A stretch of 60,560 bases of DNA, the filler included, from Candidatus Coatesbacteria bacterium (GTDB taxonomy: Bacteria; JAFGND01): the NCBI GenBank assembly GCA_016927185.1. It is 6 parts of 6 records of this genome, joined end to end, with 100 filler letters (N's around TTAATTAATTAA, not from the genome) between each part and the next. Parts side by side here need not be neighbours in the genome. Positions count along the whole stretch, not along the records: positions 24,827 to 35,194 come from JAFGND010000007.1; 5 more parts are not named here. The stretch is one strand, 5' to 3'. The position numbers and the translations under genes were made by a program. This document shows, piece by piece, positions 1-60,560 of the stretch. Below the pieces are notes generated by a model that was not told the origin of the DNA, made no database searches, and saw only the letters and a list, made by a program, of their open reading frames with translations. Each line of letters begins with the position of its first letter. Position 1 is the stretch's first letter.

Positions 1-131
1 TAATTACATTACTTTTACCATAAAAGTATACAAAAGTATATAAAAGTAGTAACTTTTGAGACCTTTTCTTTATAATTATATAGTGAAATTAATATCTCCT
101 GTATGCATCAGGAAAGAATAGTGAGATTAGC

Positions 132-230
132 TGTTTTATATAATTCCTCTTGTTCATATTAAAAAGAGACTCTTATCAGTAAATCATCAGGAATGGTTTT
201 CCTTATAATTATTTGAGGAGGAAAATTATA
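132..230 (+). repeat. ~100-bp dispersed non-coding repeat, copy A
   Basis: Matches the reverse complement of 60462-60560; the 25-nt core AGTAAATCATCAGGAATGGTTTTCC (178-202) is identical. Confidence 0.85.
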
Positions 231-234
231 TTAA

Positions 235-460
235 CCTCACCCCGTCTTCCAGACTCCCCTCTCCTACAAGGAGAGGGGCTAGGGGAGAGGTTCATGCAAA
301 TTGGCAGGGGGTAAGGTTTTATTCCTAGCCATCATCCTCAATCCTTCTCCCCCAAGGAGAAGGAAGAAGCTAGCAGCTAATCCACCATTCCCCTCTCCTT
401 GCAGGAGAGGGGGTTAGGGGTGAGGTTCATACAAAGAGGGGATAAATAGGGTGAGGTTTC
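235..460. repeat. Cluster of GC-rich REP-like palindromes
   Basis: CCCCTCTCCT-N3-AGGAGAGGGG at 256-278 and 390-412; TCCTTCTCC-N5-GGAGAAGGA at 342-364; recurring AGGGGWGAGGTT-like tails. Confidence 0.8.
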
Positions 461-586
461 TATTCAGGAGGAGCTTCTGGTGAGGGCTTCGATCTCCATC
501 CCTCATCATTATATTGAGTATTGCTCTTGTAATCATCTGTTAATATTCTTTAGAGGGCAGGGGAAATTAAAAATTTCCCCGATTTC

Positions 587-2410
587 TCATTCAACAGTAA
601 CACTCTTTGCAAGATGTCTTGGCTGATCCACTGGCTTTCCAAGCAGTTTCGCAACATAATATGCAAGAAGCTGGAGAGGAACTACTGTAAGAAATGGAGT
701 AAACATCTCGCGAGATTCTGGTATATAAATTACATCATCAGCCATTTCCTTTACCCTTGTATCCCCCTCAGTTGCAATACAGAACACCTTGCACGTTCTT
801 GCCTTGACTTCCTGAAGATTAGAGAAAACCTTATCATAAAGCTCATCTTTCGGGATTATGAACATGACTGGCATATCCTTGTCCAGTAATGAAATAGGAC
901 CATGCTTTAGCTCAGCTGCAGAATAACCTTCAGCATGAATATAAGTTATCTCTTTCAGTTTCAGCGCACCTTCCAGAGCTATTGGGTAATGAAGTCCTCT
1001 TCCAAGAAAGAGGAAATTCTTGTAATTCTTTGCTTTCTGTGCTATTGACTTTATATGATCCATCTGAGCGAGTATTTTATCCATATTGCTTGAGAGCGCT
1101 TCGAATTCTGAAATCCATTGCATGCCGACAGATGGAGATAGATTACGGCTTCTGCCAATAAGTAAAGTGAAAAGCGCAAGCACTGCAAGCTGGGATGTGA
1201 ATGCCTTTGTTGATGCAACTGCAATTTCAGGTCCTGCATGAAGATAGACTCCCCCGTCTGAAAGCCTAGCTATGGTTGAACCTGCAACATTGCAAATGCC
1301 ATATACCTTTCCACCCTTTATTTTTATTTCTTGCATGGCTCCAATAGTATCTTTAGTCTCTCCGCTCTGACTTATTGCAAAATAAAGAGTATCAGCACGT
1401 ACTACAGGATTTCTGTATCTGAATTCACTCGCTATTTCGCATCTGCAAGGGATTCTGACATAATTCTCAAGCCACATTGCCCCAATCATTGCTGCATGAA
1501 GACTTGTACCGCATGCAACGAAATGTATCTCTTTTATCTGCTCCAATTCAGATGTCCTCATATTAAGACCATCAAGCTTGCTTGTTGCAAATTCCTTCAA
1601 TATCCTTCCCTTCATGGTCTTGCCTATGCTTTCTGGTTGTTCGAAAATCTCCTTTTCCATGAAATCCTTGAATCCCTTTTTCTCCATTTCAACAAGATCC
1701 CAGTCAATCTTGTCTATGGTCTTCTGGATCTCTCCTGATTCAAAATGATATGTTCTGTAAGAATTCGCTGTAAGTACTGCAAGCTCCCTGTCTTCAAGAT
1801 AAATCACGTTTCTTGTATACGCTGCAAGTGCGTTTACATCTGAAGCAACATACATTGCATCTTCTCCAATTCCAAGAACTAGCGGTGACCCATTTCTTAC
1901 AGCAATTATCTTGTCAGGCTCTTTAGCTGAAAGAATGACAAGACCATATGGTCCTTCAAGATACCTGAGAGATTCTCTCACTGCTGACAGAAGATCATTA
2001 TCATAGCATTTTTCAATCAAGTGTGCAAGTATCTCAGAATCAGTATCAGAAGTGAATTTATGTCCTTCTTCAAGCAGCTTTGCCTTGAGAATAGAATAAT
2101 TCTCAATAACTCCATTATGAACAATACTGAGATTGTTGTTACAGTCGTTATGTGGATGAGAATTGTTATCTGAAGGTTCTCCATGTGTTGCCCATCTCGT
2201 ATGACCTATCAATGCTGTACTGTTGATATTGCCTGGAATATTCTTTTCCAGTATATGAATAGTGCCTTTCTTTTTATAAGTTTTTATCTTGCTATTCTCT
2301 ATATAACTTATTCCCGCACTATCATAACCACGGTATTCCAGTCTTTTCAAACCCTGGATAATGAAAGGTAAACCATTAGTTTTACCTATATAACCTGTAA
2401 TTCCGCACAT
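587..2410 (-). CDS. glmS: Glutamine--fructose-6-phosphate aminotransferase (isomerizing)
   Basis: MCGI N-terminal Cys, HTRWATHG, SQSGET, C-terminal LAKSVTVE. Confidence 0.98.
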   Translation of the reverse strand: MCGITGYIGKTNGLPFIIQGLKRLEYRGYDSAGISYIENSKIKTYKKKGTIHILEKNIPGNINSTALIGHTRWATHGEPSDNNSHPHNDCNNNLSIVHNGVIENYSILKAKLLEEGHKFTSDTDSEILAHLIEKCYDNDLLSAVRESLRYLEGPYGLVILSAKEPDKIIAVRNGSPLVLGIGEDAMYVASDVNALAAYTRNVIYLEDRELAVLTANSYRTYHFESGEIQKTIDKIDWDLVEMEKKGFKDFMEKEIFEQPESIGKTMKGRILKEFATSKLDGLNMRTSELEQIKEIHFVACGTSLHAAMIGAMWLENYVRIPCRCEIASEFRYRNPVVRADTLYFAISQSGETKDTIGAMQEIKIKGGKVYGICNVAGSTIARLSDGGVYLHAGPEIAVASTKAFTSQLAVLALFTLLIGRSRNLSPSVGMQWISEFEALSSNMDKILAQMDHIKSIAQKAKNYKNFLFLGRGLHYPIALEGALKLKEITYIHAEGYSAAELKHGPISLLDKDMPVMFIIPKDELYDKVFSNLQEVKARTCKVFCIATEGDTRVKEMADDVIYIPESREMFTPFLTVVPLQLLAYYVAKLLGKPVDQPRHLAKSVTVE

Positions 2411-2419
2411 TTTTCCCTC

Positions 2420-2668
2420 CTATCCGTAAATAATACGTCTTATCTGCCTGAGCGATAATGGTTTTGATTTGAATCTCAAGTTCTTTATCTCATTCTGAAT
2501 GATTACATAAATTTGATCATTTTTCAAGTCTTTAGACAATTCATTGTGTCTTTTTGTTATATATTCCTCTAATGTCAAATCAAGTGCAGAAAAGACTTCT
2601 TCAAGCACTTTTTTAGACTTGTCTGATGAAAGTCCGGTTATAAAAGAAATTCTCTCTATGATTTTCAC
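2420..2668 (-). CDS. Small hypothetical protein (82 aa) directly upstream of glmS
   Basis: Ends 9 nt before the glmS start; helical, C-terminal LSLRQIRRIIYG. Confidence 0.75.
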   Translation of the reverse strand: MKIIERISFITGLSSDKSKKVLEEVFSALDLTLEEYITKRHNELSKDLKNDQIYVIIQNEIKNLRFKSKPLSLRQIRRIIYG

Positions 2669-2754
2669 AAAGCAAAGTATAATATCCTGTTTTTTTTATG
2701 CAAGAGATTTGCCCGAATTCGGGTAAATAGCTATCTGAAAAGATTTATGGCTAG

Positions 2755-4878
2755 CTAATCTTCTTCTTCCAGATCAGGTCTCATAACATTTTTAATGGTT
2801 TTTTCTGTATGTTTTATGTTTCTGGGAATTACTGAGGCATTTGGGTCGGGACTATATGGTTTGAAATACGAATAATCAAAGTCTGGATGATATATCTGGG
2901 CAACCTGATTAGGCTGGTATATATAGACTTTGTAATTCTTGAAATACTGGGAAACCTCGTAATCCCTTTTCTCATTCTGCTGCTTAACAAACAAAAGTTT
3001 GTTTTTGAATTCAAGATCATTTAACAAGAAACCAGGACCATAAACTGAATACCAGACCAATCCATAGGTTTTCTGATCATAAGGAATTACAAAAACAAGT
3101 CCATTATCTATTTTATTCTTTTTCAGGTCTTTGTATAGTTTATCTCCTATCCCATGAAGATTCTGGCTGTGCCTTTCCAGAAGAGCAAATCCGCTTACAG
3201 GCAAGATCAATATAAATCCTGTCACAAGCATGATTTTTACCAGTCTTATATTGAATCCCTTGAGAACGTCTATCCAGAGTGTATTCTCAAGCAAGGTGAA
3301 CAAGCCAGCTGCAGAAAAAATGAAAATAAATGGAACCAATTCAAAGTAGAATCTTGCAGACCAGTTTGTCCCTCCATAAAAGAAATACCATGAATATGCG
3401 AATACATAAATCAAGCATCCTGCAAGCAATACATAATCGGTCTCTTTCAGTTTATTGTAAATGAAGTAAATCAGGATAAAAAGCAATCCGGGAATTCCCC
3501 AGCTGAAAAGATCATGATTAAGTCCTCTTAAATTATGCATTGTATTTGATATAGCTTTATTGATGGAATGCCCGTAACTTCCATAAGTAGCCCATAATCC
3601 GCTTTCACTGGAAAATCCAAGTGAGTTTATTTCATGACCGAAATAGATCTTTGTATACTTGCTTACAGGGAACAAGAGCGGATCTCCTGTCTGATTGTAA
3701 TTATAATACATTGTGAAGGCAAGGGCAATACAAGGTCCTGCAAGAAACAGTAACAAATCCAGTATGGTTTTTTTCTTGAATTGCTTTATTATCAGATACA
3801 ATAATGGGATACCCATTACAATTCCACTCAGAGGCCTTATCAGATATGCGTAACCTGTCAATAAACCTGGAATTAAGGTAGAAAGCAAAACATTCCTGTC
3901 TTTATAATTGAAATAGCAGAAATAAGCAATCAAGATCATCAGCATGCATGATGGATGGCTCATGAAAGAGGGAGTCATGAAAATGAACCAAGGTGAAAAA
4001 ACTGCCAGAATCGCTGCCAGTCTTGCTGTTCTTTCATTATAGAGCAATGCTCCCAGCCTGTAAATGAAAAACAGAGTTATAGCACTTATTATTATATTTG
4101 TTAGCCAGGGAGCTTTCAGGAATGCTCCTATAGAAAGTATTAATGGCCAGCCAGGAGTGAAGGTTGAATAGACTTTTTCAGCCGTATATATCCAGTAATA
4201 ATTTATTGCATCAGCAAAAGGGAAGGATCCTAAATGAAATTTACCGGATGCAAAGATCCTGGCCTGTAATAAATAGCTGATTTCGTCTTCAATTCTGGGC
4301 ATTTGCTTGAAAATGAATATAGAGATGAACAAAGAAAAAACGAAATAAATAATATATAACCTCAGTAGGAAATTCTTCCTGCTTGATGAAAAGAAAAAAC
4401 TTCTCGTTTTTTCAAAAGTGTTCTCGAAAATGAATTTCAAAGGATTTGCTGCCATAAGGAAGACAAGTGAAAGGAAACCTGAAATATCAATAGCGAAACC
4501 TTGCATCATAAGTACCCGCCATTTGGTTTTTCCAGTAAAAACAACGGTATACAAATCAAAGCTTATCATTATTATCCAGAGGAATAATAGAGATAGCAGA
4601 ACATATTTTCTTTCTATGAATAGTCTCCATAAGTTTTTAAATAAAAGTCTTGCTACTGGATGATATCTGAAAAGAACCAGAAGGGAGACAATTATGAATA
4701 TGAAAAAAAGCAAGGCTAATGGATATCTGTAAACTATCAATAAATCAGGTTTTATAAAGATCTTCAGCAATACACTTGAGAAGAAAAAGGTCTTCTTTGC
4801 ATAACCGAAGAATTGCATGCAAAAATATATAGATAAGTAAGCTAAAGCAAATAAGAAGAAAACTATGCGCTTTAACAT
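2755..4878 (-). CDS. Polytopic membrane glycosyltransferase (GT-C, PMT/ArnT-like)
   Basis: Many TM segments; DE motif (IEDEISY) after an early TM helix; PGWPLILS; ARFY motif. Confidence 0.75.
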   Translation of the reverse strand: MLKRIVFFLFALAYLSIYFCMQFFGYAKKTFFFSSVLLKIFIKPDLLIVYRYPLALLFFIFIIVSLLVLFRYHPVARLLFKNLWRLFIERKYVLLSLLFLWIIMISFDLYTVVFTGKTKWRVLMMQGFAIDISGFLSLVFLMAANPLKFIFENTFEKTRSFFFSSSRKNFLLRLYIIYFVFSLFISIFIFKQMPRIEDEISYLLQARIFASGKFHLGSFPFADAINYYWIYTAEKVYSTFTPGWPLILSIGAFLKAPWLTNIIISAITLFFIYRLGALLYNERTARLAAILAVFSPWFIFMTPSFMSHPSCMLMILIAYFCYFNYKDRNVLLSTLIPGLLTGYAYLIRPLSGIVMGIPLLYLIIKQFKKKTILDLLLFLAGPCIALAFTMYYNYNQTGDPLLFPVSKYTKIYFGHEINSLGFSSESGLWATYGSYGHSINKAISNTMHNLRGLNHDLFSWGIPGLLFILIYFIYNKLKETDYVLLAGCLIYVFAYSWYFFYGGTNWSARFYFELVPFIFIFSAAGLFTLLENTLWIDVLKGFNIRLVKIMLVTGFILILPVSGFALLERHSQNLHGIGDKLYKDLKKNKIDNGLVFVIPYDQKTYGLVWYSVYGPGFLLNDLEFKNKLLFVKQQNEKRDYEVSQYFKNYKVYIYQPNQVAQIYHPDFDYSYFKPYSPDPNASVIPRNIKHTEKTIKNVMRPDLEEED

Positions 4879-4984
4879 ATGAAAGATAGAACCCTGTAAT
4901 GACCAAGTCAGGTCAAGAAAAATATAAGAAAAATATAATGCAACTAAAATAGATTTGTTTATTTGTATGCTTGGATTAACAGAA

Positions 4985-5007
4985 AGGGAGCAGCCTATCT
5001 ACTCCCT
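4985..5007 (-). terminator. Putative intrinsic terminator after icd
   Basis: AGGGAGCAG-cctat-CTACTCCCT hairpin just after the icd stop. Confidence 0.6.
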
Positions 5008-5014
5008 GTTCAGT

Positions 5015-6205
5015 TTATAACTTGCCTGCTACTGCGTCTATGAATTCTTCAGTAGAAGCATATTTATCTGGTTTGGGATCAGCCAGCAGAAACAAATCCT
5101 TAGTCATAATCCCTGATTCAATTGTTTCCTTTACTGAATACTCAATCTTTCTAGCAAATTCTGTAAGGTTTTTATTGTTATCGAGTTGCCCACGCTTTCC
5201 AATAGCACCTGTCCATGCAAAAATACTTGCAACTGAGTTTGTACTTGTCGGATTACCCTTCTGGTATTCCCTGAAATGCCTTGTAACAGTTCCATGAGCT
5301 GCTTCATATTCAAACAACCCATCTGGAGAGACTAAAACTGAAGTCATCATCCCGAGACTTCCAAAACCTGCTGCTACCATATCACTCATTACATCACCAT
5401 CATAATTCATGCAAGCCCAGAGAATTCCTCCCTCGTTCTTTATGACTTGTGCAACAGCATCATCAATCAACAAATAGCGGTACATGACATCTGCTTCCTT
5501 CAGTCTGTCTTCATTCTTTTTTACTTCTTCATTGAATATATCACGGAAATATGCGTGATATGTCTTACTGATAGTATCTTTTGTTGCAAACCAGAGAGGT
5601 AATTTTTCACTTATTGCATAATTAATACAGCTTCTTGCAAAACTCCTTATTGATTTCTCAGTATTATGTATACCCATTACAACTCCACCACCTTTGAAAG
5701 AGTGAATTTCTTTTGTTATTCTCTCTTCAGAATTCTCTGGAGTGAAACATATTTTGGCTATTCCTGCTTCATTGATAAGTATTTCTATATTTTTGTAAAT
5801 GTCTCCATATGCATGACGACCTATATGTATGGGTTTTTTCCATGATCGAACGAATGGAGGAATGTTCTTCATGATTATTGGGTTTCTGAAAACAGTCCCA
5901 TCAAGAATTCCCCTGATTGTTCCATTTGGACTTGGCCATTGTTTTTTCAATCCGAATTCCTTTACCCTGTCAGCATTTGGGGTTATTGTTGCACATTTGC
6001 AGCCAACTCCGTACTTTTTTATTGCTTCTGCAGCGTCTTTTGTTATCTGATCATCTGTTCTGTCTCTTTCTGTTATACTCAAATCATAATACTCGGTTTT
6101 CAGATTGATAAAAGGTTTTAACAAGCACTCTTTTATCATACTCCAGATCACCCTTGTCATTTCATCTCCATCAATCTCGACAATAGGAATCTTCATTTCA
6201 AGCAT
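5015..6205 (-). CDS. icd: NADP-dependent isocitrate dehydrogenase (subfamily II)
   Basis: [37 protein letters not shown] motifs. Confidence 0.97.
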
Positions 6206-6414
6206 TTTCTACCTCCATTAATAATTGACTTTTCTGAACTCTTAAAAAGCATTGTTATGTCAAGTGAATTAAAAGAATAAAAAAAATACAATTTCAGTCG
6301 AGTCTATTGAAATCTTGATAATACATAATATAATAGGAAATGATTTCTGATTTAATTAAGGGAAATAGTTTCCATAAGACTATTATCTTGACTATATATA
6401 GTCGTATGATGGTT

Positions 6415-6431
6415 TTGGCATATTTCTTGCT
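6415..6431 (+). promoter_or_regulatory. Sigma-54 (-24/-12) promoter
   Basis: TTGGCATATTTCTTGCT has exact GG-N10-GC spacing and lies ~28 nt upstream of an ATG with SD. Confidence 0.7.
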
Positions 6432-6458
6432 TATTAGATAATAATTAAGGAGGAAAAA

Positions 6459-6617
6459 ATGGTTTACAAAGGCAGATACTATGGATGGGGTTGGTTATTC
6501 GCCCTTCTCTGGTTACTTGTTTATTTCTTGTGGCCTTTCAAATCGACAGCAAGCACTGAATCAGATTATCCTTCTTCCTCGGTAAGTAATGAAATAATTG
6601 AAAGGAATTTCAATTAA
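6459..6617 (+). CDS. Unannotated 52-aa single-pass membrane peptide (MVYKGRYYGWGWLFALLWLLVYFLWPFKSTAS...)
   Basis: AAGGAGG SD before ATG; Trp/Tyr-rich hydrophobic helix; downstream of the sigma-54 site; below the ORF-track cutoff. Confidence 0.7.
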   Translation: MVYKGRYYGWGWLFALLWLLVYFLWPFKSTASTESDYPSSSVSNEIIERNFN

Positions 6618-6709
6618 TAGAAAACTATTTCAATAAATCACTTGACATAACATTCTATATAGCGTTTCAAGAAACCATCAAAAAAATTAGTTCTAGATCA
6701 GAAGATTAT

Positions 6710-7120
6710 TTGGAAGCAATAACTATTTTATCTCGAAATAGAAAAGCAGTCCGAATAAAAGAAATAAGTGAGTTTTTGGGGGTATCCAAACCTTCTGCAA
6801 ATGCTGCAATGAAATCATTGGCTGATAAAGGACTGGTAATCCACGAAAAATATGGTCATATTTACCTTACAGAAAAAGGGATGAGGCTTGGAAATAGTAT
6901 TTATGCAAAACATGAGATGCTTCTAAGCTTTCTTGTTGATATATTATGTGTCCCCAAGGAAATAGCAATAAAAGATGCATGTAAACTTGAACATGGTATG
7001 AGTAATATTACAATGGAGAATTTCTCAGTTTTCGTAAGTTTTATAAAAAACTCAGATATAGATTCCAGATCAATTATAGACTTGTTCAAATCTTACAAGG
7101 GAACAGACACGGACAAATGA
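6710..7120 (+). CDS. DtxR/MntR-family metal-dependent regulator (true start likely further upstream)
   Basis: wHTH (VRIKEISEFLGVSKPS), HEKYG, DACKLEH; conserved EDY lies in frame just upstream of the TTG. Confidence 0.9.
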   Translation: MEAITILSRNRKAVRIKEISEFLGVSKPSANAAMKSLADKGLVIHEKYGHIYLTEKGMRLGNSIYAKHEMLLSFLVDILCVPKEIAIKDACKLEHGMSNITMENFSVFVSFIKNSDIDSRSIIDLFKSYKGTDTDK

Positions 7121-7728
7121 ACATTTTCATTGCTCTTTTTGTATTGCTTATGGCAATAGATGGCAAGGTAGAGAAAGATTTCAATAATGATAATCATCCT
7201 TATAATTACAGAATTATTGATGGTTTCTTACATTGTGGAGGAACACCTTTATCTCCATCATACCAAAATTCAAACAAAGAAGTATTGGCAATTCTCAAGT
7301 ATTTGAAAAGCAAGGGTGTAGAATATGTCATCACTCTAGATGGTTCTTCGAGATCAAGAAAGAGGCTTCCTGGTCTTATCCAACAGGCTGGATTGAAGCA
7401 GATAAGACTATATATGAATGCTTCTAAAGTACCTACTGAGAAAGAATGGGCTAAACTCAAGAAACTTATGAATTCAAGAAAAGGCATATATGTTCATTGT
7501 ACATGGGGTGCAGACAGAACTGGAGCGATTATAGCTAGATATCTTGTTGATATAAAAGGCTATAGTGGAGAGAAAGCCTGGAAAGCAGTTATATCAAAAG
7601 GTTCTCATGCAGGTCCTAAAGGTGGCTTCAAGAAAAATCCTTCATATAGAAAACTGCTTCTATTCTTCTGGAAAGATGTATGTAAGGAATCACCTTCTGT
7701 TGCTGAGATTTACAATATAACAGAATGA
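7117..7728 (+). CDS. Exported PTP/dual-specificity phosphatase-like protein
   Basis: Hydrophobic N-terminus; HCTWGADRTG = HCX5R motif; ATGA overlap with the upstream gene. Confidence 0.8.
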   Translation: MNIFIALFVLLMAIDGKVEKDFNNDNHPYNYRIIDGFLHCGGTPLSPSYQNSNKEVLAILKYLKSKGVEYVITLDGSSRSRKRLPGLIQQAGLKQIRLYMNASKVPTEKEWAKLKKLMNSRKGIYVHCTWGADRTGAIIARYLVDIKGYSGEKAWKAVISKGSHAGPKGGFKKNPSYRKLLLFFWKDVCKESPSVAEIYNITE

Positions 7729-7857
7729 AGCTATTACTGAACGCATTTTATTGGCAGTTTTTTGCAATAGTTTTTCCCCTGAGATTATTGCTTTATTTTA
7801 TATACTGGAAAATAATGTTTATCTGGGAAATACTACTTCTTCCTTTAAGAATAGTCT

Positions 7858-7893
7858 TGAAGTGCATTTTTTGAAAAAACAAAATGCACTTCA
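7858..7893. terminator. Probable bidirectional terminator
   Basis: 13-bp perfect inverted repeat TGAAGTGCATTTT...AAAATGCACTTCA between convergent genes. Confidence 0.7.
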
Positions 7894-7933
7894 GTATCCT
7901 TTGAGTTTTTAGCAAAATGCTTAAAGAGGATCT

Positions 7934-8830
7934 TTATGGAACAGTTCTCTTGCCGTGGCCTTTTTCAGGCCTTCCAGGAGAATTATCAAATTCCTCTATA
8001 ACAAAATATAGTGCAGTTATAAAATTTCTCTTGAACTTGCCATGAAAATGACTATGTGCTCCATTTGAATATTCAATCCATTGCTTTTCTATATCACTCA
8101 AATCAGGATTGAGAGGGTCTATCAAATAACATATACAACGCAATTCATAAGATACTACATCAAGAAAAACGACATTGGTAACAGGATTTTCCATGACATT
8201 CAGAAATGTATGTGTCTGAAAAGAAGGAGTTGTATATAATTCTAATGAAATCAAAGCTCTTCTATCCCATAATTCGGGTTTCTTGTAATTTTGGAGAAGA
8301 AGCTCTATTTTTTTCTTTCTTTTCTGCATATCTTTATCGTCAGCTGAATCATACTGCCTGAATTCTTCTATTCTCTCTTTCAAAAGTTTTTGTTCAGGAA
8401 CAAGTCCAGTACCTTTCACTGCATTGTTAAGAGAAAATATGCTATCTTCTCTTGCTCTTCCATAGCTTGCCACCATTGCGTTATGAGCTCCATCAAATGA
8501 AATTTCCCTGGATGCATTTTTATCTCCTTCAAACATTCTCAAGAAAATTCCAAGCAATTTTTGCCTGTTTTTTAAGTTCCAGTCAAGGAATTCATCGCTG
8601 TAGCCTCTTATAGGGAATTCCTTCCAGGCTCCATCAACTTTTGCATTGATTATATTCTTATCAAGTCTTGATATATCTACATTTTTATGGACTATATAGT
8701 TGTCTTTCCAGAAATCCTTAACATTCCCGGAAGGAAATCTGATTTCCTGTTCACCATACAGAGGATTGATAATAATTCCAAAGGGTAGAAAAGCCGACAT
8801 TTGCAGAATTTCCCTTCTTGAGAACCTCAT
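7934..8830 (-). CDS. Tat-signal protein, possibly FMN-binding split-barrel-like
   Basis: N-terminal SRREILQ twin-arginine motif; THTFLNVMENP resembles the split-barrel family; AGGAGG SD. Confidence 0.55.
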   Translation of the reverse strand: MRFSRREILQMSAFLPFGIIINPLYGEQEIRFPSGNVKDFWKDNYIVHKNVDISRLDKNIINAKVDGAWKEFPIRGYSDEFLDWNLKNRQKLLGIFLRMFEGDKNASREISFDGAHNAMVASYGRAREDSIFSLNNAVKGTGLVPEQKLLKERIEEFRQYDSADDKDMQKRKKKIELLLQNYKKPELWDRRALISLELYTTPSFQTHTFLNVMENPVTNVVFLDVVSYELRCICYLIDPLNPDLSDIEKQWIEYSNGAHSHFHGKFKRNFITALYFVIEEFDNSPGRPEKGHGKRTVP

Positions 8831-9028
8831 TTTTGAAACCTCCTTTTAAAAACGGTTTCTTTTCTGTAAAATGAAAAAAATGGCAAGTCCAATCTTGGAA
8901 TCAAAGATAATAAAACCTGTCTATTGCGAATAAAGAATATTTTTAATAAAACTAACTTGACAAAAAATACTTAAAACTATCGACAAAAACTCCTTTAAAA
9001 GTTTAAATCCAAAAAAAGCTCGGGGGTA

Positions 9029-9529
9029 GTGATGATTATTACATGTCCTAGTTGTGGTGCAAAGTACAAAATACCTGAAGAACGTATTTCTGAAAAAGAA
9101 AGTATGAGGGTAAAGTGCAAGAAATGCTCAAATGTCTTTACAGTTAGCCAGGAACAGGAAAAAGAGAAAGTTGTTCTTGACAAGATTGCAGAACAAAGCA
9201 AGGATACTAAAACTTCTCCAGCAGCAACACAGGAAACAGATGAAAAAAAGAAAAGTGAATTTGAATCTTTCCTTGAAGCATTACCTCCCCAAGAAAGAAA
9301 AGCCCACATGGATGCTAGAAGATTGGCAAGAGTACTAGCGTCTGATATAGTAGCATACAATAAAGAGAAGATAGAGAAAGGAAGAAAAGACAGTAATCTT
9401 GTTGAAGTCTTGAAACCAGAAATAAGGAAATCATGGTCATTATATAAAAGACGAATCCCTCCTCAAATTATTGATAAAACTGATTATTTCCTGGAAGCCT
9501 TAAACGAAATAGTACTTGGAGAAAAATAA
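9029..9529 (+). CDS. Zinc-ribbon (MJ0042-type finger) protein with helical C-terminal domain
   Basis: ITCPSCGAKY...VKCKKCSNVF; C-terminal ARRLARVLASDI. Confidence 0.85.
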   Translation: MMIITCPSCGAKYKIPEERISEKESMRVKCKKCSNVFTVSQEQEKEKVVLDKIAEQSKDTKTSPAATQETDEKKKSEFESFLEALPPQERKAHMDARRLARVLASDIVAYNKEKIEKGRKDSNLVEVLKPEIRKSWSLYKRRIPPQIIDKTDYFLEALNEIVLGEK

Positions 9530-9532
9530 ATA

Positions 9533-10492
9533 TTGGAAAATGTATACCTTCCATTTGAAAAACCGCTTGTTGAGTTATCAAATAGAATTCAGGCTTTAAA
9601 GGAATTACCAAATTCAGAAGACTATAAAACAGAGATATTACGTTTAGAAAAAACTGCCAACAGATTAAAAGAGCAATTATATACAAATCTCACTCCTTAC
9701 CAGAAGGTCCAAATTGCCAGACATATCAAACGACCATATACACTTGATTACCTGAAGATATGGCAGGCAGAATTTATTGAATTGCATGGCGACAGACATT
9801 ATGCCGATGATTCAGCAATAATAGGCGGCTTTGCTACCATAGACGACAAGAAACTTATGCTTATTGGACATCAAAAAGGAAGAACTCTTCAGGAAAGAAC
9901 TTTCAGGAATTTTGCAATGGCAAATCCAGAAGGATACAGGAAAGCACTGAGATTAATGAAACTTGCAGAAAAAATGAGATTACCAGTATTGTGTATGGTT
10001 GATACTCCTGGTGCTTATCCTGGAATTGGCGCAGAAGAAAGAGGTCAAGCAGAAGCAATTGCGGTTAATCTCAGGGAAATGGCACTCATAAAGGTTCCAA
10101 TTATTATTTCTGTCATAGGAGAAGGTGGTTCAGGAGGCGCGCTTGGGATTGGAGTTGGAAACAGGATATTAATGCTTGAACATTCTATCTACTCAGTCAT
10201 TTCACCAGAAGGTTGTGCAGCAATTCTGTTCAGGGATCAGGCAAAAGTGGAAGATTCAGCAAATGCATTGAAATTAACCGCTCAGAGCTTGCTTAAACTG
10301 GGAGTTATTGATGAGATAATAGCAGAGCCTCTTGGAGGGGCTCATAATGATTGGCAAACTACTGCAGATAACTTGAAAAAGTCGATTTTGAAGAATCTCA
10401 AGCATTTGTCTCATCTAGAAGGTTCGGTACTAAGCAAGCAGAGAATTGATAAATTCCTTTCAATGGGGGAATTTTCAGAACCTTATCTTTAA
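9533..10492 (+). CDS. accA: Acetyl-CoA carboxylase carboxyltransferase alpha subunit
   Basis: ELHGDR, GHQKG, DTPGAYPG, GEGGSGGALG, SVISPEG. Confidence 0.97.
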   Translation: MENVYLPFEKPLVELSNRIQALKELPNSEDYKTEILRLEKTANRLKEQLYTNLTPYQKVQIARHIKRPYTLDYLKIWQAEFIELHGDRHYADDSAIIGGFATIDDKKLMLIGHQKGRTLQERTFRNFAMANPEGYRKALRLMKLAEKMRLPVLCMVDTPGAYPGIGAEERGQAEAIAVNLREMALIKVPIIISVIGEGGSGGALGIGVGNRILMLEHSIYSVISPEGCAAILFRDQAKVEDSANALKLTAQSLLKLGVIDEIIAEPLGGAHNDWQTTADNLKKSILKNLKHLSHLEGSVLSKQRIDKFLSMGEFSEPYL

Positions 10493-10495
10493 TCA

Positions 10496-10915
10496 ATGAA
10501 AGATTCAGGTTATAAATATCTCGAGCAGACTGCTGATGCAAGGATTTTTGTTTGGGCAGATGATTTCATTTCACTTCTTAAAGAAGCTGCACAAGGAGTG
10601 ATTAATTTAATTATAGACACAAAAAAAATTGAACCCAAGGCAGAGATTGATATAGAAATTGAAGGTAAAGATAATGAGGAAATTTTATTTAATTTATTAT
10701 CAGAGATTCTTTATATAATTGATAGCAAGAGCTTCATCATGAAAGAAATAACTATGATAGATATAAATAACGGAACAGCAATTATTCACCTGATTGGTGA
10801 TAATACTGAGAATTATGTTTTCCAGGGAGAAGTCAAAGCAATAACATATCATGATTTTTTTGTAGAAAGGACTTTGAAAGGCAATTATACATCTCAGGTG
10901 GTTGTTGATTTATGA
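10496..10915 (+). CDS. Archease
   Basis: YKYLEQTAD N-terminus, EVKAITYH, C-terminal VVDL; adjacent to rtcB. Confidence 0.92.
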   Translation: MKDSGYKYLEQTADARIFVWADDFISLLKEAAQGVINLIIDTKKIEPKAEIDIEIEGKDNEEILFNLLSEILYIIDSKSFIMKEITMIDINNGTAIIHLIGDNTENYVFQGEVKAITYHDFFVERTLKGNYTSQVVVDL

Positions 10916-11886
10916 AACAGATTAATCAGGCAGAATACAGAATTGAACCATATGGGGATATGAGAGTCCCTGTCAATATCTTTGCAAATAAGAATCTGTT
11001 ACAGAATATGGAAAAGGATAAGGCAATAGAGCAAGCAATAAATGTCTCTACTCTTCCAGGAATTATCTATGCCAGCTTGATGCTTCCTGATGCTCATCAA
11101 GGATATGGATTTCCAATTGGAGGGGTTGCTGCATTTGATTATCATGATGGAATAATAACTCCTGGGGGGATTGGTTTTGATATTAATTGCGGAATAAGAC
11201 TGATAGGTCTGAATATGGAGATAGATGATATAAAGAAAGATTTAAAAATGATACATAGCGAGTTTTTCAGACAGATCCCGGTGGGTTTAGGACCCAAATC
11301 AAGTATAAACTTAAGTAAATCTGATTTGAACGATATTTTGACTGAAGGTGCAAGATGGGTTGTAAAGAATGGAATGGGTTTGAAGGAAGATTTGGAAAAC
11401 TCAGAAGAAAATGGTTGTATGGAAGGTGCAGATAGCAGGAATGTCAGTGAAAGAGCAAAAGACAGGGGGATTAATCAATTAGGCACATTAGGAGCAGGAA
11501 ATCATTTCATAGAACTTCAGAAAGTTGAAGAAATCTTTGATACAAATATTGCTTCATCTTTCGGAATTGTAAAAAAAAATCAGGTAACAATTAGTATACA
11601 TACAGGTTCCAGAGGATTAGGTCATGAAGTATGCAGTGATTATTTAAGGATTTTGCAGAAACCTGGCAAAAAGACAGGATTGAAAGATGGAAACCTTATT
11701 TATGCTGAATCGAAATCATTATTGGCAAAAGAATATTTTTCGGCAATGAAAGCTTCTGCCAATTTTGCATGGGCTAACAGGCAGGCAATAACTCATTTTA
11801 TAAGGAAAGTGCTTGGAAATTTTCAGATAAAGGAAAATGAAATAAAAGTTATTTATGATATAGCTCATAATATTGCCAAGATCGAA
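10912..11886 (+). CDS. rtcB: RtcB RNA ligase, truncated by contig end
   Basis: LPDAHQGYGFPIGGV, GFDINCG, GTLGAGNHFIE, HTGSRGLGH, YDIAHN. Confidence 0.95.
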
Positions 11887-11986
11887 NNNNNNNNNNNNNN
11901 NNNNNNNNNNNNNNNNNNNNNNNNNNNNNNTTAATTAATTAANNNNNNNNNNNNNNNNNNNNNNNNNNNNNNNNNNNNNNNNNNNN
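11887..11986. other. Artificial contig spacer
   Basis: N run with TTAATTAATTAA; same at 24727-24826, 35195-35294, 46521-46620, 49986-50085. Confidence 0.99.
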
Positions 11987-12016
11987 TGTAATTATTTAGA
12001 ATAATTATTTTTTCCC

Positions 12017-12045
12017 TTGACAAAATCATAAAATATTCGTATATT
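12017..12045 (+). promoter_or_regulatory. Sigma-70-type promoter
   Basis: TTGACA-17 nt-TATATT. Confidence 0.6.
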
Positions 12046-12049
12046 ATAT

Positions 12050-12212
12050 GTGAACGTTCCAAGTATCCATTTCCGAAAATATGTTTCGAAATGATTGATA
12101 CAGATAAGCTCCTTTATATGAAAATATATGAATGATTAATTAATAAGGAAAGCCCCTGTTTCCATAACCAGGGAGTCTGTCTTGAAAGAGGCAGATTTCC
12201 CTGAAATGGAAT
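12050..12212 (+). ncRNA. Candidate structured small RNA
   Basis: ORF-free region after the promoter with three predicted stems; the last is capped by a GAAA loop. Confidence 0.35.
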
Positions 12213-12220
12213 AGAAAATA

Positions 12221-13495
12221 TTATCTGATTTTCACAATCCTCTTGCATTCCATGCCGCTCTTCACTATATAAACTCCCTCTCTCCATTTACTTGTGTCAA
12301 GAGAATGTTTGCCTTTTCCCAACTTTATAATAAGCTGACCTGTAAGGGAATAGATTGCTCCTGATGATGGCAGGGAAACTGACAGGCGGGTGGAGAAGGG
12401 GTTGGGATATGCGGAGATAGAAAGATCAGGTAGTTTTGCGCTAGATTTATCTTTCCTGAAATCCTGATAACTGTCTGTCTCGAGTGCATATAGATATGTA
12501 TCACAGCTCCCGAAATATAGTAATCCATTAAAAAGAGCTGGTGAAGAACGGACATAATTGCCTGTAATATATTTCCAGCTGAGAGTGCCATCTGTTATAT
12601 TTACTGCATACAGGTTGAAATCCTGACTGCCTGCATAAACTATATTATTATATGCAAGTGGTGATGATCTGAATGAATCTATTGCCTGGAAACTCCATAT
12701 GAAAGATCCATCTGAAGAATTCAGGGAATAGAGATCTATTCCTCCAGCCATATAGAGGATATTATCAAGAATGAAAGGAGTAGTCCAGACATACTTGCTT
12801 GCCTGATATTTCCATTTAAGTGAACCATCAGATACATTCAAGGCATAGAGATAACTGTCCATGCTTCCAAAATATACAACGCTGTTTTCTACAACTGGTG
12901 ATGAATATATATAGTAATCTGTTTTGAATGTCCATTTCAATGCTCCATCAGTTTCATTAAGAGAATATAAATTGAAATCATCACTGCCAATATACAGGGA
13001 TCCATCTGCCATGCAGGGACTGGAATATGTAATTGCTGCATTAGCCTTATATCTCCATCTAAGCGCACTATCTTCTATATCAACAGAATAAATATAGGTA
13101 TCATGGCTTCCAAAGAAGATATATCCATTTGACAGGGAGGGAGAAGAATCAATTTTTCCATCAGTTTTATATCTCCATTTCAATGTCCCATCTGTGCAAT
13201 TCAATGAATATAAATATGTATCATTGCTTCCTATATAAAGGCTTGCATCTGCTACAAGAGGTGAAGAATCTATTCCACCACCTGTTTTGTACTTCCATTT
13301 CAAAGTCCCGTCATAAGCATTTAGTGCATAAACATATGTATCATTGCTTCCGAAATAGACTTCACTTTCATTAATGAATGGGGATGAATAATCAATAGTT
13401 CCTTCAGTCTTATATCGCCACTTCAGCTCACCAGGAGCAGAAAAAAGAACTGATAATGAGAAAAGAATGATTGATGCAGTAACAAGAACTCTCAT
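12221..13495 (-). CDS. PQQ/BamB-like beta-propeller protein with short T9SS type A-like CTD
   Basis: Signal peptide; ~8 SSP..GS.D.Y.Y.L...DG.LKW repeats; YPNPF...GVYIVK C-terminus. Confidence 0.9.
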   Translation of the reverse strand: MRVLVTASIILFSLSVLFSAPGELKWRYKTEGTIDYSSPFINESEVYFGSNDTYVYALNAYDGTLKWKYKTGGGIDSSPLVADASLYIGSNDTYLYSLNCTDGTLKWRYKTDGKIDSSPSLSNGYIFFGSHDTYIYSVDIEDSALRWRYKANAAITYSSPCMADGSLYIGSDDFNLYSLNETDGALKWTFKTDYYIYSSPVVENSVVYFGSMDSYLYALNVSDGSLKWKYQASKYVWTTPFILDNILYMAGGIDLYSLNSSDGSFIWSFQAIDSFRSSPLAYNNIVYAGSQDFNLYAVNITDGTLSWKYITGNYVRSSPALFNGLLYFGSCDTYLYALETDSYQDFRKDKSSAKLPDLSISAYPNPFSTRLSVSLPSSGAIYSLTGQLIIKLGKGKHSLDTSKWREGVYIVKSGMECKRIVKIR

Positions 13496-13844
13496 GAAAA
13501 CCTCCTTGATTGCTTCTACAAAACCTTGTAAAAACGTTGTTCCTGTTGAATAAATAATATGTCAAGAAGTAAAACACGGAAACCTCAATCTAGCCATAGA
13601 CATGATGAGCTGAATTATGAGGAAATGATAGTAAAGGAGAGAAGAAATCAGAGACTAAAATGAGTAAAAGCTATTTGCTGAATTACTGTAGATAAATCAC
13701 TTTCAGTGAAGCCTTCTTTTTATCCAACTTAATTCCTTGAATAGCATATCTTTTCATTTCTTGCTATCTGAAATTATCTGAGATTTTCCAAGTCTATTTT
13801 ATTTATATCTTGACATAAAACACGTTCTTTTGAAAGCACAAAAC

Positions 13845-13889
13845 ATGATTTTAAAGTTAGGAACTGCCTTTCCCAATTGCTTCTGTTGA
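13845..13889 (+). CDS. Putative 14-aa leader peptide MILKLGTAFPNCFC
   Basis: Short ORF overlapping the 5' arm of the predicted antiterminator; no clear SD. Confidence 0.4.
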   Translation: MILKLGTAFPNCFC

Positions 13890-13940
13890 AGAAGAATATT
13901 TTTTGTTTGGGAAGGCTAATTGAATTAGCCTTTTTTGTTT
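13866..13940 (+). promoter_or_regulatory. Attenuator (antiterminator/terminator) upstream of the ABC exporter
   Basis: Terminator AAGGCTAAT-TGA-ATTAGCCTT plus U-tract (13912-13936); GCCTTTCCCAA (13866-13876) can pair with TTGGGAAGGC (13907-13916), which overlaps it. Confidence 0.65.
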
Positions 13941-13965
13941 TATTAATTATTGAAAGGAGAAAAAA

Positions 13966-14118
13966 ATGGAAAACCAAATTCAACGAAAAATGATTGTAAG
14001 ACTAGATATGTTTGGTAGCATTGTAAATGGATTTAATGAAGGCAGGTATTTAAAAATTCTGTATCGAAGGAAGGAAAAACCATGGAAACGAAACAAAAAA
14101 ATAGCACTCGCCTTTTAA
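13966..14118 (+). CDS. Possible 50-aa basic peptide overlapping the ABC gene start
   Basis: AAAGGAG SD plus ATG; no recognisable family. Confidence 0.35.
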   Translation: MENQIQRKMIVRLDMFGSIVNGFNEGRYLKILYRRKEKPWKRNKKIALAF

Positions 14119-15869
14119 TATCCTGGCTACTATCTTATCTCAAGAACTACAAGAGACTTGCAGTCAGTATTGTACTGCTCTATCTTGCAGTCCTGGCATT
14201 CGAACTTGCTCTCCCAAGAATTCTTGGTATCATAATTGATAAAATCCAGAGTTCAACTACTAATATTGACAGATATGTTTTAACTGGATCAATTATTTAC
14301 TTTGGATTGACTATTCTTAAAAGCATTTCAGAATTCGGAAGGGGAATACTCAATACAAAGCTGAACCAGCTTATAATTGCAAACCTGAGAGTTGACTTGT
14401 TCAAGAAAGTTGCTTATATGCCATTTTCTTTTCATGACAAGACAAGCTCAGGAGAGCTTATTACAAGAGGCTGCCGTGATGTAGAGAAAATCGCAGCTTT
14501 TTATTCCCAGGTCATGCTAGTTGGTGGCGAGGCAGTACTTCTGCTTCTGGGAACTGCAGTAATGCTTGTTTATCTTCAACCATTATTGAGTATTGCAGCA
14601 TTGTTAAGCATTTGCCCATCGATAGTAGCAATTGTGATATTCACAGGTAAATTACGTCCGTTATGGAGAAAAGTGGATGATACATATGATTCCGTGACAA
14701 ATGTTGTTCAGGAAAATGTATCTGGTGTAAGAGTTGTGAAAGCATTTAATGCACAAAATCGTGAGGAGGTAAAATTTGAGTTTAGAATTAATAATTTTGT
14801 AAACGAATTGATAAAGGCAGTTGACTACTGGACAAAATTTATAATGCTGCCTGGAACATTATTCAATGTATCAATTCCGGTAGTATTTCTTGCTGGATGT
14901 TATTTAAATTCAAAAGGTTATCTGACTGTGGGTTCTATAACAACAGCAATATTGTATCTAACGAATATCTCAAGAAGGATGAGGATCATTGAACACTTGA
15001 TAGATGTATTCCAGACAAGTGTTGCAAGTGCAGACAGGATTTATGAAATATTGACAAGAGAAGTTGATATAAAGAATTCCGAAAAAGCAGGTTCTTTCCC
15101 ATCTAAACCTGAGATATGCATAAAGGATCTTACATTCGGTTATGAAAAGGAAAAGCCTGTACTGAAAAATCTCAACATAAGTATACCTTATGGTAACAAT
15201 ATTGCCCTTTTCGGGAAAACCGGAGTTGGAAAAAGCACACTAATAAAGCTTCTTTCCAGATTCTATGCACCTGATTCAGGAAGCATAAAGGTGAATGGTA
15301 TAGATCTCGAAAATATTGATTTGCATGAACTCCGAAGGAAAATCAACATTGTATTCCAGGAAGCTTTCCTTTTCAATTCAACCATATCTGAAAACATAAG
15401 CTTCGGATTGCCTGATGCATCATGCGAGACAATAAAAGAGGCAGCAGATGCAGCTTCTGCACATGATTTCATCGAGGAACTGAAAGACAAATATGACACT
15501 ATAATCGGTGAACGAGGTATATCGCTTTCAGGAGGACAGAAGCAAAGGATATCTCTGGCAAGAGCATTCATAATGAAACCACCTGTTCTCGTGCTTGATG
15601 ATACCACATCGGCAGTAGATAGCATAACAGAAAAAGAGATTAGAGATGCTATAAACAGGATATCTAGAGGAAGGACGACAATAATAATAAGCCAGAGGAT
15701 AACAAGTGTACAGAATTGTGACATGATTTATGTGCTTGATAAGCAAAATGGTCATGCTGCAGGAATTGTTCAGATGGGAAAACATGAGGATCTCATAAGT
15801 ATTCCTGGAGTATATCAGGAAGTGTATTTTGATCAAATTCTTGATGCAGCAGACAAGAAGGAGGCTTGA
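14082..15869 (+). CDS. ABC exporter permease/ATPase subunit 1
   Basis: 6-TM domain; GKTGVGKS, LSGGQKQR, degenerate Walker B LDD. Confidence 0.95.
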   Translation: METKQKNSTRLLISWLLSYLKNYKRLAVSIVLLYLAVLAFELALPRILGIIIDKIQSSTTNIDRYVLTGSIIYFGLTILKSISEFGRGILNTKLNQLIIANLRVDLFKKVAYMPFSFHDKTSSGELITRGCRDVEKIAAFYSQVMLVGGEAVLLLLGTAVMLVYLQPLLSIAALLSICPSIVAIVIFTGKLRPLWRKVDDTYDSVTNVVQENVSGVRVVKAFNAQNREEVKFEFRINNFVNELIKAVDYWTKFIMLPGTLFNVSIPVVFLAGCYLNSKGYLTVGSITTAILYLTNISRRMRIIEHLIDVFQTSVASADRIYEILTREVDIKNSEKAGSFPSKPEICIKDLTFGYEKEKPVLKNLNISIPYGNNIALFGKTGVGKSTLIKLLSRFYAPDSGSIKVNGIDLENIDLHELRRKINIVFQEAFLFNSTISENISFGLPDASCETIKEAADAASAHDFIEELKDKYDTIIGERGISLSGGQKQRISLARAFIMKPPVLVLDDTTSAVDSITEKEIRDAINRISRGRTTIIISQRITSVQNCDMIYVLDKQNGHAAGIVQMGKHEDLISIPGVYQEVYFDQILDAADKKEA

Positions 15870-15870
15870 T

Positions 15871-17670
15871 ATGAGTATTGATATTGAACTTGAAGAACAG
15901 TTTGCAAGAACAAGCCTTAAAAGATCAACTTTGAAAAGGGTTTTGAAATTCATGCTTCCCTACAAAGCGCCAATAATTTTGAGTCTTGTAATGGAACTGC
16001 TATATGTAGGAGCAGAAATTCTCCCTCCTCATTTGATAAAGATGGGAATTGATAAGTACTTGCCAGACGGGAATTTCAATATGATTTTCATACTGGCACT
16101 GATATACCTTCTGAGCATATTGACTTTATGGTCAATTGCTTATATACAAATAAAACTTGTTGTAAAAGCTGGCTTCAGTTTTCTTACTGATTTAAGAAAA
16201 GCCTTGTTTCACAAGCTTCAGGAGTTATCACTTTCCTATTTTGACAAGACAAAGGAAGGCAGAATTATCTCAAGGATAGACAGGGATGTAGAGAATCTTG
16301 AAGAACCTCTCATCTGGGGTCCTTTCAGCATTGTGAATAGCTTTTTCAGCATTTTACTAGTTAGCTATATTATGGTAAACTACAGTTTGAAACTAAGCCT
16401 TGCAACACTTGCTGTGCTGCCTCCACTCCTTGTAGCAACCGAAATCTTCAGAAGAAAAGGACTGGAAGCATTCAGGAAAGTCAAGGAAGGTTTATCAATA
16501 ATAACTGCCGAATATGCTGAGTCAATTAATGGAGTCAGGGTAATCCAGGCTTATGCTATGGAAAAGCAAAGGATTGCAAGATTCCAGGGTGTTAATGATC
16601 TCTACATAAAACAGGTCCTGGATGTAAGCAGACTGCAGAACACATATCTTCCCATTACAACTGCACTTTATGGTGCTGCAATTGCAATAATTCTATTCTA
16701 TGGAGCATATCTAGTATCCATAAAGGAGATAGGTATAGGTGTACTTACTGCCTTCATACTTTATCTCGGGCAGTTCTTTGGTCCAATCAGATGGCTTTCA
16801 TCACTTTACAGTGAACTGCTGTCTGCGTCAGCTGCCCTGGAGAGAATTTTCCTGTTACTTGATACAAGCCCGGATATCAAAGACAGGGAAGGAGTTACGG
16901 AATTACCAAGGATAAAGGGAGATGTCTCCTTCGAGAATGTGTACTTCAATTATGACAGGGAGCAGGAAGAACCATGGACACTTGCAGATTTCAATCTCTT
17001 GGTTAGATCCGGGGAACAGATAGCCATTGTCGGTCCAACAGGTGCAGGTAAAACCACTATTATCAATCTGTTATCGCATTTTTATGAACCTCAGAAAGGA
17101 TCCATAAAAATCGATGGCTTTAATTTGCAGGATATCTCCCTTTCAAGCCTTAGAAAACAGCTTGGAATAGTCCTTCAGGATAATTTCCTTTTCTCCGGGA
17201 CAGTAATGGATAACCTTAAATACAGCAGACCGGATGTTGCAGATGAGGAAGTAATAAAGGCTGCAAAAGCTTTGGGCAGTCATGACATAATAAGCGGACT
17301 TTCAGATGGATATAATACTAAAGTTTCCGGCAGAGGAGAAGGACTATCACTTGGTGAAAAGCAGTTGATATGCTTTACCAGGATATTTCTTGCCAATCCG
17401 AGAATACTTATTCTGGATGAAGCTACAAGTGCTGTTGATACAATTACTGAACGTATTGTACAGGAGGCATTCAATAAACTGATTGCAGGAAGGACTTCAT
17501 TTATTATTGCTCACAGACTGAGTACTATAAGGAATGCAGACAGAATAATAGTGATTGAAAAAGATGATGCAGGTAATGGTTATCTGCTAGAGGAAGGAAC
17601 TCATGAAGAGCTTATAAGAACAGATAGCAAGTATGCAAGTCTTTACAAGGATTATATAAGAGCTAATTGA
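15871..17670 (+). CDS. ABC exporter permease/ATPase subunit 2 (heterodimer partner)
   Basis: GPTGAGKT, LSLGEKQ, LDEAT, IAHRL; AAGGAGG SD before ATG 15871. Confidence 0.95.
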   Translation: MSIDIELEEQFARTSLKRSTLKRVLKFMLPYKAPIILSLVMELLYVGAEILPPHLIKMGIDKYLPDGNFNMIFILALIYLLSILTLWSIAYIQIKLVVKAGFSFLTDLRKALFHKLQELSLSYFDKTKEGRIISRIDRDVENLEEPLIWGPFSIVNSFFSILLVSYIMVNYSLKLSLATLAVLPPLLVATEIFRRKGLEAFRKVKEGLSIITAEYAESINGVRVIQAYAMEKQRIARFQGVNDLYIKQVLDVSRLQNTYLPITTALYGAAIAIILFYGAYLVSIKEIGIGVLTAFILYLGQFFGPIRWLSSLYSELLSASAALERIFLLLDTSPDIKDREGVTELPRIKGDVSFENVYFNYDREQEEPWTLADFNLLVRSGEQIAIVGPTGAGKTTIINLLSHFYEPQKGSIKIDGFNLQDISLSSLRKQLGIVLQDNFLFSGTVMDNLKYSRPDVADEEVIKAAKALGSHDIISGLSDGYNTKVSGRGEGLSLGEKQLICFTRIFLANPRILILDEATSAVDTITERIVQEAFNKLIAGRTSFIIAHRLSTIRNADRIIVIEKDDAGNGYLLEEGTHEELIRTDSKYASLYKDYIRAN

Positions 17671-17683
17671 GATTATTCATAGA

Positions 17684-17714
17684 AACAAGGATGGGAAACA
17701 ACCCGTCCTTGTTT
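17684..17714 (+). terminator. Intrinsic terminator after the ABC operon
   Basis: ACAAGGATGGG-aaacaa-CCCGTCCTTGT followed by TT. Confidence 0.75.
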
Positions 17715-17745
17715 GAAATGAGTTCTTATTATGAAATGAATGTTT

Positions 17746-18348
17746 TCAAATCTTGTTTTTGTTTCTTTTCTCTTTATCCTTATCAAAAAGATACTTTCCT
17801 ACTGCAAAAAGAACAGCCAATAAAGCCATTATCCACATGGATGATTTCCTGGTTAATATATCCATAACTTTTTTGTTTCTTATGAAAGACAGTATTCTCT
17901 CAGTAAGTCCAACCATTACTATTAAAACCACATATTTATTGATTTTGTAGGAAGCAATTCTTAAACCATCTTTTACTCCATTTTCATCATCCTTGCCTAT
18001 CTTCTTCACGATCCAGAATTTTCCAGCACTTTTGTCTCCAGACATGTTCTTCCTGGCTTTTTCGAAAAAACGTTTTCTTGATCTTTGGATATAATAATAA
18101 GCCAGAAAAATATCAAAAGCTATTACTATCCCGAAATATTTGTCATAGTTTGTTTTCCTGAAAGGACTCATATGGTTTATTAAATATGTCGAAATTAATA
18201 GAGACAAGATAATAAGGGCAACTATAATTATGAATACAGTATATTCTGATTTTATTTCCTGCATCTCTTCTTCTGATTTATTATCATCAGATCCAGAGAG
18301 GTCCTTGAATAACCAATCCCATTTGCTACTTTTTTTCTTCTGGGTCAT
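17746..18348 (-). CDS. Hypothetical membrane protein
   Basis: 200-aa ORF with ~4 hydrophobic segments. Confidence 0.65.
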   Translation of the reverse strand: MTQKKKSSKWDWLFKDLSGSDDNKSEEEMQEIKSEYTVFIIIVALIILSLLISTYLINHMSPFRKTNYDKYFGIVIAFDIFLAYYYIQRSRKRFFEKARKNMSGDKSAGKFWIVKKIGKDDENGVKDGLRIASYKINKYVVLIVMVGLTERILSFIRNKKVMDILTRKSSMWIMALLAVLFAVGKYLFDKDKEKRNKNKI

Positions 18349-18635
18349 TAATCAATTCTTTTTATTCATTTCATTGATATAAAGTTATAACACAAGCTAA
18401 ACTTCTTGTTGCATATGTTTTGCATTTCTTTATGAAATCACTCATAATCTGACAAATAGTTTATACTACTTAGGTATTTTTTTAGTATTCATTTGTCAAG
18501 AAGATTAATCTGAATTTGAAGTTCATTCTTTAAATAATCATTAATCTGTTGGTAAGAATCCATTATTATTTTTTACTATTTATGTTTGTTGATATCAATG
18601 GAAGACAATTAAATGGTATTAGATAAGATGAAAGT

Positions 18636-18706
18636 ACTCATGACGAGTTTATAAGAACAGACAGCAAGTATGCAAGTCTTTACAGGAATCAATTAGACCT
18701 AATTGA
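18636..18706 (+). repeat. Degenerate duplicate of the ABC subunit 2 gene 3' end (17599-17670)
   Basis: 18636-18684 and 17599-17647 are 46/49 identical; both are followed by CTAATTGA. Confidence 0.85.
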
Positions 18707-18746
18707 TTATAGAAGAAAAGATAGGGGGGCAGCAAATAAACAGCCC

Positions 18747-19178
18747 CTATTGATCTTCATCCAAATCAACTGAGATGAATTCTTCTATCTTTGTTTTTAT
18801 TTCATCCCTGATTTTTCTGAAAAAATTCAACCTTTCTTTTGAAAATCCAGCTTTTTTAGCTGGATCTTCAAAATACCAATGCAGTTTTCTTGCTGACTTA
18901 CTGAAAAAAACAGGACAATTAAGGGAAGATTCTTCACATACAGTAATAATATAATCGAAATCCTTCCCGTAAAACTCCTCAATGGATTTACTTCTCTTAT
19001 TTGAAATATCTATTCCTGATTCTCTCATAACTTCTATTGCATAAGCATTAACAGAAGTTGCCTGACTTCCTGCACTGTATACTTCAAATGAATCAGAAGC
19101 AAGACTATCCAGAAAACCTTCTGCGATCTGTGATCTGCATGAATTCTCCTTGCAAAGAAACAAGACTCTTTTTTTCAT
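18747..19178 (-). CDS. arsC: Arsenate reductase (LMW-PTP, thioredoxin-dependent type)
   Basis: VLFLCKENSCRSQIAEG, ITVC...CP, HWYFEDPA. Confidence 0.92.
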   Translation of the reverse strand: MKKRVLFLCKENSCRSQIAEGFLDSLASDSFEVYSAGSQATSVNAYAIEVMRESGIDISNKRSKSIEEFYGKDFDYIITVCEESSLNCPVFFSKSARKLHWYFEDPAKKAGFSKERLNFFRKIRDEIKTKIEEFISVDLDEDQ

Positions 19179-19183
19179 TAGTT

Positions 19184-19540
19184 TTACTCCTTTATAAACC
19201 AATTTTTTGTCTTGATACAGATTTTAACAAGCAGCAGCATTACAGGAACTTCTATGAGAACTCCAACAACTGTCGCGAGTGCTGCCCCTGAAGAAAGACC
19301 GAAAAGCATTGTAGCTGTTGCCTTTGCCACTTCAAAATGATTTGATGCACCAATCATAGCTGATGGGGCTGCATCCTTATTAACATTTAATGAAAGACTA
19401 TCAAGATATTTAGCAAAATTCGGGGCTATCTTGCCAAGAATTATCCCGGTTATTATGCATACAAATACCTATAATGTCAGGTATTTCTCGAAAATGCTTA
19501 ATCCTTTTGCCTCTTTCTTGATACAGCTTTCAGAAACCAT
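19184..19540 (-). pseudogene. acr3: Acr3 arsenite efflux pseudogene (nonsense codon plus large in-frame internal deletion)
   Basis: Reads [35 protein letters not shown]...[22 protein letters not shown]...[18 protein letters not shown], i.e. Acr3 N- and C-termini fused; TAG at 19469-19471. Confidence 0.92.
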
Positions 19541-19548
19541 GTCACCTC

Positions 19549-19998
19549 CTATTTTCTTTGTGCTGGTTCTACATTAAATTCTACCAGTTTTTTTGTTATT
19601 TCTTCATAAGACCAGAATCCCTGATGCGACTCAAGTATCTTTCCTTTGGGGTCTACAATGAATTGAGTAGGGATTAACCTGATTCCGGCAGACTGGCAAA
19701 GACCTTTGTTTTCACTTTTCCTGACATCAATGAAAGTCACATCCATTACTCCTGCATACTTTACTTTCAAGGAATCCATTACTGGAACCATCTGCTTGCA
19801 GGGAATACATGTTTCAGCACCAAAATCAATGAATTGGTATTTACCAGTAGCCTTGAATACAGTGGCTTCAGAACCATCCTTGTTTTCGCTTGTCTTGTCC
19901 TCTGTCTTCTGATCCATTGTTTTTGAGCCACCGCAACTGCAATCCGACAAATTAAAAGCGACAAGTAGCAAAGTCAATAAAAAATTAATCATCTTCAT
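19549..19998 (-). CDS. Exported thioredoxin-family protein
   Basis: Signal peptide with Cys; DFGAETCIPC; cis-Pro IPTQ; SD before ATG 19998. Confidence 0.88.
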   Translation of the reverse strand: MKMINFLLTLLLVAFNLSDCSCGGSKTMDQKTEDKTSENKDGSEATVFKATGKYQFIDFGAETCIPCKQMVPVMDSLKVKYAGVMDVTFIDVRKSENKGLCQSAGIRLIPTQFIVDPKGKILESHQGFWSYEEITKKLVEFNVEPAQRK

Positions 19999-20009
19999 TT
20001 CCCTCACCT

Positions 20010-20714
20010 TTATTTTACTAAGTTTGAATAAATGAAATAAATACCCGCAATTATTATCAGGACACCTGACACTTTCCTGAACGCATTTGCAGCTTTCATA
20101 TAATGCTTTTGATTTAACCAGCTTTCTACCAGCCCAGTGGAAGTACCTGCTACAAGTAGCGGAAGAATATGTCCCAGAGTAAATCCAAGCATCAGGAATA
20201 AACCATATAAAATCTCCTTCTGTATCGTTATCAAGGCAAGAACTGGAGCAACAAATGCAAAAGTGCAAGGACCTGATACTACACCATAACTCAATCCAAA
20301 GAATAATGCCCCTATATAACCTTTTCTTGAAGTAAGATTAGTGTTCCATGTGGGAAGATTAAATGGAAGAATATCAAGAAGATATATTCCCAGTATCATC
20401 AGAATTGTTCCGATAATTATTGGAATTAAACTGCCAACATCACCTGCTATTCTACCAATCGATGAAGTTATCAATCCCAGGCTGAATATGGTCAGAAATA
20501 TGCCAATACAGAATGTTAGAGATAATTTGAATGCAAAAGGTGTCTCCCTGCTTTCACTCATTGAACTTCCAACAAATCCTATTATCAAAGGAAGGCTGGC
20601 AAGATGACATGGAGAGAATATTACTGATAATATTCCCCAGATAAACAATCCTCCAAAAGCCATTGCAGGACTTGCACTTATCCAGATATTCATATTGTTA
20701 AGGAATTCTGTCAT
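20010..20714 (-). CDS. CcdA/DsbD-like transmembrane electron transporter
   Basis: FSPCHL and GPCTF Cys motifs; 6 TM segments. Confidence 0.9.
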   Translation of the reverse strand: MTEFLNNMNIWISASPAMAFGGLFIWGILSVIFSPCHLASLPLIIGFVGSSMSESRETPFAFKLSLTFCIGIFLTIFSLGLITSSIGRIAGDVGSLIPIIIGTILMILGIYLLDILPFNLPTWNTNLTSRKGYIGALFFGLSYGVVSGPCTFAFVAPVLALITIQKEILYGLFLMLGFTLGHILPLLVAGTSTGLVESWLNQKHYMKAANAFRKVSGVLIIIAGIYFIYSNLVK

Positions 20715-20715
20715 A

Positions 20716-20952
20716 TCAAGACTTTATCAATTTCAGCATTTCATCTACAGATAAAACCTTTCCACTTGCCTTCACTACTCCATCAATAATCAGAGCCGGA
20801 GTAAACGCTACTCCAAAAGACATTATCTGAGAAAGGTTTTCTATTTTTTCCACATTGATATCTGTCCTTCCTGACTTTTCCACTGCTTCCTGTACATTGG
20901 AATACATTTTCTTGCATTTGGGGCATCCTGGACCCAGCACCAATATTGTCAT
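20716..20952 (-). CDS. Small redox-active disulfide protein (thioredoxin_3 type)
   Basis: LGPGCPKC, TPALIIDG. Confidence 0.92.
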   Translation of the reverse strand: MTILVLGPGCPKCKKMYSNVQEAVEKSGRTDINVEKIENLSQIMSFGVAFTPALIIDGVVKASGKVLSVDEMLKLIKS

Positions 20953-20964
20953 TACATCTCCTTT

Positions 20965-22302
20965 CTAAGGGAAAAAAAATCCAAAAATCAAACCGCTTAT
21001 TGTTGAAAAAACCACTACGAGTATAATATAAACGAATGTTTTCCTGAAACCCATAATCGAATTTATTACTAACATACTTGGAAGGGATAATGCAGGTCCT
21101 GAAAGCAGAAGTGAAAGTGCAGGACCCTTACCCATGCCTGCGCCCATAAGTCCTTGCAATATAGGAATTTCTGTCAATGTTGCAAAATACATGAATGCCC
21201 CTAATATTGACGCAAGAAAATTAGATAAAATTGAATTTCCCCCTACAAGAGAAGAAATCCATTTCGAAGATATCATTGCTTCATGTCCAGGTCTTCCAAG
21301 CAGAAAGCCAGCAACCAGTACACCTCCAAACAGGAGAGGAAAAATCTGGATTGCAAAGTCCATTGTTACATCTATCCAGTCTCTTAATTCGCTTCTCGAA
21401 AACCATTTATATAAAACCATAGCAAGCATCAATATAGAAGCGATTGCAATATACCATCTTAATTTCCATATCGATGTATATATTCCTTCAACTGGTTGAA
21501 TATCAATAATTTGTGATCTTGATATTCTCTCGATCTTATCAACAGCAGAAGTTTTCAAGTTTATGTCTTGCGTAATATGTTTTATTTCATAGACTTCTTT
21601 ATCCTGGTTTATCAAAAGCGCCTGAAAGGTGTTTCCTGACAAGTCTTTGATATTCATCGTTTTTTGAGGAGCGAAATTTGCGAATACAAGAAAGATAATC
21701 ATGGATGCAAAAAAGATTACTTCCTGCACAAGACTTCTTTTGGGTTTTTCTATTTCTATTTCAGCAAAACCTTCTTTCTTGATTCTCTCCCTGTCTTCCT
21801 TTCCGAAAATAAGGGACATGCTTAATCCGATTATTACTGAAAAAACAACAGCACCTGCAGCTCTCGCAATTCCCAACTCCAGCCCCAGAATCCTTGCAGT
21901 AAGTATAATAGCCAGTACATTTATTGCAGGTCCTGAATACAAAAATGCTGTTGCAGGACCAATCCCTGCTCCTCTTGTGTAAATTCCTGCAAACAAAGGC
22001 ATGACAGTACAAGAGCAAACTGCAAGGATGGTTCCACTGATTGATGCGACACCATAGGAAAGTATCCTGTTTGCATTTACACCGAAATATTTAAGAACGG
22101 AAGCTTGTGATACGAAGAGGGATATGCCACCTGCAATGAAAAAAGCGGGAACCAGGCATAGCAGCACATGATCTCTTGCATATTCCTGAAGCATAAGCAG
22201 GGCTTCAAGCAAAGATTTTTGAAAAAGATTTCCACCTAATGGAAGAAAATACGCAGCAATAAAGACTGCAAGCATGAGCAGCAGCTTGTATTTTCTCTGC
22301 AT
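20965..22302 (-). CDS. ArsP-like (DUF318) permease
   Basis: HVLLCLVPAFFIAG, CSCTVMP, YFATLTE, GPALSLPSM. Confidence 0.9.
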   Translation of the reverse strand: MQRKYKLLLMLAVFIAAYFLPLGGNLFQKSLLEALLMLQEYARDHVLLCLVPAFFIAGGISLFVSQASVLKYFGVNANRILSYGVASISGTILAVCSCTVMPLFAGIYTRGAGIGPATAFLYSGPAINVLAIILTARILGLELGIARAAGAVVFSVIIGLSMSLIFGKEDRERIKKEGFAEIEIEKPKRSLVQEVIFFASMIIFLVFANFAPQKTMNIKDLSGNTFQALLINQDKEVYEIKHITQDINLKTSAVDKIERISRSQIIDIQPVEGIYTSIWKLRWYIAIASILMLAMVLYKWFSRSELRDWIDVTMDFAIQIFPLLFGGVLVAGFLLGRPGHEAMISSKWISSLVGGNSILSNFLASILGAFMYFATLTEIPILQGLMGAGMGKGPALSLLLSGPALSLPSMLVINSIMGFRKTFVYIILVVVFSTISGLIFGFFFP

Positions 22303-22305
22303 TTC

Positions 22306-22656
22306 CTACTCTTCAGATTCCTTGTTCTTTATTGCTTCAAGAGCGCAATCAATGAAATCAAGCATGCAAGGGATTTTCAGATGGTAGATTATCTTTTTGC
22401 CTTCCCTTCTGTCTTCAATTATTCCTGCATCACGCATCTGGGAGAGATGCCTGCTGATTGTCGAGATATCAGAACCGATATCTCCCTGAATGTGATCAAT
22501 GCAGTCTGGATTATCCTTGATGAGACATTGAAGTTCACATACGCATAAATCGCCTTTCTTGAGGATATCAAGTAGTTGAAGCCTTCCTGGATGAGCAATT
22601 GCCTTAATCACTCTTGCAAGCTTCTTGTAGTTCTTTTTTGGTTTTTTCATTTTCAT
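22306..22656 (-). CDS. ArsR/SmtB-family regulator
   Basis: KAIAHPGRL, LCVCEL, STISRHL; leads the ars/redox operon; start uncertain. Confidence 0.92.
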   Translation of the reverse strand: MKMKKPKKNYKKLARVIKAIAHPGRLQLLDILKKGDLCVCELQCLIKDNPDCIDHIQGDIGSDISTISRHLSQMRDAGIIEDRREGKKIIYHLKIPCMLDFIDCALEAIKNKESEE

Positions 22657-22800
22657 GTTTGCAAAATTGTGCAAATGATAAAATCTTGTCAAGGGATTTT
22701 AAAGGCAACTTAAAAATATCAGGAAAATTGTGCTTGACTTAAATGAATTTAAAAAAGACAAGTCTATTAAATCAAAGAAAAACTAAAAGAAAGGTATATC

Positions 22801-24171
22801 ATGTATAAATTGATGCTTGTAATTTTCATGATGGCTTCTTCAAGTCTTTTCTGCTGGGAGAAGACATTCGGCACAACAGGATATGATGCTGCAAATTGCG
22901 TAATAGAGACAACGGATCACGGTTATGCAATGTGCGGTTATATTTCCGGCTCCTATCTTGCAGACATCTATCTCGTAAAAACAGATGCAAACGGCAACAA
23001 GTTGTTCGAGAAAACCTATGCATATACAATGCATGAGGATTGCGGAAACTTCATTCAGGAAACTGCTGATCTGGGTTTCATAATCTGCGGATATACTGGT
23101 AATGCAAAAGCTCTCTTCTATATCAGCCTCATCAAGACTGATTCTTCTGGAAACCTTACATGGAGCAGGCAATTGGGAAGGAATTACAATGACTACTGCT
23201 ACGGGAATTGCGTCAGGGAGTTGAGTGATGGTTACATAATTTGTGGAAAGATAACGCAGATTTATACGGAAAGTTATGTTTACCTTGTAAAGACCGATCT
23301 TCAGGGTAATACTATCTGGTCGAAAGTTTTTGACAAGGGAAGCAATGCTGTTGGCAATTCAATACAGCTTACTAATGATGGAGGTTTCATTATATGCGGA
23401 ACCGGTTATAACAGTTCAACTAACAGTAATGATATTTACCTAATAAAAACCGACTCATCAGGCAACAAGATCTGGGACTATTGCTATGGAGGCAACGGTA
23501 TCAATGATGCAGGCTTTGGAGTTCAGCAGACATCAGATAATGGTTATATTATTTGTGGATGTACTGATTCCAGTACAAAAGTGAGGGATGCAGCAATAAT
23601 AAAAGTCAACTCAAGCGGGGCATATGTCTGGGGTAGTCTTATCGGTGGAAATGACCTTGATGAAGCTCATTCCATCCAGATTGCGAGTGACGGATATGTA
23701 TTATGCGGGATTACGAAATCTTATGGTGCAGGAGCAACTGATGTATATCTTTTCAAGACTGATTTTTCAGGAAATCTCAGATGGCAAAAGACTTATGGAG
23801 GAAGCAATGAAGATTATGGTTATTATTCTGAGATTACCTATGACAATAGATATATAATGGCAGGAGTAACTTATTCATATGGTTCGGGTTATGCTGATTG
23901 TTATCTAGTGAAACATGATGAACAGACAGGTTTTACAGATTACAAGTCAAATTTTAAACTCCCAATGCAATCCTTCACTGCCAATCCTAACCCCTTCTCA
24001 TCCCGCTTGTCTCTCTCCCTCCCATCATCAGGAGCAGTCTATTCTCTTACTGGTCAGCTAATCATGAACCTTCCCAAAGGCAAACACTCTGTTGACACAA
24101 GCAAATGGAGAGAAGGTGTTTATATTGTGAAGAGCGGGAAGGAAACAAAAAGGATAGTGAAGATTAGGTAA
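22801..24171 (+). CDS. Secreted repeat (beta-propeller-like) protein with short T9SS type A-like CTD
   Basis: Signal peptide; repeats T.DGG.IICG...D.YL.KTD..GN..W; NPNPF...GVYIVK tail. Confidence 0.88.
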   Translation: MYKLMLVIFMMASSSLFCWEKTFGTTGYDAANCVIETTDHGYAMCGYISGSYLADIYLVKTDANGNKLFEKTYAYTMHEDCGNFIQETADLGFIICGYTGNAKALFYISLIKTDSSGNLTWSRQLGRNYNDYCYGNCVRELSDGYIICGKITQIYTESYVYLVKTDLQGNTIWSKVFDKGSNAVGNSIQLTNDGGFIICGTGYNSSTNSNDIYLIKTDSSGNKIWDYCYGGNGINDAGFGVQQTSDNGYIICGCTDSSTKVRDAAIIKVNSSGAYVWGSLIGGNDLDEAHSIQIASDGYVLCGITKSYGAGATDVYLFKTDFSGNLRWQKTYGGSNEDYGYYSEITYDNRYIMAGVTYSYGSGYADCYLVKHDEQTGFTDYKSNFKLPMQSFTANPNPFSSRLSLSLPSSGAVYSLTGQLIMNLPKGKHSVDTSKWREGVYIVKSGKETKRIVKIR

Positions 24172-24203
24172 GGAGACAGATAGCAATAGTAAAGGAGCAT
24201 AGA

Positions 24204-24726
24204 ATGCGTATCTTTATAATGATTTTAGTAGGGTTTTCATTACTTTGGGGAGAACATTTCTGGTCAGATTGGAGAAGCAATTATAGACAGGATGGATTAT
24301 CTCCATTAATAGGTCCCAGGGATCCTAATTTTCTATGGGAATATGAATTTGGAACTGTTGGAAAAGAAAGTAAAAAGAATAATTTAGCTAATCCTTATTA
24401 TTCACCAGGTGCTACAGCTGTAATCTCATCAGATAGTACAGTATATGCTTTTAGTAATGAATGTCTGATGGCAATAAAGGATGATCAAGTGTTATGGAGA
24501 GAAACATTTAATAGTGATATGGATATGAATATAGTAATAGACAGTGAAGGGATATTATATTTTCCAGTAATCAATTCAAATCATCGATTAGTAGCATTTG
24601 ACCCAAAGGCTAGAATAATCTTGTGGTATTCAGAACAGAGCTGGGGAACAGGAACAAGGAATGTTACTTTAGGACCAGATAGTATCCTCTATGTTACATT
24701 CTATGATACAAGTTTCAGGGCAATAA
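24204..24726 (+). CDS. Secreted PQQ-like beta-propeller protein, truncated by contig end
   Basis: SD plus signal peptide; W-ending blade-like repeats. Confidence 0.6.
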
Positions 24727-24860
24727 NNNNNNNNNNNNNNNNNNNNNNNNNNNNNNNNNNNNNNNNNNNNTTAATTAATTAANNNNNNNNNNNNNNNNNN
24801 NNNNNNNNNNNNNNNNNNNNNNNNNNGCAAGGAGATATTAGAGAACTCTGTTTAAACATA

Positions 24861-24888
24861 GTGCAGGAATGATTTTCCTGCACTTTTT
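24861..24888 (+). terminator. Intrinsic terminator
   Basis: GTGCAGGAA-tgatt-TTCCTGCAC followed by TTTTT. Confidence 0.75.
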
Positions 24889-24889
24889 A

Positions 24890-24905
24890 TGGCATGCAAT
24901 TTGCT
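24890..24905 (+). promoter_or_regulatory. Sigma-54 promoter candidate for the DnaJ-like gene
   Basis: TGGCATGCAATTTGCT (GG-N10-GC). Confidence 0.6.
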
Positions 24906-24928
24906 AATTTTCTATCAGGAGGAAAAAC

Positions 24929-25858
24929 ATGGAAAAGAACTTCTATGAAGTTTTGGGCGTCAAACCTGACGTAAATGAAAAGGATCTGAAGAGAATTTAC
25001 AGGGATCTTGCAAAAACATGCCATCCTGACAGATGCAAAGGTAATAAAGAGATGGAAGAAAGATTCAAACTGATTTCAGAAGCTTATTCAGTGTTAAGCG
25101 ACAAGGAGCAGAGAAAGCATTATGATGAATATCTGAAAATGAGGAGAATGGGATTCAATGGCGGCTTCCAGGAATACAAAACTTATCTTGAACAAGGTGG
25201 AAGACCATTCAATGGAAATGAATCAAATGCTTATTTTGGTGGAGGAAATCCTTTTTATGGTGCCAATAATTTCAGGTCTTCACAAGGACAGGGAAGCGTA
25301 TTCAATATAGAAGATATATTAGGGGGTGACATTTTTTCCAGTTTGCTGGGTGGAAAAGGACAAAAACGTCAGAAAAGAAACCAGATGGTCTTCAGAATGG
25401 ACATACCTTTCTTGATTGCTGCAAAAGGTGGAGATATAAATTTCAATCTTCCGGAACCATTCAACCAGGAAGTAAAACTGAAGGTTCCTGCTGGAATTCT
25501 TGATGGAACTAAAATCAGACTCAAGAACAAGGGACTTGAACAGGTTCAGATAGAATTCTATTCAACTCCCCATCCCATTTTTATAAGAGATGGATATGAT
25601 ATCAGAAGTTCTGTTTATATAGACCTTTTCACTGCCTTACTTGGAGGCAAACAGAATGTCCAGACTATTTGGGGTAGTGCAAATCTAAACATACCAGAGG
25701 GAACTGAACCTGGAACTGTTCTCAGATTGAAGGGAATGGGAGTGAAACCTGTAAACAGACAGGCTGGAGATCATCTCGCAGAAATTAATGTAAGATTTCC
25801 CAAGAATCTTACTGAAAAGCAGAAAGAGATTCTGAGAAGCATTCAACAAGGTGGTTAA
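24929..25858 (+). CDS. DnaJ-class co-chaperone without Zn finger (CbpA-like)
   Basis: J-domain with HPD, G/F-rich linker, DnaJ C-terminal domain. Confidence 0.92.
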   Translation: MEKNFYEVLGVKPDVNEKDLKRIYRDLAKTCHPDRCKGNKEMEERFKLISEAYSVLSDKEQRKHYDEYLKMRRMGFNGGFQEYKTYLEQGGRPFNGNESNAYFGGGNPFYGANNFRSSQGQGSVFNIEDILGGDIFSSLLGGKGQKRQKRNQMVFRMDIPFLIAAKGGDINFNLPEPFNQEVKLKVPAGILDGTKIRLKNKGLEQVQIEFYSTPHPIFIRDGYDIRSSVYIDLFTALLGGKQNVQTIWGSANLNIPEGTEPGTVLRLKGMGVKPVNRQAGDHLAEINVRFPKNLTEKQKEILRSIQQGG

Positions 25859-25942
25859 AACTGAATTCCTTGAATGAAATAAGATTTTTCAGAAACATGT
25901 TTATCTTGACATTTAGGTCATCAAAAACAGACGAGTTTACTT

Positions 25943-26107
25943 ATGAAAAAGTATTCAAGCCCTGTTATAATATCTGAGAATGTCATGGAGAAAGTGACTC
26001 TTGCCTGTGAAGACCACAGCTATTATGTGAGGGCTACCTATCCTTGCTATGATCAGTTCATAGGCGTTGGGAAAGCCGATGCGAATTGCTATAAGCTAAA
26101 CAGTTAG
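25943..26107 (+). CDS. Unannotated 54-aa putative RiPP precursor (MKKYSSPVIISENVMEKVTLACEDHSYYVRATYPCYDQFIGVGKADANCYKLNS)
   Basis: YxxP leader motif followed by a Cys/Tyr-rich core; CTTGACA upstream; 12-nt convergent overlap with adk. Confidence 0.65.
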   Translation: MKKYSSPVIISENVMEKVTLACEDHSYYVRATYPCYDQFIGVGKADANCYKLNS

Positions 26108-26890
26108 TCCGATTTTTTCAAGGGAATCCAGCACACTTTTCTTTACATTTTCCTCGCTGAAATCTTCAAGATGACCTGTTACTTTTGCTATCGGGATATT
26201 ATTTTCCATAAGGAATTCCAGAGATTCAATTGTTTTTTCATAATATTCATTCAATCTTCTGCGAATTTTCTCTTCCATGTCATCTGCTCTCAGAACGACT
26301 TCAGCACCATCATTATAGCAGAATTTGCCATTCAGGGGAGGTTTGTAATCTATGTGATAAACAGTCTTGCATACTGGGCATATTCTCCTGCCAATTGTTC
26401 TCGAGATTATCCTCTCATCATCATTCTCCACAAGCAGAAGGAAACTAATGCTTGTCTTCATTTCACTGCAAAGATCAAGCAAGAACCTGCATTGAGATTT
26501 GGTTCTTGGATAACCATCAAGAACAAACATGCATGCATTTCCCTGCAAGAAATAATGCTTGAATACTGAATTAGTAATGTCATCTGGAACAAAAAGCCCT
26601 TGATAGCTATACCATTTGCTTCTCAATCCAAGCAGAAGTTCGTCCTTTTCAACTTCCTTGAAATCAGCTCCATGAAGTATTTTCATTGCTTCTTCATCAT
26701 CAAGAATAGTTTTTTCAGCATATTCTGTTATATCCTTTTCTATTCCAAGTTCATTGAAAGCTTTTATGCATGATCTGAACAGGTCTCCAGTAGAGAGCTG
26801 TTTCAGATTAAACAGATCCTTCAGAACGTCAATTCTTGGCTGCTTACCAGCACCTGATTTGCCCGTGACAATTACATTGCAAATATCCAT
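26096..26890 (-). CDS. adk: Adenylate kinase family protein
   Basis: GKSGAGK P-loop, LSTGDLFR, LDGYPRT, Zn-type lid CPVC...CYND. Confidence 0.88.
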   Translation of the reverse strand: MDICNVIVTGKSGAGKQPRIDVLKDLFNLKQLSTGDLFRSCIKAFNELGIEKDITEYAEKTILDDEEAMKILHGADFKEVEKDELLLGLRSKWYSYQGLFVPDDITNSVFKHYFLQGNACMFVLDGYPRTKSQCRFLLDLCSEMKTSISFLLLVENDDERIISRTIGRRICPVCKTVYHIDYKPPLNGKFCYNDGAEVVLRADDMEEKIRRRLNEYYEKTIESLEFLMENNIPIAKVTGHLEDFSEENVKKSVLDSLEKIGLTV

Positions 26891-27003
26891 ATTCACCTTC
26901 TTTTGTTCTTGTTTATCTCGAATTTTCATAGAAATTTGGCAATATCTTTTTGCACTAAAGAGTATTGACTTAGTTTTGCTTATATGAATATTCAAGCAAG
27001 AAT

Positions 27004-27534
27004 ATGATAGAAAACTTTATGAAAGGGATTTTCATTCTGGCAGGTTTTGCCTTGTTTTTCTCTGGATGGAGGCTGTATCCTTTCCTTATATATGGAATAA
27101 GCATATATACATTATGGTCATTGCTTGGCAAGTTTTCTTTTCTAAATATATCAACATGGTTAAAGGTTTTGATATCCTTTATAGGTGGATCAATTTTGTC
27201 TTTGATGCTTGCTTTTTTCAACAAGATAGCATCATTCACTATTGGTTTTCTGACTGGTTTTATATTGTTTCCATCTTTGAATTTGATTCAACCTGAAACA
27301 TTTTTTTTCTGGATTATCAGAATAATACTATCAATAATATTGGGGATATTGTTACTCAGGAATTTAAAGTACTTCGTAATGGGCTTGACAGGTTTTTGGG
27401 GCAGTTATTTATTGCTCTCACCATTTGGATATGAGAAACATTCATATATTCTCTTTATTTTATCAGCAATCAGCTTCATTTTTCAGTTTACCTGGAAGCG
27501 AATCAGGGATAGGAAAAAGAAAATTGCTGAATAG
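27004..27534 (+). CDS. Polytopic membrane protein
   Basis: ~6 TM segments. Confidence 0.75.
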   Translation: MIENFMKGIFILAGFALFFSGWRLYPFLIYGISIYTLWSLLGKFSFLNISTWLKVLISFIGGSILSLMLAFFNKIASFTIGFLTGFILFPSLNLIQPETFFFWIIRIILSIILGILLLRNLKYFVMGLTGFWGSYLLLSPFGYEKHSYILFILSAISFIFQFTWKRIRDRKKKIAE

Positions 27535-28825
27535 GATTTTATGCATATTTTCTGCAATACTGACAGGGATAATCACCTTCCTTTATCCTTATCATATCTC
27601 TTTGGTATTGCTGGCAATCCTGTGCATCTATCTCTTATATCATAAACCTGTCTATTTCCTTTATCTATCTTTCATATTGTTTCCTCTTGAGGAAGTAAAA
27701 TATGGAGGTTTCAGTTTTTCAAAATATGGTGGGGTTCTTTTTCTGACTGCATACATTATATTCAAGATAAGAAGCAGGGAAAGATTCCTTGAAATACCAT
27801 CTTCAATAATTTTGACACTATCACTTTTCATTGCATTCACAATGTTCTCTCTTCAATTAAGTTACAATCTTGACTATTCTGCCATAGGCTTCATAAGACT
27901 TCTTATAATGGCAGGTTTTGCAATTGCAACAGCTGATATATTATCTCGAACAAGGGACTTCAAGGGAGTTGCCCTGTCATGGTTTATTCCAGCTATATTC
28001 TGGGCTGCATTGGGAGTATTCCAGTCAAAAACCGGAAATACCATTGCAAGTCTGGGATTTGATCCAAACTGGGAAACTTTTATTGAGATAGAAGATAGCT
28101 TGAGGGCATCAGGTCCTTTCAGCCATCCTAATTATTTTGCATTATATCTTCTGGTTGCATTTGCATCAGGCATTTATTTATCAGTTTTTTTGAAAACCAA
28201 ACTTAAGTATATAATTCTTCTTGGTTTAATAGTGATTCTTGCTGGTATATATTACAGTATGGCAAGAAGTGTTTTCTATGGAATGGCAGTTTTCCTTGTC
28301 CTCTGGCTATATAGAAAAATCTGGCCTTTGCTTCTTATCGGAGTTATAATAGGATATACAATAATCATGACTTTGGATATTGATGAAGCCTACAGTGGAG
28401 AAAAACCCAGAGGATATTCAAGAGTTTCAAGAAAAGCAGCATTGATTTCAGGTTTCAATATGATAAAGTCCAATCCAATAAGAGGAGTTGGCTGGCTTTC
28501 ATTCAAGGATTATTATCTCAAATATTCATCAGCCAAGTCTAGATTACTCCGCTGGGGAACGATAATGGGACATAACATGTTTCTTGAAACAGCTTCTGAA
28601 AGCGGAATTCCTGCATTATTGTCACTAATAGTCTTGTTAGGGCTTATTTTCCATTATTCAGGAAAAGCGTCTTTTGAAAACTGGTTATGGGCATCATTAT
28701 TAGCAGGGATACTCGTTTTCGGGCTTTTCAATCCTCTCATTCTGAAGAAAACCTTCTGGATACCGATGGCACTTGCAATAAGATCAGGATTAAAAAAGGA
28801 GAACAATACTTATGCTTTTTGTTGA
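27524..28825 (+). CDS. O-antigen ligase family protein
   Basis: RASGPFSHPNYFA, SMARS, PIRGVG, GHNMFLETASESG; TTG start inferred. Confidence 0.85.
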   Translation: MLNRILCIFSAILTGIITFLYPYHISLVLLAILCIYLLYHKPVYFLYLSFILFPLEEVKYGGFSFSKYGGVLFLTAYIIFKIRSRERFLEIPSSIILTLSLFIAFTMFSLQLSYNLDYSAIGFIRLLIMAGFAIATADILSRTRDFKGVALSWFIPAIFWAALGVFQSKTGNTIASLGFDPNWETFIEIEDSLRASGPFSHPNYFALYLLVAFASGIYLSVFLKTKLKYIILLGLIVILAGIYYSMARSVFYGMAVFLVLWLYRKIWPLLLIGVIIGYTIIMTLDIDEAYSGEKPRGYSRVSRKAALISGFNMIKSNPIRGVGWLSFKDYYLKYSSAKSRLLRWGTIMGHNMFLETASESGIPALLSLIVLLGLIFHYSGKASFENWLWASLLAGILVFGLFNPLILKKTFWIPMALAIRSGLKKENNTYAFC

Positions 28826-29717
28826 AAAGGAAACCTTCAAGAATTTCGCTGTCCCTGATGAATATTTCTCATTACTTCTGGAGGATTGTGAGAATTATCT
28901 AATCAAGGAGTTCCCATTCAAGATTTGTGATATTGAAGTCAATCTCCTGTCCATATGGGGAACTGAATCGCATAAGTTACTGAAGGATACGTATTCATCA
29001 TACTGCATGAAACAGAAATCTCCTGCCTGTTTTCCTTTATATATTCATATAGACAGGGAGTTAAAAATAAAGCATGAGGATTTCCAGAGCATTTGTGAAT
29101 TCTCAGATGAAAGTGTTTTCTATTATGTCAGATGGGATTTCATATTAAAGCTTGATCTGAAGGAGGAAATTGGTCAGCTTGTTATTTGCCAGCAGAATCT
29201 TGAAGAAAAGGGTGAAGCTGATAATCTAGCAGTATTCAATGAGATAATAGACAAAATAATGCATCTTCTTTACAGCCTGATAATAATCAAGAATAAAGGT
29301 TTCTTGATAAAAGGTTGTGGGCTTGTTCACGCTAATCAGGGAATTCTGGTATTGAATGCAGACAAGAATCTATCGAAGAACTTTGCTCAGCATGAAAACA
29401 TTATGCTGTTTTCAAAAAACCTGCTTGGTGTCAGATTGATAGAAGATTCTCATTATCTTTTCAGCACTCCCTTCGGTCTCATGTCAGCTAGTGATACTCA
29501 TTCATACAGTAAATTACCATTGACCTATATTTATTACAACAAGCCGGATAATGCGGAAGATGATTTGCCTCCATTCGAAAGGCTTTTGAAGAATGTATAT
29601 TTCATTTCCCAGTCAAGGTCTTTCAAGGAGATGGTTTTGGAGAATGTAATCAGCTGCTGCAATGAAGTTACTTTTACGGACAATCTCTCTGAAACTCCCT
29701 TGATAGATTTATTTTAA
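28812..29717 (+). CDS. HprK-related kinase-like protein lacking the catalytic His and Walker A
   Basis: RWDF...YSLIIIKNKGFLIKGCGLV...LGVRL...LFSTPFG...LPL...LLKNV follows the HprK-related scaffold, but there is no GxxGxGKS/T. Confidence 0.5.
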   Translation: MLFVEKETFKNFAVPDEYFSLLLEDCENYLIKEFPFKICDIEVNLLSIWGTESHKLLKDTYSSYCMKQKSPACFPLYIHIDRELKIKHEDFQSICEFSDESVFYYVRWDFILKLDLKEEIGQLVICQQNLEEKGEADNLAVFNEIIDKIMHLLYSLIIIKNKGFLIKGCGLVHANQGILVLNADKNLSKNFAQHENIMLFSKNLLGVRLIEDSHYLFSTPFGLMSASDTHSYSKLPLTYIYYNKPDNAEDDLPPFERLLKNVYFISQSRSFKEMVLENVISCCNEVTFTDNLSETPLIDLF

Positions 29718-29718
29718 A

Positions 29719-30324
29719 ATGAAGTTCATTGTAAACCTGGGAGATTTCCTTTTCAAGTATAGAAGCTATACTCCGATCATTCCCTTGATAATAATGCTTG
29801 CCTTCTGTAAATATAATGTTTCAGCATTCATTATCGGAATATTTGTCTCTCTGGCAGGGCAAATACTGAGATTATGGGCATTAAGTTATGCAGGTGGTGC
29901 AACAAGAACTGTTTCAATGGGAGCACCAGAGCTTATTACAGGAGGACCTTTTGGGCATGTCAGAAATCCCCTTTATCAAGGAAATCTTCTCCTGACGACA
30001 GGCATACTTATATCTTCCAATACTCTTTTCCCTTATTATCTGATAGCAGGAATTTTTCTTTTTTTTATACAGTATATGTCAATAATCCTGAAGGAGGAAT
30101 CCTTTCTTGCAAGCCAGTTCAAGGAGGAATTTGTTACCTATTCAAAGGCAGTACCAAGATGGGGCTGGAATTTCAGGAATTTCAATATTTCAAAAAAACC
30201 AATAATAAAAGGTGTTTTTGAACTTACAAAAATTGAAAGAAGAAGCCTTCAGTCATTGATTATTGTTTATCTGCTTTTTGCTATTATCTTCTTCATGCAG
30301 GGCAAGGATTATTGGTGGAGATGA
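29719..30324 (+). CDS. Isoprenylcysteine carboxyl methyltransferase family membrane protein
   Basis: LRLWA, LITGGPFGHVRNPLY, EESFL...Y...VPR. Confidence 0.9.
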   Translation: MKFIVNLGDFLFKYRSYTPIIPLIIMLAFCKYNVSAFIIGIFVSLAGQILRLWALSYAGGATRTVSMGAPELITGGPFGHVRNPLYQGNLLLTTGILISSNTLFPYYLIAGIFLFFIQYMSIILKEESFLASQFKEEFVTYSKAVPRWGWNFRNFNISKKPIIKGVFELTKIERRSLQSLIIVYLLFAIIFFMQGKDYWWR

Positions 30325-31354
30325 AATCCAGGAAAGAAAATACTTCCTTTTCCACCTTTTCATAACCAAGCTTTCTAATGTTGCCCTCTGGAGATTCTAT
30401 TGCGAAGCTTTTTCCTGAAGGAGGTAGCCATTCATCAGGACTTACATCACCATACAATGTCAAGGTAGGCTTTCCTAAAGCAGAAGCAATATGATATGTT
30501 GCAGTATCTGTTCCAATCAAGCAACTTGAATTAAAAAGTATTCCCATCAATTCCCTTATATTTGTCTTTGGAATGAAATTACCCCTGCCATGAAGATGTG
30601 TTTGCAGGCGATCTCTCAAGGCTTCCTCTTTAGGTCCCCATACTATCAGGGGCTTATTCCCTGTCTTCATTTCAATGGAAATTATCAATCTTGCAAATAA
30701 TGAAATAGCCCATCTTCTCCGTATATCCCTGTGAAGAGGATGTATGGCAACAGGGTTTTCACAATCAGCAACTTCTTTTATTATACTTGCTCCTTTTTTC
30801 TTCTCTTCATCAGATATTTCCAGAAGAGGTAACCAGACTGGAGTTTCAAGATTGAATGCCTTCAAGACAGAAGAATATTTTTCCCATTGCTGACCCTTTT
30901 CAATTGCCTCTGTTTTTATGTTATACAAGAAGCTTGTTCTGGAGCCTCTTATCAATGGATGATCTGCCCCAATTGTAACCTTGCATAATAAACAGGCAAG
31001 AATATCGCTAGTGAGAGAATGAGAAACTGTATTCATAACTATCCCAACATCAAAGCGCTTCCTGAAAAGAAAACTGTTACTGCCCCATTTGCATGGGTGG
31101 GTATGAAAGGCTAATACTTCCTTGAAAAGCGGATTTTCATGCATGATATCTTTTGTATATGGTCTGGCAAGCAAATAGAACTCTGCATCAGGAAAATTGT
31201 CATTAAGTGATTTAATTGTCGGTAATATCTGTATCAGATCTCCTATCTGATCATGCTGCTTTATTATAAGTATTTTCCTGACATCTTTTAATTGTTTTGA
31301 TTTCTGACTGAGAAGATACTCAAGTACTTTAACTAATATCTCTTTAGAGTTCAT
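30293..31354 (-). CDS. GT9 (ADP-heptose transferase family) glycosyltransferase
   Basis: ILII...IGD, RRW, GTDTATYHIASALGKP. Confidence 0.92.
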   Translation of the reverse strand: MNSKEILVKVLEYLLSQKSKQLKDVRKILIIKQHDQIGDLIQILPTIKSLNDNFPDAEFYLLARPYTKDIMHENPLFKEVLAFHTHPCKWGSNSFLFRKRFDVGIVMNTVSHSLTSDILACLLCKVTIGADHPLIRGSRTSFLYNIKTEAIEKGQQWEKYSSVLKAFNLETPVWLPLLEISDEEKKKGASIIKEVADCENPVAIHPLHRDIRRRWAISLFARLIISIEMKTGNKPLIVWGPKEEALRDRLQTHLHGRGNFIPKTNIRELMGILFNSSCLIGTDTATYHIASALGKPTLTLYGDVSPDEWLPPSGKSFAIESPEGNIRKLGYEKVEKEVFSFLDFISTNNPCPA

Positions 31355-31905
31355 TTAGCGAGTTTGTTCTTGAATCTTTCAAACTCGCTGTATATGCAAC
31401 CACAATAATTCTGCCTGTAAAGATCCATTCTCTTGCTTTCCTCAATGCCCCATTTCCAGTATTCCCTCCAGTCTTCATAATGGAAACTTATTTCAAGTTC
31501 ATCAGAAATTCGCTCTGCAATAGATTTTATCAGGTCGTGTTTCTGGTACTTGCTGTAGAGGAGGGTTGTTGAGAAAGAGCTGAAGCCCTTATTTTTAGCA
31601 GTCAATGCAGTATATCTTATACGAACAGAATAGCAATATGAACATCTTTGTTCAACATCCGAGACAGTGTTTCTCAGGAAATCAAGATAATCATGACTGC
31701 TTTCTTCACAAACATGGAAATCAAGAATTCGAGAAGCTTCTCTTAAAGTATTACGCCGCTTCAGGAATTCCATCAATGGATGTATATTTGGATTGAAAAA
31801 AAATCCTGTTACATTAATTTCCTTAGCCCTCAGGTCACTCAATGGACCTAGCAGGCATGGGGCACAACAAACATGCAAGAAAACTTCTTTTTTCTTGTCA
31901 CTCAT
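31351..31905 (-). CDS. queH: Epoxyqueuosine reductase
   Basis: LHVCCAPC, FNPNIHP, RCSYCY, YRQNYCGCIYS. Confidence 0.95.
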   Translation of the reverse strand: MSDKKKEVFLHVCCAPCLLGPLSDLRAKEINVTGFFFNPNIHPLMEFLKRRNTLREASRILDFHVCEESSHDYLDFLRNTVSDVEQRCSYCYSVRIRYTALTAKNKGFSSFSTTLLYSKYQKHDLIKSIAERISDELEISFHYEDWREYWKWGIEESKRMDLYRQNYCGCIYSEFERFKNKLAK

Positions 31906-32443
31906 TTTCTTCAGGCTTGAGGATTGCTATATGAGGAAGATTCCTGTAATACCCATTAAAATCGAGTCCATATCCTACAACAAAATGATTTGGTATGAAA
32001 AATCCGCTGTAATCAACATGAACATCTATCTCCCTCTCAACATCTTTTATGAGAAGAGAACAGATTTTTATGGATTTTGGCTCCCTGTACAATAGATGCT
32101 TGTATAAATAATCCAGCGTTAAGCCTGTATCAAGAATGTCTTCAAGAATTATTATGTCCTTGCCTTTAATCTCATTCTTGATGTCATAAAGAAGCCTTAT
32201 TGTTCCCTTGCTTTTAATGCCCTGATAGCTCTCAACTGCCATAAACTCTATTGTATGAGGAATTGTAAGCTTTCTTATGAGATCTGCAAGGAAAATAACC
32301 CCACCTTTCAGTATAGTTACAAAAATTGGAGTAGTGTTTTCGTAATCCTTTGAAATCTCTCTGGCAAGTTGTGAAACCTTCTCATTTATCTGGCTTGCTG
32401 AAATAAGCACATCTGTTATCTTGTAACCAGTTATATTAACCAC
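31898..32443 (-). CDS. hpt: Hypoxanthine phosphoribosyltransferase
   Basis: ILKGG, ILEDILDTGLT, FVVGYGLD, RNLP. Confidence 0.96.
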   Translation of the reverse strand: MVNITGYKITDVLISASQINEKVSQLAREISKDYENTTPIFVTILKGGVIFLADLIRKLTIPHTIEFMAVESYQGIKSKGTIRLLYDIKNEIKGKDIIILEDILDTGLTLDYLYKHLLYREPKSIKICSLLIKDVEREIDVHVDYSGFFIPNHFVVGYGLDFNGYYRNLPHIAILKPEENE

Positions 32444-32454
32444 ATCGTTACTCC

Positions 32455-33417
32455 TTACTTTATATTAAGAACACAGCGGAAGCCTGTTTCATTGTTGTAT
32501 CTGGATGGAGACATCTTCTCCCTTACAAATGATTTGCACATTCCTGGATGGGAAAACCAGCTTCCTCCCCTTATAACCTTCATTTCTCCCCTTGATGGAC
32601 CTGTGGGATTCTTTTCCTCCATGTTTTTATATGCATCTGCTGCATACCAGTCTGAAGTCCATTCCCAGACATTTCCAGCCATTTCATGCACTCCATATGA
32701 AGAAGCACCGTTCTTGAATGCATCAACTGGATTGGTGAAGTCAAAACCATCTGAATTATCAATATATGGTTGTTTTCCAAGTCCGGTATTCATTTTTCCA
32801 TTTTCATAACTGTTTCCCCATGGGTATTCAAAACTACCTGCTCCTCTTGCAGCTTTTTCACATTGGGCTTCAGTTGGAAGTTCGCATCCTGCCCATTTTG
32901 CATATTCATGTGCATCATTGAAGGAAACATGGACAACAGGATGGTTCAGTATATCCTTTATGGAAGAAAATTCTCCTGCTGGATGAGCCCAGTTTGCTCC
33001 ATCCAGTTTTTTCGCTTCCTTTCCATCATATACATAAGCATATCCGTTTTTCTCGGCAGTTGTTTTATATCCTGTTTCATTTATGAATTTGGCAAATTGC
33101 TTATTTGTTACTGGATATAAATAAATATAGAAATCTGATACAAAAAAGATTTTTCCCTGTTTCATGAAGTCATCTCCGAAATTGTCAGGAAGTTTTATTG
33201 AAAGATTCTTTACTAATTCATTTTTCAGGGCATCTATCTGTTCCCTGGTTCCCCCTAATTCTAATTTCCCTTCATTAACAAGTACCATCTCGGCACCATC
33301 TTTTTCATTTGTTCTTCTTGCTTCCCTAGAAAGCTTCTTTTGAGTCCTTGCTGCACAGGAAAACAGCATAATCATTAAAAACAGGCAACAGGTTTTTTCT
33401 AATATCTTGTTTTTCAT
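32455..33417 (-). CDS. FGE-sulfatase (SUMF1) domain lipoprotein
   Basis: Lipobox LFSC; HPVVHVS, LPTEAQ.EKAARG, MAGNVWEW, RGGSW, GFRC. Confidence 0.9.
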   Translation of the reverse strand: MKNKILEKTCCLFLMIMLFSCAARTQKKLSREARRTNEKDGAEMVLVNEGKLELGGTREQIDALKNELVKNLSIKLPDNFGDDFMKQGKIFFVSDFYIYLYPVTNKQFAKFINETGYKTTAEKNGYAYVYDGKEAKKLDGANWAHPAGEFSSIKDILNHPVVHVSFNDAHEYAKWAGCELPTEAQCEKAARGAGSFEYPWGNSYENGKMNTGLGKQPYIDNSDGFDFTNPVDAFKNGASSYGVHEMAGNVWEWTSDWYAADAYKNMEEKNPTGPSRGEMKVIRGGSWFSHPGMCKSFVREKMSPSRYNNETGFRCVLNIK

Positions 33418-33661
33418 AAGAAGAATTCGCTTCAAAACATATAAAATCTTGCAAGAAAAAATTTTTCTAGTATGATACTTTTTTCACTTGACATTAATAT
33501 CTTCTAAAAATAGATATTGCTTAAGTTAGTATTTTGCATTTAATCTGTTAAGGAGAAACTGAATTCAGGGACTCAGGCACGACTTAAAGTATTGATAGAA
33601 AAGAATTTAGGAATTATTTTACAAGAAGTTTTAACTCTATAATCTCAGGAAGGAGGTTCTA

Positions 33662-34423
33662 ATGAAGAAGGCTATCTTGGTTCTATTTTTACTAAGCCTA
33701 TTTTCAACTTTAGCCTACGCTGAAATAAGAACTGTTCAGGGAGAAATATTTGGTTATTATGGCTGACCCTATTGCCCAAGTGCAGTTAAGGCACTTAGAT
33801 TATTGTGGCAGGAAAAAGGTTATGATTTAACTCCAATAGCCTGGTGGCGCAATTATTCAGGAAACTATTATAGCCAGCGTTCTAGCTATTATGCAGTTTC
33901 TGGAGTTCCTACAGCAGTATTTGATGGATTAGGTAAAGTAGTTGGTGGAGGTTCAGATACTAATAATGTTAGTGGTGTTCTCAACAGATACAGGCAAGAA
34001 TATGACAAACGCAAGGCAATCAGCTCTCCACTTTGGATAACTATTATTCCTGAATGGATAACGAAGAATGTAAAAGGACAGGCAAGAATAAGTGTTACAG
34101 TTAGAGAAACAGTTACAACAACTAATAACAAGATCTGGGTAGTTATTCTTGAAAAGAATGCTGGAGGAACATATAAACTTTTCCATTGCGGAAGGGAAAG
34201 AATTCTCTATGAGGATTTCACCTTGACTCAAGTAGGACAATCCCAGAATTACAAGGTTGAGTTTGATGTGCAATCAGGCTGGAATCCAGATAATCTGGCA
34301 ATAGCAGTTTTCGTTCAAAGTGACGCGAATAAGGAAGTAATCCAGTCAGGTTGGTATGACCAGTTCTCACAAGCAAATATCAAACAGGCAACCTGGGGTG
34401 GGATAAAGAGACTTTATAAATAA
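33662..34423 (+). CDS. Exported Omp28-like selenoprotein (UxxC), 253 aa; TGA 33764-33766 = codon 35
   Basis: AAGGAGG SD; signal peptide (AYA|E); GEIFGYYG-U-PYCP in frame with track ORF 33803-34423 (YAVSGVPTAVFDG, DNLAIAVFVQ...KEVIQ); hairpin 11 nt after the TGA. Confidence 0.88.
33778..33796 (+). promoter_or_regulatory. Putative bacterial SECIS element
   Basis: AAGTGC-AGTTAAG-GCACTT, starting after an 11-nt spacer from the in-frame TGA. Confidence 0.78.
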
Positions 34424-34430
34424 GTAACAG

Positions 34431-34452
34431 GGAGATATTTTTTAATATCTCC
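34431..34452 (+). terminator. Intergenic hairpin between the two selenoprotein genes
   Basis: GGAGATATT-tttt-AATATCTCC. Confidence 0.6.
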
Positions 34453-34494
34453 TGCTTATTTTAGTATTACATTAACATTAAAGGAGGTGATAAA

Positions 34495-35031
34495 ATGAGA
34501 ATATTTATGGCTTTAATATTGTTGTATGGTTTTGCATTTGCAGCACCTGAAATTGGTGATCCTGCTCCAGATTGGACACTTCCAAATCTTGACAATAACC
34601 AGAATTACCACCTTTATGATTATATGGGAAAAGTAGTATGGATTAACTGGTTCTGGACAGGCTGACCATCTTGCCGCTCGGAGTTACCGAGTCTCAATAC
34701 TCTTGCAGGAGAATACAAGCAATCAAAACCATTATGTGAATTCTTTGTTATCTGTTCATTTGACGCAGCAAATAATTGCAAAAGTTACAGGGATCAGAAT
34801 CCAAACTTGATTTTCGTGTCTGATTATCCATCAAGAGCAGTTTATATAGCTTACAGACATGGTTCAACAAACTATGTTCCAATGAATTACTGCCTGAGAA
34901 AGGACTTGACAGTTCACTATTATGCATTTGGATATAATCAAAATACTGCCAGACAGAAATTCGAGGAAGCATACGAATATACCAAAATCAAGAAAACCAC
35001 ATGGGGTGGCATAAAATCAATGTATAGATAA
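34495..35031 (+). CDS. Exported TlpA/AhpC-TSA-like redoxin selenoprotein (UxxC), 178 aa; TGA 34663-34665 = codon 57
   Basis: AAGGAGGTG SD; signal peptide (AFA|A); IGDPAPDWTLPNLD...YMGKVVWINWFWTG-U-PSCRSELPSL; YVPMNY cis-Pro; in frame with track ORF 34807-35031. Confidence 0.9.
34677..34691 (+). promoter_or_regulatory. Putative bacterial SECIS element
   Basis: CTCGG-AGTTA-CCGAG, starting after an 11-nt spacer from the in-frame TGA. Confidence 0.78.
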
Positions 35032-35036
35032 AACTT

Positions 35037-35063
35037 AAGCTGCATTTTGAAGAATGCAGCTTT
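35037..35063 (+). terminator. Terminator after the second selenoprotein gene
   Basis: AAGCTGCATT-ttgaag-AATGCAGCTT. Confidence 0.7.
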
Positions 35064-35127
35064 AATATCTTAAAAATTTCCTTGACTAAAACTTGTTTAT
35101 TAAAATATGTGAATTCAGTTCAATTGA

Positions 35128-35194
<67 letters not shown>

Positions 35195-35294
35195 NNNNNN
35201 NNNNNNNNNNNNNNNNNNNNNNNNNNNNNNNNNNNNNNTTAATTAATTAANNNNNNNNNNNNNNNNNNNNNNNNNNNNNNNNNNNNNNNNNNNN

Positions 35295-35599
35295 GCTCCA
35301 TCTGAGTTATTCAATGCATGAAGATATTTATCATCACTTCCTATATAAACAACTCCATCTGAAACACAAGGAGAGGAGCCAATACCACTACCTGTTTGAT
35401 ATCTCCATTTAGGAGTTCCTGATGAGCAATTTATCGCATATAGATAATGATCATGACTTCCGACATAAACAACTCCATCTGAGACACAAGGTGAGGATGA
35501 AACATTATCACCTGTCTTATATCTCCATATTAAATCCCCAGGTGCTGAAAAAAGGATAACTGGCATAAAAATAAGTGAAAGAGCAATTCTGAGTATCAT
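35295..35599 (-). CDS. PQQ-like beta-propeller protein, truncated; paralog of 12221-13495
   Basis: FSAPGDLIWRYKTG...SSPCVSDGVVYVGS repeats. Confidence 0.85.
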
Positions 35600-35762
35600 A
35601 CGAACTCTCCCTTCTTTTATAATCAAGAATTAAAAGCAATATTCTGATGTCAACAAAAAATAAACGCTATATTGATCTTGACAAAATTCAAGATGCTTTT
35701 CATAAAAGGTGAAAAAACAAGATAAAAGAATTACAGAGATTTTGTTTGAAATGGAGGAAGAT

Positions 35763-37160
35763 ATGAAAAAACCATTCCTTATTATCAATTTTCTATCGAT
35801 TTTCTCATTGTTAATTCTTGCTCTATCCTGCGGAGATGAAACAACTGATGACGGGAATGGAACAGGAACAGGAACTGGAACAGGAGATGAATTATCAATA
35901 ACAGTTACTAATCCACCTGCTGAAGGAGCATTTGCAGACAGCTATTTTACAATAAAATGGACATACACAAGGAAATCTGTAACTTTCCCTAAAGTGAGTC
36001 TCTATTATGATTCTGATACCCATTCTGGTGGGGAAATAGCAATAGCAGAAAACATACCAGCTTCTGCAGAATCGCTTGTGTGGGAAACATATGACATGCC
36101 TGAAGATAATGATTATTACATTCTCGCAGTAATAGATGATTCTGAGACATGTTCAGTAAGCAGAAAGCCTTTCAATGAGAAGTCTGTCCATACTTATTAT
36201 ACAAGGAAAAATCATGATTCGAGTAAAAGCATGGAAAAAGCTCAGGATTATTCAGATGGAACTGTCAGAATTGATCATAGTTCATTTGGATGCCGTCAGG
36301 AATTCTATCATGGTGGTGAAGTTAACTCAGTAGTCTTCTCGCCTGATGAGAAAAATGCTTTATCAGGAGGTTCCGATAATGCAATCAGATACTTCAGAAT
36401 ATCAGATGGACAATGCCTGGGAATATGTAAAGGCCATACCGAAAGAGTGAGATCAGTAAAATTCATGCCTGATGGACAGTATTTCATGTCTGGAAGCGAT
36501 GATGAAACATTGAAATACTGGAAGTTATCTGATAGCACATGTTACAGAACATTGAGAGGTCATTATTGTCAGGTAAACTCAATCTGCATTACAAAAGATG
36601 GTCAGTATGTTTTATCAGGCAGCATTGACACATTTCTCAAATACTGGAGAATATCAGATGGCTCTTGCATAAGGACATTCACTGGTCACAAGGGTGGAAT
36701 TCTGTCAGTAGATATCTCACCTGATTCCCAGTATGCCTTGTCCGGTGGTTATGACTTTTCAATCAAATACTGGAAAATATCAGATGGAAGCTGTATCAGA
36801 ACGTTAAACGGGCACAGCTATTATGTTTTCTCAGTTGCATTCTCCCCGGACGGTCAATATGCAGTGTCAGGGAGCTGGGATAATACTATCAAGTACTGGA
36901 GAATATCTGATGGAACATGCTTGAAAACAGTTGATCTTAAAACAAGGATAAATTCAGTATGCTTTACGACTGATGGAGAATTTGCATTAGCAGGTGACTA
37001 TAATGGAGCTCTAAGATATATAAGAATATCTGATGGAGAATGCTTGAAAACAATGAAGAAACATGGTAGTGCTGTAACATCCGTTTGTATCTCCTCAGAT
37101 GGTCTGTATGCACTGTCAGGAAGCTGGGATAAGTATATCTATTACTGGAGATTATATTGA
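35763..37160 (+). CDS. WD40-repeat lipoprotein 1
   Basis: Lipobox ALSC, GTGTGTG linker, Ig-like segment, 7 WD40 repeats. Confidence 0.92.
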   Translation: MKKPFLIINFLSIFSLLILALSCGDETTDDGNGTGTGTGTGDELSITVTNPPAEGAFADSYFTIKWTYTRKSVTFPKVSLYYDSDTHSGGEIAIAENIPASAESLVWETYDMPEDNDYYILAVIDDSETCSVSRKPFNEKSVHTYYTRKNHDSSKSMEKAQDYSDGTVRIDHSSFGCRQEFYHGGEVNSVVFSPDEKNALSGGSDNAIRYFRISDGQCLGICKGHTERVRSVKFMPDGQYFMSGSDDETLKYWKLSDSTCYRTLRGHYCQVNSICITKDGQYVLSGSIDTFLKYWRISDGSCIRTFTGHKGGILSVDISPDSQYALSGGYDFSIKYWKISDGSCIRTLNGHSYYVFSVAFSPDGQYAVSGSWDNTIKYWRISDGTCLKTVDLKTRINSVCFTTDGEFALAGDYNGALRYIRISDGECLKTMKKHGSAVTSVCISSDGLYALSGSWDKYIYYWRLY

Positions 37161-37171
37161 AAGGAGCTGAA

Positions 37172-38590
37172 ATGCTTAAGGCGGGATCTAAATTATGCAC
37201 AATACTTGTTTTTGCAATGCTGATACTTCTTTCCTGCGGGGATGAAAGCAGTGATGAAGGAAATGGTACTGGAACAGGGACTGGAACAGGAGATGAATTA
37301 TCAATAAAAGTCACGGATCCTCCTTCATATGGTTCATATTCAGACGATTATTATACAATAAGATGGACTTATAAAAGTCGAGAAGGGACTTTTCCTTTGG
37401 TAACACTATATTACGATACTGATACGATTTCAGGAGGTGAAATAAAGATAGCTGAAAATATTGCGGCATACGATTCTGCATATGTATGGAATACAATCAA
37501 TTTGCCAAGCTTCACATCATATTATATTCTTGCAGTCATAAATGATGACAAGACTTCTTCTAAGGAAAAATCAGGTATCAATAGAACAAAGAAAAGGAAT
37601 CACTCATCTTATAGAAGTAATTACAGTTTAATGCAAACAAACCTGAATCCAGATTGCATAGGTGAAAGAATGGCTGCGAATTATGATTATTCAGATGGAA
37701 CTGTTACTATTAACCATTGCTGCCTGATAAAAACCTTGACTGGACATAATGGAGCAGTATATTCTGTCTGCATTTCTTCAGATGGCAGGAATGCCCTGTC
37801 AGGGAGTGATGATACAACACTCAAGTATTGGGATTTATCAAATGGAGCATGTCTGAAGACTTTCTATGGACATAGTTCCATTGTTTATTCTGCCTGCATG
37901 TCCAGGGATTGTCAGTATGCCTTGTCAGGAGGCTGGGATAAGACAGTCAAATACTGGCGAATATCTGATGGAACTTGCTTGAGATCTTTTACAGGACATA
38001 ACGATGCTGTTTATTCAGTCTCCATTTCCCCTGACGGTCAGTATGCATTATCTGGAAGCGCTGACAATACAATAAAGTACTGGAAAGTATCTGACGGAAC
38101 CTGCATCAGAACACTGACAGGTCATAATAGTTATGTAAATTCAATCTGTATATCTCCTGATGGAAAGTATGCATTGTCAGGAAGTGATGACCAGAATATA
38201 AAATACTGGCGATTGTCAGATGGGATTTGCATAAGAACAATTATACTGGCAGGTATAGTCAATTCAGTCTGTTTCTCTCCTGATGGAAAGTATGCATTGT
38301 CAGGTGGAAGTTCTTGCAAATACTGGCGATTGTCAGATGGGAAATGCATGAGGACTTTTGAATACTACTATACAGTTATTAACTCAGTCTCAATATCACC
38401 AGAAGGTAAACATGCCTTGTCAGCAGAAGAGGATAATAATTTTTTTCGAATCTCGGATGGCGTCATGTTGAATGTATTTGGTGCTTGTGGTTATTCTTTC
38501 AAATATAATTCCATATGTTTTTCTCCTGATGGTCAGTATGCATTGACTGGATGCACTAGCAAGGAAATGGAATACTGGAGGCTCTATTAA
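37172..38590 (+). CDS. WD40-repeat lipoprotein 2 (tandem paralog)
   Basis: Lipobox LLSC; same architecture; both paralogs end YWRLY. Confidence 0.92.
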   Translation: MLKAGSKLCTILVFAMLILLSCGDESSDEGNGTGTGTGTGDELSIKVTDPPSYGSYSDDYYTIRWTYKSREGTFPLVTLYYDTDTISGGEIKIAENIAAYDSAYVWNTINLPSFTSYYILAVINDDKTSSKEKSGINRTKKRNHSSYRSNYSLMQTNLNPDCIGERMAANYDYSDGTVTINHCCLIKTLTGHNGAVYSVCISSDGRNALSGSDDTTLKYWDLSNGACLKTFYGHSSIVYSACMSRDCQYALSGGWDKTVKYWRISDGTCLRSFTGHNDAVYSVSISPDGQYALSGSADNTIKYWKVSDGTCIRTLTGHNSYVNSICISPDGKYALSGSDDQNIKYWRLSDGICIRTIILAGIVNSVCFSPDGKYALSGGSSCKYWRLSDGKCMRTFEYYYTVINSVSISPEGKHALSAEEDNNFFRISDGVMLNVFGACGYSFKYNSICFSPDGQYALTGCTSKEMEYWRLY

Positions 38591-38698
38591 TTCAAGTCAT
38601 TAAAGAAGGTTGTACAATTATTTGATTGCATATCTGTTTTGGTGACTTTATTTTGCGGTGATGAAAACATTGATGAAGGGATGAGGAAGCTGAAATGA
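38591..38698 (+). pseudogene. Relic of a third WD40 lipoprotein N-terminus
   Basis: KKVVQLFDCISVLVTLF-CGDENIDEG resembles SCGDESSDEG of the paralogs; no usable start. Confidence 0.5.
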
Positions 38699-38880
38699 AG
38701 GGAATTTGTTATCTGAATCTGATTTATTAACACTATTTTCTTTCCATATATTTCATAATGAAGTTATTTATATTTAGGGCATTTTACATGGATTTGGTAA
38801 AAATTCCTTAATAAAGGAGAAAACTAGTTGACATAAATCCTTATCAGGAATGCTCATGTTTGGAAATTAATGGGGATTAA

Positions 38881-40419
38881 ATGAACAAGCTATATTATGG
38901 TGATTGCCTTGATGTCTTGAGGGATCATATTCCTGATGAGTCAATAGATTTGATATATATTGACCCACCTTTTAATTCAAAGAGGAATTACAATGTCATA
39001 TATGATGGAGCAATGGCACAAGCAGAGGCTTTCAAGGACACATGGAGTTTAACCAATCTTCAGGAAGAGAAAACCCTTATTTTCAAGAAAGAACCACAGA
39101 GATATCAAGCACTGCATAATGTTATAGACAGTTTTGAAAAGATGCTAATAAATTCAGAACCATCTTTACTTGGATATTTGATAAATATGTCAATAAGGCT
39201 TGTTGAGCTGCGTAGAGTTTTAAAAGATACTGGAAGCATATATTTACATTGTGATCCTACTGCAAGTCATTATCTTAAGATACTTATGGATGAGATATTT
39301 GGCAGGAAGAATTTCAGGAATGAGATAGTTTGGTGCTATAAAACAAGACAATTTTCTAAAAAATATTGGAATAGAAAACATGATGATATTTTATTCTATT
39401 CAAAAAGCAAGAAATATCCCTTCTATTATAAAAGAGTGTTAAATCCTCTATCTGAAAGTACAATTAAAAAATATAAATTAATAGATGAAACAGGAAGAAG
39501 ATACAGATTGGAAGGTAGGGGAATTCAGGGAAGTCCTATCAGATCACAAAAGGATGTAAATGAAAAATGGGAAAAAACAAATCCAGAATTAACAATAAGA
39601 GACTATTTAAAAGATGGATATCCTCCTGAAGATTATTGGAACATTAATATAATAAATCAAGCTGCAAAAGAACGTTTAGGATATGCCACCCAGAAACCTC
39701 TAGAATTACTTGAAAGAATAATCAATGCAAGCTGTCCAGAAAAAGGTATTGTCCTTGATGCTTTCTGTGGATGCGGGACTACTGTTGCAGCTGCAAAGAA
39801 ATTGAACAGGCATTTCATAGGAGTGGATATAACTTATCTTGCAATAGATTTGATAAAGAAAAGGTTGATTGACACTTTCTACAAGGATGAGAAGAAATTC
39901 AATAAGGATGTCGAAATTTTCGGAATTCCAAAGGATCTGGAAGGTGCAAGAGTATTAGCAAAAGAGACAAAGAATGACAGGGTAAGAAAGGAATTCGAAA
40001 AATGGGCAGTATTCAAGGCTAATGGCATATACACAGAGAAAAAAGGTGCTGACTATGGTCTTGATGGATACCTGTTCTTATGGGATGCTGGAGAAACCAA
40101 AATAAAGGGAGTTATTCAGGTAAAGAGCGGGAAAGTCGGGGTTCATCAGATAAGAGATTTCAGTCACACAATAGACAGGGAAGGAGCCAGTTTCGGTTTC
40201 TTCATAACTTTGGAAGAACCAACGAAAAATATGTTTGAAGAGATAAACAAGCTTCCCAAAGTCATTTCAAAAATGGGAAGGGGATTTGATAAAATCTATA
40301 TAATAACTGTTCAGGATTTGCTTGATGAGAAACTGCCATCCTTGCCTTTTGGAAGAATGGTAAAGAAGGCAGAAAGAATAAAGCAGGAAGAAGATAATAA
40401 TATAGATATGTTTGAATAA
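38881..40419 (+). CDS. Beta-class N6A/N4C DNA methyltransferase fused to a C-terminal Mrr-like PD-(D/E)XK domain
   Basis: YIDPPFNS, YATQKP, VLDAFCGCGT; C-terminal DYGLDG...IQVKSG. Confidence 0.88.
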   Translation: MNKLYYGDCLDVLRDHIPDESIDLIYIDPPFNSKRNYNVIYDGAMAQAEAFKDTWSLTNLQEEKTLIFKKEPQRYQALHNVIDSFEKMLINSEPSLLGYLINMSIRLVELRRVLKDTGSIYLHCDPTASHYLKILMDEIFGRKNFRNEIVWCYKTRQFSKKYWNRKHDDILFYSKSKKYPFYYKRVLNPLSESTIKKYKLIDETGRRYRLEGRGIQGSPIRSQKDVNEKWEKTNPELTIRDYLKDGYPPEDYWNINIINQAAKERLGYATQKPLELLERIINASCPEKGIVLDAFCGCGTTVAAAKKLNRHFIGVDITYLAIDLIKKRLIDTFYKDEKKFNKDVEIFGIPKDLEGARVLAKETKNDRVRKEFEKWAVFKANGIYTEKKGADYGLDGYLFLWDAGETKIKGVIQVKSGKVGVHQIRDFSHTIDREGASFGFFITLEEPTKNMFEEINKLPKVISKMGRGFDKIYIITVQDLLDEKLPSLPFGRMVKKAERIKQEEDNNIDMFE

Positions 40420-40445
40420 ATATCAAAGGATTTATTTCTCTTTAC

Positions 40446-41054
40446 TTACTTGAACCTTCTAGCCAGTTCTGCAACATGTTTCCCCTGAAACCTAGCTCCT
40501 GCTAGCTCTCTGGCTGTTGGTTGCCTCTCTCCTCTTCCACCAGCAATAGTTGATGCACCATAAGGACTGCATCCCATAACCTCGTCCGTAATCCCTTGTT
40601 CCTCAAACGAATACGGTAGCCCGGCAATCAGCATCCCGTGATGAAGAAGAGTTGTATGAAAACTCAAGATAGTAGACTCCTGACCACCATGCTGTGTCCC
40701 TGTGCTTGTAAACACACTTCCAATCTTTCCTACAAGAGCACGTTTTGCCCAGAGACCTCCTGTAGAATCAAGAAACTGTCTCATCTGACCACACATATTG
40801 CCAAAACGTGTTGGGGTTCCGAAAATTATGGCATCAGCTTCACCTAATTCAGGCAAGGTGATTACAGGAATATGCTTCATTTCTTCCTGTGCTTTTGAAG
40901 CTCCCATCTTTTCAAGTATTGCTTCTGAAAGCGTTTCTGGAACTCGCCTGAGTAGCACTTCAGATCCTTCAACTTCAGAAGCACCTTCTGCAACTGACAA
41001 TGCCATTTTGTAAACATGACCGAAAGTTGAATAGAATAGAATCAGGATTTTCAT
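40446..41054 (-). CDS. wrbA: NAD(P)H:quinone oxidoreductase
   Basis: [31 protein letters not shown]. Confidence 0.96.
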
Positions 41055-41063
41055 ATAACTCCT

Positions 41064-41897
41064 TTATTTGAATTGAGTTAAGGGTTTCTTGAATCTGTCC
41101 TGTATACCTTTTACATACTTTTCATTCATTTCTATCATCGTGAAATGCCGCTTGAGTGCTTTTGCAACATAACCTGTTGTGCCGCTTCCTGCTACAGGAT
41201 CAAGTACCAAGCCACCCTCATTTGATGAAGTAAGAATAATCCTTCTCAGAAGCTCCACTGGTTTCTGAGTAGAATGAAGCTTGTTGCCTTCTGCATCCTT
41301 GAGTCTTTCCTTTCCCCCGCAAATAGGTATTTCCCAGACATTTGCACCAATACTGCCTACTCCAAAGGTTTTTGCAAGTTCCCTTTTGAAAGTATATTTC
41401 TTTGCATTCTTGTCTTTTGTTGCCCAGATAAGCGTTTCTGTTGCATTTGTGAATCTTACTCCAAGCCAGTTTGGCATTGGATTTGTCTTCAGCCAGAGTA
41501 CATCATTGAGAATCCAGAATCCAAGATCCTGCATGATTTTCCCGATCCTGAAAATGCTGTGATAAGTTGATATAACCCAAATGGTTGCATTCTCCTTCAT
41601 CACTTTTTTTGTCTTGAAAAGAAGGTCTCTCATATATTCATCATAATCTTCGAATGATGCGAACTTGTCCCATTTATCATCAACAGCATCAACCTCAGTT
41701 TTCACATTCCATCTTTTCAGCTTTTTAGGTGGAAGTTGCAGGAAATAAGGAGGATCCATGAAAACCAGATCAAATGTTTCAGCAGGAGTTTTCTCAAGAA
41801 CTTCTAAAGCATTCCCTTGTATTATTTTATCAATAATGCACTCACTGCAAAGTTCAGTATTTTTCATGAATTTCAAGACAAGCTCTTCATTTTCCAT
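41064..41897 (-). CDS. Orphan beta-class adenine methyltransferase, CcrM/M.HinfI-like
   Basis: DPPYFLQL, VDDKWDKF, GFWILND, NPMPN...RFTNATETLIWA, HSTQKP. Confidence 0.88.
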   Translation of the reverse strand: MENEELVLKFMKNTELCSECIIDKIIQGNALEVLEKTPAETFDLVFMDPPYFLQLPPKKLKRWNVKTEVDAVDDKWDKFASFEDYDEYMRDLLFKTKKVMKENATIWVISTYHSIFRIGKIMQDLGFWILNDVLWLKTNPMPNWLGVRFTNATETLIWATKDKNAKKYTFKRELAKTFGVGSIGANVWEIPICGGKERLKDAEGNKLHSTQKPVELLRRIILTSSNEGGLVLDPVAGSGTTGYVAKALKRHFTMIEMNEKYVKGIQDRFKKPLTQFK

Positions 41898-41926
41898 AAG
41901 TATTGCTTTCCTTGATAATATTTATC

Positions 41927-42709
41927 CTATCTTTTTTCAACAGTGAATTCCTCGTACTCTGATGTGATCTCAAAACCTATTGATTTATAACACTTTATAG
42001 CAGCATGATTATCCTGTTTTACATTCAATCCTATATGAGTGACATGCTTGAGTAGATTCTTGCAAAGCATTGCTGTAACTGAAGTTCCAAAACCCCTTGC
42101 CCTGTAATCAGGATGAGTTGTAATATTTCCGAGTGCAGCAACCTTGTAGTCCTTCGAGAAAACATGAACACCTGCAATGCTTTCAAGTTTTCCGTCCTTC
42201 TTAAGTCCATAATACATACCAGTTTGAAGCATCTTGAGTTCGAACCAGTTACCAGGATAGCTCGTGCTGTAAAGATCAAGAATTTCTTTTCTGTCATCCA
42301 TATTCAATTGAATAACCTCATTACTTTCAATAGATTGCACGATTTCCTTGTTCACAAGAGACATCTTGTAATGTTTTCCATGAGATACAAGTTTGAATTT
42401 TTCAGAGAGAATATCATACAATCCAGTTGATATATGCATATAGAAGGCAGAGGGAAGAAAATTCTGTACTGACAACAGGAATTCCTTAGCTGAAAGACCT
42501 CCTGATGAAAGAAACAGGAATGTTGGAGTTGAAAGTCCTGTGAACAGAAGCGCAACTTCCTGTAATTTATCATTTTGCAGTATTCCGTACCAGCTCGTAT
42601 ATTTCCAGAAATAATCATCAAGATCCCCGATTTCATATATATGAAGGAATGTATCTTTTCTCAAGAATTTCTCTAGTGTGCTCTTATCGTGTAATGTTAT
42701 GATTTCCAT
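41927..42709 (-). CDS. GNAT acetyltransferase (FR47-like)
   Basis: LGNITTHPDYRARGFG, NHAAIKCYKSIGF. Confidence 0.9.
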   Translation of the reverse strand: MEIITLHDKSTLEKFLRKDTFLHIYEIGDLDDYFWKYTSWYGILQNDKLQEVALLFTGLSTPTFLFLSSGGLSAKEFLLSVQNFLPSAFYMHISTGLYDILSEKFKLVSHGKHYKMSLVNKEIVQSIESNEVIQLNMDDRKEILDLYSTSYPGNWFELKMLQTGMYYGLKKDGKLESIAGVHVFSKDYKVAALGNITTHPDYRARGFGTSVTAMLCKNLLKHVTHIGLNVKQDNHAAIKCYKSIGFEITSEYEEFTVEKR

Positions 42710-43139
42710 GAACTCTCTCCCAGTTTTCAATATCACCTTTCACTATATGAAAGACTAAATTAGCCTTTATATTTCTTATTCCCTTAAGTTCTTGATATTT
42801 ATTAAAGTCCCTTATTCTCAGTTTTTCAAGAAGATGGTTGTATTCATAAAGGATCTGTCCGTCATTTACTGGAATTGCATCATGTAATTCATTGGCATGC
42901 AGAATTTTACTGAAATCAAATCCGAAATCTCTTCTTATTGATTCTTCATGTATTGTAACAAGATAAGAACCAATTGCTTGCAGTGGTTCACAATATTCCA
43001 TGAATCGTGCAAGCTGAGGATGATTTCTGTAAGCTTTTGTCTTTCCAGAAATTACAGCCTGCGCAAGAAGCGATTCCCTCCACAGGGCTGTAAGTCCTTT
43101 TGTATCAAGATATTCAGGGCTTATTGACCAGAGCCTCAT
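42684..43139 (-). CDS. Pyrimidine dimer DNA glycosylase / T4 endonuclease V-like protein
   Basis: MRLWSISPEYLD..GL.ALWRE, YRNHPQL. Confidence 0.88.
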   Translation of the reverse strand: MRLWSISPEYLDTKGLTALWRESLLAQAVISGKTKAYRNHPQLARFMEYCEPLQAIGSYLVTIHEESIRRDFGFDFSKILHANELHDAIPVNDGQILYEYNHLLEKLRIRDFNKYQELKGIRNIKANLVFHIVKGDIENWERVHGNHNITR

Positions 43140-43181
43140 GAAAATGCTTTCTCGTATTTTATTAACAGGCAGCAAGTTACA

Positions 43182-43655
43182 TCATTCATTTTCACCCTTG
43201 AAATCTGATACCTTGCAGGAAATTTCCAGAATATCTATCCTTATTATTGTAACTGTTTCAGACATTTCATCAGTGAATTCAAATACTTTCCCTGAAACGT
43301 GTTCAGTAATAAGGGAAAGGGCATGCTTTTTCTCTTCAGTATCATCAACAAAGAATGCCCTGCCGTTTGCAATAATGCTTTTATACTTGATGCTTCCCTT
43401 GCAAGGTACATCAGGGACCAGATAATCTTCCATTATGTCAAATTCTACACAGACAATGTTATTCTTTTTTAGAATATCGATTTTTTTCCCGACATGTGCA
43501 CAATGGAAGTAAATGGAATTATTTTCATAACCGAAATTGACAGGAACAATGTATGGATGATTATCTTCTGACATCCCAATCCTGCAAACCATTGTTCCTG
43601 CAATTATTTCATCAATAATTTTCCTGTCAGTTATTTCCTTGTCTTTGCGTCTCAT
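43182..43655 (-). CDS. Pyridoxamine 5'-phosphate oxidase family (NimA-like) flavoprotein
   Basis: MRRKDKEI, PYIVPVNFGY, IYFHCA..GKK. Confidence 0.9.
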   Translation of the reverse strand: MRRKDKEITDRKIIDEIIAGTMVCRIGMSEDNHPYIVPVNFGYENNSIYFHCAHVGKKIDILKKNNIVCVEFDIMEDYLVPDVPCKGSIKYKSIIANGRAFFVDDTEEKKHALSLITEHVSGKVFEFTDEMSETVTIIRIDILEISCKVSDFKGENE

Positions 43656-44152
43656 TTCTGCTCTACTTTCTGAATATACTTATGCATCAATTCCTTGAAA
43701 CTCATATAATCATTCTTCTCCCTGAATGCTCGTTTAGGTATTATTGTGAAACTGTCCTTCCCGAAATACAGCATTATGAACTCATCATTTTCTTTTGCAT
43801 TGGAGTAAAAATCCCATCTGATTTTGGATTGAATTCCTTCTGAAAAAGAATCAAATCCATCTTCATCAACCTTCATTGTCACTTCCTTGCTTATTCTTGG
43901 TTCCCTCTTGTAAAGCCTTTTCGGAAGAAATGCGTAAACATAGACATTGAGTGATAATGACAGGAGAGAGAGAATGATGCAGAGTAGCCAGATCATTGAA
44001 TATCCCATTGCAAACCAGCATATAGAGCAGAAAACAATGAGTACAAGAGAAAAGAAGATATTAAGCTTGTAATTTTTTATTTTTGAGTAATGAAAAACAA
44101 AAGCTCTCTTGAATTCATCATAACTGAGCTTGTACGTAATTTCGATAATCAT
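43652..44152 (-). CDS. YcxB family protein
   Basis: 2 TM segments plus C-terminal W...IIPKRAF. Confidence 0.8.
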   Translation of the reverse strand: MIIEITYKLSYDEFKRAFVFHYSKIKNYKLNIFFSLVLIVFCSICWFAMGYSMIWLLCIILSLLSLSLNVYVYAFLPKRLYKREPRISKEVTMKVDEDGFDSFSEGIQSKIRWDFYSNAKENDEFIMLYFGKDSFTIIPKRAFREKNDYMSFKELMHKYIQKVEQK

Positions 44153-44226
44153 TTTCCCTCCATGTAATTTAATGAAAGCGTGCAATGAATGATTTTTCCC
44201 CGAAAGATAAGTCAAGCAAAAAGAAA

Positions 44227-44463
44227 CTATAGCATTTTACTGATAAAGTCATCTCTATTATACTTCCTTTTTCCTTCAGAAATCCATTCCACAATTTCAC
44301 TCCAGAAATACCTGCATCCTGAATTACTGTTTATTCCCATTTTGTAATAGGGAAGCCCTTTCTTGCGCATGAAAGAAAGGGTCTTGTTTGATATTTTCAA
44401 TCTCTCTATGACTTCCCTGCTTGTCAGCATGATTTTGTCTTTTTTCCTTGTTTTATTGTTCAT
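44227..44463 (-). CDS. Excisionase-like HTH DNA-binding protein
   Basis: MLTSREVIERLKIS.KTL..MRKKGLPY....RY.WSEI.EWI pattern. Confidence 0.75.
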   Translation of the reverse strand: MNNKTRKKDKIMLTSREVIERLKISNKTLSFMRKKGLPYYKMGINSNSGCRYFWSEIVEWISEGKRKYNRDDFISKML

Positions 44464-45355
44464 ATTTGCTTATCCTGCCAGATGATTTAGACTTGCTTGA
44501 AAGCAGCAAGTTGCATGGAAAAATTCCTGGTGAAAGCGAAAAATAATCCCCTTTGTCTCTGGCAATAACAGTTTCTTCGGGATTTATGAGTATTTCATGA
44601 ATTTTCTCTGCCTGCCTCGGAATTCCCTCTGTCACAACCAGCCCCTTTTTTCTTGCCATTTCCCTTATAATCTTGTCAATTCTGTAGGAAGGCATTTTGA
44701 GTACGCAAATTTCCCCGCCAGGGCTGTGCAGGAGAGTCCTTATCACGAATGTTGCGGCAGCCTCCATGTCAATGAAAAATCTTGTCATCTGCGGATTATA
44801 TATGACTGCCTTCAGAAGACTGTTTTTATCCAGAAGCGAACCTCTTGATGCAATTATATTCCCGTATCTGCACACAGAAAACCTTGTCTTGCAGTTTCTT
44901 GATGCGGCAAGAAATAGCTTTTCAAGAAGCATTTTTGTAGCACCATAAGTATTGATAGGAGAAACTGCCTTGTCAGTGCTTATGCCAGTGCATGAAATTA
45001 TTCCATTCTTTCTGCATGCCTCGATTATATTCATTGTTCCCAGGACATTAGTTCTTATAACCTCTTCTGGCTGTATTTCACCTGATTCAATTCTCTTGAG
45101 AGCTGCAGCATGAATAACATAATCAACACCATTAATTGCTTGTTCGAGCCTGTTTTCATCCCTGACATCTCCAAGATAGAAACGAATACTGCACTGTAGA
45201 AGTGATTGTCTCATTTCTGCCTGTTTCAATTCATCCCTGGAGAAAATCCTTACTTCAGATGCCCCCTGAAGAAGCAGAGTCTTTGCAATAGTCTGTCCCA
45301 ATGATCCTGTTCCACCAGTTATCAGGAATTTGCTATTCTTTATCATTTTTTCCAT
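44453..45355 (-). CDS. PseB/FlaA1-like UDP-GlcNAc 4,6-dehydratase
   Basis: TGGTGSLG, FSRDELKQ, GDVRD, HAAALK, STDKA, YGATK, RYGN; AAGGAG SD before ATG 45355. Confidence 0.88.
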   Translation of the reverse strand: MEKMIKNSKFLITGGTGSLGQTIAKTLLLQGASEVRIFSRDELKQAEMRQSLLQCSIRFYLGDVRDENRLEQAINGVDYVIHAAALKRIESGEIQPEEVIRTNVLGTMNIIEACRKNGIISCTGISTDKAVSPINTYGATKMLLEKLFLAASRNCKTRFSVCRYGNIIASRGSLLDKNSLLKAVIYNPQMTRFFIDMEAAATFVIRTLLHSPGGEICVLKMPSYRIDKIIREMARKKGLVVTEGIPRQAEKIHEILINPEETVIARDKGDYFSLSPGIFPCNLLLSSKSKSSGRISKYEQ

Positions 45356-45539
45356 TATTCTCCTTACAGGAAAGTGCCTGGCTGGCTCACCATCTGCATA
45401 AATAGGCACCATCCTCTTTCCTTATACCCTCATGTTCGCATGCTGATTTATCATAATAAATAGCAATACCGCAGAAGTCGCATCTGTAAAGTACATAAAT
45501 GCTCTCATATGTTGCCGGGAGAAAAGGGTATCTTTTCAG
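45333..45539 (-). pseudogene. Small Zn-finger-like gene with CTG start and in-frame TGA at the 4th Cys position
   Basis: GGAGG SD; CTGA overlaps the upstream stop; KRYPF...RCDFCG...YLCRW*ASQALSCKENNGKNDKE. Confidence 0.5.
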
Positions 45540-46183
45540 TTCGAACCTCCCTCTGTTTCATTAGATATATAAGATGCAAGATCTTTCCATTTCTCTTTTG
45601 GAAGCTTGTTAAGTGATGCCACATTGAAGTTCTCCTTAAGAATCTTCAAAATTACATCAGGTTTCTGTTCATGGAACCTCTTGATGAGATCCCTGGTATC
45701 GTGACCTGTCTTCAAGACAGTTATGTATCTTCCTTTATGATAGGCAAGCAACAGGCGCATTTTCTTCCCTGGATAAAGATTCTTCAGTCCATAGAAATGC
45801 TCATCTGTAAAAGAGAATTTGTAGGGAATTTCAGGAAGATAAAAATATAACCTGTAGTTGAGTCTGCAAATACCTTTCTTCCGCTCTAAACAATAATATC
45901 TTGAGCAAAGAAACTGAGCCTCAAAGTTTTCCCTGGATTGAGCTGAAATCTCTGTTTCAGGAATAGTAGATGCACTATATGCAGGCAGAGAGAAATTACA
46001 GAATTTCTCGATTATAGGTAATTTGTCTGGAAGAATGATATCAATCTGCCTCCTGAAACGTGTTAATAAATCATCGAAACAATCAACCTCCTGATAGTCT
46101 TGTCCATCACTTGTTACTTCAAACTTGAACTGGTTGCTTGAGATAACAAGCCTGTAACTTTCATTCCTGTCCTGTGACATCAT
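45536..46183 (-). CDS. Hypothetical protein
   Basis: 215-aa ORF coupled to its neighbours; no family recognised. Confidence 0.65.
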   Translation of the reverse strand: MMSQDRNESYRLVISSNQFKFEVTSDGQDYQEVDCFDDLLTRFRRQIDIILPDKLPIIEKFCNFSLPAYSASTIPETEISAQSRENFEAQFLCSRYYCLERKKGICRLNYRLYFYLPEIPYKFSFTDEHFYGLKNLYPGKKMRLLLAYHKGRYITVLKTGHDTRDLIKRFHEQKPDVILKILKENFNVASLNKLPKEKWKDLASYISNETEGGSN

Positions 46184-46427
46184 CTTTTCTCCTTTTTCTG
46201 GAAATCCTCATTGTTCCTCTTTTCGATGATCTGCGAACTGTCTCTATGAAGTCTTTTAAAGACAATCCGTAACCAATCGAGAGTCTTTTTGCAGTGTCTG
46301 GTTTGAGCCTGAAAGGATAACATCCTCTTTCAATCCTGCTGATGATCATTGAATTAACTCCAGTTGTTCTACTCAGCATTATGATCGTAATGCTCTTTAC
46401 CATTCTGATTTCATGTAGCGAAAGCAT
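46161..46427 (-). CDS. XRE/Cro-like HTH protein
   Basis: LHEIR...IT...LS..TGV....ISRIERG...TAKRLS; AAGGAG SD. Confidence 0.75.
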   Translation of the reverse strand: MLSLHEIRMVKSITIIMLSRTTGVNSMIISRIERGCYPFRLKPDTAKRLSIGYGLSLKDFIETVRRSSKRGTMRISRKRRKDDVTGQE

Positions 46428-46742
46428 ACTTTCTCCTTCTTTTAGTGACTGAAAAAACCTTAAAATACGTGTTCGACAAGCTTGCCATTTCATCTCCTTT
46501 TTACTTTCTTACACAATATANNNNNNNNNNNNNNNNNNNNNNNNNNNNNNNNNNNNNNNNNNNNTTAATTAATTAANNNNNNNNNNNNNNNNNNNNNNNN
46601 NNNNNNNNNNNNNNNNNNNNATAAATATCCTATGTATTGCTTTAAATATTTTTTTCATGATTTAATTCATTAAAAGGTTAGATTTAGCTTGCCAAAAAAA
46701 TAAGATTTTATAATAAGGGCAAAAGAAAGGGGGAATTAGAAG

Positions 46743-47063
46743 ATGCATAAGCGGGTTGACAAGAGGGAACTTATAAAAGAGAATTTGGATAATCTTGAAG
46801 ATAGGGTTTGGCAATTACTTGGCATTAATTCAACAGATACATTATGGTTTGAAGCAATTCCTGCTTTAGTGGAAATAAGAAAAGAACTTGTATTGTTGAA
46901 ACAAGAAATATCAAACATTGCCCATATTAAGCCCATCTTGACTCCCATGGATTCTCTTATTCATAATGCTGGATCTTCTCCTGCGAAGTCAACACTCGAT
47001 AAGCAGCCAGTGCAAGAGCCTGCATTTCATTCTCTCCAGGATACACTACCACAGGGGCAATAA
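46743..47063 (+). CDS. Hypothetical protein (3' part overlaps buk on the opposite strand)
   Basis: Purine-rich SD, helical N-terminal part; 107-nt antisense overlap lowers confidence. Confidence 0.35.
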   Translation: MHKRVDKRELIKENLDNLEDRVWQLLGINSTDTLWFEAIPALVEIRKELVLLKQEISNIAHIKPILTPMDSLIHNAGSSPAKSTLDKQPVQEPAFHSLQDTLPQGQ

Positions 47064-48033
47064 AGCTAACCCTTTCTTCCACAAATTCACAGAAGGATTT
47101 GTTATAAGCAACTCCACCTGTTAGGATAATAGCATCAACCTTGCCTTTAAGAACAGCAGCATTAGCACCAATTTCTTTTGCAACCTGATAAGCCATGCCA
47201 AAGAAGGCAAGCCATGCTTTCCTGTCACCAGCAAGACCTTTCTCACAAACTGCTTTTGCATTGTTTGTTCCCTGATAAGCTACCAATCCCCCTGATCCCT
47301 TGTTAAGTTTTCTCAGTTCATCAAGAGAATATTTTCCTGAGTAGCAAAGTTTAATGAGACCACCAACAGGTAGAGTACCGCTTCTTTCAGGAGAATATGG
47401 TCCTTCTCCATCCAGGGCATTATTAACATCTATTACTTTACCCTTCTGATGTGCTGCGATTGATATTCCTCCACCCAGATGAACTACTATAAGGTTAATG
47501 TCCTCATAATTCTTACCAATCTCATTTGCATATCTTTTGGCGCAGGCTTTGTGATTAAGGGCATGAAAAATAGATATACGTGGTAATTCTGGAAGTCCCG
47601 ACAGCCTTGCAATGTCTTCCATTTCGTCAACCACAACTGGATCAGCTATGAATGCTGGAACATTATTACCGATTTCCTTTGCCAGGGCATCAGCAATCAA
47701 ACCTCCAAGGTTAGAGGCATGCTGTCCAAGATATCCTTCATATAAATCCTTGCATAAGGCCTCATTTACCAGGTGAACACCACCAGGTATGGGTTTAGAT
47801 AGTCCCCCTCTGCCAATTACTGCTGAAATGGAGTTCAAATCTATATCATGCTTAGTCAGGAAATCCTTGATTATATCTCTCCTGAATTCATACTGGTCTG
47901 TTATCTTAGTTCCAAATGGAGCAAGTTCTTCATTAGAATGATTTAAATTTTCTGAAATGACTTCCTTCTCATCTTCGTAAATAGCTAACTTGGTAGTAGT
48001 TGAACCAGGATTAATAACAAGTATCTTAACCAT
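46957..48033 (-). CDS. buk: Butyrate kinase
   Basis: ILVINPGSTTTK, HASNLG, FHALN, HLGGGIS, PERSG. Confidence 0.96.
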   Translation of the reverse strand: MVKILVINPGSTTTKLAIYEDEKEVISENLNHSNEELAPFGTKITDQYEFRRDIIKDFLTKHDIDLNSISAVIGRGGLSKPIPGGVHLVNEALCKDLYEGYLGQHASNLGGLIADALAKEIGNNVPAFIADPVVVDEMEDIARLSGLPELPRISIFHALNHKACAKRYANEIGKNYEDINLIVVHLGGGISIAAHQKGKVIDVNNALDGEGPYSPERSGTLPVGGLIKLCYSGKYSLDELRKLNKGSGGLVAYQGTNNAKAVCEKGLAGDRKAWLAFFGMAYQVAKEIGANAAVLKGKVDAIILTGGVAYNKSFCEFVEERVSFIAPVVVYPGENEMQALALAAYRVLTSQEKIQHYE

Positions 48034-48044
48034 ATCAAACCTTT

Positions 48045-48941
48045 CTAAGCACAATAAACTGCCAGTGCTATACTTAGAAACTTTGTTTCCTCATCATCAG
48101 CCCTTGAAGTAAGGATTATTGGTATTCTAGCTCCAGCAATCAGGCAGGCAGTCTGAAATCTTGCAAAGAATGCAATGCTTTTATAAAGAATATTACCAGC
48201 TTGTATGTCAGGGACAAGTATAATATCTGCTTTGCCTGCTACTTCGCTTTTTATACCTTTGTGTTTTGCGGCTTCAATATCTATTGCATTGTCAAGTCCT
48301 AGTGGACCATCTATAATACAATCCTTGATTTGCCCTCTAAAGCACATCTGAGTGAGAAGTGCTGCATCTGTTGTCGTTGGCATATCAACATTTACTACCT
48401 CTACAGCTGCAAGTGGTGCTACCAGAGGTTTTTCAATTCCAAGTTTCTTCATTATCTCTACTGCATTTTCTATTATGGAGATTTTTGCCAAGATATCTGG
48501 ATTAAGATTCATTCCTCCATCTGTAAGCAAGCAGAACTTATTAGTGGATGGAGGAAAAAACAATGCAACATGAGAGAGAATTTTTCCTTTTCTCAGTCCA
48601 TACTCCTTGTTGAGTACTTCCCGTAGAAGATCTGCTGATTGAACATGTCCCTTCATTAATATATCAGCTTCTCCCTTGTTTGCTATCTTTACTGCAAAAG
48701 AGGATGCTTCTACAGGATTTTTGATATCTTCAATAGAACAACCTGTTACATCAAGATTTTGCTCCTTCGCAATTTCCATGATTTTTTTCATATCACCAAT
48801 CAGAATAGGCTCAACAAGATTTTCTTTATGAGCTTTCACAATAGCAGTTAGTAATGTAGGATCAGCTGCTCCAGCTACTGCCATTTTTATTGAATGCTTT
48901 TCTTTGGCCGTTTTTACTATATGATCGAAATCCATGTTCAT
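48045..48941 (-). CDS. ptb: Phosphate butyryltransferase
   Basis: ILMKG, DGPLGLDNAI, PDIQAGNILYK, LTSRAD; upstream of buk. Confidence 0.93.
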   Translation of the reverse strand: MNMDFDHIVKTAKEKHSIKMAVAGAADPTLLTAIVKAHKENLVEPILIGDMKKIMEIAKEQNLDVTGCSIEDIKNPVEASSFAVKIANKGEADILMKGHVQSADLLREVLNKEYGLRKGKILSHVALFFPPSTNKFCLLTDGGMNLNPDILAKISIIENAVEIMKKLGIEKPLVAPLAAVEVVNVDMPTTTDAALLTQMCFRGQIKDCIIDGPLGLDNAIDIEAAKHKGIKSEVAGKADIILVPDIQAGNILYKSIAFFARFQTACLIAGARIPIILTSRADDEETKFLSIALAVYCA

Positions 48942-49153
48942 AATTTACCTCATTAAAAATTTATAGTTGCAAATAATTTCTAGCTTATCTTCTTGTCAAG
49001 AATGTTGTTATCTGTTTACTTAAAATTTGTATCTGAAGCGTTTTTTAAGAAATGGCTGGATTTTTGATTTAGAATAACATGAAACAGCTTGACCATATAA
49101 ATAGACTGAGATTATTACACTTGCCATATTTAAAACAGGCAAATGGAGAAAAA

Positions 49154-49882
49154 ATGTCAGGGAATTATTCCAGAAAAAACGGTAGAAATTATAATCAGTT
49201 AAGACCAATCAATATAGAATTGAATATCCAGGATGCACCGGATGCATCTCTTATCTGGAAGCAGGGAGAAACGCATGTATTGATAGCAGTAAATCTTATG
49301 AGAAGTGTTCCAGGTTGGCTTGAGGGAAGCGAGAAAGGCTGGATTACTGCAGAATACCAAATGCTTCCTGGAGCTACATTACCAAGAGCTCAGCGCGAGA
49401 GAAAAAGCATTAGTGGAAGGACTCAGGAAATCCAGAGGCTTATTGGAAGATCCTTGAGAGCAGTATTCGATCTTACTAGTATTCAGGGAATGACGATAAT
49501 GGTAGATTGTGATGTAATAAAAGCAGATGGGGGAACAAGAACTGCTTCAATATGTGGAGGATTTCTGGCATTATCCATAGCTTCTTCCAGATGGTTGAAA
49601 GAAGGACTTATAGAATCAAATCCCATAAAAGAGAGATTAGCAGCAGTAAGCCTGGGAAAAGTAAATAGCAGTCTGCTTCTTGATCTGGATTACACTGAAG
49701 ATTCCTCTGCGGAAGTGGATTTTAATCTTGTAATGACGGAAAACCGTGGTATTATTGAATTGCAATCAACTTCAGAAGGAGAGCCATTACCTGCAGATCA
49801 ACTTGAAATTGCTGTGGAACTAGGTATGAAAGGTATTCTTGAAATAATTAAATCAACAAGCGAATTCCAATTAAAAAGGTAG
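49154..49882 (+). CDS. rph: Ribonuclease PH
   Basis: GWITAEY.MLP, SGRTQEIQRLIGRSLR, DCDV..ADGGTRTA, DLDY.ED. Confidence 0.96.
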   Translation: MSGNYSRKNGRNYNQLRPINIELNIQDAPDASLIWKQGETHVLIAVNLMRSVPGWLEGSEKGWITAEYQMLPGATLPRAQRERKSISGRTQEIQRLIGRSLRAVFDLTSIQGMTIMVDCDVIKADGGTRTASICGGFLALSIASSRWLKEGLIESNPIKERLAAVSLGKVNSSLLLDLDYTEDSSAEVDFNLVMTENRGIIELQSTSEGEPLPADQLEIAVELGMKGILEIIKSTSEFQLKR

Positions 49883-50086
49883 ATATGCTTTCATCATTCG
49901 AGAAGAGATTCAGACTTATTCTTTTTGGTTTTATAATAGTGTTGTTGTTTGTTATTTTTGGGAACATTATATTATACAACAGAACNNNNNNNNNNNNNNN
50001 NNNNNNNNNNNNNNNNNNNNNNNNNNNNNTTAATTAATTAANNNNNNNNNNNNNNNNNNNNNNNNNNNNNNNNNNNNNNNNNNNNT

Positions 50087-50815
50087 GGACAGGAAATCTG
50101 GAAAGTTCCCTTGAGTGGGGAGACAAGAAATGGAGTAACAATAGCTAATAATTCCATTTATTACATAGATAATGGCAATTTCATTTGCAGGGACTTTAGC
50201 AGTAATGAGAAATGGAGATATGATGGAGTGGGAAATAATCATCGCCAGGCAATATCTGCGATCCAGATAAATGGAGATATAATAGTACCAGGCAGTCAAT
50301 GGCTTTTTTGTTTTTCTCCAGAAGGATCCTTGAAATTCAGGATAACAATGGCAAATTTCAACACAATAATAACAGATAAGAACAGCAATATATTTGCATA
50401 TTTACATGCATATGGTTTATATGATTTAGCTTGTTATAACTCACAGGGTGATACATTATGGACAAGGATATTGGATAATTACACTTCTGGTTTTGAAATG
50501 TGCCTGAATGTTAATGGTGACATTGTTTTAGGATATCATTCTATAATTTACTGTTATTCTACCAAAACTGGTTTCTCTTCTTCCACTTCCTCTTCCTACC
50601 TCCCCTCTCAATCTCTTTCTGCAAGCCCTAACCCCTTTTCAACCCGCTTGTCAGTTTCGCTATCTTCCTCAGGGGCAATCTATTCCCTGATAGGTCAGCT
50701 TATAATGAAGTTGGATAAAGGCAAGCATTCTGTTGACACAAGTAAATGGAGAGAGGGAGTTTATATAATAAAGTCTGGCAAGGAATGCAAGAGGGTGGCA
50801 AAAGTAAGGAAATAA
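50087..50815 (+). CDS. C-terminal part of a beta-propeller protein with short T9SS type A-like CTD (5' truncated)
   Basis: Frame is open from the contig start; SPNPF...GVYIIK tail. Confidence 0.8.
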   Translation, partial: GQEIWKVPLSGETRNGVTIANNSIYYIDNGNFICRDFSSNEKWRYDGVGNNHRQAISAIQINGDIIVPGSQWLFCFSPEGSLKFRITMANFNTIITDKNSNIFAYLHAYGLYDLACYNSQGDTLWTRILDNYTSGFEMCLNVNGDIVLGYHSIIYCYSTKTGFSSSTSSSYLPSQSLSASPNPFSTRLSVSLSSSGAIYSLIGQLIMKLDKGKHSVDTSKWREGVYIIKSGKECKRVAKVRK

Positions 50816-50910
50816 GCAAAAAGAACTAATATTGAAGATTATTTATAATTGATTTCTGACATATTAATGCAATAAAGATCATTAATTCAAATATCATGAA
50901 GTTGAGAGTA

Positions 50911-52692
50911 TTATTTAAGAAACTCCTTGAAGGTCAGCTGCAGACTTAATAATCTATGCAGTAATCTACCTGAATTTATCTCCAGATTGTGCTTTTGGGG
51001 AAAAACGCTTCTGTAAATCCTTTTCAATTGCGGTATCCTTTTGGTATATGATCTGACTAAAGAAGGCTTTTTATCAGGAATAAGAAACAAGTCTATCTCT
51101 TCTTTGAGTTTATTCAAATCAACATATTCCGACAATATTGAATCTTTTTCCAGAAGAGTCTGATACAAGAATTTTGACCATCCTGGATTCTTCAAGCACA
51201 TTTCCTTGAAGGAAAATTCGTTATTACTTTCTGCCTGAATTTTAAAAAGCCTTGGTTCAATATCACATATCACTTTTTTATAAAGATATTTATTTTTTCT
51301 GAAATCTCCTGATAATGAAGTAACAAAATTGAAAAGATCATAATCAAGACCAGGGTTTCTTGAAATAAAGAATTTGTGCTTGAAGTAATTCCCAGGGCCT
51401 TGAAAGAATATTTTTCTGACATAAAATAAGACAAAATCTCTCTTATCAAGTCTGTTTTCATAATGTTCTGCATTTTTCAAATAACTGCTTATTATTTCCC
51501 TGTTTATATCATCCAATTCCATGTATGCATTTCTTTTAAGAATTCTTTTAAGGAATGATTGATTTTCAAGGTAATTCAATCCAATATGCTCATACATTTC
51601 AAGATCATTATCTGGAATATCATCATAACCAAAGTATTGATCCCCGTGAAGAAGAATTTCTATTCCTAACACTTCTCTTATAGCCTTGAAATGATTGAAT
51701 GAAGAAGGGAATTTAAGAAGATCATCAATAATACCCTCTGAAATCCTTATATAGTCTTTTGTGAATAATGGGAAATCATGTGGATTATATTCAAACCAGA
51801 AGTGTTTGATATTCAACATATCTGATATATCCCTGGCTATATATCCATCAGAATCAGGCAAATGCTGGTTGTAACCCCATGAAATTGTTTTAATATCTGA
51901 TGCCTCTTTCTGTTTTAAAAACAATGCAAGTATTCCTTTTGAGTCCCATCCTCCACTCAAGGCTAATGCATAATTTCCTTTTGTTCTGATTCTCCTTTCC
52001 ACAGCTTTCATAAGATGATGCTTCATTTCATCATATAATAAATCAGGATTATCTTTCCTTTCGTTAGTGAATTTGATACGCCACCAAATGACTTCCCTGT
52101 AGGATACTGGAGTTATCATAAGGGATTTGCCTCCATAAAGTGCTTTTATTCCTTCAATGAAAGCCTCTCCTCCAATCAATGAACCTGAAGTCATGAAACT
52201 CACTATTGCATTATTAGAAGGTTTTAAAGGTTTTTGCAGGAAACCTGAAATTGATTTATATTCAGAAGAGAAGAAGATTCTGTTATTTACTTCAGCATAA
52301 AACAGGTTACCATGCCAGTTCCTGTCTGTAGATAAATAACAAATCATTTTTCCCTTGTCTATGAGAAGTAGTGTAAAACTTCCATTCAGATTATTCAGAA
52401 AATTTTCTCCATGTTGCTTGTACTGAGAGGCAATAAATGATTGGGATGAGATAGACTGGCATTCATCATTAAACATTTCTCCTGCAAACAGAATCACAAG
52501 ATTATCTTCTGTATATGGAAATTCTCCCTCATCAATTAAACCTGTCTTAATTCTTGCCACATGTATATTATCCTGAAAATTAAATTTTTCAACAGAATAA
52601 AATTTCTCATGGATCTGGACTTTTACCATTTCTGGCAATACATCATCCTCTATTTTGTTCTTGAAATCTATTATACCTGTTAATCCTGGCAC
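50911..52692 (-). CDS. Asparagine synthetase-like protein lacking the N-terminal catalytic Cys
   Basis: MPGLTG start, LNGSF, LSGGWDS PP-loop. Confidence 0.82.
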   Translation of the reverse strand: MPGLTGIIDFKNKIEDDVLPEMVKVQIHEKFYSVEKFNFQDNIHVARIKTGLIDEGEFPYTEDNLVILFAGEMFNDECQSISSQSFIASQYKQHGENFLNNLNGSFTLLLIDKGKMICYLSTDRNWHGNLFYAEVNNRIFFSSEYKSISGFLQKPLKPSNNAIVSFMTSGSLIGGEAFIEGIKALYGGKSLMITPVSYREVIWWRIKFTNERKDNPDLLYDEMKHHLMKAVERRIRTKGNYALALSGGWDSKGILALFLKQKEASDIKTISWGYNQHLPDSDGYIARDISDMLNIKHFWFEYNPHDFPLFTKDYIRISEGIIDDLLKFPSSFNHFKAIREVLGIEILLHGDQYFGYDDIPDNDLEMYEHIGLNYLENQSFLKRILKRNAYMELDDINREIISSYLKNAEHYENRLDKRDFVLFYVRKIFFQGPGNYFKHKFFISRNPGLDYDLFNFVTSLSGDFRKNKYLYKKVICDIEPRLFKIQAESNNEFSFKEMCLKNPGWSKFLYQTLLEKDSILSEYVDLNKLKEEIDLFLIPDKKPSLVRSYTKRIPQLKRIYRSVFPQKHNLEINSGRLLHRLLSLQLTFKEFLK

Positions 52693-52862
52693 AGTATCTC
52701 CCTATGTTCTTTTAAGTGATGTTTGTCAGTATAACAACTATTCTGTCAATGCTATTTGACAAAGAAACATTCATAAACTCAGCCATGAAATCATCTACTT
52801 ACTGAAAAAAACTTGTTTACTGTTTGAAATCTTTTCTGATATATCCGATTGTATAGTTGAAA

Positions 52863-52892
52863 TTCAATCCCTCCCTTTACAGAGGGATTGAA
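52863..52892 (-). terminator. Terminator after the Spy/CpxP-like gene
   Basis: TTCAATCCCTC...GAGGGATTGAA 11-bp inverted repeat. Confidence 0.7.
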
Positions 52893-52900
52893 ATCCTGAT

Positions 52901-53338
52901 TTACTCGATATCTTGATCCTTTTTACTTCTTGGTCTTCTTTTGCCTCTCATCTTGCTGCCTATTTCCTTCTTTTTGCTTTCCATTATCTGCATAAATTGC
53001 TTCTTCTGCTCTGGCGTCAATACCTGAAGCATCTTTATCTGATTGGCAATCCTCTTTTTCTGCATTTCAATTCTCAAGGCTCCAATCTTGTCTATCAGAC
53101 CGTTTACTTTTGATTGATCAATTACATTTGATTGCAAGGCAGTACGCATTTCCTGCATGTATTGTTTTATCTGAGAAGCATGTGATTTTATTTCCGTTTG
53201 ATTCTGCTTTCTCATTTCCTTCAGTTTCTGTTTCTGTTCATTTGAAAGACTCTTGAAGAAATCCTTCAGCTCGCCTTTTGCATACAAAGGAATTATCATT
53301 ACAAAAACCAAGCTTAACACTACTGCAATTCTTTTCAC
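52901..53338 (-). CDS. Spy/CpxP-family periplasmic protein
   Basis: Signal peptide; LSNEQ and LTPEQ motifs. Confidence 0.85.
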   Translation of the reverse strand: MKRIAVVLSLVFVMIIPLYAKGELKDFFKSLSNEQKQKLKEMRKQNQTEIKSHASQIKQYMQEMRTALQSNVIDQSKVNGLIDKIGALRIEMQKKRIANQIKMLQVLTPEQKKQFMQIMESKKKEIGSKMRGKRRPRSKKDQDIE

Positions 53339-53418
53339 TTTATACCTCCTGATTGTTTCTACTTATAATATACGGAAAATGCAAAAAACTCGCGCAATAA
53401 AAAAAAACTGTCTGGATT

Positions 53419-54351
53419 TCAGCAGTTCAGATCATTCCACATTTTTTGAAGTCCATCTTTCAATGTTGTTCTGGGTTTGTAACCAAGAATATTGAAAGCT
53501 TTTGTTATATCAGCAGAAGTATCTTTGGCATCTATTTCCAGTCCATTCTTATAGACCAGTTTGGGATCTATTCCAGACACTTTTCTTATTATCTCTATTG
53601 CACCAAGAAGGCTGTATCTGCTTCCTCCACCGATATTGAATATCTCACCGCTTGCATTTCCAGAAGAAGCTGCCAGGATGCCTGAAACTACATCATCAAT
53701 ATAAGTAAAATCTCTTGTCTGGTTACCATCACCATAAATCTCTATGCTTTCTCCCTTCTTCATTTTATCAATGATTATCTTGAAAGCCATGTCAGGTCTC
53801 TGTCTTTTTCCATATACTGTGAAAAATCTTAATACGACAGATGGTATCTTGAAGGCCTTGTGATAAACCATTGCCAGATGTTCTCCCGCCAGTTTTGTTA
53901 TACCATATGGAGAAACAGGAGCAGGTATAGTATTTTCATCTGTAGGGAATTTCAATGCATTTCCATAAATGCTACTGCTGGAAGAGTAAACAAATGATTT
54001 GACTGGAATATCAATACAGGCATCCAGCAATTTCTGGGTGACTACTATATTGTGATAAGCATAGTTTGAAAAATCCTTGCCAATGCTTTTTCTTACACCT
54101 GGTTGTGCAGCAAGATGAAAAACATAATCCATTTTCTCAACAATATATCTTAAATCAAGATTTCCAAGTTCCTCTTCAATAAGATCGAATTCAGGATTTT
54201 CTTGCAGTATTGATATGTTATTTCTTTTCAATTCAGTTGAATAGTAAGGAGAAAAACAATCAATTCCCGTAACTTTGAAACCTTTCTCAATCAAGGCTTC
54301 ACATAATGAAGAACCAATGAAACCTGCTGCTCCAGTAACCAATGCTTTCAT
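53419..54351 (-). CDS. NAD-dependent nucleotide-sugar epimerase (UDP-glucuronate 4-epimerase-like)
   Basis: TGAAGFIG, HLAAQPGVR, SSSSIYG, YGITK, RPDMA. Confidence 0.92.
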   Translation of the reverse strand: MKALVTGAAGFIGSSLCEALIEKGFKVTGIDCFSPYYSTELKRNNISILQENPEFDLIEEELGNLDLRYIVEKMDYVFHLAAQPGVRKSIGKDFSNYAYHNIVVTQKLLDACIDIPVKSFVYSSSSSIYGNALKFPTDENTIPAPVSPYGITKLAGEHLAMVYHKAFKIPSVVLRFFTVYGKRQRPDMAFKIIIDKMKKGESIEIYGDGNQTRDFTYIDDVVSGILAASSGNASGEIFNIGGGSRYSLLGAIEIIRKVSGIDPKLVYKNGLEIDAKDTSADITKAFNILGYKPRTTLKDGLQKMWNDLNC

Positions 54352-54367
54352 CTCAACCACCCATCAA

Positions 54368-54394
54368 GAAGCCATAGTCAACTGCTATGGCTTC
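54368..54394 (-). terminator. Hairpin after the T9SS-CTD gene
   Basis: GAAGCCATAG-N7-CTATGGCTTC. Confidence 0.6.
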
Positions 54395-54402
54395 AAGGAA
54401 TA

Positions 54403-55968
54403 TTATTTTATAACTGTAAATCTTCTATTCTGGATAATCTTGCCATTCATTTTTAATACAATATGATAGACTCCTGCAGCACAGGCTTCCATATTTAATA
54501 TTCTTTGTAATTTACCAGTTTCCAGGGCTTTTTCCTTATGTTCTGCTATCCTTTTCCCGCAAATATCATAAATGGTAATTATAACCTCATCATTCTTTCT
54601 TGAACTGTATATCACATTGAGTTTATCAAATACTGGATTTGGATAAATTCTCAATCCTCCCCAGGCAGGCAGTGCTTTCCTGAAAGTCTTGAAACCTGTG
54701 CTGCGTGAAGTAATTGCATATGTATCAGTTCCTCTTCCAGAAACATTCGCATGAACTGCTTTTCCAGTTGCAAGAGCATAATCACCAGTTGGGGAAATAG
54801 ATGAGCTGAACATTGAACCTGGTGAATTGACTGAAAATGCCAATTGCTGGTTCTCTATATCAAGAATGGCTACCTCATTCTCATCAGCAGAAGTTCCCCA
54901 TGTTGTTGTAATGACATAATTTCCAGCCTGGTCGCTGCATATGCTGGAAGGTACGTTCTGTCCGCTTCCTCCTGAAGCTGGGTAATCATAAGTCCATACA
55001 GGAGTGCTACTTGATGAATTATAATATACGAATTTCCTGGTATTGGCTGAAATATTCCATAATTGTCCGAAAACTCTTGAACCATCATCGTTTAATCCCA
55101 CAGCATAAAAATATGATCCACTACCGCTTGCTGTCCATTCCCTGTTATAAGCAGTTCCATTCCATTTATAGAGATACAAAGAACCGAATCCTATAGCTAT
55201 ATAATCTCCATTACCGCTTATTGCATGAGCATCAACTGACGCTGGAGTATTACCGGATCCTCTTTCCACTCCTGTTTCAAGATCCCATACATAAAACTTT
55301 GTTGAGCAACCCATATATCCGTATTTCGAGTTCTTTGAAATCCTTATCTGCCTGAAGGAAGTTTCGCTTCCTGATGGATATAGTGTATATAGGGGAGTTG
55401 CAGAATCAGGCCTGAATACAATTAATGCAACCTGTTGTCCAATTTTTGCACCAGCGATTATATATGATCCATTCCAGTTTGTTTCAACATCAGATATTGC
55501 AGCAGAACCTCCATCATATATCCAGTCTGGAGTTGAAGAGCTGGATGAAGAGAACTTGTAAAGCTTGTTTCTACCCTGGACTATTGCAGCATAAACATTT
55601 GCATTCCATGCACCTGTACACATTGGATAGGTACTGTTATCGAATGCATAAGTTACTGCAGGGGTATTAGAGTTATATGGGAAAACGTACAATGAAGGGC
55701 TGTTCAATGCAAAAGAGACAAAATCATATGCTGTCCCGTCAAGTCTTCCAACTTCACATTTCTGACCTATCTGAGATGCATCATGATATGTCCATGATAA
55801 TTCATAATTGCCTGCGGAAACCCAGGTTGTTTTCGAATTATCCAAAACGCATGAATAGTCACTGCTAAAGTCTTTGATAAAAGAACCTGTTTCATTTATT
55901 ATAGCAATCCTGCTGTTTTGTGCAAAAAGTGCTGTTGAAAGAATGAAAATCAAGAAAAAATACTTCAT
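54403..55968 (-). CDS. Secreted beta-propeller-like protein with canonical T9SS type A CTD
   Basis: Signal peptide; IYPNPV...IYDICGK...GVYHI...FTVIK. Confidence 0.85.
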   Translation of the reverse strand: MKYFFLIFILSTALFAQNSRIAIINETGSFIKDFSSDYSCVLDNSKTTWVSAGNYELSWTYHDASQIGQKCEVGRLDGTAYDFVSFALNSPSLYVFPYNSNTPAVTYAFDNSTYPMCTGAWNANVYAAIVQGRNKLYKFSSSSSSTPDWIYDGGSAAISDVETNWNGSYIIAGAKIGQQVALIVFRPDSATPLYTLYPSGSETSFRQIRISKNSKYGYMGCSTKFYVWDLETGVERGSGNTPASVDAHAISGNGDYIAIGFGSLYLYKWNGTAYNREWTASGSGSYFYAVGLNDDGSRVFGQLWNISANTRKFVYYNSSSSTPVWTYDYPASGGSGQNVPSSICSDQAGNYVITTTWGTSADENEVAILDIENQQLAFSVNSPGSMFSSSISPTGDYALATGKAVHANVSGRGTDTYAITSRSTGFKTFRKALPAWGGLRIYPNPVFDKLNVIYSSRKNDEVIITIYDICGKRIAEHKEKALETGKLQRILNMEACAAGVYHIVLKMNGKIIQNRRFTVIK

Positions 55969-56105
55969 ATGAACTCCTTTCGTTTGCATCAGAATATTTT
56001 CATGCAGAATAATGTCCAGAAATTTCTTTAAAACAATCTTGTTTTATTTCTTGACATGCAATAAAAAAAAATGCTTTCCGTCTAATACAATTTAAGGAGG
56101 CTTAT

Positions 56106-56750
56106 ATGAAAAAAATCGGTTTCTTATTGTCAGTTTTACTTTGCTTGATGATAACGTCAAATTGCGGGAATGATCCTTTTACCCAGCTTGCTAAATGCAA
56201 ATTCAGGATAAAAGAGACAAATGAGCACAGAATAGTTGGCATAGATCCATCAGATTATACATCATGGACTGAAAGCGATCTGGTGAAAATTCTTGATGCT
56301 TACAACAATAAATCAATGCCTAGCTCCTGCAAATTCTCAATAGGCATAGTAAATCCGAATGACGGTACAAACGGAACAACAAAAACAACTGCAACAATGA
56401 TAAAGATGGATTGGAAATTATATATAGACAAATCAGAAACTGAGGAATACGATACTACGTTTCTTGCATCAGGAGCAATGAACAACACTTTCGAAATACC
56501 GGGAACAGGGCAGGAAGTTGAACTGGCACTTGATATAAATTATGATTTGTATACACTTGCAGAAGCAATCGGCATAGAGAAATTCTATAATCTTGTTCTT
56601 GCTGTTGCAGGAGTGGACAGGAATATGAGAACAGACGATCATCTTGGAAAATTCCTGCTCCAGGCAAAACCTATTATTGAAACGCCATTCGGGGATATCA
56701 CTTATCCCGGCTGGATCAATATCCACCTTGATTTCACGGATGGTAGTTGA
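56106..56750 (+). CDS. Putative lipoprotein (LEA_2-like)
   Basis: AAGGAGG SD; signal peptide with Cys; CKFR...NPN...MDWKL. Confidence 0.6.
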   Translation: MKKIGFLLSVLLCLMITSNCGNDPFTQLAKCKFRIKETNEHRIVGIDPSDYTSWTESDLVKILDAYNNKSMPSSCKFSIGIVNPNDGTNGTTKTTATMIKMDWKLYIDKSETEEYDTTFLASGAMNNTFEIPGTGQEVELALDINYDLYTLAEAIGIEKFYNLVLAVAGVDRNMRTDDHLGKFLLQAKPIIETPFGDITYPGWINIHLDFTDGS

Positions 56751-56887
56751 GTTTCTGAAAAGACTGTTTTGCAAAGTCTGTTGACATGGTATTTATCTTT
56801 TCGAAATTATGCAATTGATGAATATTGCTTTACAAGGCTTTGCAAATTTCGCTTGTTTTTTGATTTTATTTTAAAGGAAATCCATTA

Positions 56888-58063
56888 ATGAAAGAAAAGA
56901 ATGATAAATCCATATTAATAGGAGTAACTGGTGGTATTGCTTCAATAAAAACAGCTCTTCTTGTAAGTGATCTGGCAAAGAAAGGTTTTTCAGTATATAC
57001 AATCCTAACTGAAGCAGCATGCAAGTTTGTCACTCCCCTCACTTTCTCTACAATTTCCAGAAATCCTGCAAAGACTGACATGTTTCCATCTCAGCCTTTT
57101 CCAGCACATCTTGAGCCGAAAGAGCTTGCTGATTATGCGGCAATAATCCCTGCAACTGCCAATTTCCTGGGAAAACTTGCACATGGAATTGCTGATGATT
57201 TATTGACTACTGTGTTACTATCTTTCAAGCCAGAGCATGTAATGATAGCTCCTGCAATGAATCCTGAAATGTGGAAAAATCCTGCAGTTCAAGCTAATTC
57301 AAAAATCCTGGCTGAAAGAGGGTATTATTTGATAAGACCTGCAACTGGAAAGGTGGCATGTGGAGATGAAGGAGAGGGAAGATTACCTGAAATAGATGAC
57401 CTCAATTTGCATATTGAAAAAATGATGCAAATCAAGGACTTATGCAAGGAAAGAATAGTCATTACTCTTGGAAGTACTATGGAATATATTGATCCAGTAA
57501 GGGTAATAACAAATCATAGCAGCGGGAAAATGGGTTTGGAAATAGCAAAGGAAGCTTTCAGAAGAGGTGCAAAAGTGACATTAGTCTCTGGCAGATGCGA
57601 AACCAGGATTCCTGAAGTCTTTGATAATCATGATATTAGAACGGCAATAGAATTGCAGAAAAAACTTTTTGAGCTTATGGAATACTCAACTGGCTTGATC
57701 ATGGTTGCTGCTGTTGCAGATTTGAAGCCAAAACAAAGCAGTGTGAAAAAACTCAAAAGAAAGGATCATTCCATTCAATTCATTGCCAATGATGACATAA
57801 TTGCTTCAATAGCAAGAAAATACAGAAAATTAAAAACTGTTGCTTTCTCCTTGCAGGAAGACCTGGAAGATAAAGAAACTGCTTGTACAAAACTTAAGGG
57901 GAAAAATGTGGATATGATTATAGCAAATGAATTCAGTACAATGGGTTCTGAGCTTTCTAAAATAAGAATAATTACTGGAAAGAATGAATTCAATTTCAAG
58001 CAGATGAGCAAAGCTGATTGTGCAAAGAGAATTCTGGATAAATATGCTGGTATTAAGAAATGA
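56888..58063 (+). CDS. coaBC: Bifunctional phosphopantothenoylcysteine decarboxylase/ligase
   Basis: GVTGGIA, PATAN, APAMN, ACGDEGEGR, IDPVR.ITN.SSGKMG, AAVAD. Confidence 0.96.
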   Translation: MKEKNDKSILIGVTGGIASIKTALLVSDLAKKGFSVYTILTEAACKFVTPLTFSTISRNPAKTDMFPSQPFPAHLEPKELADYAAIIPATANFLGKLAHGIADDLLTTVLLSFKPEHVMIAPAMNPEMWKNPAVQANSKILAERGYYLIRPATGKVACGDEGEGRLPEIDDLNLHIEKMMQIKDLCKERIVITLGSTMEYIDPVRVITNHSSGKMGLEIAKEAFRRGAKVTLVSGRCETRIPEVFDNHDIRTAIELQKKLFELMEYSTGLIMVAAVADLKPKQSSVKKLKRKDHSIQFIANDDIIASIARKYRKLKTVAFSLQEDLEDKETACTKLKGKNVDMIIANEFSTMGSELSKIRIITGKNEFNFKQMSKADCAKRILDKYAGIKK

Positions 58064-58842
58064 GCAAAATAAATATTATAATATTAATCATTTTCATAGT
58101 TGCTTTTGCCATAATCTGGTTCAAGGTTACATTACCTTACCTGAAAAACCTGAAAAAGGCAAGGACATTAAGAAATGTAAAAGATATGCTACAGGAAAAC
58201 AAGATAGAAGAGGCAATTAATCTTCTCAGAAACACCGCTGACACGAAGAACCTGAATGATCCAGCTTTTTCAGCGCTTTTCACTGTTCTCATATCATATG
58301 ACAGAATGAAGGAAGCTGAGGAATTGCTGGAAAGCGTTCCAGATGAGCTGAAAAGAACGGATGAGTACTCCTTGCAGAGAGGTTATCTGTTCTATCTGAA
58401 AAAAGATTACAACACTGCCAAATCTCTTTATCAAAGCATAATAGACAAGCAAAGTCCCAAGAAGGGTCTTGCATTATCGAATCTCGGAGCCTTGCTGGTT
58501 CAGACAGGGGAGGCAACAGAAGTTGCTATCAAGTATTTGAAAGAGGCATTGAATGAAAATCCTTCGAACCCAGCCAATTATGGTATTTATTTCAATATAA
58601 GCCTTGCTTACCTTAATCTGAAGCAGTATAACGAAGCCTTGCTGCATGCAGAAGTAGGGCTAGATTTGCTTCCTAAAGACAGTTTTCCAAGCAACAAGGC
58701 ATATGCGCATCATATAATGAGCAAGGCATACAGGGGATTGGGAAATCTGAAGGAAGCAAAAAAGCAACTCATGCTTGCATATGAATTGACTCCTTCTGGA
58801 TCTGCCAGAGACAAGCTGAAAGAGGAACTTGAAGGAATATGA
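58060..58842 (+). CDS. Membrane-anchored TPR protein
   Basis: N-terminal TM segment; TPR-like helical repeats. Confidence 0.8.
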   Translation: MSKINIIILIIFIVAFAIIWFKVTLPYLKNLKKARTLRNVKDMLQENKIEEAINLLRNTADTKNLNDPAFSALFTVLISYDRMKEAEELLESVPDELKRTDEYSLQRGYLFYLKKDYNTAKSLYQSIIDKQSPKKGLALSNLGALLVQTGEATEVAIKYLKEALNENPSNPANYGIYFNISLAYLNLKQYNEALLHAEVGLDLLPKDSFPSNKAYAHHIMSKAYRGLGNLKEAKKQLMLAYELTPSGSARDKLKEELEGI

Positions 58843-59315
58843 TTCTGGATATTGATGAAGCATCTGAATTTATCAGGAACAAACAAGCTGAAGGGAAAAA
58901 AACTGTATTCACGAATGGATGTTTCGATTTGCTGCATTCAGGTCATCTTGATTTGCTTGAAAGAGCCAGTAAGCAAGGAGATATACTGCTGGTTGCAATC
59001 AACAGTGATAATTCCGTAAGAAAACTGAAAGGTGAAAAAAAGCCACTCTTTCCTGAGCAAGAAAGAGCTGAATTGATTGATGCACTAGAACCTGTAGATA
59101 TTGTAGTGATATTTAATGAAGAGACTCCCTTTGAAGTAATTGAAGCCTTGAAGCCCGATGTTTTAATTAAGGGAGGAGACTGGGATATTGATAACATAGT
59201 TGGAAGAGACACTGTATGGAAAAGAGGAGGGAAAGTAATCTCCCTGCCTCTTTTAGAAGGTTACAGTTCGTCCTATGTAATAAGCAGGATAAGAAAGCTG
59301 TTCTGTCCTGATTAG
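58839..59315 (+). CDS. rfaE2: D-glycero-beta-D-manno-heptose 1-phosphate adenylyltransferase
   Basis: VFTNGCFDLLHSGH, NSD.SV.KLKG, KGGDW, GYSSS. Confidence 0.93.
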   Translation: MILDIDEASEFIRNKQAEGKKTVFTNGCFDLLHSGHLDLLERASKQGDILLVAINSDNSVRKLKGEKKPLFPEQERAELIDALEPVDIVVIFNEETPFEVIEALKPDVLIKGGDWDIDNIVGRDTVWKRGGKVISLPLLEGYSSSYVISRIRKLFCPD

Positions 59316-60196
59316 CTATTCACGAACAGGTTATACTTTACCTCACTTGCTTTTCTTACCATTGCATTTACACCACAGTATTTGTTTTCAGACATTGAAG
59401 AAGCTTCTGCCACTTTCTCTTCCTTCAAATCACCAAATGCATGAATATTAACATTGATTTTTGTTATCACTTTAGGATTATCAGCTGCTATCTCTCCTTC
59501 AATTTCTAAATAGAGCTTTTCAAGATTCTGCCTCATCTTCTTGAGTATATATGTAATATCCATGCTTGTGCAACCTCCTAAGGCAGCCAACAGAAGTCCT
59601 CTTGGGGATGGTCCTAAATCCTTGCTTCCATATTCAGCAGACAGATCTGTCATTAATTCATGGTTATCAGTAATGCTTTCAAAAGTCAAGTCATCTTTCC
59701 AGTTAAGAACTACCCTGTGAGTTGATTTGGGATCAAAGTCTTTTTCTTCCTTGTTGCATCCACATTTACACTCTTGAGAGTGAGCGAATTCAAAGCAGGT
59801 TTTTATATCTGAGGCTTTTGTCAGCATGGCATGAACAGGGCATAAATTCTTTTCTGCAATTTGATATGCTTGCTTGAACTTCTCTTCATCTACAACTCCA
59901 TATGCTTTCAAGTATACTCTGATATTATCATATATTATTGGATGCTCCTTTGACATGTCCCCTTCCACTACTATTTTAAGATTATCACAATTGATATTCA
60001 TCTTGCTGAGGACCATTTTCAATGTCATTCCGACACAACCTCCCAGTGAAGTCAGCAGGAGCACTTTTGGCTTAGGTCCTTTATTCTGACCTCCACTTTC
60101 TGCTGCAGCATCAACAACAAATGAATGTCCTTCTGTTTCGACATTAAATGCCATGTCTCCCAACCAGTTGAGCTTTGTCTTCAATACTTCTGTCAT
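59312..60196 (-). CDS. Tandem double OsmC-family protein
   Basis: Two OsmC units (GPKPK..LGGC...CPV; GPSPR..LGGC...YCGV) joined by a CKCGC linker. Confidence 0.88.
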   Translation of the reverse strand: MTEVLKTKLNWLGDMAFNVETEGHSFVVDAAAESGGQNKGPKPKVLLLTSLGGCVGMTLKMVLSKMNINCDNLKIVVEGDMSKEHPIIYDNIRVYLKAYGVVDEEKFKQAYQIAEKNLCPVHAMLTKASDIKTCFEFAHSQECKCGCNKEEKDFDPKSTHRVVLNWKDDLTFESITDNHELMTDLSAEYGSKDLGPSPRGLLLAALGGCTSMDITYILKKMRQNLEKLYLEIEGEIAADNPKVITKINVNIHAFGDLKEEKVAEASSMSENKYCGVNAMVRKASEVKYNLFVNS

Positions 60197-60461
60197 AATT
60201 CCTCCTATCACTTTTATTTAAATCTAATAATAATTTATGCAATCTATGAAAAATGTCAAGTCTTAAAGATAGACTGACTTTAAAAAAAATCCTTTCTTCC
60301 ATTTCCAATGCTTATATACAAGTGATTTGAAGAACAATACCTCAAATGGGGCAAAGGTAGTTTTCCCTGGTTCTGAAAAATACTCCAAATGAGGTAATTT
60401 TGTAAATGCTTTACAAACATTGATTTATCTGGCAGCCTGTAAGAAATTCGTTGCCTCTGCT

Positions 60462-60560
60462 TATAATTTTTTTCCTGAAATAATTATATGGAAAACCATT
60501 CCTGATGATTTACTAGCAAGCATTTCTTTTTAATTATGAATCATAAAATTATATAAAACA
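60462..60560 (-). repeat. ~100-bp dispersed non-coding repeat, copy B
   Basis: Reverse complement of 132-230; runs to the window end. Confidence 0.85.

Follow-up and report, generated by a model that had tools for sequence, protein, structure and literature searches.

An Omp28/HBP35-type gene and a TlpA-type gene, side by side in a Candidatus Coatesbacteria genome, carry in-frame TGA codons best read as selenocysteine

The nearest described relatives of the two genes reported here fall into a few families. The curated model NF045500 ("Omp28-related selenoprotein") is equated with "hypothetical protein GOS_C" in the table of a 2026 review (PMC13188914), and the GOS_C family was described in 2008 by Zhang & Gladyshev (PMC2398784); in the available parts of these sources, the family is characterised by a UxxC motif with selenocysteine (Sec) first, a thioredoxin-like fold and Cys-form homologues. 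The same review table lists a "Prx-like thiol:disulfide oxidoreductase" (PF00578, UxxC), a "Redoxin family protein" (PF08534, UxxC) and a "UGC-containing TlpA". For HBP35 of Porphyromonas gingivalis, the available text of Shoji et al. 2010 (PMC2907840) reports that the CxxC thioredoxin motif is required for thioredoxin activity in vitro, that the protein reaches the cell surface via a conserved C-terminal domain, and that it binds hemin. TlpA, ResA and CcmG (DsbE) are exported single-domain redoxins with the active site W-x-x-[U/C]-x-x-C, a description that is also predicted to fit one of the two proteins reported below. Our literature search found no paper joining "Omp28" or "DUF1223" with "selenoprotein".

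The stretch of DNA analysed (60,560 nucleotides, filler included; hereafter the window) contains two tandem genes, A and B, whose features are collected in Table 1. An earlier note on this DNA had described each as having a strong Shine-Dalgarno sequence, an ATG, a signal peptide and a single in-frame TGA, at 33764 in A and at 34663 in B, and all of these are present at those coordinates, the leaders being judged by eye. Read-through translation runs from the ATG at 33662 to the TAA at 34421-34423 in gene A and from the ATG at 34495 to the TAA at 35029-35031 in gene B; in both genes it joins a leader with Shine-Dalgarno sequence, ATG and signal peptide to an ORF that otherwise has no start, as the note had proposed. 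The TGA is codon 35 of A (context GGC-TGA-CCC, read-through motif G-U-P-Y-C-P) and codon 57 of B (context GGC-TGA-CCA, read-through motif W-T-G-U-P-S-C). When every in-frame TGA flanked by open frames in the window was scanned, only these two sites had UxxC within a conserved protein context, which goes beyond a chance occurrence. A candidate third site, the TGA at 43184 on the minus strand, lies between two same-frame frames of 165 codons and was rejected, having neither a redox motif nor conserved context.

Table 1. Features of the gene A and gene B locus (window positions) and the basis on which each was assigned.
Feature	Positions	Strand	Basis
Shine-Dalgarno AGGAGG of gene A; ATG 5 nt downstream	33651..33656	+	direct sequence reading
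Gene A, read-through selenoprotein of HBP35/Omp28/DUF1223 type, 253 codons	33662..34423	+	read-through translation, NF045500 match, AlphaFold model, structure comparison
Predicted Sec-type signal peptide of A, MKKAILVLFLLSLFSTLAYA/E, cleavage after AYA	33662..33721	+	sequence features, by eye
TGA read as selenocysteine U35 of U-P-Y-C38	33764..33766	+	TGA/Cys column in related loci
SECIS-like hairpin of A: stem AAGUGC/GCACUU, loop AGUUAAG, begins 15 nt past U of UGA	33778..33796	+	folding; pairing in relatives
C-terminal tail of A, T-W-G-G-I-K-R-L-Y-K	34391..34420	+	sequence; L004 and L005 have the same tail; model pLDDT <50
Terminator-like hairpin and T-run between A and B, 10-pair stem, tail GCTTATTTTA	34430..34463	+	stem and T-run in sequence
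Shine-Dalgarno GGAGGTG of gene B	34483..34489	+	direct sequence reading
Gene B, TlpA/ResA-type redoxin selenoprotein, 178 codons	34495..35031	+	read-through translation, Pfam scores, alignment to solved structures
Predicted signal peptide of B, MRIFMALILLYGFAFA/A, cleavage after AFA	34495..34542	+	sequence features, by eye
TGA read as selenocysteine U57 of W-T-G-U-P-S-C60	34663..34665	+	TGA in related copies; Cys in family representatives
SECIS-like hairpin of B: upper stem 34676-34681 / 34687-34692, loop AGUUA, lower stem 34669-34674 / 34705-34710	34669..34710	+	pairing in 8 sequences
C-terminal tail of B, T-W-G-G-I-K-S-M-Y-R	34999..35028	+	sequence; related tails in P0017, P0033, P0036
Palindromic hairpin directly 3' of gene B	35037..35062		terminator-like score on minus strand only

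The identity of the TGA codons was assessed from the corresponding columns in relatives. Across 27 loci related to A, the column holds TGA in 21 and Cys in 4 (as CGPC or CPPC), and the remaining 2 lack the N-terminus, so that TGA is found in 21 of the 25 assessable loci; in alignment A4 the column is invariantly C or U, and 39 distinct A-type UGA contexts were collected when tandem paralogues were included. For B, all 8 related copies that reach the active site have the motif W-U-[PGS]-S-C, encoded with TGA in every case, and Cys stands at position 57 in 206 of 213 aligned stretches (146 family representatives). Since relatives have either TGA or Cys where a thioredoxin-fold UxxC site carries its attacking residue, both codons are best read as selenocysteine, in agreement with the earlier note, and we hold with high confidence that A and B are both genuine selenoproteins.

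Gene callers split both genes, taking as a stop the TGA that very probably encodes the active-site selenocysteine, and the traces of this splitting, which the note had expected, are visible in the databases. Every homologue of A recovered by word search is cut just past the TGA, and the fragments P0014 and P0015 (89% identical) and P0016 (54%) stop exactly at the TGA of B, ending in NWFWTG. Full-length B as a word-index query gave no database match of near length, the matches among shorter sequences being fragments only.

Protein A has a thioredoxin domain (approximately residues 21-121) and a beta-sandwich (approximately residues 122-238). The AlphaFold model (pLDDT 85, pTM 0.81) puts U35 in the stretch that links strand 25-31 to helix 38-55, the arrangement known from thioredoxins, and P83, which is invariant in alignment A4, occupies what we take to be the position of the thioredoxin cis-proline. 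The closest structural match is to the two-domain body of HBP35 (5y1a; Z 22.1, rmsd 2.7 Å, 212 residues aligned, model residues 19-241), in which a thioredoxin domain with a CxxC-type site likewise sits on an Ig-like beta-sandwich; sequence identity is 14%, and A differs in having Sec for Cys and in lacking the type IX secretion system (T9SS) domain, whereas distant relatives of A have the HBP35 architecture with the T9SS domain included. The model also matches 2axo, the DUF1223 protein AGR_C_4864 of Agrobacterium (Z 19.1 over 190 residues), and thioredoxins (Z about 10-11.6). At the profile level, DUF1223 (PF06764) matches A weakly, over positions 3-202 of 202, with a Pfam score of 16.8 that is far below the gathering threshold of 30.7; we know of no function for DUF1223.

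The description of A as Omp28-like was borne out in the form of an Omp28-related protein, by the match to NF045500 (62.7 bits, E 3.7e-17, residues 28-229) and by the match of Omp28 domain 2r2c to the beta-sandwich (Z 13.2); the Pfam Omp28 profile (PF11551) scored 31.6 bits, below its gathering threshold of 34.9. According to the model, A has the UxxC in a thioredoxin-like fold that the NF045500 description asks for. A is shorter than the NF045500 model (253 residues against 377 positions) and has a different tail. Because A scores 62.7 bits against the curated cut-off of 200, and its fetched relatives 32-66 bits (none of the 31 genomes around the relative genome G001 exceeds the cut-off), the clade of A is placed as a sister of NF045500 and not as a member by the curated rule.

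The TlpA-like assignment of B also holds. Its Pfam matches to AhpC-TSA (PF00578, 44.3 bits vs gathering 26) and Redoxin (PF08534, 37.8 vs 26.6) are both above gathering, and in alignments with solved chains of TlpA/ResA/DsbE type U57 takes the place of the leading Cys of WCxxC, the W-T-G-U-P-S-C of B falling on the WCPYC and WCPPC of 3hdc and 3kcm. Its scores are below the NCBIfam equivalog cut-offs for ResA (NF002854, 35.3 vs 170), TlpA (NF047696, 25.6 vs 230) and DsbE (TIGR00385, 18.9 vs 123), and the NCBIfam model WAxxUGC_long did not match B. In contrast to the listed UGC-containing TlpA, the motif of B is U-P-S-C and not U-G-C, and in contrast to TlpA, ResA and CcmG, B ends in a T-W-G-x-I-K tail and its relatives in a T9SS domain.

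Bacterial SECIS elements are stem-loops placed shortly downstream of the UGA, with G or U in the apical loop. A SECIS-like hairpin follows each of the two TGAs (Table 1). For B, the 6-bp upper stem and an AGUU[GA] loop lie at an identical distance from the codon in all 8 sequences compared; two pairs of the upper stem and one of the lower stem have changed on both sides in a compensatory way, and a covariance model of the B-type element (R1) scored gene B at 53.3 bits in the window, the next match reaching 10.5 bits; the gene A site was absent from the 13 window matches of this model at E up to 10. For A, the stem partners pair in 78.5% of cells, a figure that drops to 21-46% if one partner is shifted along the sequence, and in its close relatives L004 and L005 a hairpin with a different stem sequence was seen by eye at the same place. 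At the A-type sites the stem overlaps codons for conserved residues, which leaves covariation weak, and RNAalifold recovered no common hairpin from 26 ungapped A-type sites. Folding energies were no better than those of shuffled sequences (z -0.5 to -0.95 at the two window sites; mean z -0.86 over 39 A-type sites), and Rfam gave no match to a SECIS family, either at gathering or at E up to 10.

The machinery for selenocysteine insertion was followed in the relatives. Genome G001, which carries Sec forms, has tRNA-Sec (75.1 bits), selA (544.6), selB (335.1) and selD (361.3), its selD having an in-frame TGA of its own. The complete genome G002, with the Cys form, has no selA, selB or selD above cut-off, and G003, also with the Cys form, has selD without selA and selB.

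Three other accounts of the TGAs were weighed. If they were ordinary stops, the locus would be reduced to a pair of short leader ORFs, each followed by a decayed or start-less remnant; such genes would be pseudogenes, or Sec genes left behind when the Sec trait was lost. In favour of this, TGA ends 23 of the 60 long frames in the window and is therefore a normal stop there; selA, selB, selD and tRNA-Sec were not found within the 60-kb window; and the hairpin energies are unremarkable. It is opposed by protein conservation that spans the TGA on both sides at 29-50% identity (21 loci for A, 8 copies for B), by variation of the synonymous type in the flanks, by two frames that are otherwise intact and have a Shine-Dalgarno sequence and ATG, by the Cys of the Cys-form relatives, and by the full Sec trait in relatives with TGA, and we consider it very improbable. 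The frequency of TGA as a terminator in turn argues against a code in which TGA stands for Trp or Gly (NCBI tables 4 or 25), both standard amino acids, and the proteins would carry W or G: elsewhere in the window read-through is not required by any coding frame, and W or G is no substitute for the catalytic Cys of CxxC that the B column holds in nearly all aligned stretches. The database relative P0017 (51% identical) does print W at the selenocysteine column of B, as a gene call with TGA as Trp would, and we give a reassigned codon almost no credence. Scarcely conceivable, too, is that assembly or sequencing has put TGA at these sites in place of TGC or TGT, since two independent sites would have to share one error, the same TGA occurs in dozens of independent assemblies, and a divergent contig from run X1, differing from the window at 26 of 249 bases, differs at none within 34663-34665 and so keeps the TGA of gene B. 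This base-level comparison covered the codon of gene B; contigs from runs X2-X4 overlie that of gene A.

Both proteins end in T-W-G-G-I-K-x-x-Y-[KR], as no other frame in the window does, so that the shared C-terminal tail reported in the earlier note is present, together with an export leader (by eye) on each protein; on these sequence features A and B are both predicted to be exported. The motif T-W-G-x-I-K-x-[LM]-[YF]-x is carried by two protein families that are unrelated to each other, and what is conserved in it is the amino-acid sequence rather than the DNA. Distant relatives of A and B have T9SS type A sorting domains that score over the TIGR04183 cut-off, in the case of A's relatives together with a signal peptide, and proteins bound for T9SS use Sec to pass the inner membrane first. 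The T9SS sorting domain (TIGR04183 / PF18962) has no match in A or B. Elsewhere in the window, a protein at 54403-55989 has a T9SS sorting domain. That the tail is a targeting or anchoring signal is a tentative suggestion, which we regard as possible and somewhat doubtful. Nothing relevant to the tail motif was found among the literature matches listed, and the available main text of PMC13188914 makes no mention of signal peptide, periplasm, T9SS or "secret".

Of the 27 loci related to A, 7 have a B-type gene at a distance of 1-4 kb from an A-type gene; among the 12 loci longer than 4 kb the figure is 6, and the other 6 have no B-type neighbour. On contig C63 of G001, a 15-kb island holds five Sec-form A-type genes and one Sec-form B-type gene, and within it lies a pair of Cys-form genes with an overlap of 4 nt, the TlpA-like gene running into the start of an Omp28-like lipoprotein gene. 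Another adjacent Cys-Cys pair is found in G023; in that genome the Sec-form genes of the A and B types sit on separate contigs. In the window itself, A and B may be transcribed separately, because a terminator-like hairpin lies between them; promoter-like sites around the genes showed no excess (5 found vs 6.1 expected from shuffles).

This recurrent neighbourhood suggests a possible redox relay between A and B, and we put at slightly under even the chance that the two act in one pathway. A serious contender, to which we also give a substantial though minority share of belief, is that both are genuine selenoproteins that function independently, their adjacency stemming from shared regulation by selenium supply or from island descent, with no relay; B would then be a general envelope reductase, for example in cytochrome or copper-protein maturation, and A a surface or periplasmic binding or redox protein like HBP35. 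Such independence would fit the hairpin between the genes, the long loci that lack the pairing, the unlinked Sec forms of G023, and the three further TlpA-like genes that G001 has besides its Sec form, two of them outside the island. It fits less well with a neighbourhood that recurs in two very different lineages (the 36% G+C window and the distantly related G001 type), with the overlapping stop and start codons of one Cys-Cys pair, and with the same C-terminal signal on A and B within each lineage.

Taken as a whole, the locus very probably encodes two exported thioredoxin-fold oxidoreductases with selenocysteine as the nucleophilic active-site residue of each. In the mechanism we propose, selenocysteine would be inserted at the in-frame UGA, aided by a hairpin that lies 13-15 nt downstream of it. 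Protein A shares its two-domain build with Porphyromonas HBP35, Agrobacterium DUF1223 and Omp28, the thioredoxin domain that bears U35-P-Y-C38 packing against a beta-sandwich, and B is a TlpA/ResA/CcmG-type redoxin with W-x-x-U57-P-S-C60. Because both would be made with a predicted cleavable Sec signal peptide, they would act in the cell envelope, by selenol/thiol-disulfide exchange. B may be the reductase that works with or on A, and the shared tail T-W-G-x-I-K-x-x-Y-x may place them at the same site.

We also considered a broader and rather unlikely scheme, in which an HBP35/Omp28-like protein and a TlpA-like protein form a conserved envelope or cell-surface redox module that has been turned wholesale to selenocysteine in several uncultured lineages and whose location depends on C-terminal signals that can stand in for one another: T-W-G-x-I-K-x-[LM]-[YF]-x in the lineage of the window, and a T9SS domain in another. 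If this scheme were true, the tail motif would be a new targeting or membrane-anchoring signal, and T9SS-exported selenoproteins would bring selenium redox chemistry outside the outer membrane.

The earlier note's description of the system as undescribed was too strong in view of the curated NF045500/GOS_C family and of the UxxC redoxin, Prx-like and TlpA-like selenoproteins in the review table (PMC13188914), and the locus extends known selenoprotein families in a well-supported but ordinary way. What may be new is the side-by-side recurrence of the A and B families, together with the short C-terminal tail that they share where distant relatives have a T9SS domain. Selenoproteome surveys of sediment and digester communities systematically under-count both families, because the genes are split or lost by gene callers and their database relatives are fragments or are printed with W. 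The structural link to HBP35 gives the GOS_C-type selenoproteins, listed as of unknown function, a characterised relative; and if the neighbourhood of A and B and their common tail reflect a common pathway and address, the two would form a selenium redox module of the cell envelope that uses a new sorting signal.

A tandem gene pair on the plus strand was read from the sequence at 33662-35031, each gene being interrupted by one in-frame TGA in the common context GGC-TGA-CC, as set out in the feature table. With TGA decoded as selenocysteine (Sec, U), gene A encodes 253 residues with the motif G-U35-P-Y-C38-P, and gene B encodes 178 residues with the motif W-T-G-U57-P-S-C60. An earlier note had detected both interrupted genes, and this was confirmed in all details and is well replicated.

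Features of genes A and B and of the contig end that follows them
Feature	Position	Strand	Description
Gene A start	ATG 33662	+	AGGAGG ends 5 nt before
Gene A leader		+	n-h-c type, MKKAILVLFLLSLFSTLAYA/E; sequence reading
Gene A in-frame TGA	33764-33766	+	stop in table 11; frame open onward to TAA 34421-34423
Gene A hairpin	33778-33796	+	AAGUGC / AGUUAAG / GCACUU
Gene B start	ATG 34495	+	preceded by GGAGGTG
Gene B leader		+	MRIFMALILLYGFAFA/A; sequence reading
Gene B in-frame TGA	34663-34665	+	stop in table 11; frame continues to TAA 35029-35031
Partial tRNA after gene B	35134-35194	+	Rfam 47.1 bits; cut by contig end; missed by ARAGORN

To assess conservation at the TGA of gene A, whose retrieved database homologues were all N-terminally cut and began just past the motif, DNA from 27 related loci was translated through TGA. 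The column held TGA in 21 loci and Cys in 4 (CGPC, CPPC), with the N-terminus absent in 2. The TGA-form motifs included U-P-S-C-P, U-P-T-C-P, U-S-W-C, U-P-Y-C-P and U-G-S-C-P, among others, and 39 distinct UGA contexts were collected when tandem paralogues were counted. Among 17 aligned full-length sequences, no variation was seen at E28, the U/C column, C38, R73, Y77, P83 (which we take to be the thioredoxin cis-proline position), G89, F217, Q219 and Q228. Gene B relatives (B-type; 30-34% identity) were present in 7 of the 27 A-type loci, and all 8 copies reaching the motif read W-U-[PGS]-S-C. The gene B column was also assessed by an exhaustive HMMER search, in which 152 proteins were examined and 146 had an alignment over positions 57-60; Cys occupied position 57 in 206 of 213 aligned stretches and C...C was found in 204. 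Closer database relatives were fragments ending ...NWFWTG at the TGA (P0014, P0015, 89% identical; P0016, 54%). The full-length protein P0017 (51% identical to protein B) has W printed at the Sec column, probably the product of a gene call reading TGA as Trp, and such entries disguise selenoproteins as seeming active-site mutants. Over 249 bases, a divergent contig from the public sequencing run X1 showed 26 differences; each was listed, and none fell on the TGA of gene B.

A code in which TGA means Trp or Gly would also open both frames. This was ruled out because TGA terminates 23 of the 60 long frames in the window, and a scan of all window in-frame TGAs flanked by open frames returned no other coding frame needing read-through. 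On the minus strand, a TGA at 43182-43184 lies between the same-frame open frames 43182-43655 and 42684-43175 (165 codons each); it has no redox motif, and these are probably two adjacent genes. Also on the minus strand, 59312-60211 encodes a 299-residue protein with two OsmC-like stretches and no in-frame TGA; Sec forms of OsmC-like proteins are known elsewhere. Neither sel genes nor tRNA-Sec were found within the 60-kb window. Among relatives' genomes, presence of the Sec trait follows that of the Sec forms (in-frame TGA at the active site) of these genes. G001, which has Sec-form genes, carries tRNA-Sec (75.1 bits), selA (544.6 bits) and selB (335.1 bits) adjoining on one contig, and its selD (361.3 bits; L032, G001:C60:5268-6206, minus strand) has its own in-frame TGA, so SelD there is itself a selenoprotein. 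The complete genome G002 (Cys form) had no selA, selB or selD above cut-off, and G003 (Cys form) had selD only among the sel genes. Family members were present in 19 of the 31 genomes around G001, with in-frame TGA only in G001 and G023.

Downstream of the UGA, all 8 distinct B-type sequences carry a hairpin with a stem of 6 bp and an AGUU[GA] loop 13 nt past the UGA, with both-sided changes at three pairs (for example, G:C in relatives to U:A in the window). A-type sites carry a hairpin too, and in the G001-type clade 78.5% of cells pair in its proposed register versus 21-46% with the partner slid. Folding energies were no better than shuffles, covariation was weak, and a common A and B element was not recovered by RNAalifold, Rfam or a covariance model from the B-type element. 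On hairpin conservation, energies, covariation and the failure to unify the elements, the SECIS evidence is good for B and compatible only for A.

Protein A scored below threshold on Pfam Omp28 (31.6 versus 34.9), matched DUF1223 weakly across its full length, and reached 62.7 bits on the NCBIfam profile NF045500 ("Omp28-related selenoprotein"; E 3.7e-17), below the cut-off of 200; all fetched relatives scored 32-66 bits on this profile. An AlphaFold model from the 17-row alignment (pLDDT 85, pTM 0.81) comprises a thioredoxin domain with strand 25-31 and U35...C38 at the start of helix 38-55, then a sandwich of seven strands (124-232), and ends in a disordered tail. The best structural match was P. 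gingivalis HBP35 (5y1a; Z 22.1, rmsd 2.7 Å, 212 residues), followed by the Agrobacterium DUF1223 protein 2axo (Z 19.1); the sandwich matched the solved Omp28 domain 2r2c (Z 13.2) and the first domain matched thioredoxins (Z about 10-11.6). HBP35 is described as a surface protein that binds hemin, shows CxxC-dependent thioredoxin activity and has a C-terminal domain for secretion and attachment (PMC2907840). Protein B scored above the gathering thresholds of Pfam AhpC-TSA and Redoxin and under every NCBIfam equivalog cut-off, and solved structures of TlpA/ResA/DsbE type align with it, U57 lying over the first Cys of WCxxC.

Both window proteins end in T-W-G-G-I-K-x-x-Y-[KR], as does no other window frame, and their tails differ at synonymous positions and are therefore kept at the protein level. 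A-type and B-type proteins of the window lineage end in T-W-G-x-I-K-x-[LM]-[YF]-x; the same tail was also found in loci L004 and L005 (A-type) and, among B-type database proteins, in P0017, P0033 (Cys form) and P0036. Proteins of both types in the G001-type lineage have a C-terminal T9SS type A sorting domain instead, scoring over the TIGR04183 cut-off. The window's bin encodes a canonical T9SS sorting domain at 54403-55989 (minus strand, 528 residues, Por_Secre_tail 44.8 bits), a domain that A and B lack. The bin thus has T9SS cargo and, provided that it was binned correctly, the short tail is no stand-in for a missing T9SS. Pfam and NCBIfam profile searches gave no explanation of the tail, and no relevant paper was found among the literature matches listed. 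These C-terminal signals may be new.

The window (36% G+C) is built from six draft-bin contigs, with N runs flanking a short linker that has stops in all frames at each joint (11887-11986, 24727-24826, 35195-35294, 46521-46620 and 49986-50085), and genes across joints are not physical neighbours. Genes A and B are located near the third contig's end. They are separated by a terminator-like hairpin with a T-run, and a palindromic hairpin lies directly 3' of gene B; the anticodon loop CTCATAA and GGG/CCC anticodon stem of the partial tRNA suggest initiator tRNA-Met. Upstream of gene A on this contig are unrelated envelope and housekeeping genes: an FGE-sulfatase-domain protein (opposite strand), a phosphoribosyltransferase, QueH, a heptosyltransferase and an O-antigen ligase-like protein, the last two pointing to an organism with an outer membrane. 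No DsbD/CcdA-type electron donor was found among these upstream neighbours. Elsewhere in the window, 35709-37160 and 37157-38590 (plus strand) encode tandem paralogous WD40 beta-propeller proteins, both read as having a lipoprotein-like leader L-S-C-G-D-E, a linker G-N-G-T-G-T-G-T-G-T-G and a C-terminal Y-W-R-L-Y. A DNA methylase fused with an Mrr-type restriction endonuclease domain (38881-40419, plus strand) and an N6/N4 methylase (41064-41897, minus strand) are probably a restriction-modification locus.

Of the 12 loci exceeding 4 kb, 6 have B-type genes next to A-type genes, as does one shorter locus. The whole 15-kb G001 contig C63 (L039, G001:C63:1-15058) is an island with five A-type genes and one B-type gene, all six in Sec form, in which the stop of a Cys-form TlpA-like gene overlaps the start of a Cys-form Omp28-like lipoprotein gene by 4 nt, a predicted translationally coupled pair. 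The 485-residue gene that follows possibly encodes a beta-barrel protein, and a 749-residue gene on the opposite strand reads as regulator-like. A further adjacent Cys-Cys pair was found in G023. Against a link between A and B, the pairing is absent from the other 6 loci longer than 4 kb, the Sec forms of G023 lie on separate contigs, and TlpA-like genes are common in these genomes. The A-B neighbourhood may be new.

A and B are two UxxC thioredoxin-fold proteins with predicted export leaders, HBP35-like and TlpA-like, respectively. Both would undergo Sec-dependent protein export and signal-peptide cleavage and reside in the envelope, where the shared tail may hold them at one site. U35 and U57 would act as nucleophiles on disulfides or other oxidised substrates, with C38 and C60 resolving the selenenyl-sulfide. 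B, if it behaves as TlpA/ResA do, would be the reductant; A could be its partner or a parallel enzyme, its sandwich domain binding a ligand or surface.

By curated cut-offs, neither A nor B belongs to a named family. The prokaryotic selenoprotein families tabulated in a 2026 review include "Hypothetical protein GOS_C - NF045500 - UxxC", "Prx-like thiol:disulfide oxidoreductase PF00578 UxxC", "Redoxin family protein PF08534 UxxC" and "UGC-containing TlpA" (PMC13188914), and GOS_C was described in 2008 from 74 Sec and 312 Cys sequences with a thioredoxin-like fold and function unknown (PMC2398784). On these entries, genes A and B are of kinds with known Sec forms. No paper that ties either Omp28 or DUF1223 to selenoproteins came up in full-text searches. 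The possible undescribed selenium redox relay of the earlier note is only partly supported; "undescribed" is too strong, both kinds being already listed with Sec forms. A and B add new and divergent members to selenoprotein kinds already known, with two further leads in the recurring A-B module and the tail common to both.

Follow-up and report, generated by a model that had tools for sequence, protein, structure and literature searches.

Two neighboring genes carry an in-frame UGA at a redox position

The window, which refers to the whole stretch of DNA analyzed here (60,560 nt in six joined parts, filler included, from Candidatus Coatesbacteria bacterium), contains two neighboring genes on the plus strand that each carry an in-frame UGA. 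Both putative products are predicted to be exported proteins of the thioredoxin-like type, in which the UGA takes the place of the first residue of a CxxC motif (Table 1). Translated with TGA as selenocysteine (U), gene 1 has a single U and no other stop, with the motif G-U-P-Y-C, whereas the corresponding motif of gene 2 is G-U-P-S-C-R-S-E-L-P.

Table 1. Coordinates of the predicted genes, UGA codons, hairpins and flanking signals, counted along the window
Feature	Position	Strand	Remarks
Shine-Dalgarno-like GGAAGGAGG	33648..33656	+	5 nt 5' of the gene 1 ATG; supports translation upstream of the UGA
Gene 1, Omp28-related thioredoxin-fold selenoprotein, 253 aa, predicted exported	33662..34423	+	translated with TGA as U; ATG at 33662; signal peptide about residues 1-20
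In-frame UGA of gene 1, codon 35, predicted selenocysteine	33764..33766	+	aligned with Cys or UGA in homologues
Hairpin 1, 6-bp perfect stem AAGUGC/GCACUU, 7-nt loop AGUUAAG	33778..33796	+	11 nt past the UGA; loop starts 17 nt past the UGA; spacer 33767-33777; 5' arm 33778-33783; loop 33784-33790; 3' arm 33791-33796
Terminator-like hairpin with T-rich tail, between genes 1 and 2	34430..34453	+	terminator scan
Shine-Dalgarno-like AAGGAGGUG	34481..34489	+	5' of the gene 2 ATG
Gene 2, AhpC/TSA-redoxin selenoprotein, 178 aa, predicted exported	34495..35031	+	translated with TGA as U; ATG at 34495; signal peptide about residues 1-16
In-frame UGA of gene 2, codon 57, predicted selenocysteine	34663..34665	+	aligned with Cys or UGA in homologues
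Hairpin 2, 5-bp perfect stem CUCGG/CCGAG (34677-34691) plus closing G.U, 5-nt loop AGUUA	34676..34692	+	loop starts 16 nt past the UGA; spacer 34666-34676; 5' arm 34677-34681; loop 34682-34686; 3' arm 34687-34691
Palindromic terminator-like hairpin after gene 2	35037..35062	.	placed on the minus strand by the scan

Family searches showed that the best NCBIfam match of gene 1 is "Omp28-related selenoprotein" (NF045500), with a score of 62.7 bits that does not reach the curated cut-off of 200, and the Pfam family Omp28 gave 31.6 bits. Judged by its sequence, gene 1 is a distant relative of the NF045500 family, and no member by the curated test. Its UGA is aligned with a Cys of the CPPC motif in L003 and of the CGPC motif in L002, and with UGA codons in five paralogues of L001, a locus in the GC-rich MAG of a distantly related genome. 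A tblastn match over residues 18-231 spans the Sec site, with conservation on both flanks of the UGA. Once the window's own fragment is removed from the ten database matches, all nine homologues of gene 1 start downstream of the Sec site, a pattern that gene calling halted by the TGA would produce. The last 40 residues, used as a query, matched nothing but the fragment from the window itself. An AlphaFold model of the gene 1 product, calculated from a 10-row alignment, has a mean pLDDT of 59.7, which falls below 50 in the UxxC region.

Gene 2 passes the Pfam cut-offs of both AhpC-TSA (PF00578; 44.3 bits vs 26) and Redoxin (37.8 bits vs 26.6). Its UGA is aligned with the first Cys of the CxxC motif in three homologues (P0033, P0026 and P0032), and with the UGA of the redoxin gene in L001, whose product is 32% identical to that of gene 2. 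The extended motif CxxCxxE is present in 114 of the 150 best representatives. One homologous fragment, P0041, ends exactly at the Sec site, and the closest full-length relative, P0016, has a Trp at the aligned position. A near-length protein search with gene 2 returned no matches.

Both UGA codons are followed by a short hairpin with an AGUUA-starting loop

Reading the sequence directly confirmed the anatomy described in the earlier note, in that each of the two in-frame TGAs is followed by an 11-nt spacer, a perfect stem and a loop starting with AGTTA. Hairpin 1 is weak, with a folding energy of -5.6 kcal/mol alone and -6.4 kcal/mol in a 44-nt fold, and -14.5 kcal/mol is reached only when a 60-nt fold adds further pairings. 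The values of hairpin 2 are -7.6 kcal/mol alone and -9.5 kcal/mol in 44 nt; a possible sixth pair, G.U (34676/34692), would leave a spacer of 10 nt rather than 11. The folding z-scores of 44-61-nt pieces range from -0.18 to -1.42, not significant on their own.

Among the 2846 TGA trinucleotides of the window, only two carry the literal pattern (TGA, 11 nt, stem, AGTTA). Its rate was 0.017 per window in 300 simulated sequences of 60060 nt each (first-order Markov model), with one match in 5/300 and two in 0/300; its presence at both TGAs exceeds chance. Perfect hairpins of at least 5 bp with an AGTTA-starting loop occur three times on both strands of the window, and two of them are hairpins 1 and 2. 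A perfect hairpin of at least 5 bp with any loop is found at a spacer of 9-13 nt after 92 of the 2846 TGAs, two of which have an AGTT loop. Moreover, TGA is the stop codon of 21 of the 59 ORFs in the window, and none of these 21 carries the literal pattern.

The stem of hairpin 2 is under RNA-level selection. Its codons are among the rarest of the window (CGC, 2.5% of Arg; UCG, 3.5% of Ser; CCG, 5.3% of Pro; in a table of 16212 codons), and none of 20000 synonymous recodings of gene 2 rebuilt such a hairpin, with any equally stable hairpin appearing in 32. For gene 1, 449 of 20000 synonymous recodings (2.2%) gave an NGU-loop hairpin of the hairpin-1 class, and 2866 gave a hairpin as stable as hairpin 1. 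Because the sites had been seen before the NGU descriptor (model B) was drawn up, its specificity figures are partly circular. The 3' arm of hairpin 1 coincides with a conserved Ala-Leu codon pair (codons +9 and +10), which also forms the 3' arm in the L001 paralogues.

The window holds no further convincing in-frame TGA, and none interrupts a domain-bearing ORF outside genes 1 and 2. Three candidate regions were rejected: 42684-43655(-) comprises two genes whose Pfam domains differ, the TGA of 12221-13603(-) precedes the real start, and the read-through tail of 58060-59019(+) is junk. No selA, selB, selD or tRNA-Sec gene was found in the window. At the gathering score, Rfam identified only a tRNA and no SECIS family in the window. 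With an E-value threshold, the segment 33600-35100 gave eight weak matches (E 0.058-6.1), all far below the gathering score and none to a SECIS family; one of them, HOTTIP_4 (34667-34827), overlaps hairpin 2.

The hairpin of gene 2 is retained in a distant orthologue

In the L001 redoxin gene, the UGA is followed by 10-11 nt and then by GCGCGG-AGUUG-CCGCGC, which keeps the geometry of hairpin 2 with all six pairs formed. Compared to hairpin 2, there is one compensatory change from U-A to G-C, in addition to one change from G.U to G-C. The pair changed on both sides also alters the encoded residues, from Ser to Ala and from Ser to Arg. The case for conservation comprises one orthologue and one compensatory pair, and a shuffle control on this hairpin pair (242/500) is uninformative with two sequences.

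L001 has six UxxC genes with an in-frame UGA, counting the redoxin gene. The other five selenoprotein genes of this locus have YGUGY loops located 20-21 nt past the UGA, and the loop sequences CGUGC, GGUGC, CGUGU and CGUGGC occur in this genome at that distance. All eight UxxC sites, two in the window and six in L001, are followed by a candidate hairpin whose loop has G-U near its start.

Comparison with described SECIS elements and selenoprotein families

A bacterial SECIS consensus model, used by bSECISearch, was reportedly put forward by Zhang and Gladyshev in 2005, and the minimal SECIS of E. coli fdhF is said to go back to Liu et al. in 1998. As summarized in a passage of PMC13188914, the bSECIS model has a stem of 4-16 bp and a loop of 3-9 nt, in a hairpin that lies in the ORF right after the UGA; a G occupies loop position 1 or 2 and as a rule precedes a G or U, 16-37 nt separate the UGA from the loop, and the energy limit is -7.5 kcal/mol. 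Both hairpins of the window fit this description in most respects. They lie inside the ORF immediately 3' of the in-frame UGA, have loops of 7 and 5 nt on stems of 6 and 5 bp (6 bp in gene 2 with the G.U pair), possess a G at loop position 2 followed by U, and replace by UGA a Cys that is the redox residue of the homologues. The loops start 17 nt (gene 1) and 16 nt (gene 2) past the UGA, at the lower limit. By contrast, both hairpins are at the bottom of the allowed range in spacing as well as in stem length, the loop nucleotides N1/N2 are A and A, which are unable to pair, and hairpin 1 is weaker than -7.5 kcal/mol unless further, unsupported pairings are counted. The general model is also unspecific, as 187 of the 2846 window TGAs pass it, and so do 119 of the 282 TGAs of the GC-rich L001.

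According to a review passage (PMC8659212), the E. coli fdhF element has a 17-nt upper stem-loop located 11 nt from the UGA, with U17, G23 and U24, and the bulged U17 is said to contact SelB. The facts that the earlier note had taken as established for E. coli, namely the 11-nt distance and the reading of an apical G-U by SelB, agree with this passage. The window hairpins resemble fdhF in starting 11 nt past the UGA (10 nt in gene 2 counting the G.U pair), in the apical G-U and in an upper stem-loop of about 17 nt. They differ in that neither has a bulged U in the 5' arm, their stems being perfect, in the position of the loop G, which is 18-19 nt past the UGA vs 20 in fdhF, and in the loop sequence.

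At the protein level, gene 1 shares the UxxC motif and a thioredoxin-like N-terminal part with the hypothetical protein GOS_C, or "Omp28-related selenoprotein" (NF045500), as named in parts of PMC2398784 and PMC13188914. However, gene 1 is shorter and has a TWGGIKxxYK tail, whereas a T9SS sorting domain forms the end of the more distant relatives. Prx-like thiol:disulfide oxidoreductases and Redoxin-family proteins with PF00578 or PF08534 domains and a UxxC motif are listed as selenoproteins in a passage of PMC13188914. Gene 2 resembles them in its Pfam matches and in having UxxC at the CxxC site, but it is distant from its nearest Sec-containing relative with readable DNA, the L001 redoxin, and has an unusual C-terminal tail.

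The hairpins are probably ordinary bacterial SECIS elements

We put at about 85% the probability that both hairpins are true SECIS elements of the ordinary bacterial type already described, situated in the coding sequence 11 nt past a UGA that specifies the first residue of UxxC in exported thioredoxin-fold proteins. The signal is real, yet it is no new kind of signal. This reading draws on the two hairpins and their rarity in the window, on the RNA-level selection in gene 2, on the conservation in the orthologue and on the pairing of Sec with Cys among the homologues. We infer that SelB binds both hairpins and that Sec is actually inserted at both UGAs. With the UGA in the ribosomal A site, the hairpin would be positioned at the mRNA entrance, and the tethered SelB.GTP.Sec-tRNA(Sec) would decode the UGA as Sec ahead of release factor 2.

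N-G-U-N-N is the best reading of the shared AGUUA, and protein coding accounts for part of the identity beyond it. The gene 2 AGUU falls in GAG-UUA, the codons for Glu-Leu in the family-wide CxxCxxELP motif, and the loop corresponds to the Glu-Leu of the conserved CxxCRxELP. The remaining identity may be a small-sample coincidence or a mild preference.

A lineage-specific AGUUA consensus is doubtful

The earlier note had gone further and proposed that the two hairpins define a lineage-specific SECIS consensus usable to find more selenoproteins. On this proposal, a co-adapted SelB would recognize AGUUA on a short bulge-free stem exactly 11 nt past the UGA, and the motif would provide a sharp probe for the rest of the organism's selenoproteome. 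It is consistent with the finding that both Sec sites of the window (2/2) share the spacer, the loop start and the stem length class in different codon phases, as the coordinates place the first A of the loop at codon position 3 (gene 1) and 2 (gene 2). If only N-G-U were needed, identity at the other three loop positions would have a chance of ~0.02 by base composition. In addition, the literal pattern gave no false matches among the 2846 TGAs of the window or the 2126 of L001-L004.

Nevertheless, several findings argue against it. The number of sites is two, and the general bSECIS model already fits them. What stands of the earlier interpretation is that these are very probably SECIS hairpins behind two genuine Sec-UGA codons. 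The phases differ as the earlier note had stated, but its conclusion that protein constraint does not explain the loop holds only in part, given the conserved Glu-Leu codons beneath the gene 2 AGUU. As AGUUG recurs in the GC-rich and distant L001, the AGUU loop is not specific to the lineage; L001 also uses the four other loops, 20-21 nt past the UGA, which implies that a single SelB accepts a variety of loops and spacings. A search of 63 kb of related loci with the literal pattern yielded no new sites, and its relaxed form recovered one of the six Sec sites in L001 together with two out-of-frame false matches. The suggested check with a covariance model was likewise unfavorable: model R1, trained on the two redoxin SECIS (gene 2 and L001), misses the gene 1 hairpin at E<=10. 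Its matches were both training sequences and three weak ones (E 0.78-4), of which L001:1808 is a true Sec site, and L001:9026 and L004:3446 lie outside coding frames. A MAFFT alignment of the three AGUUR hairpins was rejected, since the difference in loop length (7 vs 5 nt) put the structures out of register. Altogether, the lineage-specific AGUUA consensus is weakly supported, and we consider it unlikely.

A more elaborate idea seems to us less likely still. The AGUU(R) pentaloop, at the shortest spacing allowed by the ribosome and on a bulge-free stem of 5-6 bp, might represent a distinct minimal SECIS class, read by the SelB of an uncultured T9SS-bearing lineage. Such a class would mark a conserved surface-directed pair, an Omp28-like UxxC protein and a UxxC redoxin, whose T9SS sorting domain would in this organism have given way to a short, undescribed C-terminal tail, TWGxIKxxY[KRQ].

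Readings in which the hairpins do not direct Sec insertion

It is very improbable that the TGAs are real stops of pseudogenes or split genes, with hairpins arising by chance or as leftovers. Gene callers did split both genes (P0006, 206 aa; P0017, 74 aa), and the folding z-scores are not significant, in keeping with such an origin. However, distant homologues also have an in-frame UGA at the CxxC position, and the tblastn match shows conservation on both sides of it. Shine-Dalgarno-like sites and signal peptides precede the UGA in both genes, the stem in gene 2 is made of rare codons, and the pattern is rare in simulated sequence.

Even less credible is a genome-wide reassignment of UGA to Trp or Gly (codes 4 and 25), or a SelB-free readthrough, either of which would make the hairpins irrelevant; the Trp of P0016 could be a TGA translated as Trp by its source, but TGA ends 21 of the 59 ORFs, the domain-bearing ORFs other than genes 1 and 2 are free of in-frame TGA, and both UGAs fall exactly on the redox Cys position. 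An equally remote reading takes the hairpins as attenuators or terminators that act on transcription or mRNA stability rather than on decoding; a terminator consensus scan does list hairpin 1, with its 6-bp stem and the tail AGATTATTGT, but T-rich tails are common in DNA with a G+C content of ~36%, hairpin 2 is without one, both hairpins are located within ORFs that run on for 218 (gene 1) and 121 (gene 2) codons, and clear terminator-like hairpins follow each gene instead.

Implications and accompanying features

With the two hairpins read as ordinary SECIS elements, the annotation is to be corrected, in that the genes cut at the UGA by gene callers become one selenoprotein of 253 aa and one of 178 aa. 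Gene 2 provides a clean case of a SECIS superimposed on a conserved protein motif, in which the rare-codon stem flanks Glu-Leu-Pro. The locus also calls for caution in selenoproteome mining, where a consensus from two sites looked sharp in one window but recovered only 1/6 Sec sites in a related locus. This outcome agrees with the view, expressed in a passage of PMC12013277, that modeling bacterial SECIS elements is difficult.

Two further features accompany the hairpins. The C-terminal tails of the gene 1 and gene 2 proteins, ATWGGIKRLYK and TTWGGIKSMYR, respectively, have TWGxIKxxY in common, and an NCBIfam search with the two 30-aa C-terminal tails gave no matches. In L001, the UxxC selenoproteins form a six-gene island and are T9SS-tagged. 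This island and the TWGxIKxxY tail may perhaps be more interesting than the hairpins.

Two genes with in-frame UGA codons and downstream hairpins

The Omp28-related UxxC protein (gene 1) and the AhpC/TSA redoxin (gene 2) are encoded by adjacent genes on a 10368-nt contig piece (window 24827-35194), and both proteins possess a hydrophobic N-terminal signal peptide. As judged from the sequence, the hairpins behind the UGA codons are probably (probability of about 0.85) real, ordinary bacterial SECIS elements of two mis-split selenoprotein genes. Since the window joins separate contigs end to end, genes on either side of a linker are not true neighbours.

Features of the two genes and linkers of the window (U, Sec)
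Feature	Position	Strand	Remark
Gene 1	33662-34423	+	253 residues, TGA read as U
Gene 2	34495-35031	+	178 residues, TGA read as U
Shine-Dalgarno-like site ahead of gene-1 ATG	33648-33656	+	GGAAGGAGG
Shine-Dalgarno-like site ahead of gene-2 ATG	34481-34489	+	AAGGAGGUG
In-frame TGA, gene 1	33764-66	+	sole one in gene
In-frame TGA, gene 2	34663-65	+	sole one in gene
Terminator-like hairpin past gene 1	34430-34453
Terminator-like hairpin past gene 2	35037-35062
Five linkers	11887-11986, 24727-24826, 35195-35294, 46521-46620, 49986-50085		each 44 N + TTAATTAATTAA + 44 N

The TGA of gene 1 is followed by 11 nt and a perfect stem AAGTGC/GCACTT with the loop AGTTAAG, and that of gene 2 by 11 nt and a perfect stem CTCGG/CCGAG with the loop AGTTA; by coordinate arithmetic, the loops start at codon positions 3 and 2, respectively. 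The earlier note had described the TGAs, spacers, stems, loop starts and differing codon phases accurately. Its exact shared spacer stands for the perfect stems, but one additional G.U pair would extend the gene-2 stem and leave a spacer of 10 nt, and the distance from UGA to loop is 17 nt in gene 1 versus 16 nt in gene 2.

The SECIS hairpin is placed at the mRNA entrance of the ribosome. The published bacterial SECIS model has a loop of 3-9 nt and a stem of 4-16 bp, according to the Fig. 2 legend of PMC13188914. Loop position 1 or 2 is a G, in most cases with G or U after it, the UGA and the loop are 16-37 nt apart, and the minimum free energy does not exceed -7.5 kcal/mol. Both hairpins fall within this model as outlined there, with spacing and stem at the low end of the allowed ranges, except that the gene-1 hairpin reaches the required energy only with extra pairings. 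The upper stem-loop of the E. coli element, as described in PMC8659212, measures 17 nt, lies at a distance of 11 nt from the UGA and has a bulged nucleotide, U17, as well as G23/U24 in its loop; this description agrees with the 11-nt offset and apical-loop G-U given in the earlier note. Compared to this element, our two hairpins share the offset and the G-U, whereas they lack the bulge.

No selA, selB, selD or tRNA-Sec was found within the window. A tRNA gene truncated by the contig end (35134-35194; Rfam 47.1 bits, model positions 7-64) is missed by ARAGORN; read by eye, it has an anticodon loop CAU with three G-C pairs beneath, and resembles an initiator or Met tRNA rather than tRNA-Sec.

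Rarity of the hairpins and selection on the RNA

Counting both strands, the window has three hairpins with a perfect stem of 5 bp or more and a loop starting AGTTA, two being those of genes 1 and 2. Of the 2846 TGA trinucleotides of the window, 92 have some perfect hairpin of 5 bp or more behind them at a spacer of 9-13 nt, and in two cases this hairpin has an AGTT loop. The literal pattern (TGA, 11 nt, perfect stem and AGTTA-starting loop) averaged 0.017 per sequence in 300 Markov simulations and never occurred twice in one. TGA is the terminal stop in 21 of the 59 window ORFs, and the comparison with ordinary stops proposed earlier found the motif after none of these 21. Free-energy z-scores of short folded pieces were unremarkable (-0.18 to -1.42), as expected given stems of 5-6 bp. 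Screening of further in-frame TGAs across the window yielded no candidate that held up.

The 16 codons after each UGA were recoded synonymously 20000 times using the window codon usage (16212 codons, 51 ORFs). An NGU-loop hairpin of the same class arose in 0/20000 recodings of gene 2 and 449/20000 of gene 1, and any equally stable hairpin in 32/20000 and 2866/20000, respectively. On these counts, the gene-2 hairpin is strongly supported at the RNA level, whereas RNA-level selection on the gene-1 hairpin, judged alone, is only suggestive. Three codons make up the gene-2 stem, CGC, UCG and CCG, which in this codon usage account for 2.5% of the Arg, 3.5% of the Ser and 5.3% of the Pro codons, respectively.

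Protein identity and Sec/Cys pairing

Gene 2 matches the Pfam family AhpC/TSA with 44.3 bits (cut-off 26) and also passes the Redoxin cut-off. Gene 1 scores best in NCBIfam against NF045500, 'Omp28-related selenoprotein', but its 62.7 bits fall far short of the 200-bit cut-off; there are also weak Pfam matches to Omp28 and thioredoxin. As far as described in PMC2398784 and PMC13188914, NF045500 corresponds to the UxxC family 'hypothetical protein GOS_C' of the ocean-metagenome study, and UxxC selenoproteins of PF00578 and PF08534 are already listed as known.

In both genes, the UGA provides the U of a UxxC motif. The gene-1 Sec position is Cys in two related contig loci, L002 (CGPC) and L003 (CPPC), and that of gene 2 is Cys in the homologues P0033, P0026 and P0032; CxxCxxE is present in 114 of the best 150 gene-2 representatives. 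All nine database homologues of gene 1 (the window's own fragment excluded) start just past the Sec site, and the gene-2 homologue P0041 terminates exactly at it; gene callers halting at a Sec UGA would yield both patterns.

P0016, which among full-length relatives is the closest to gene 2 (51% identity), has a Trp aligned with Sec in WEDC, which may be a TGA translated by its source under a TGA=Trp code.

Comparison with a contig carrying six UxxC genes

A scan of genome contigs gave four loci (L001-L004), none of them from the source genome. L001 is a GC-rich MAG contig with six UxxC genes having in-frame UGA (722, 1808, 2984, 3794, 7650 and 8773), five Omp28-like and one redoxin, spanning about 10 kb (623-10731). 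All six proteins carry a T9SS C-terminal sorting domain, and five an N-terminal signal peptide, the start of the 8773 gene being uncertain.

The L001 redoxin shares 32% identity with gene 2 at the protein level, and its UGA is followed after 10-11 nt by GCGCGG-AGUUG-CCGCGC. All six pairs of gene 2 are retained, with one U-A replaced by G-C on both sides, altering the amino acids too, and one G.U by G-C; a shuffle control on this pair (242/500) carries no weight with two sequences only. The five Omp28-like paralogues have another hairpin, with stem (C)CAGC/GCUG(G) and loops CGUGC, GGUGC, CGUGU or CGUGGC starting 20-21 nt past the UGA. Its 3' arm and that of the gene-1 hairpin fall on the same conserved Ala-Leu codons, but helix register and loop are not alike. 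Since AGUUG occurs in the redoxin and YGUGY in the paralogues, the Sec machinery of this one organism evidently accepts both loop types, at two spacings. All eight UxxC sites (two window, six L001) have in common a G-U early in a small loop.

The pairing of Omp28-like protein and redoxin is found in both the window and L001, and the sequences suggest a conserved surface redox module. In the full-text literature, we found no paper joining Omp28 with selenoprotein, or selenoprotein with T9SS and C-terminal.

AGUUA as a consensus and search tool

The earlier note had proposed AGUUA as a lineage-specific SECIS consensus for finding selenoproteins, arguing from the codon phases that protein constraint does not explain the loop. 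The phases indeed leave no common peptide behind the shared loop, but do not free it from protein constraint: the gene-2 AGUU lies in GAG-UUA, encoding Glu-Leu of the CxxCRxELP motif, which is common to the Cys homologues too. With N-G-U taken as required, the chance of matching the other three loop positions is about 0.02 by base-composition arithmetic, so that at n=2 the match beyond N-G-U is suggestive.

AGTTA was tried as a search pattern: the literal form had no match among 2126 TGAs of L001-L004, and a relaxed form (AGTT, spacer 10-12) recovered one of the six L001 Sec sites plus two out-of-frame matches (L002 and L003). The NGU descriptor, a post-hoc hairpin model, had four matches in L001, all of them Sec sites (4/6), and in the window matched both Sec sites and two out-of-frame TGAs. 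The proposed covariance model, built from the two redoxin elements, missed gene 1. These outcomes agree with the difficulty of modelling bacterial SECIS elements noted in PMC12013277, and AGUUA as a lineage-specific consensus is a small-sample hypothesis.

C-terminal tails and other redox genes

Genes 1 and 2, alone among window ORFs, share a short C-terminal tail, (T)TWGGIK(R/S)(L/M)Y(K/R), at 34391-34420 and 34999-35028, respectively. Homologues of both families carry it as well (P0007-P0009 as TWGSIKK[LM]YQ; also P0016, P0033 and P0036), and in more distant relatives a T9SS sorting domain replaces it. NCBIfam has no model for this tail, which may be a sorting or anchoring signal not described before. 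Three other window ORFs (12221-13495, 50111-50815 and 54403-55989) bear Por_Secre_tail T9SS sorting domains, from which the organism appears to have type IX secretion; neither window selenoprotein uses such a domain.

Elsewhere, an ORF with a thioredoxin domain shares ~260 nt, read in another frame, with an ORF for a DsbD/CcdA-type membrane protein (19549-20714, minus strand); a frameshift or a wrongly called start could account for this, or the two could form a fused redox module. The pair adjoins an LMW phosphatase, an ArsP-type permease and an ArsR regulator.
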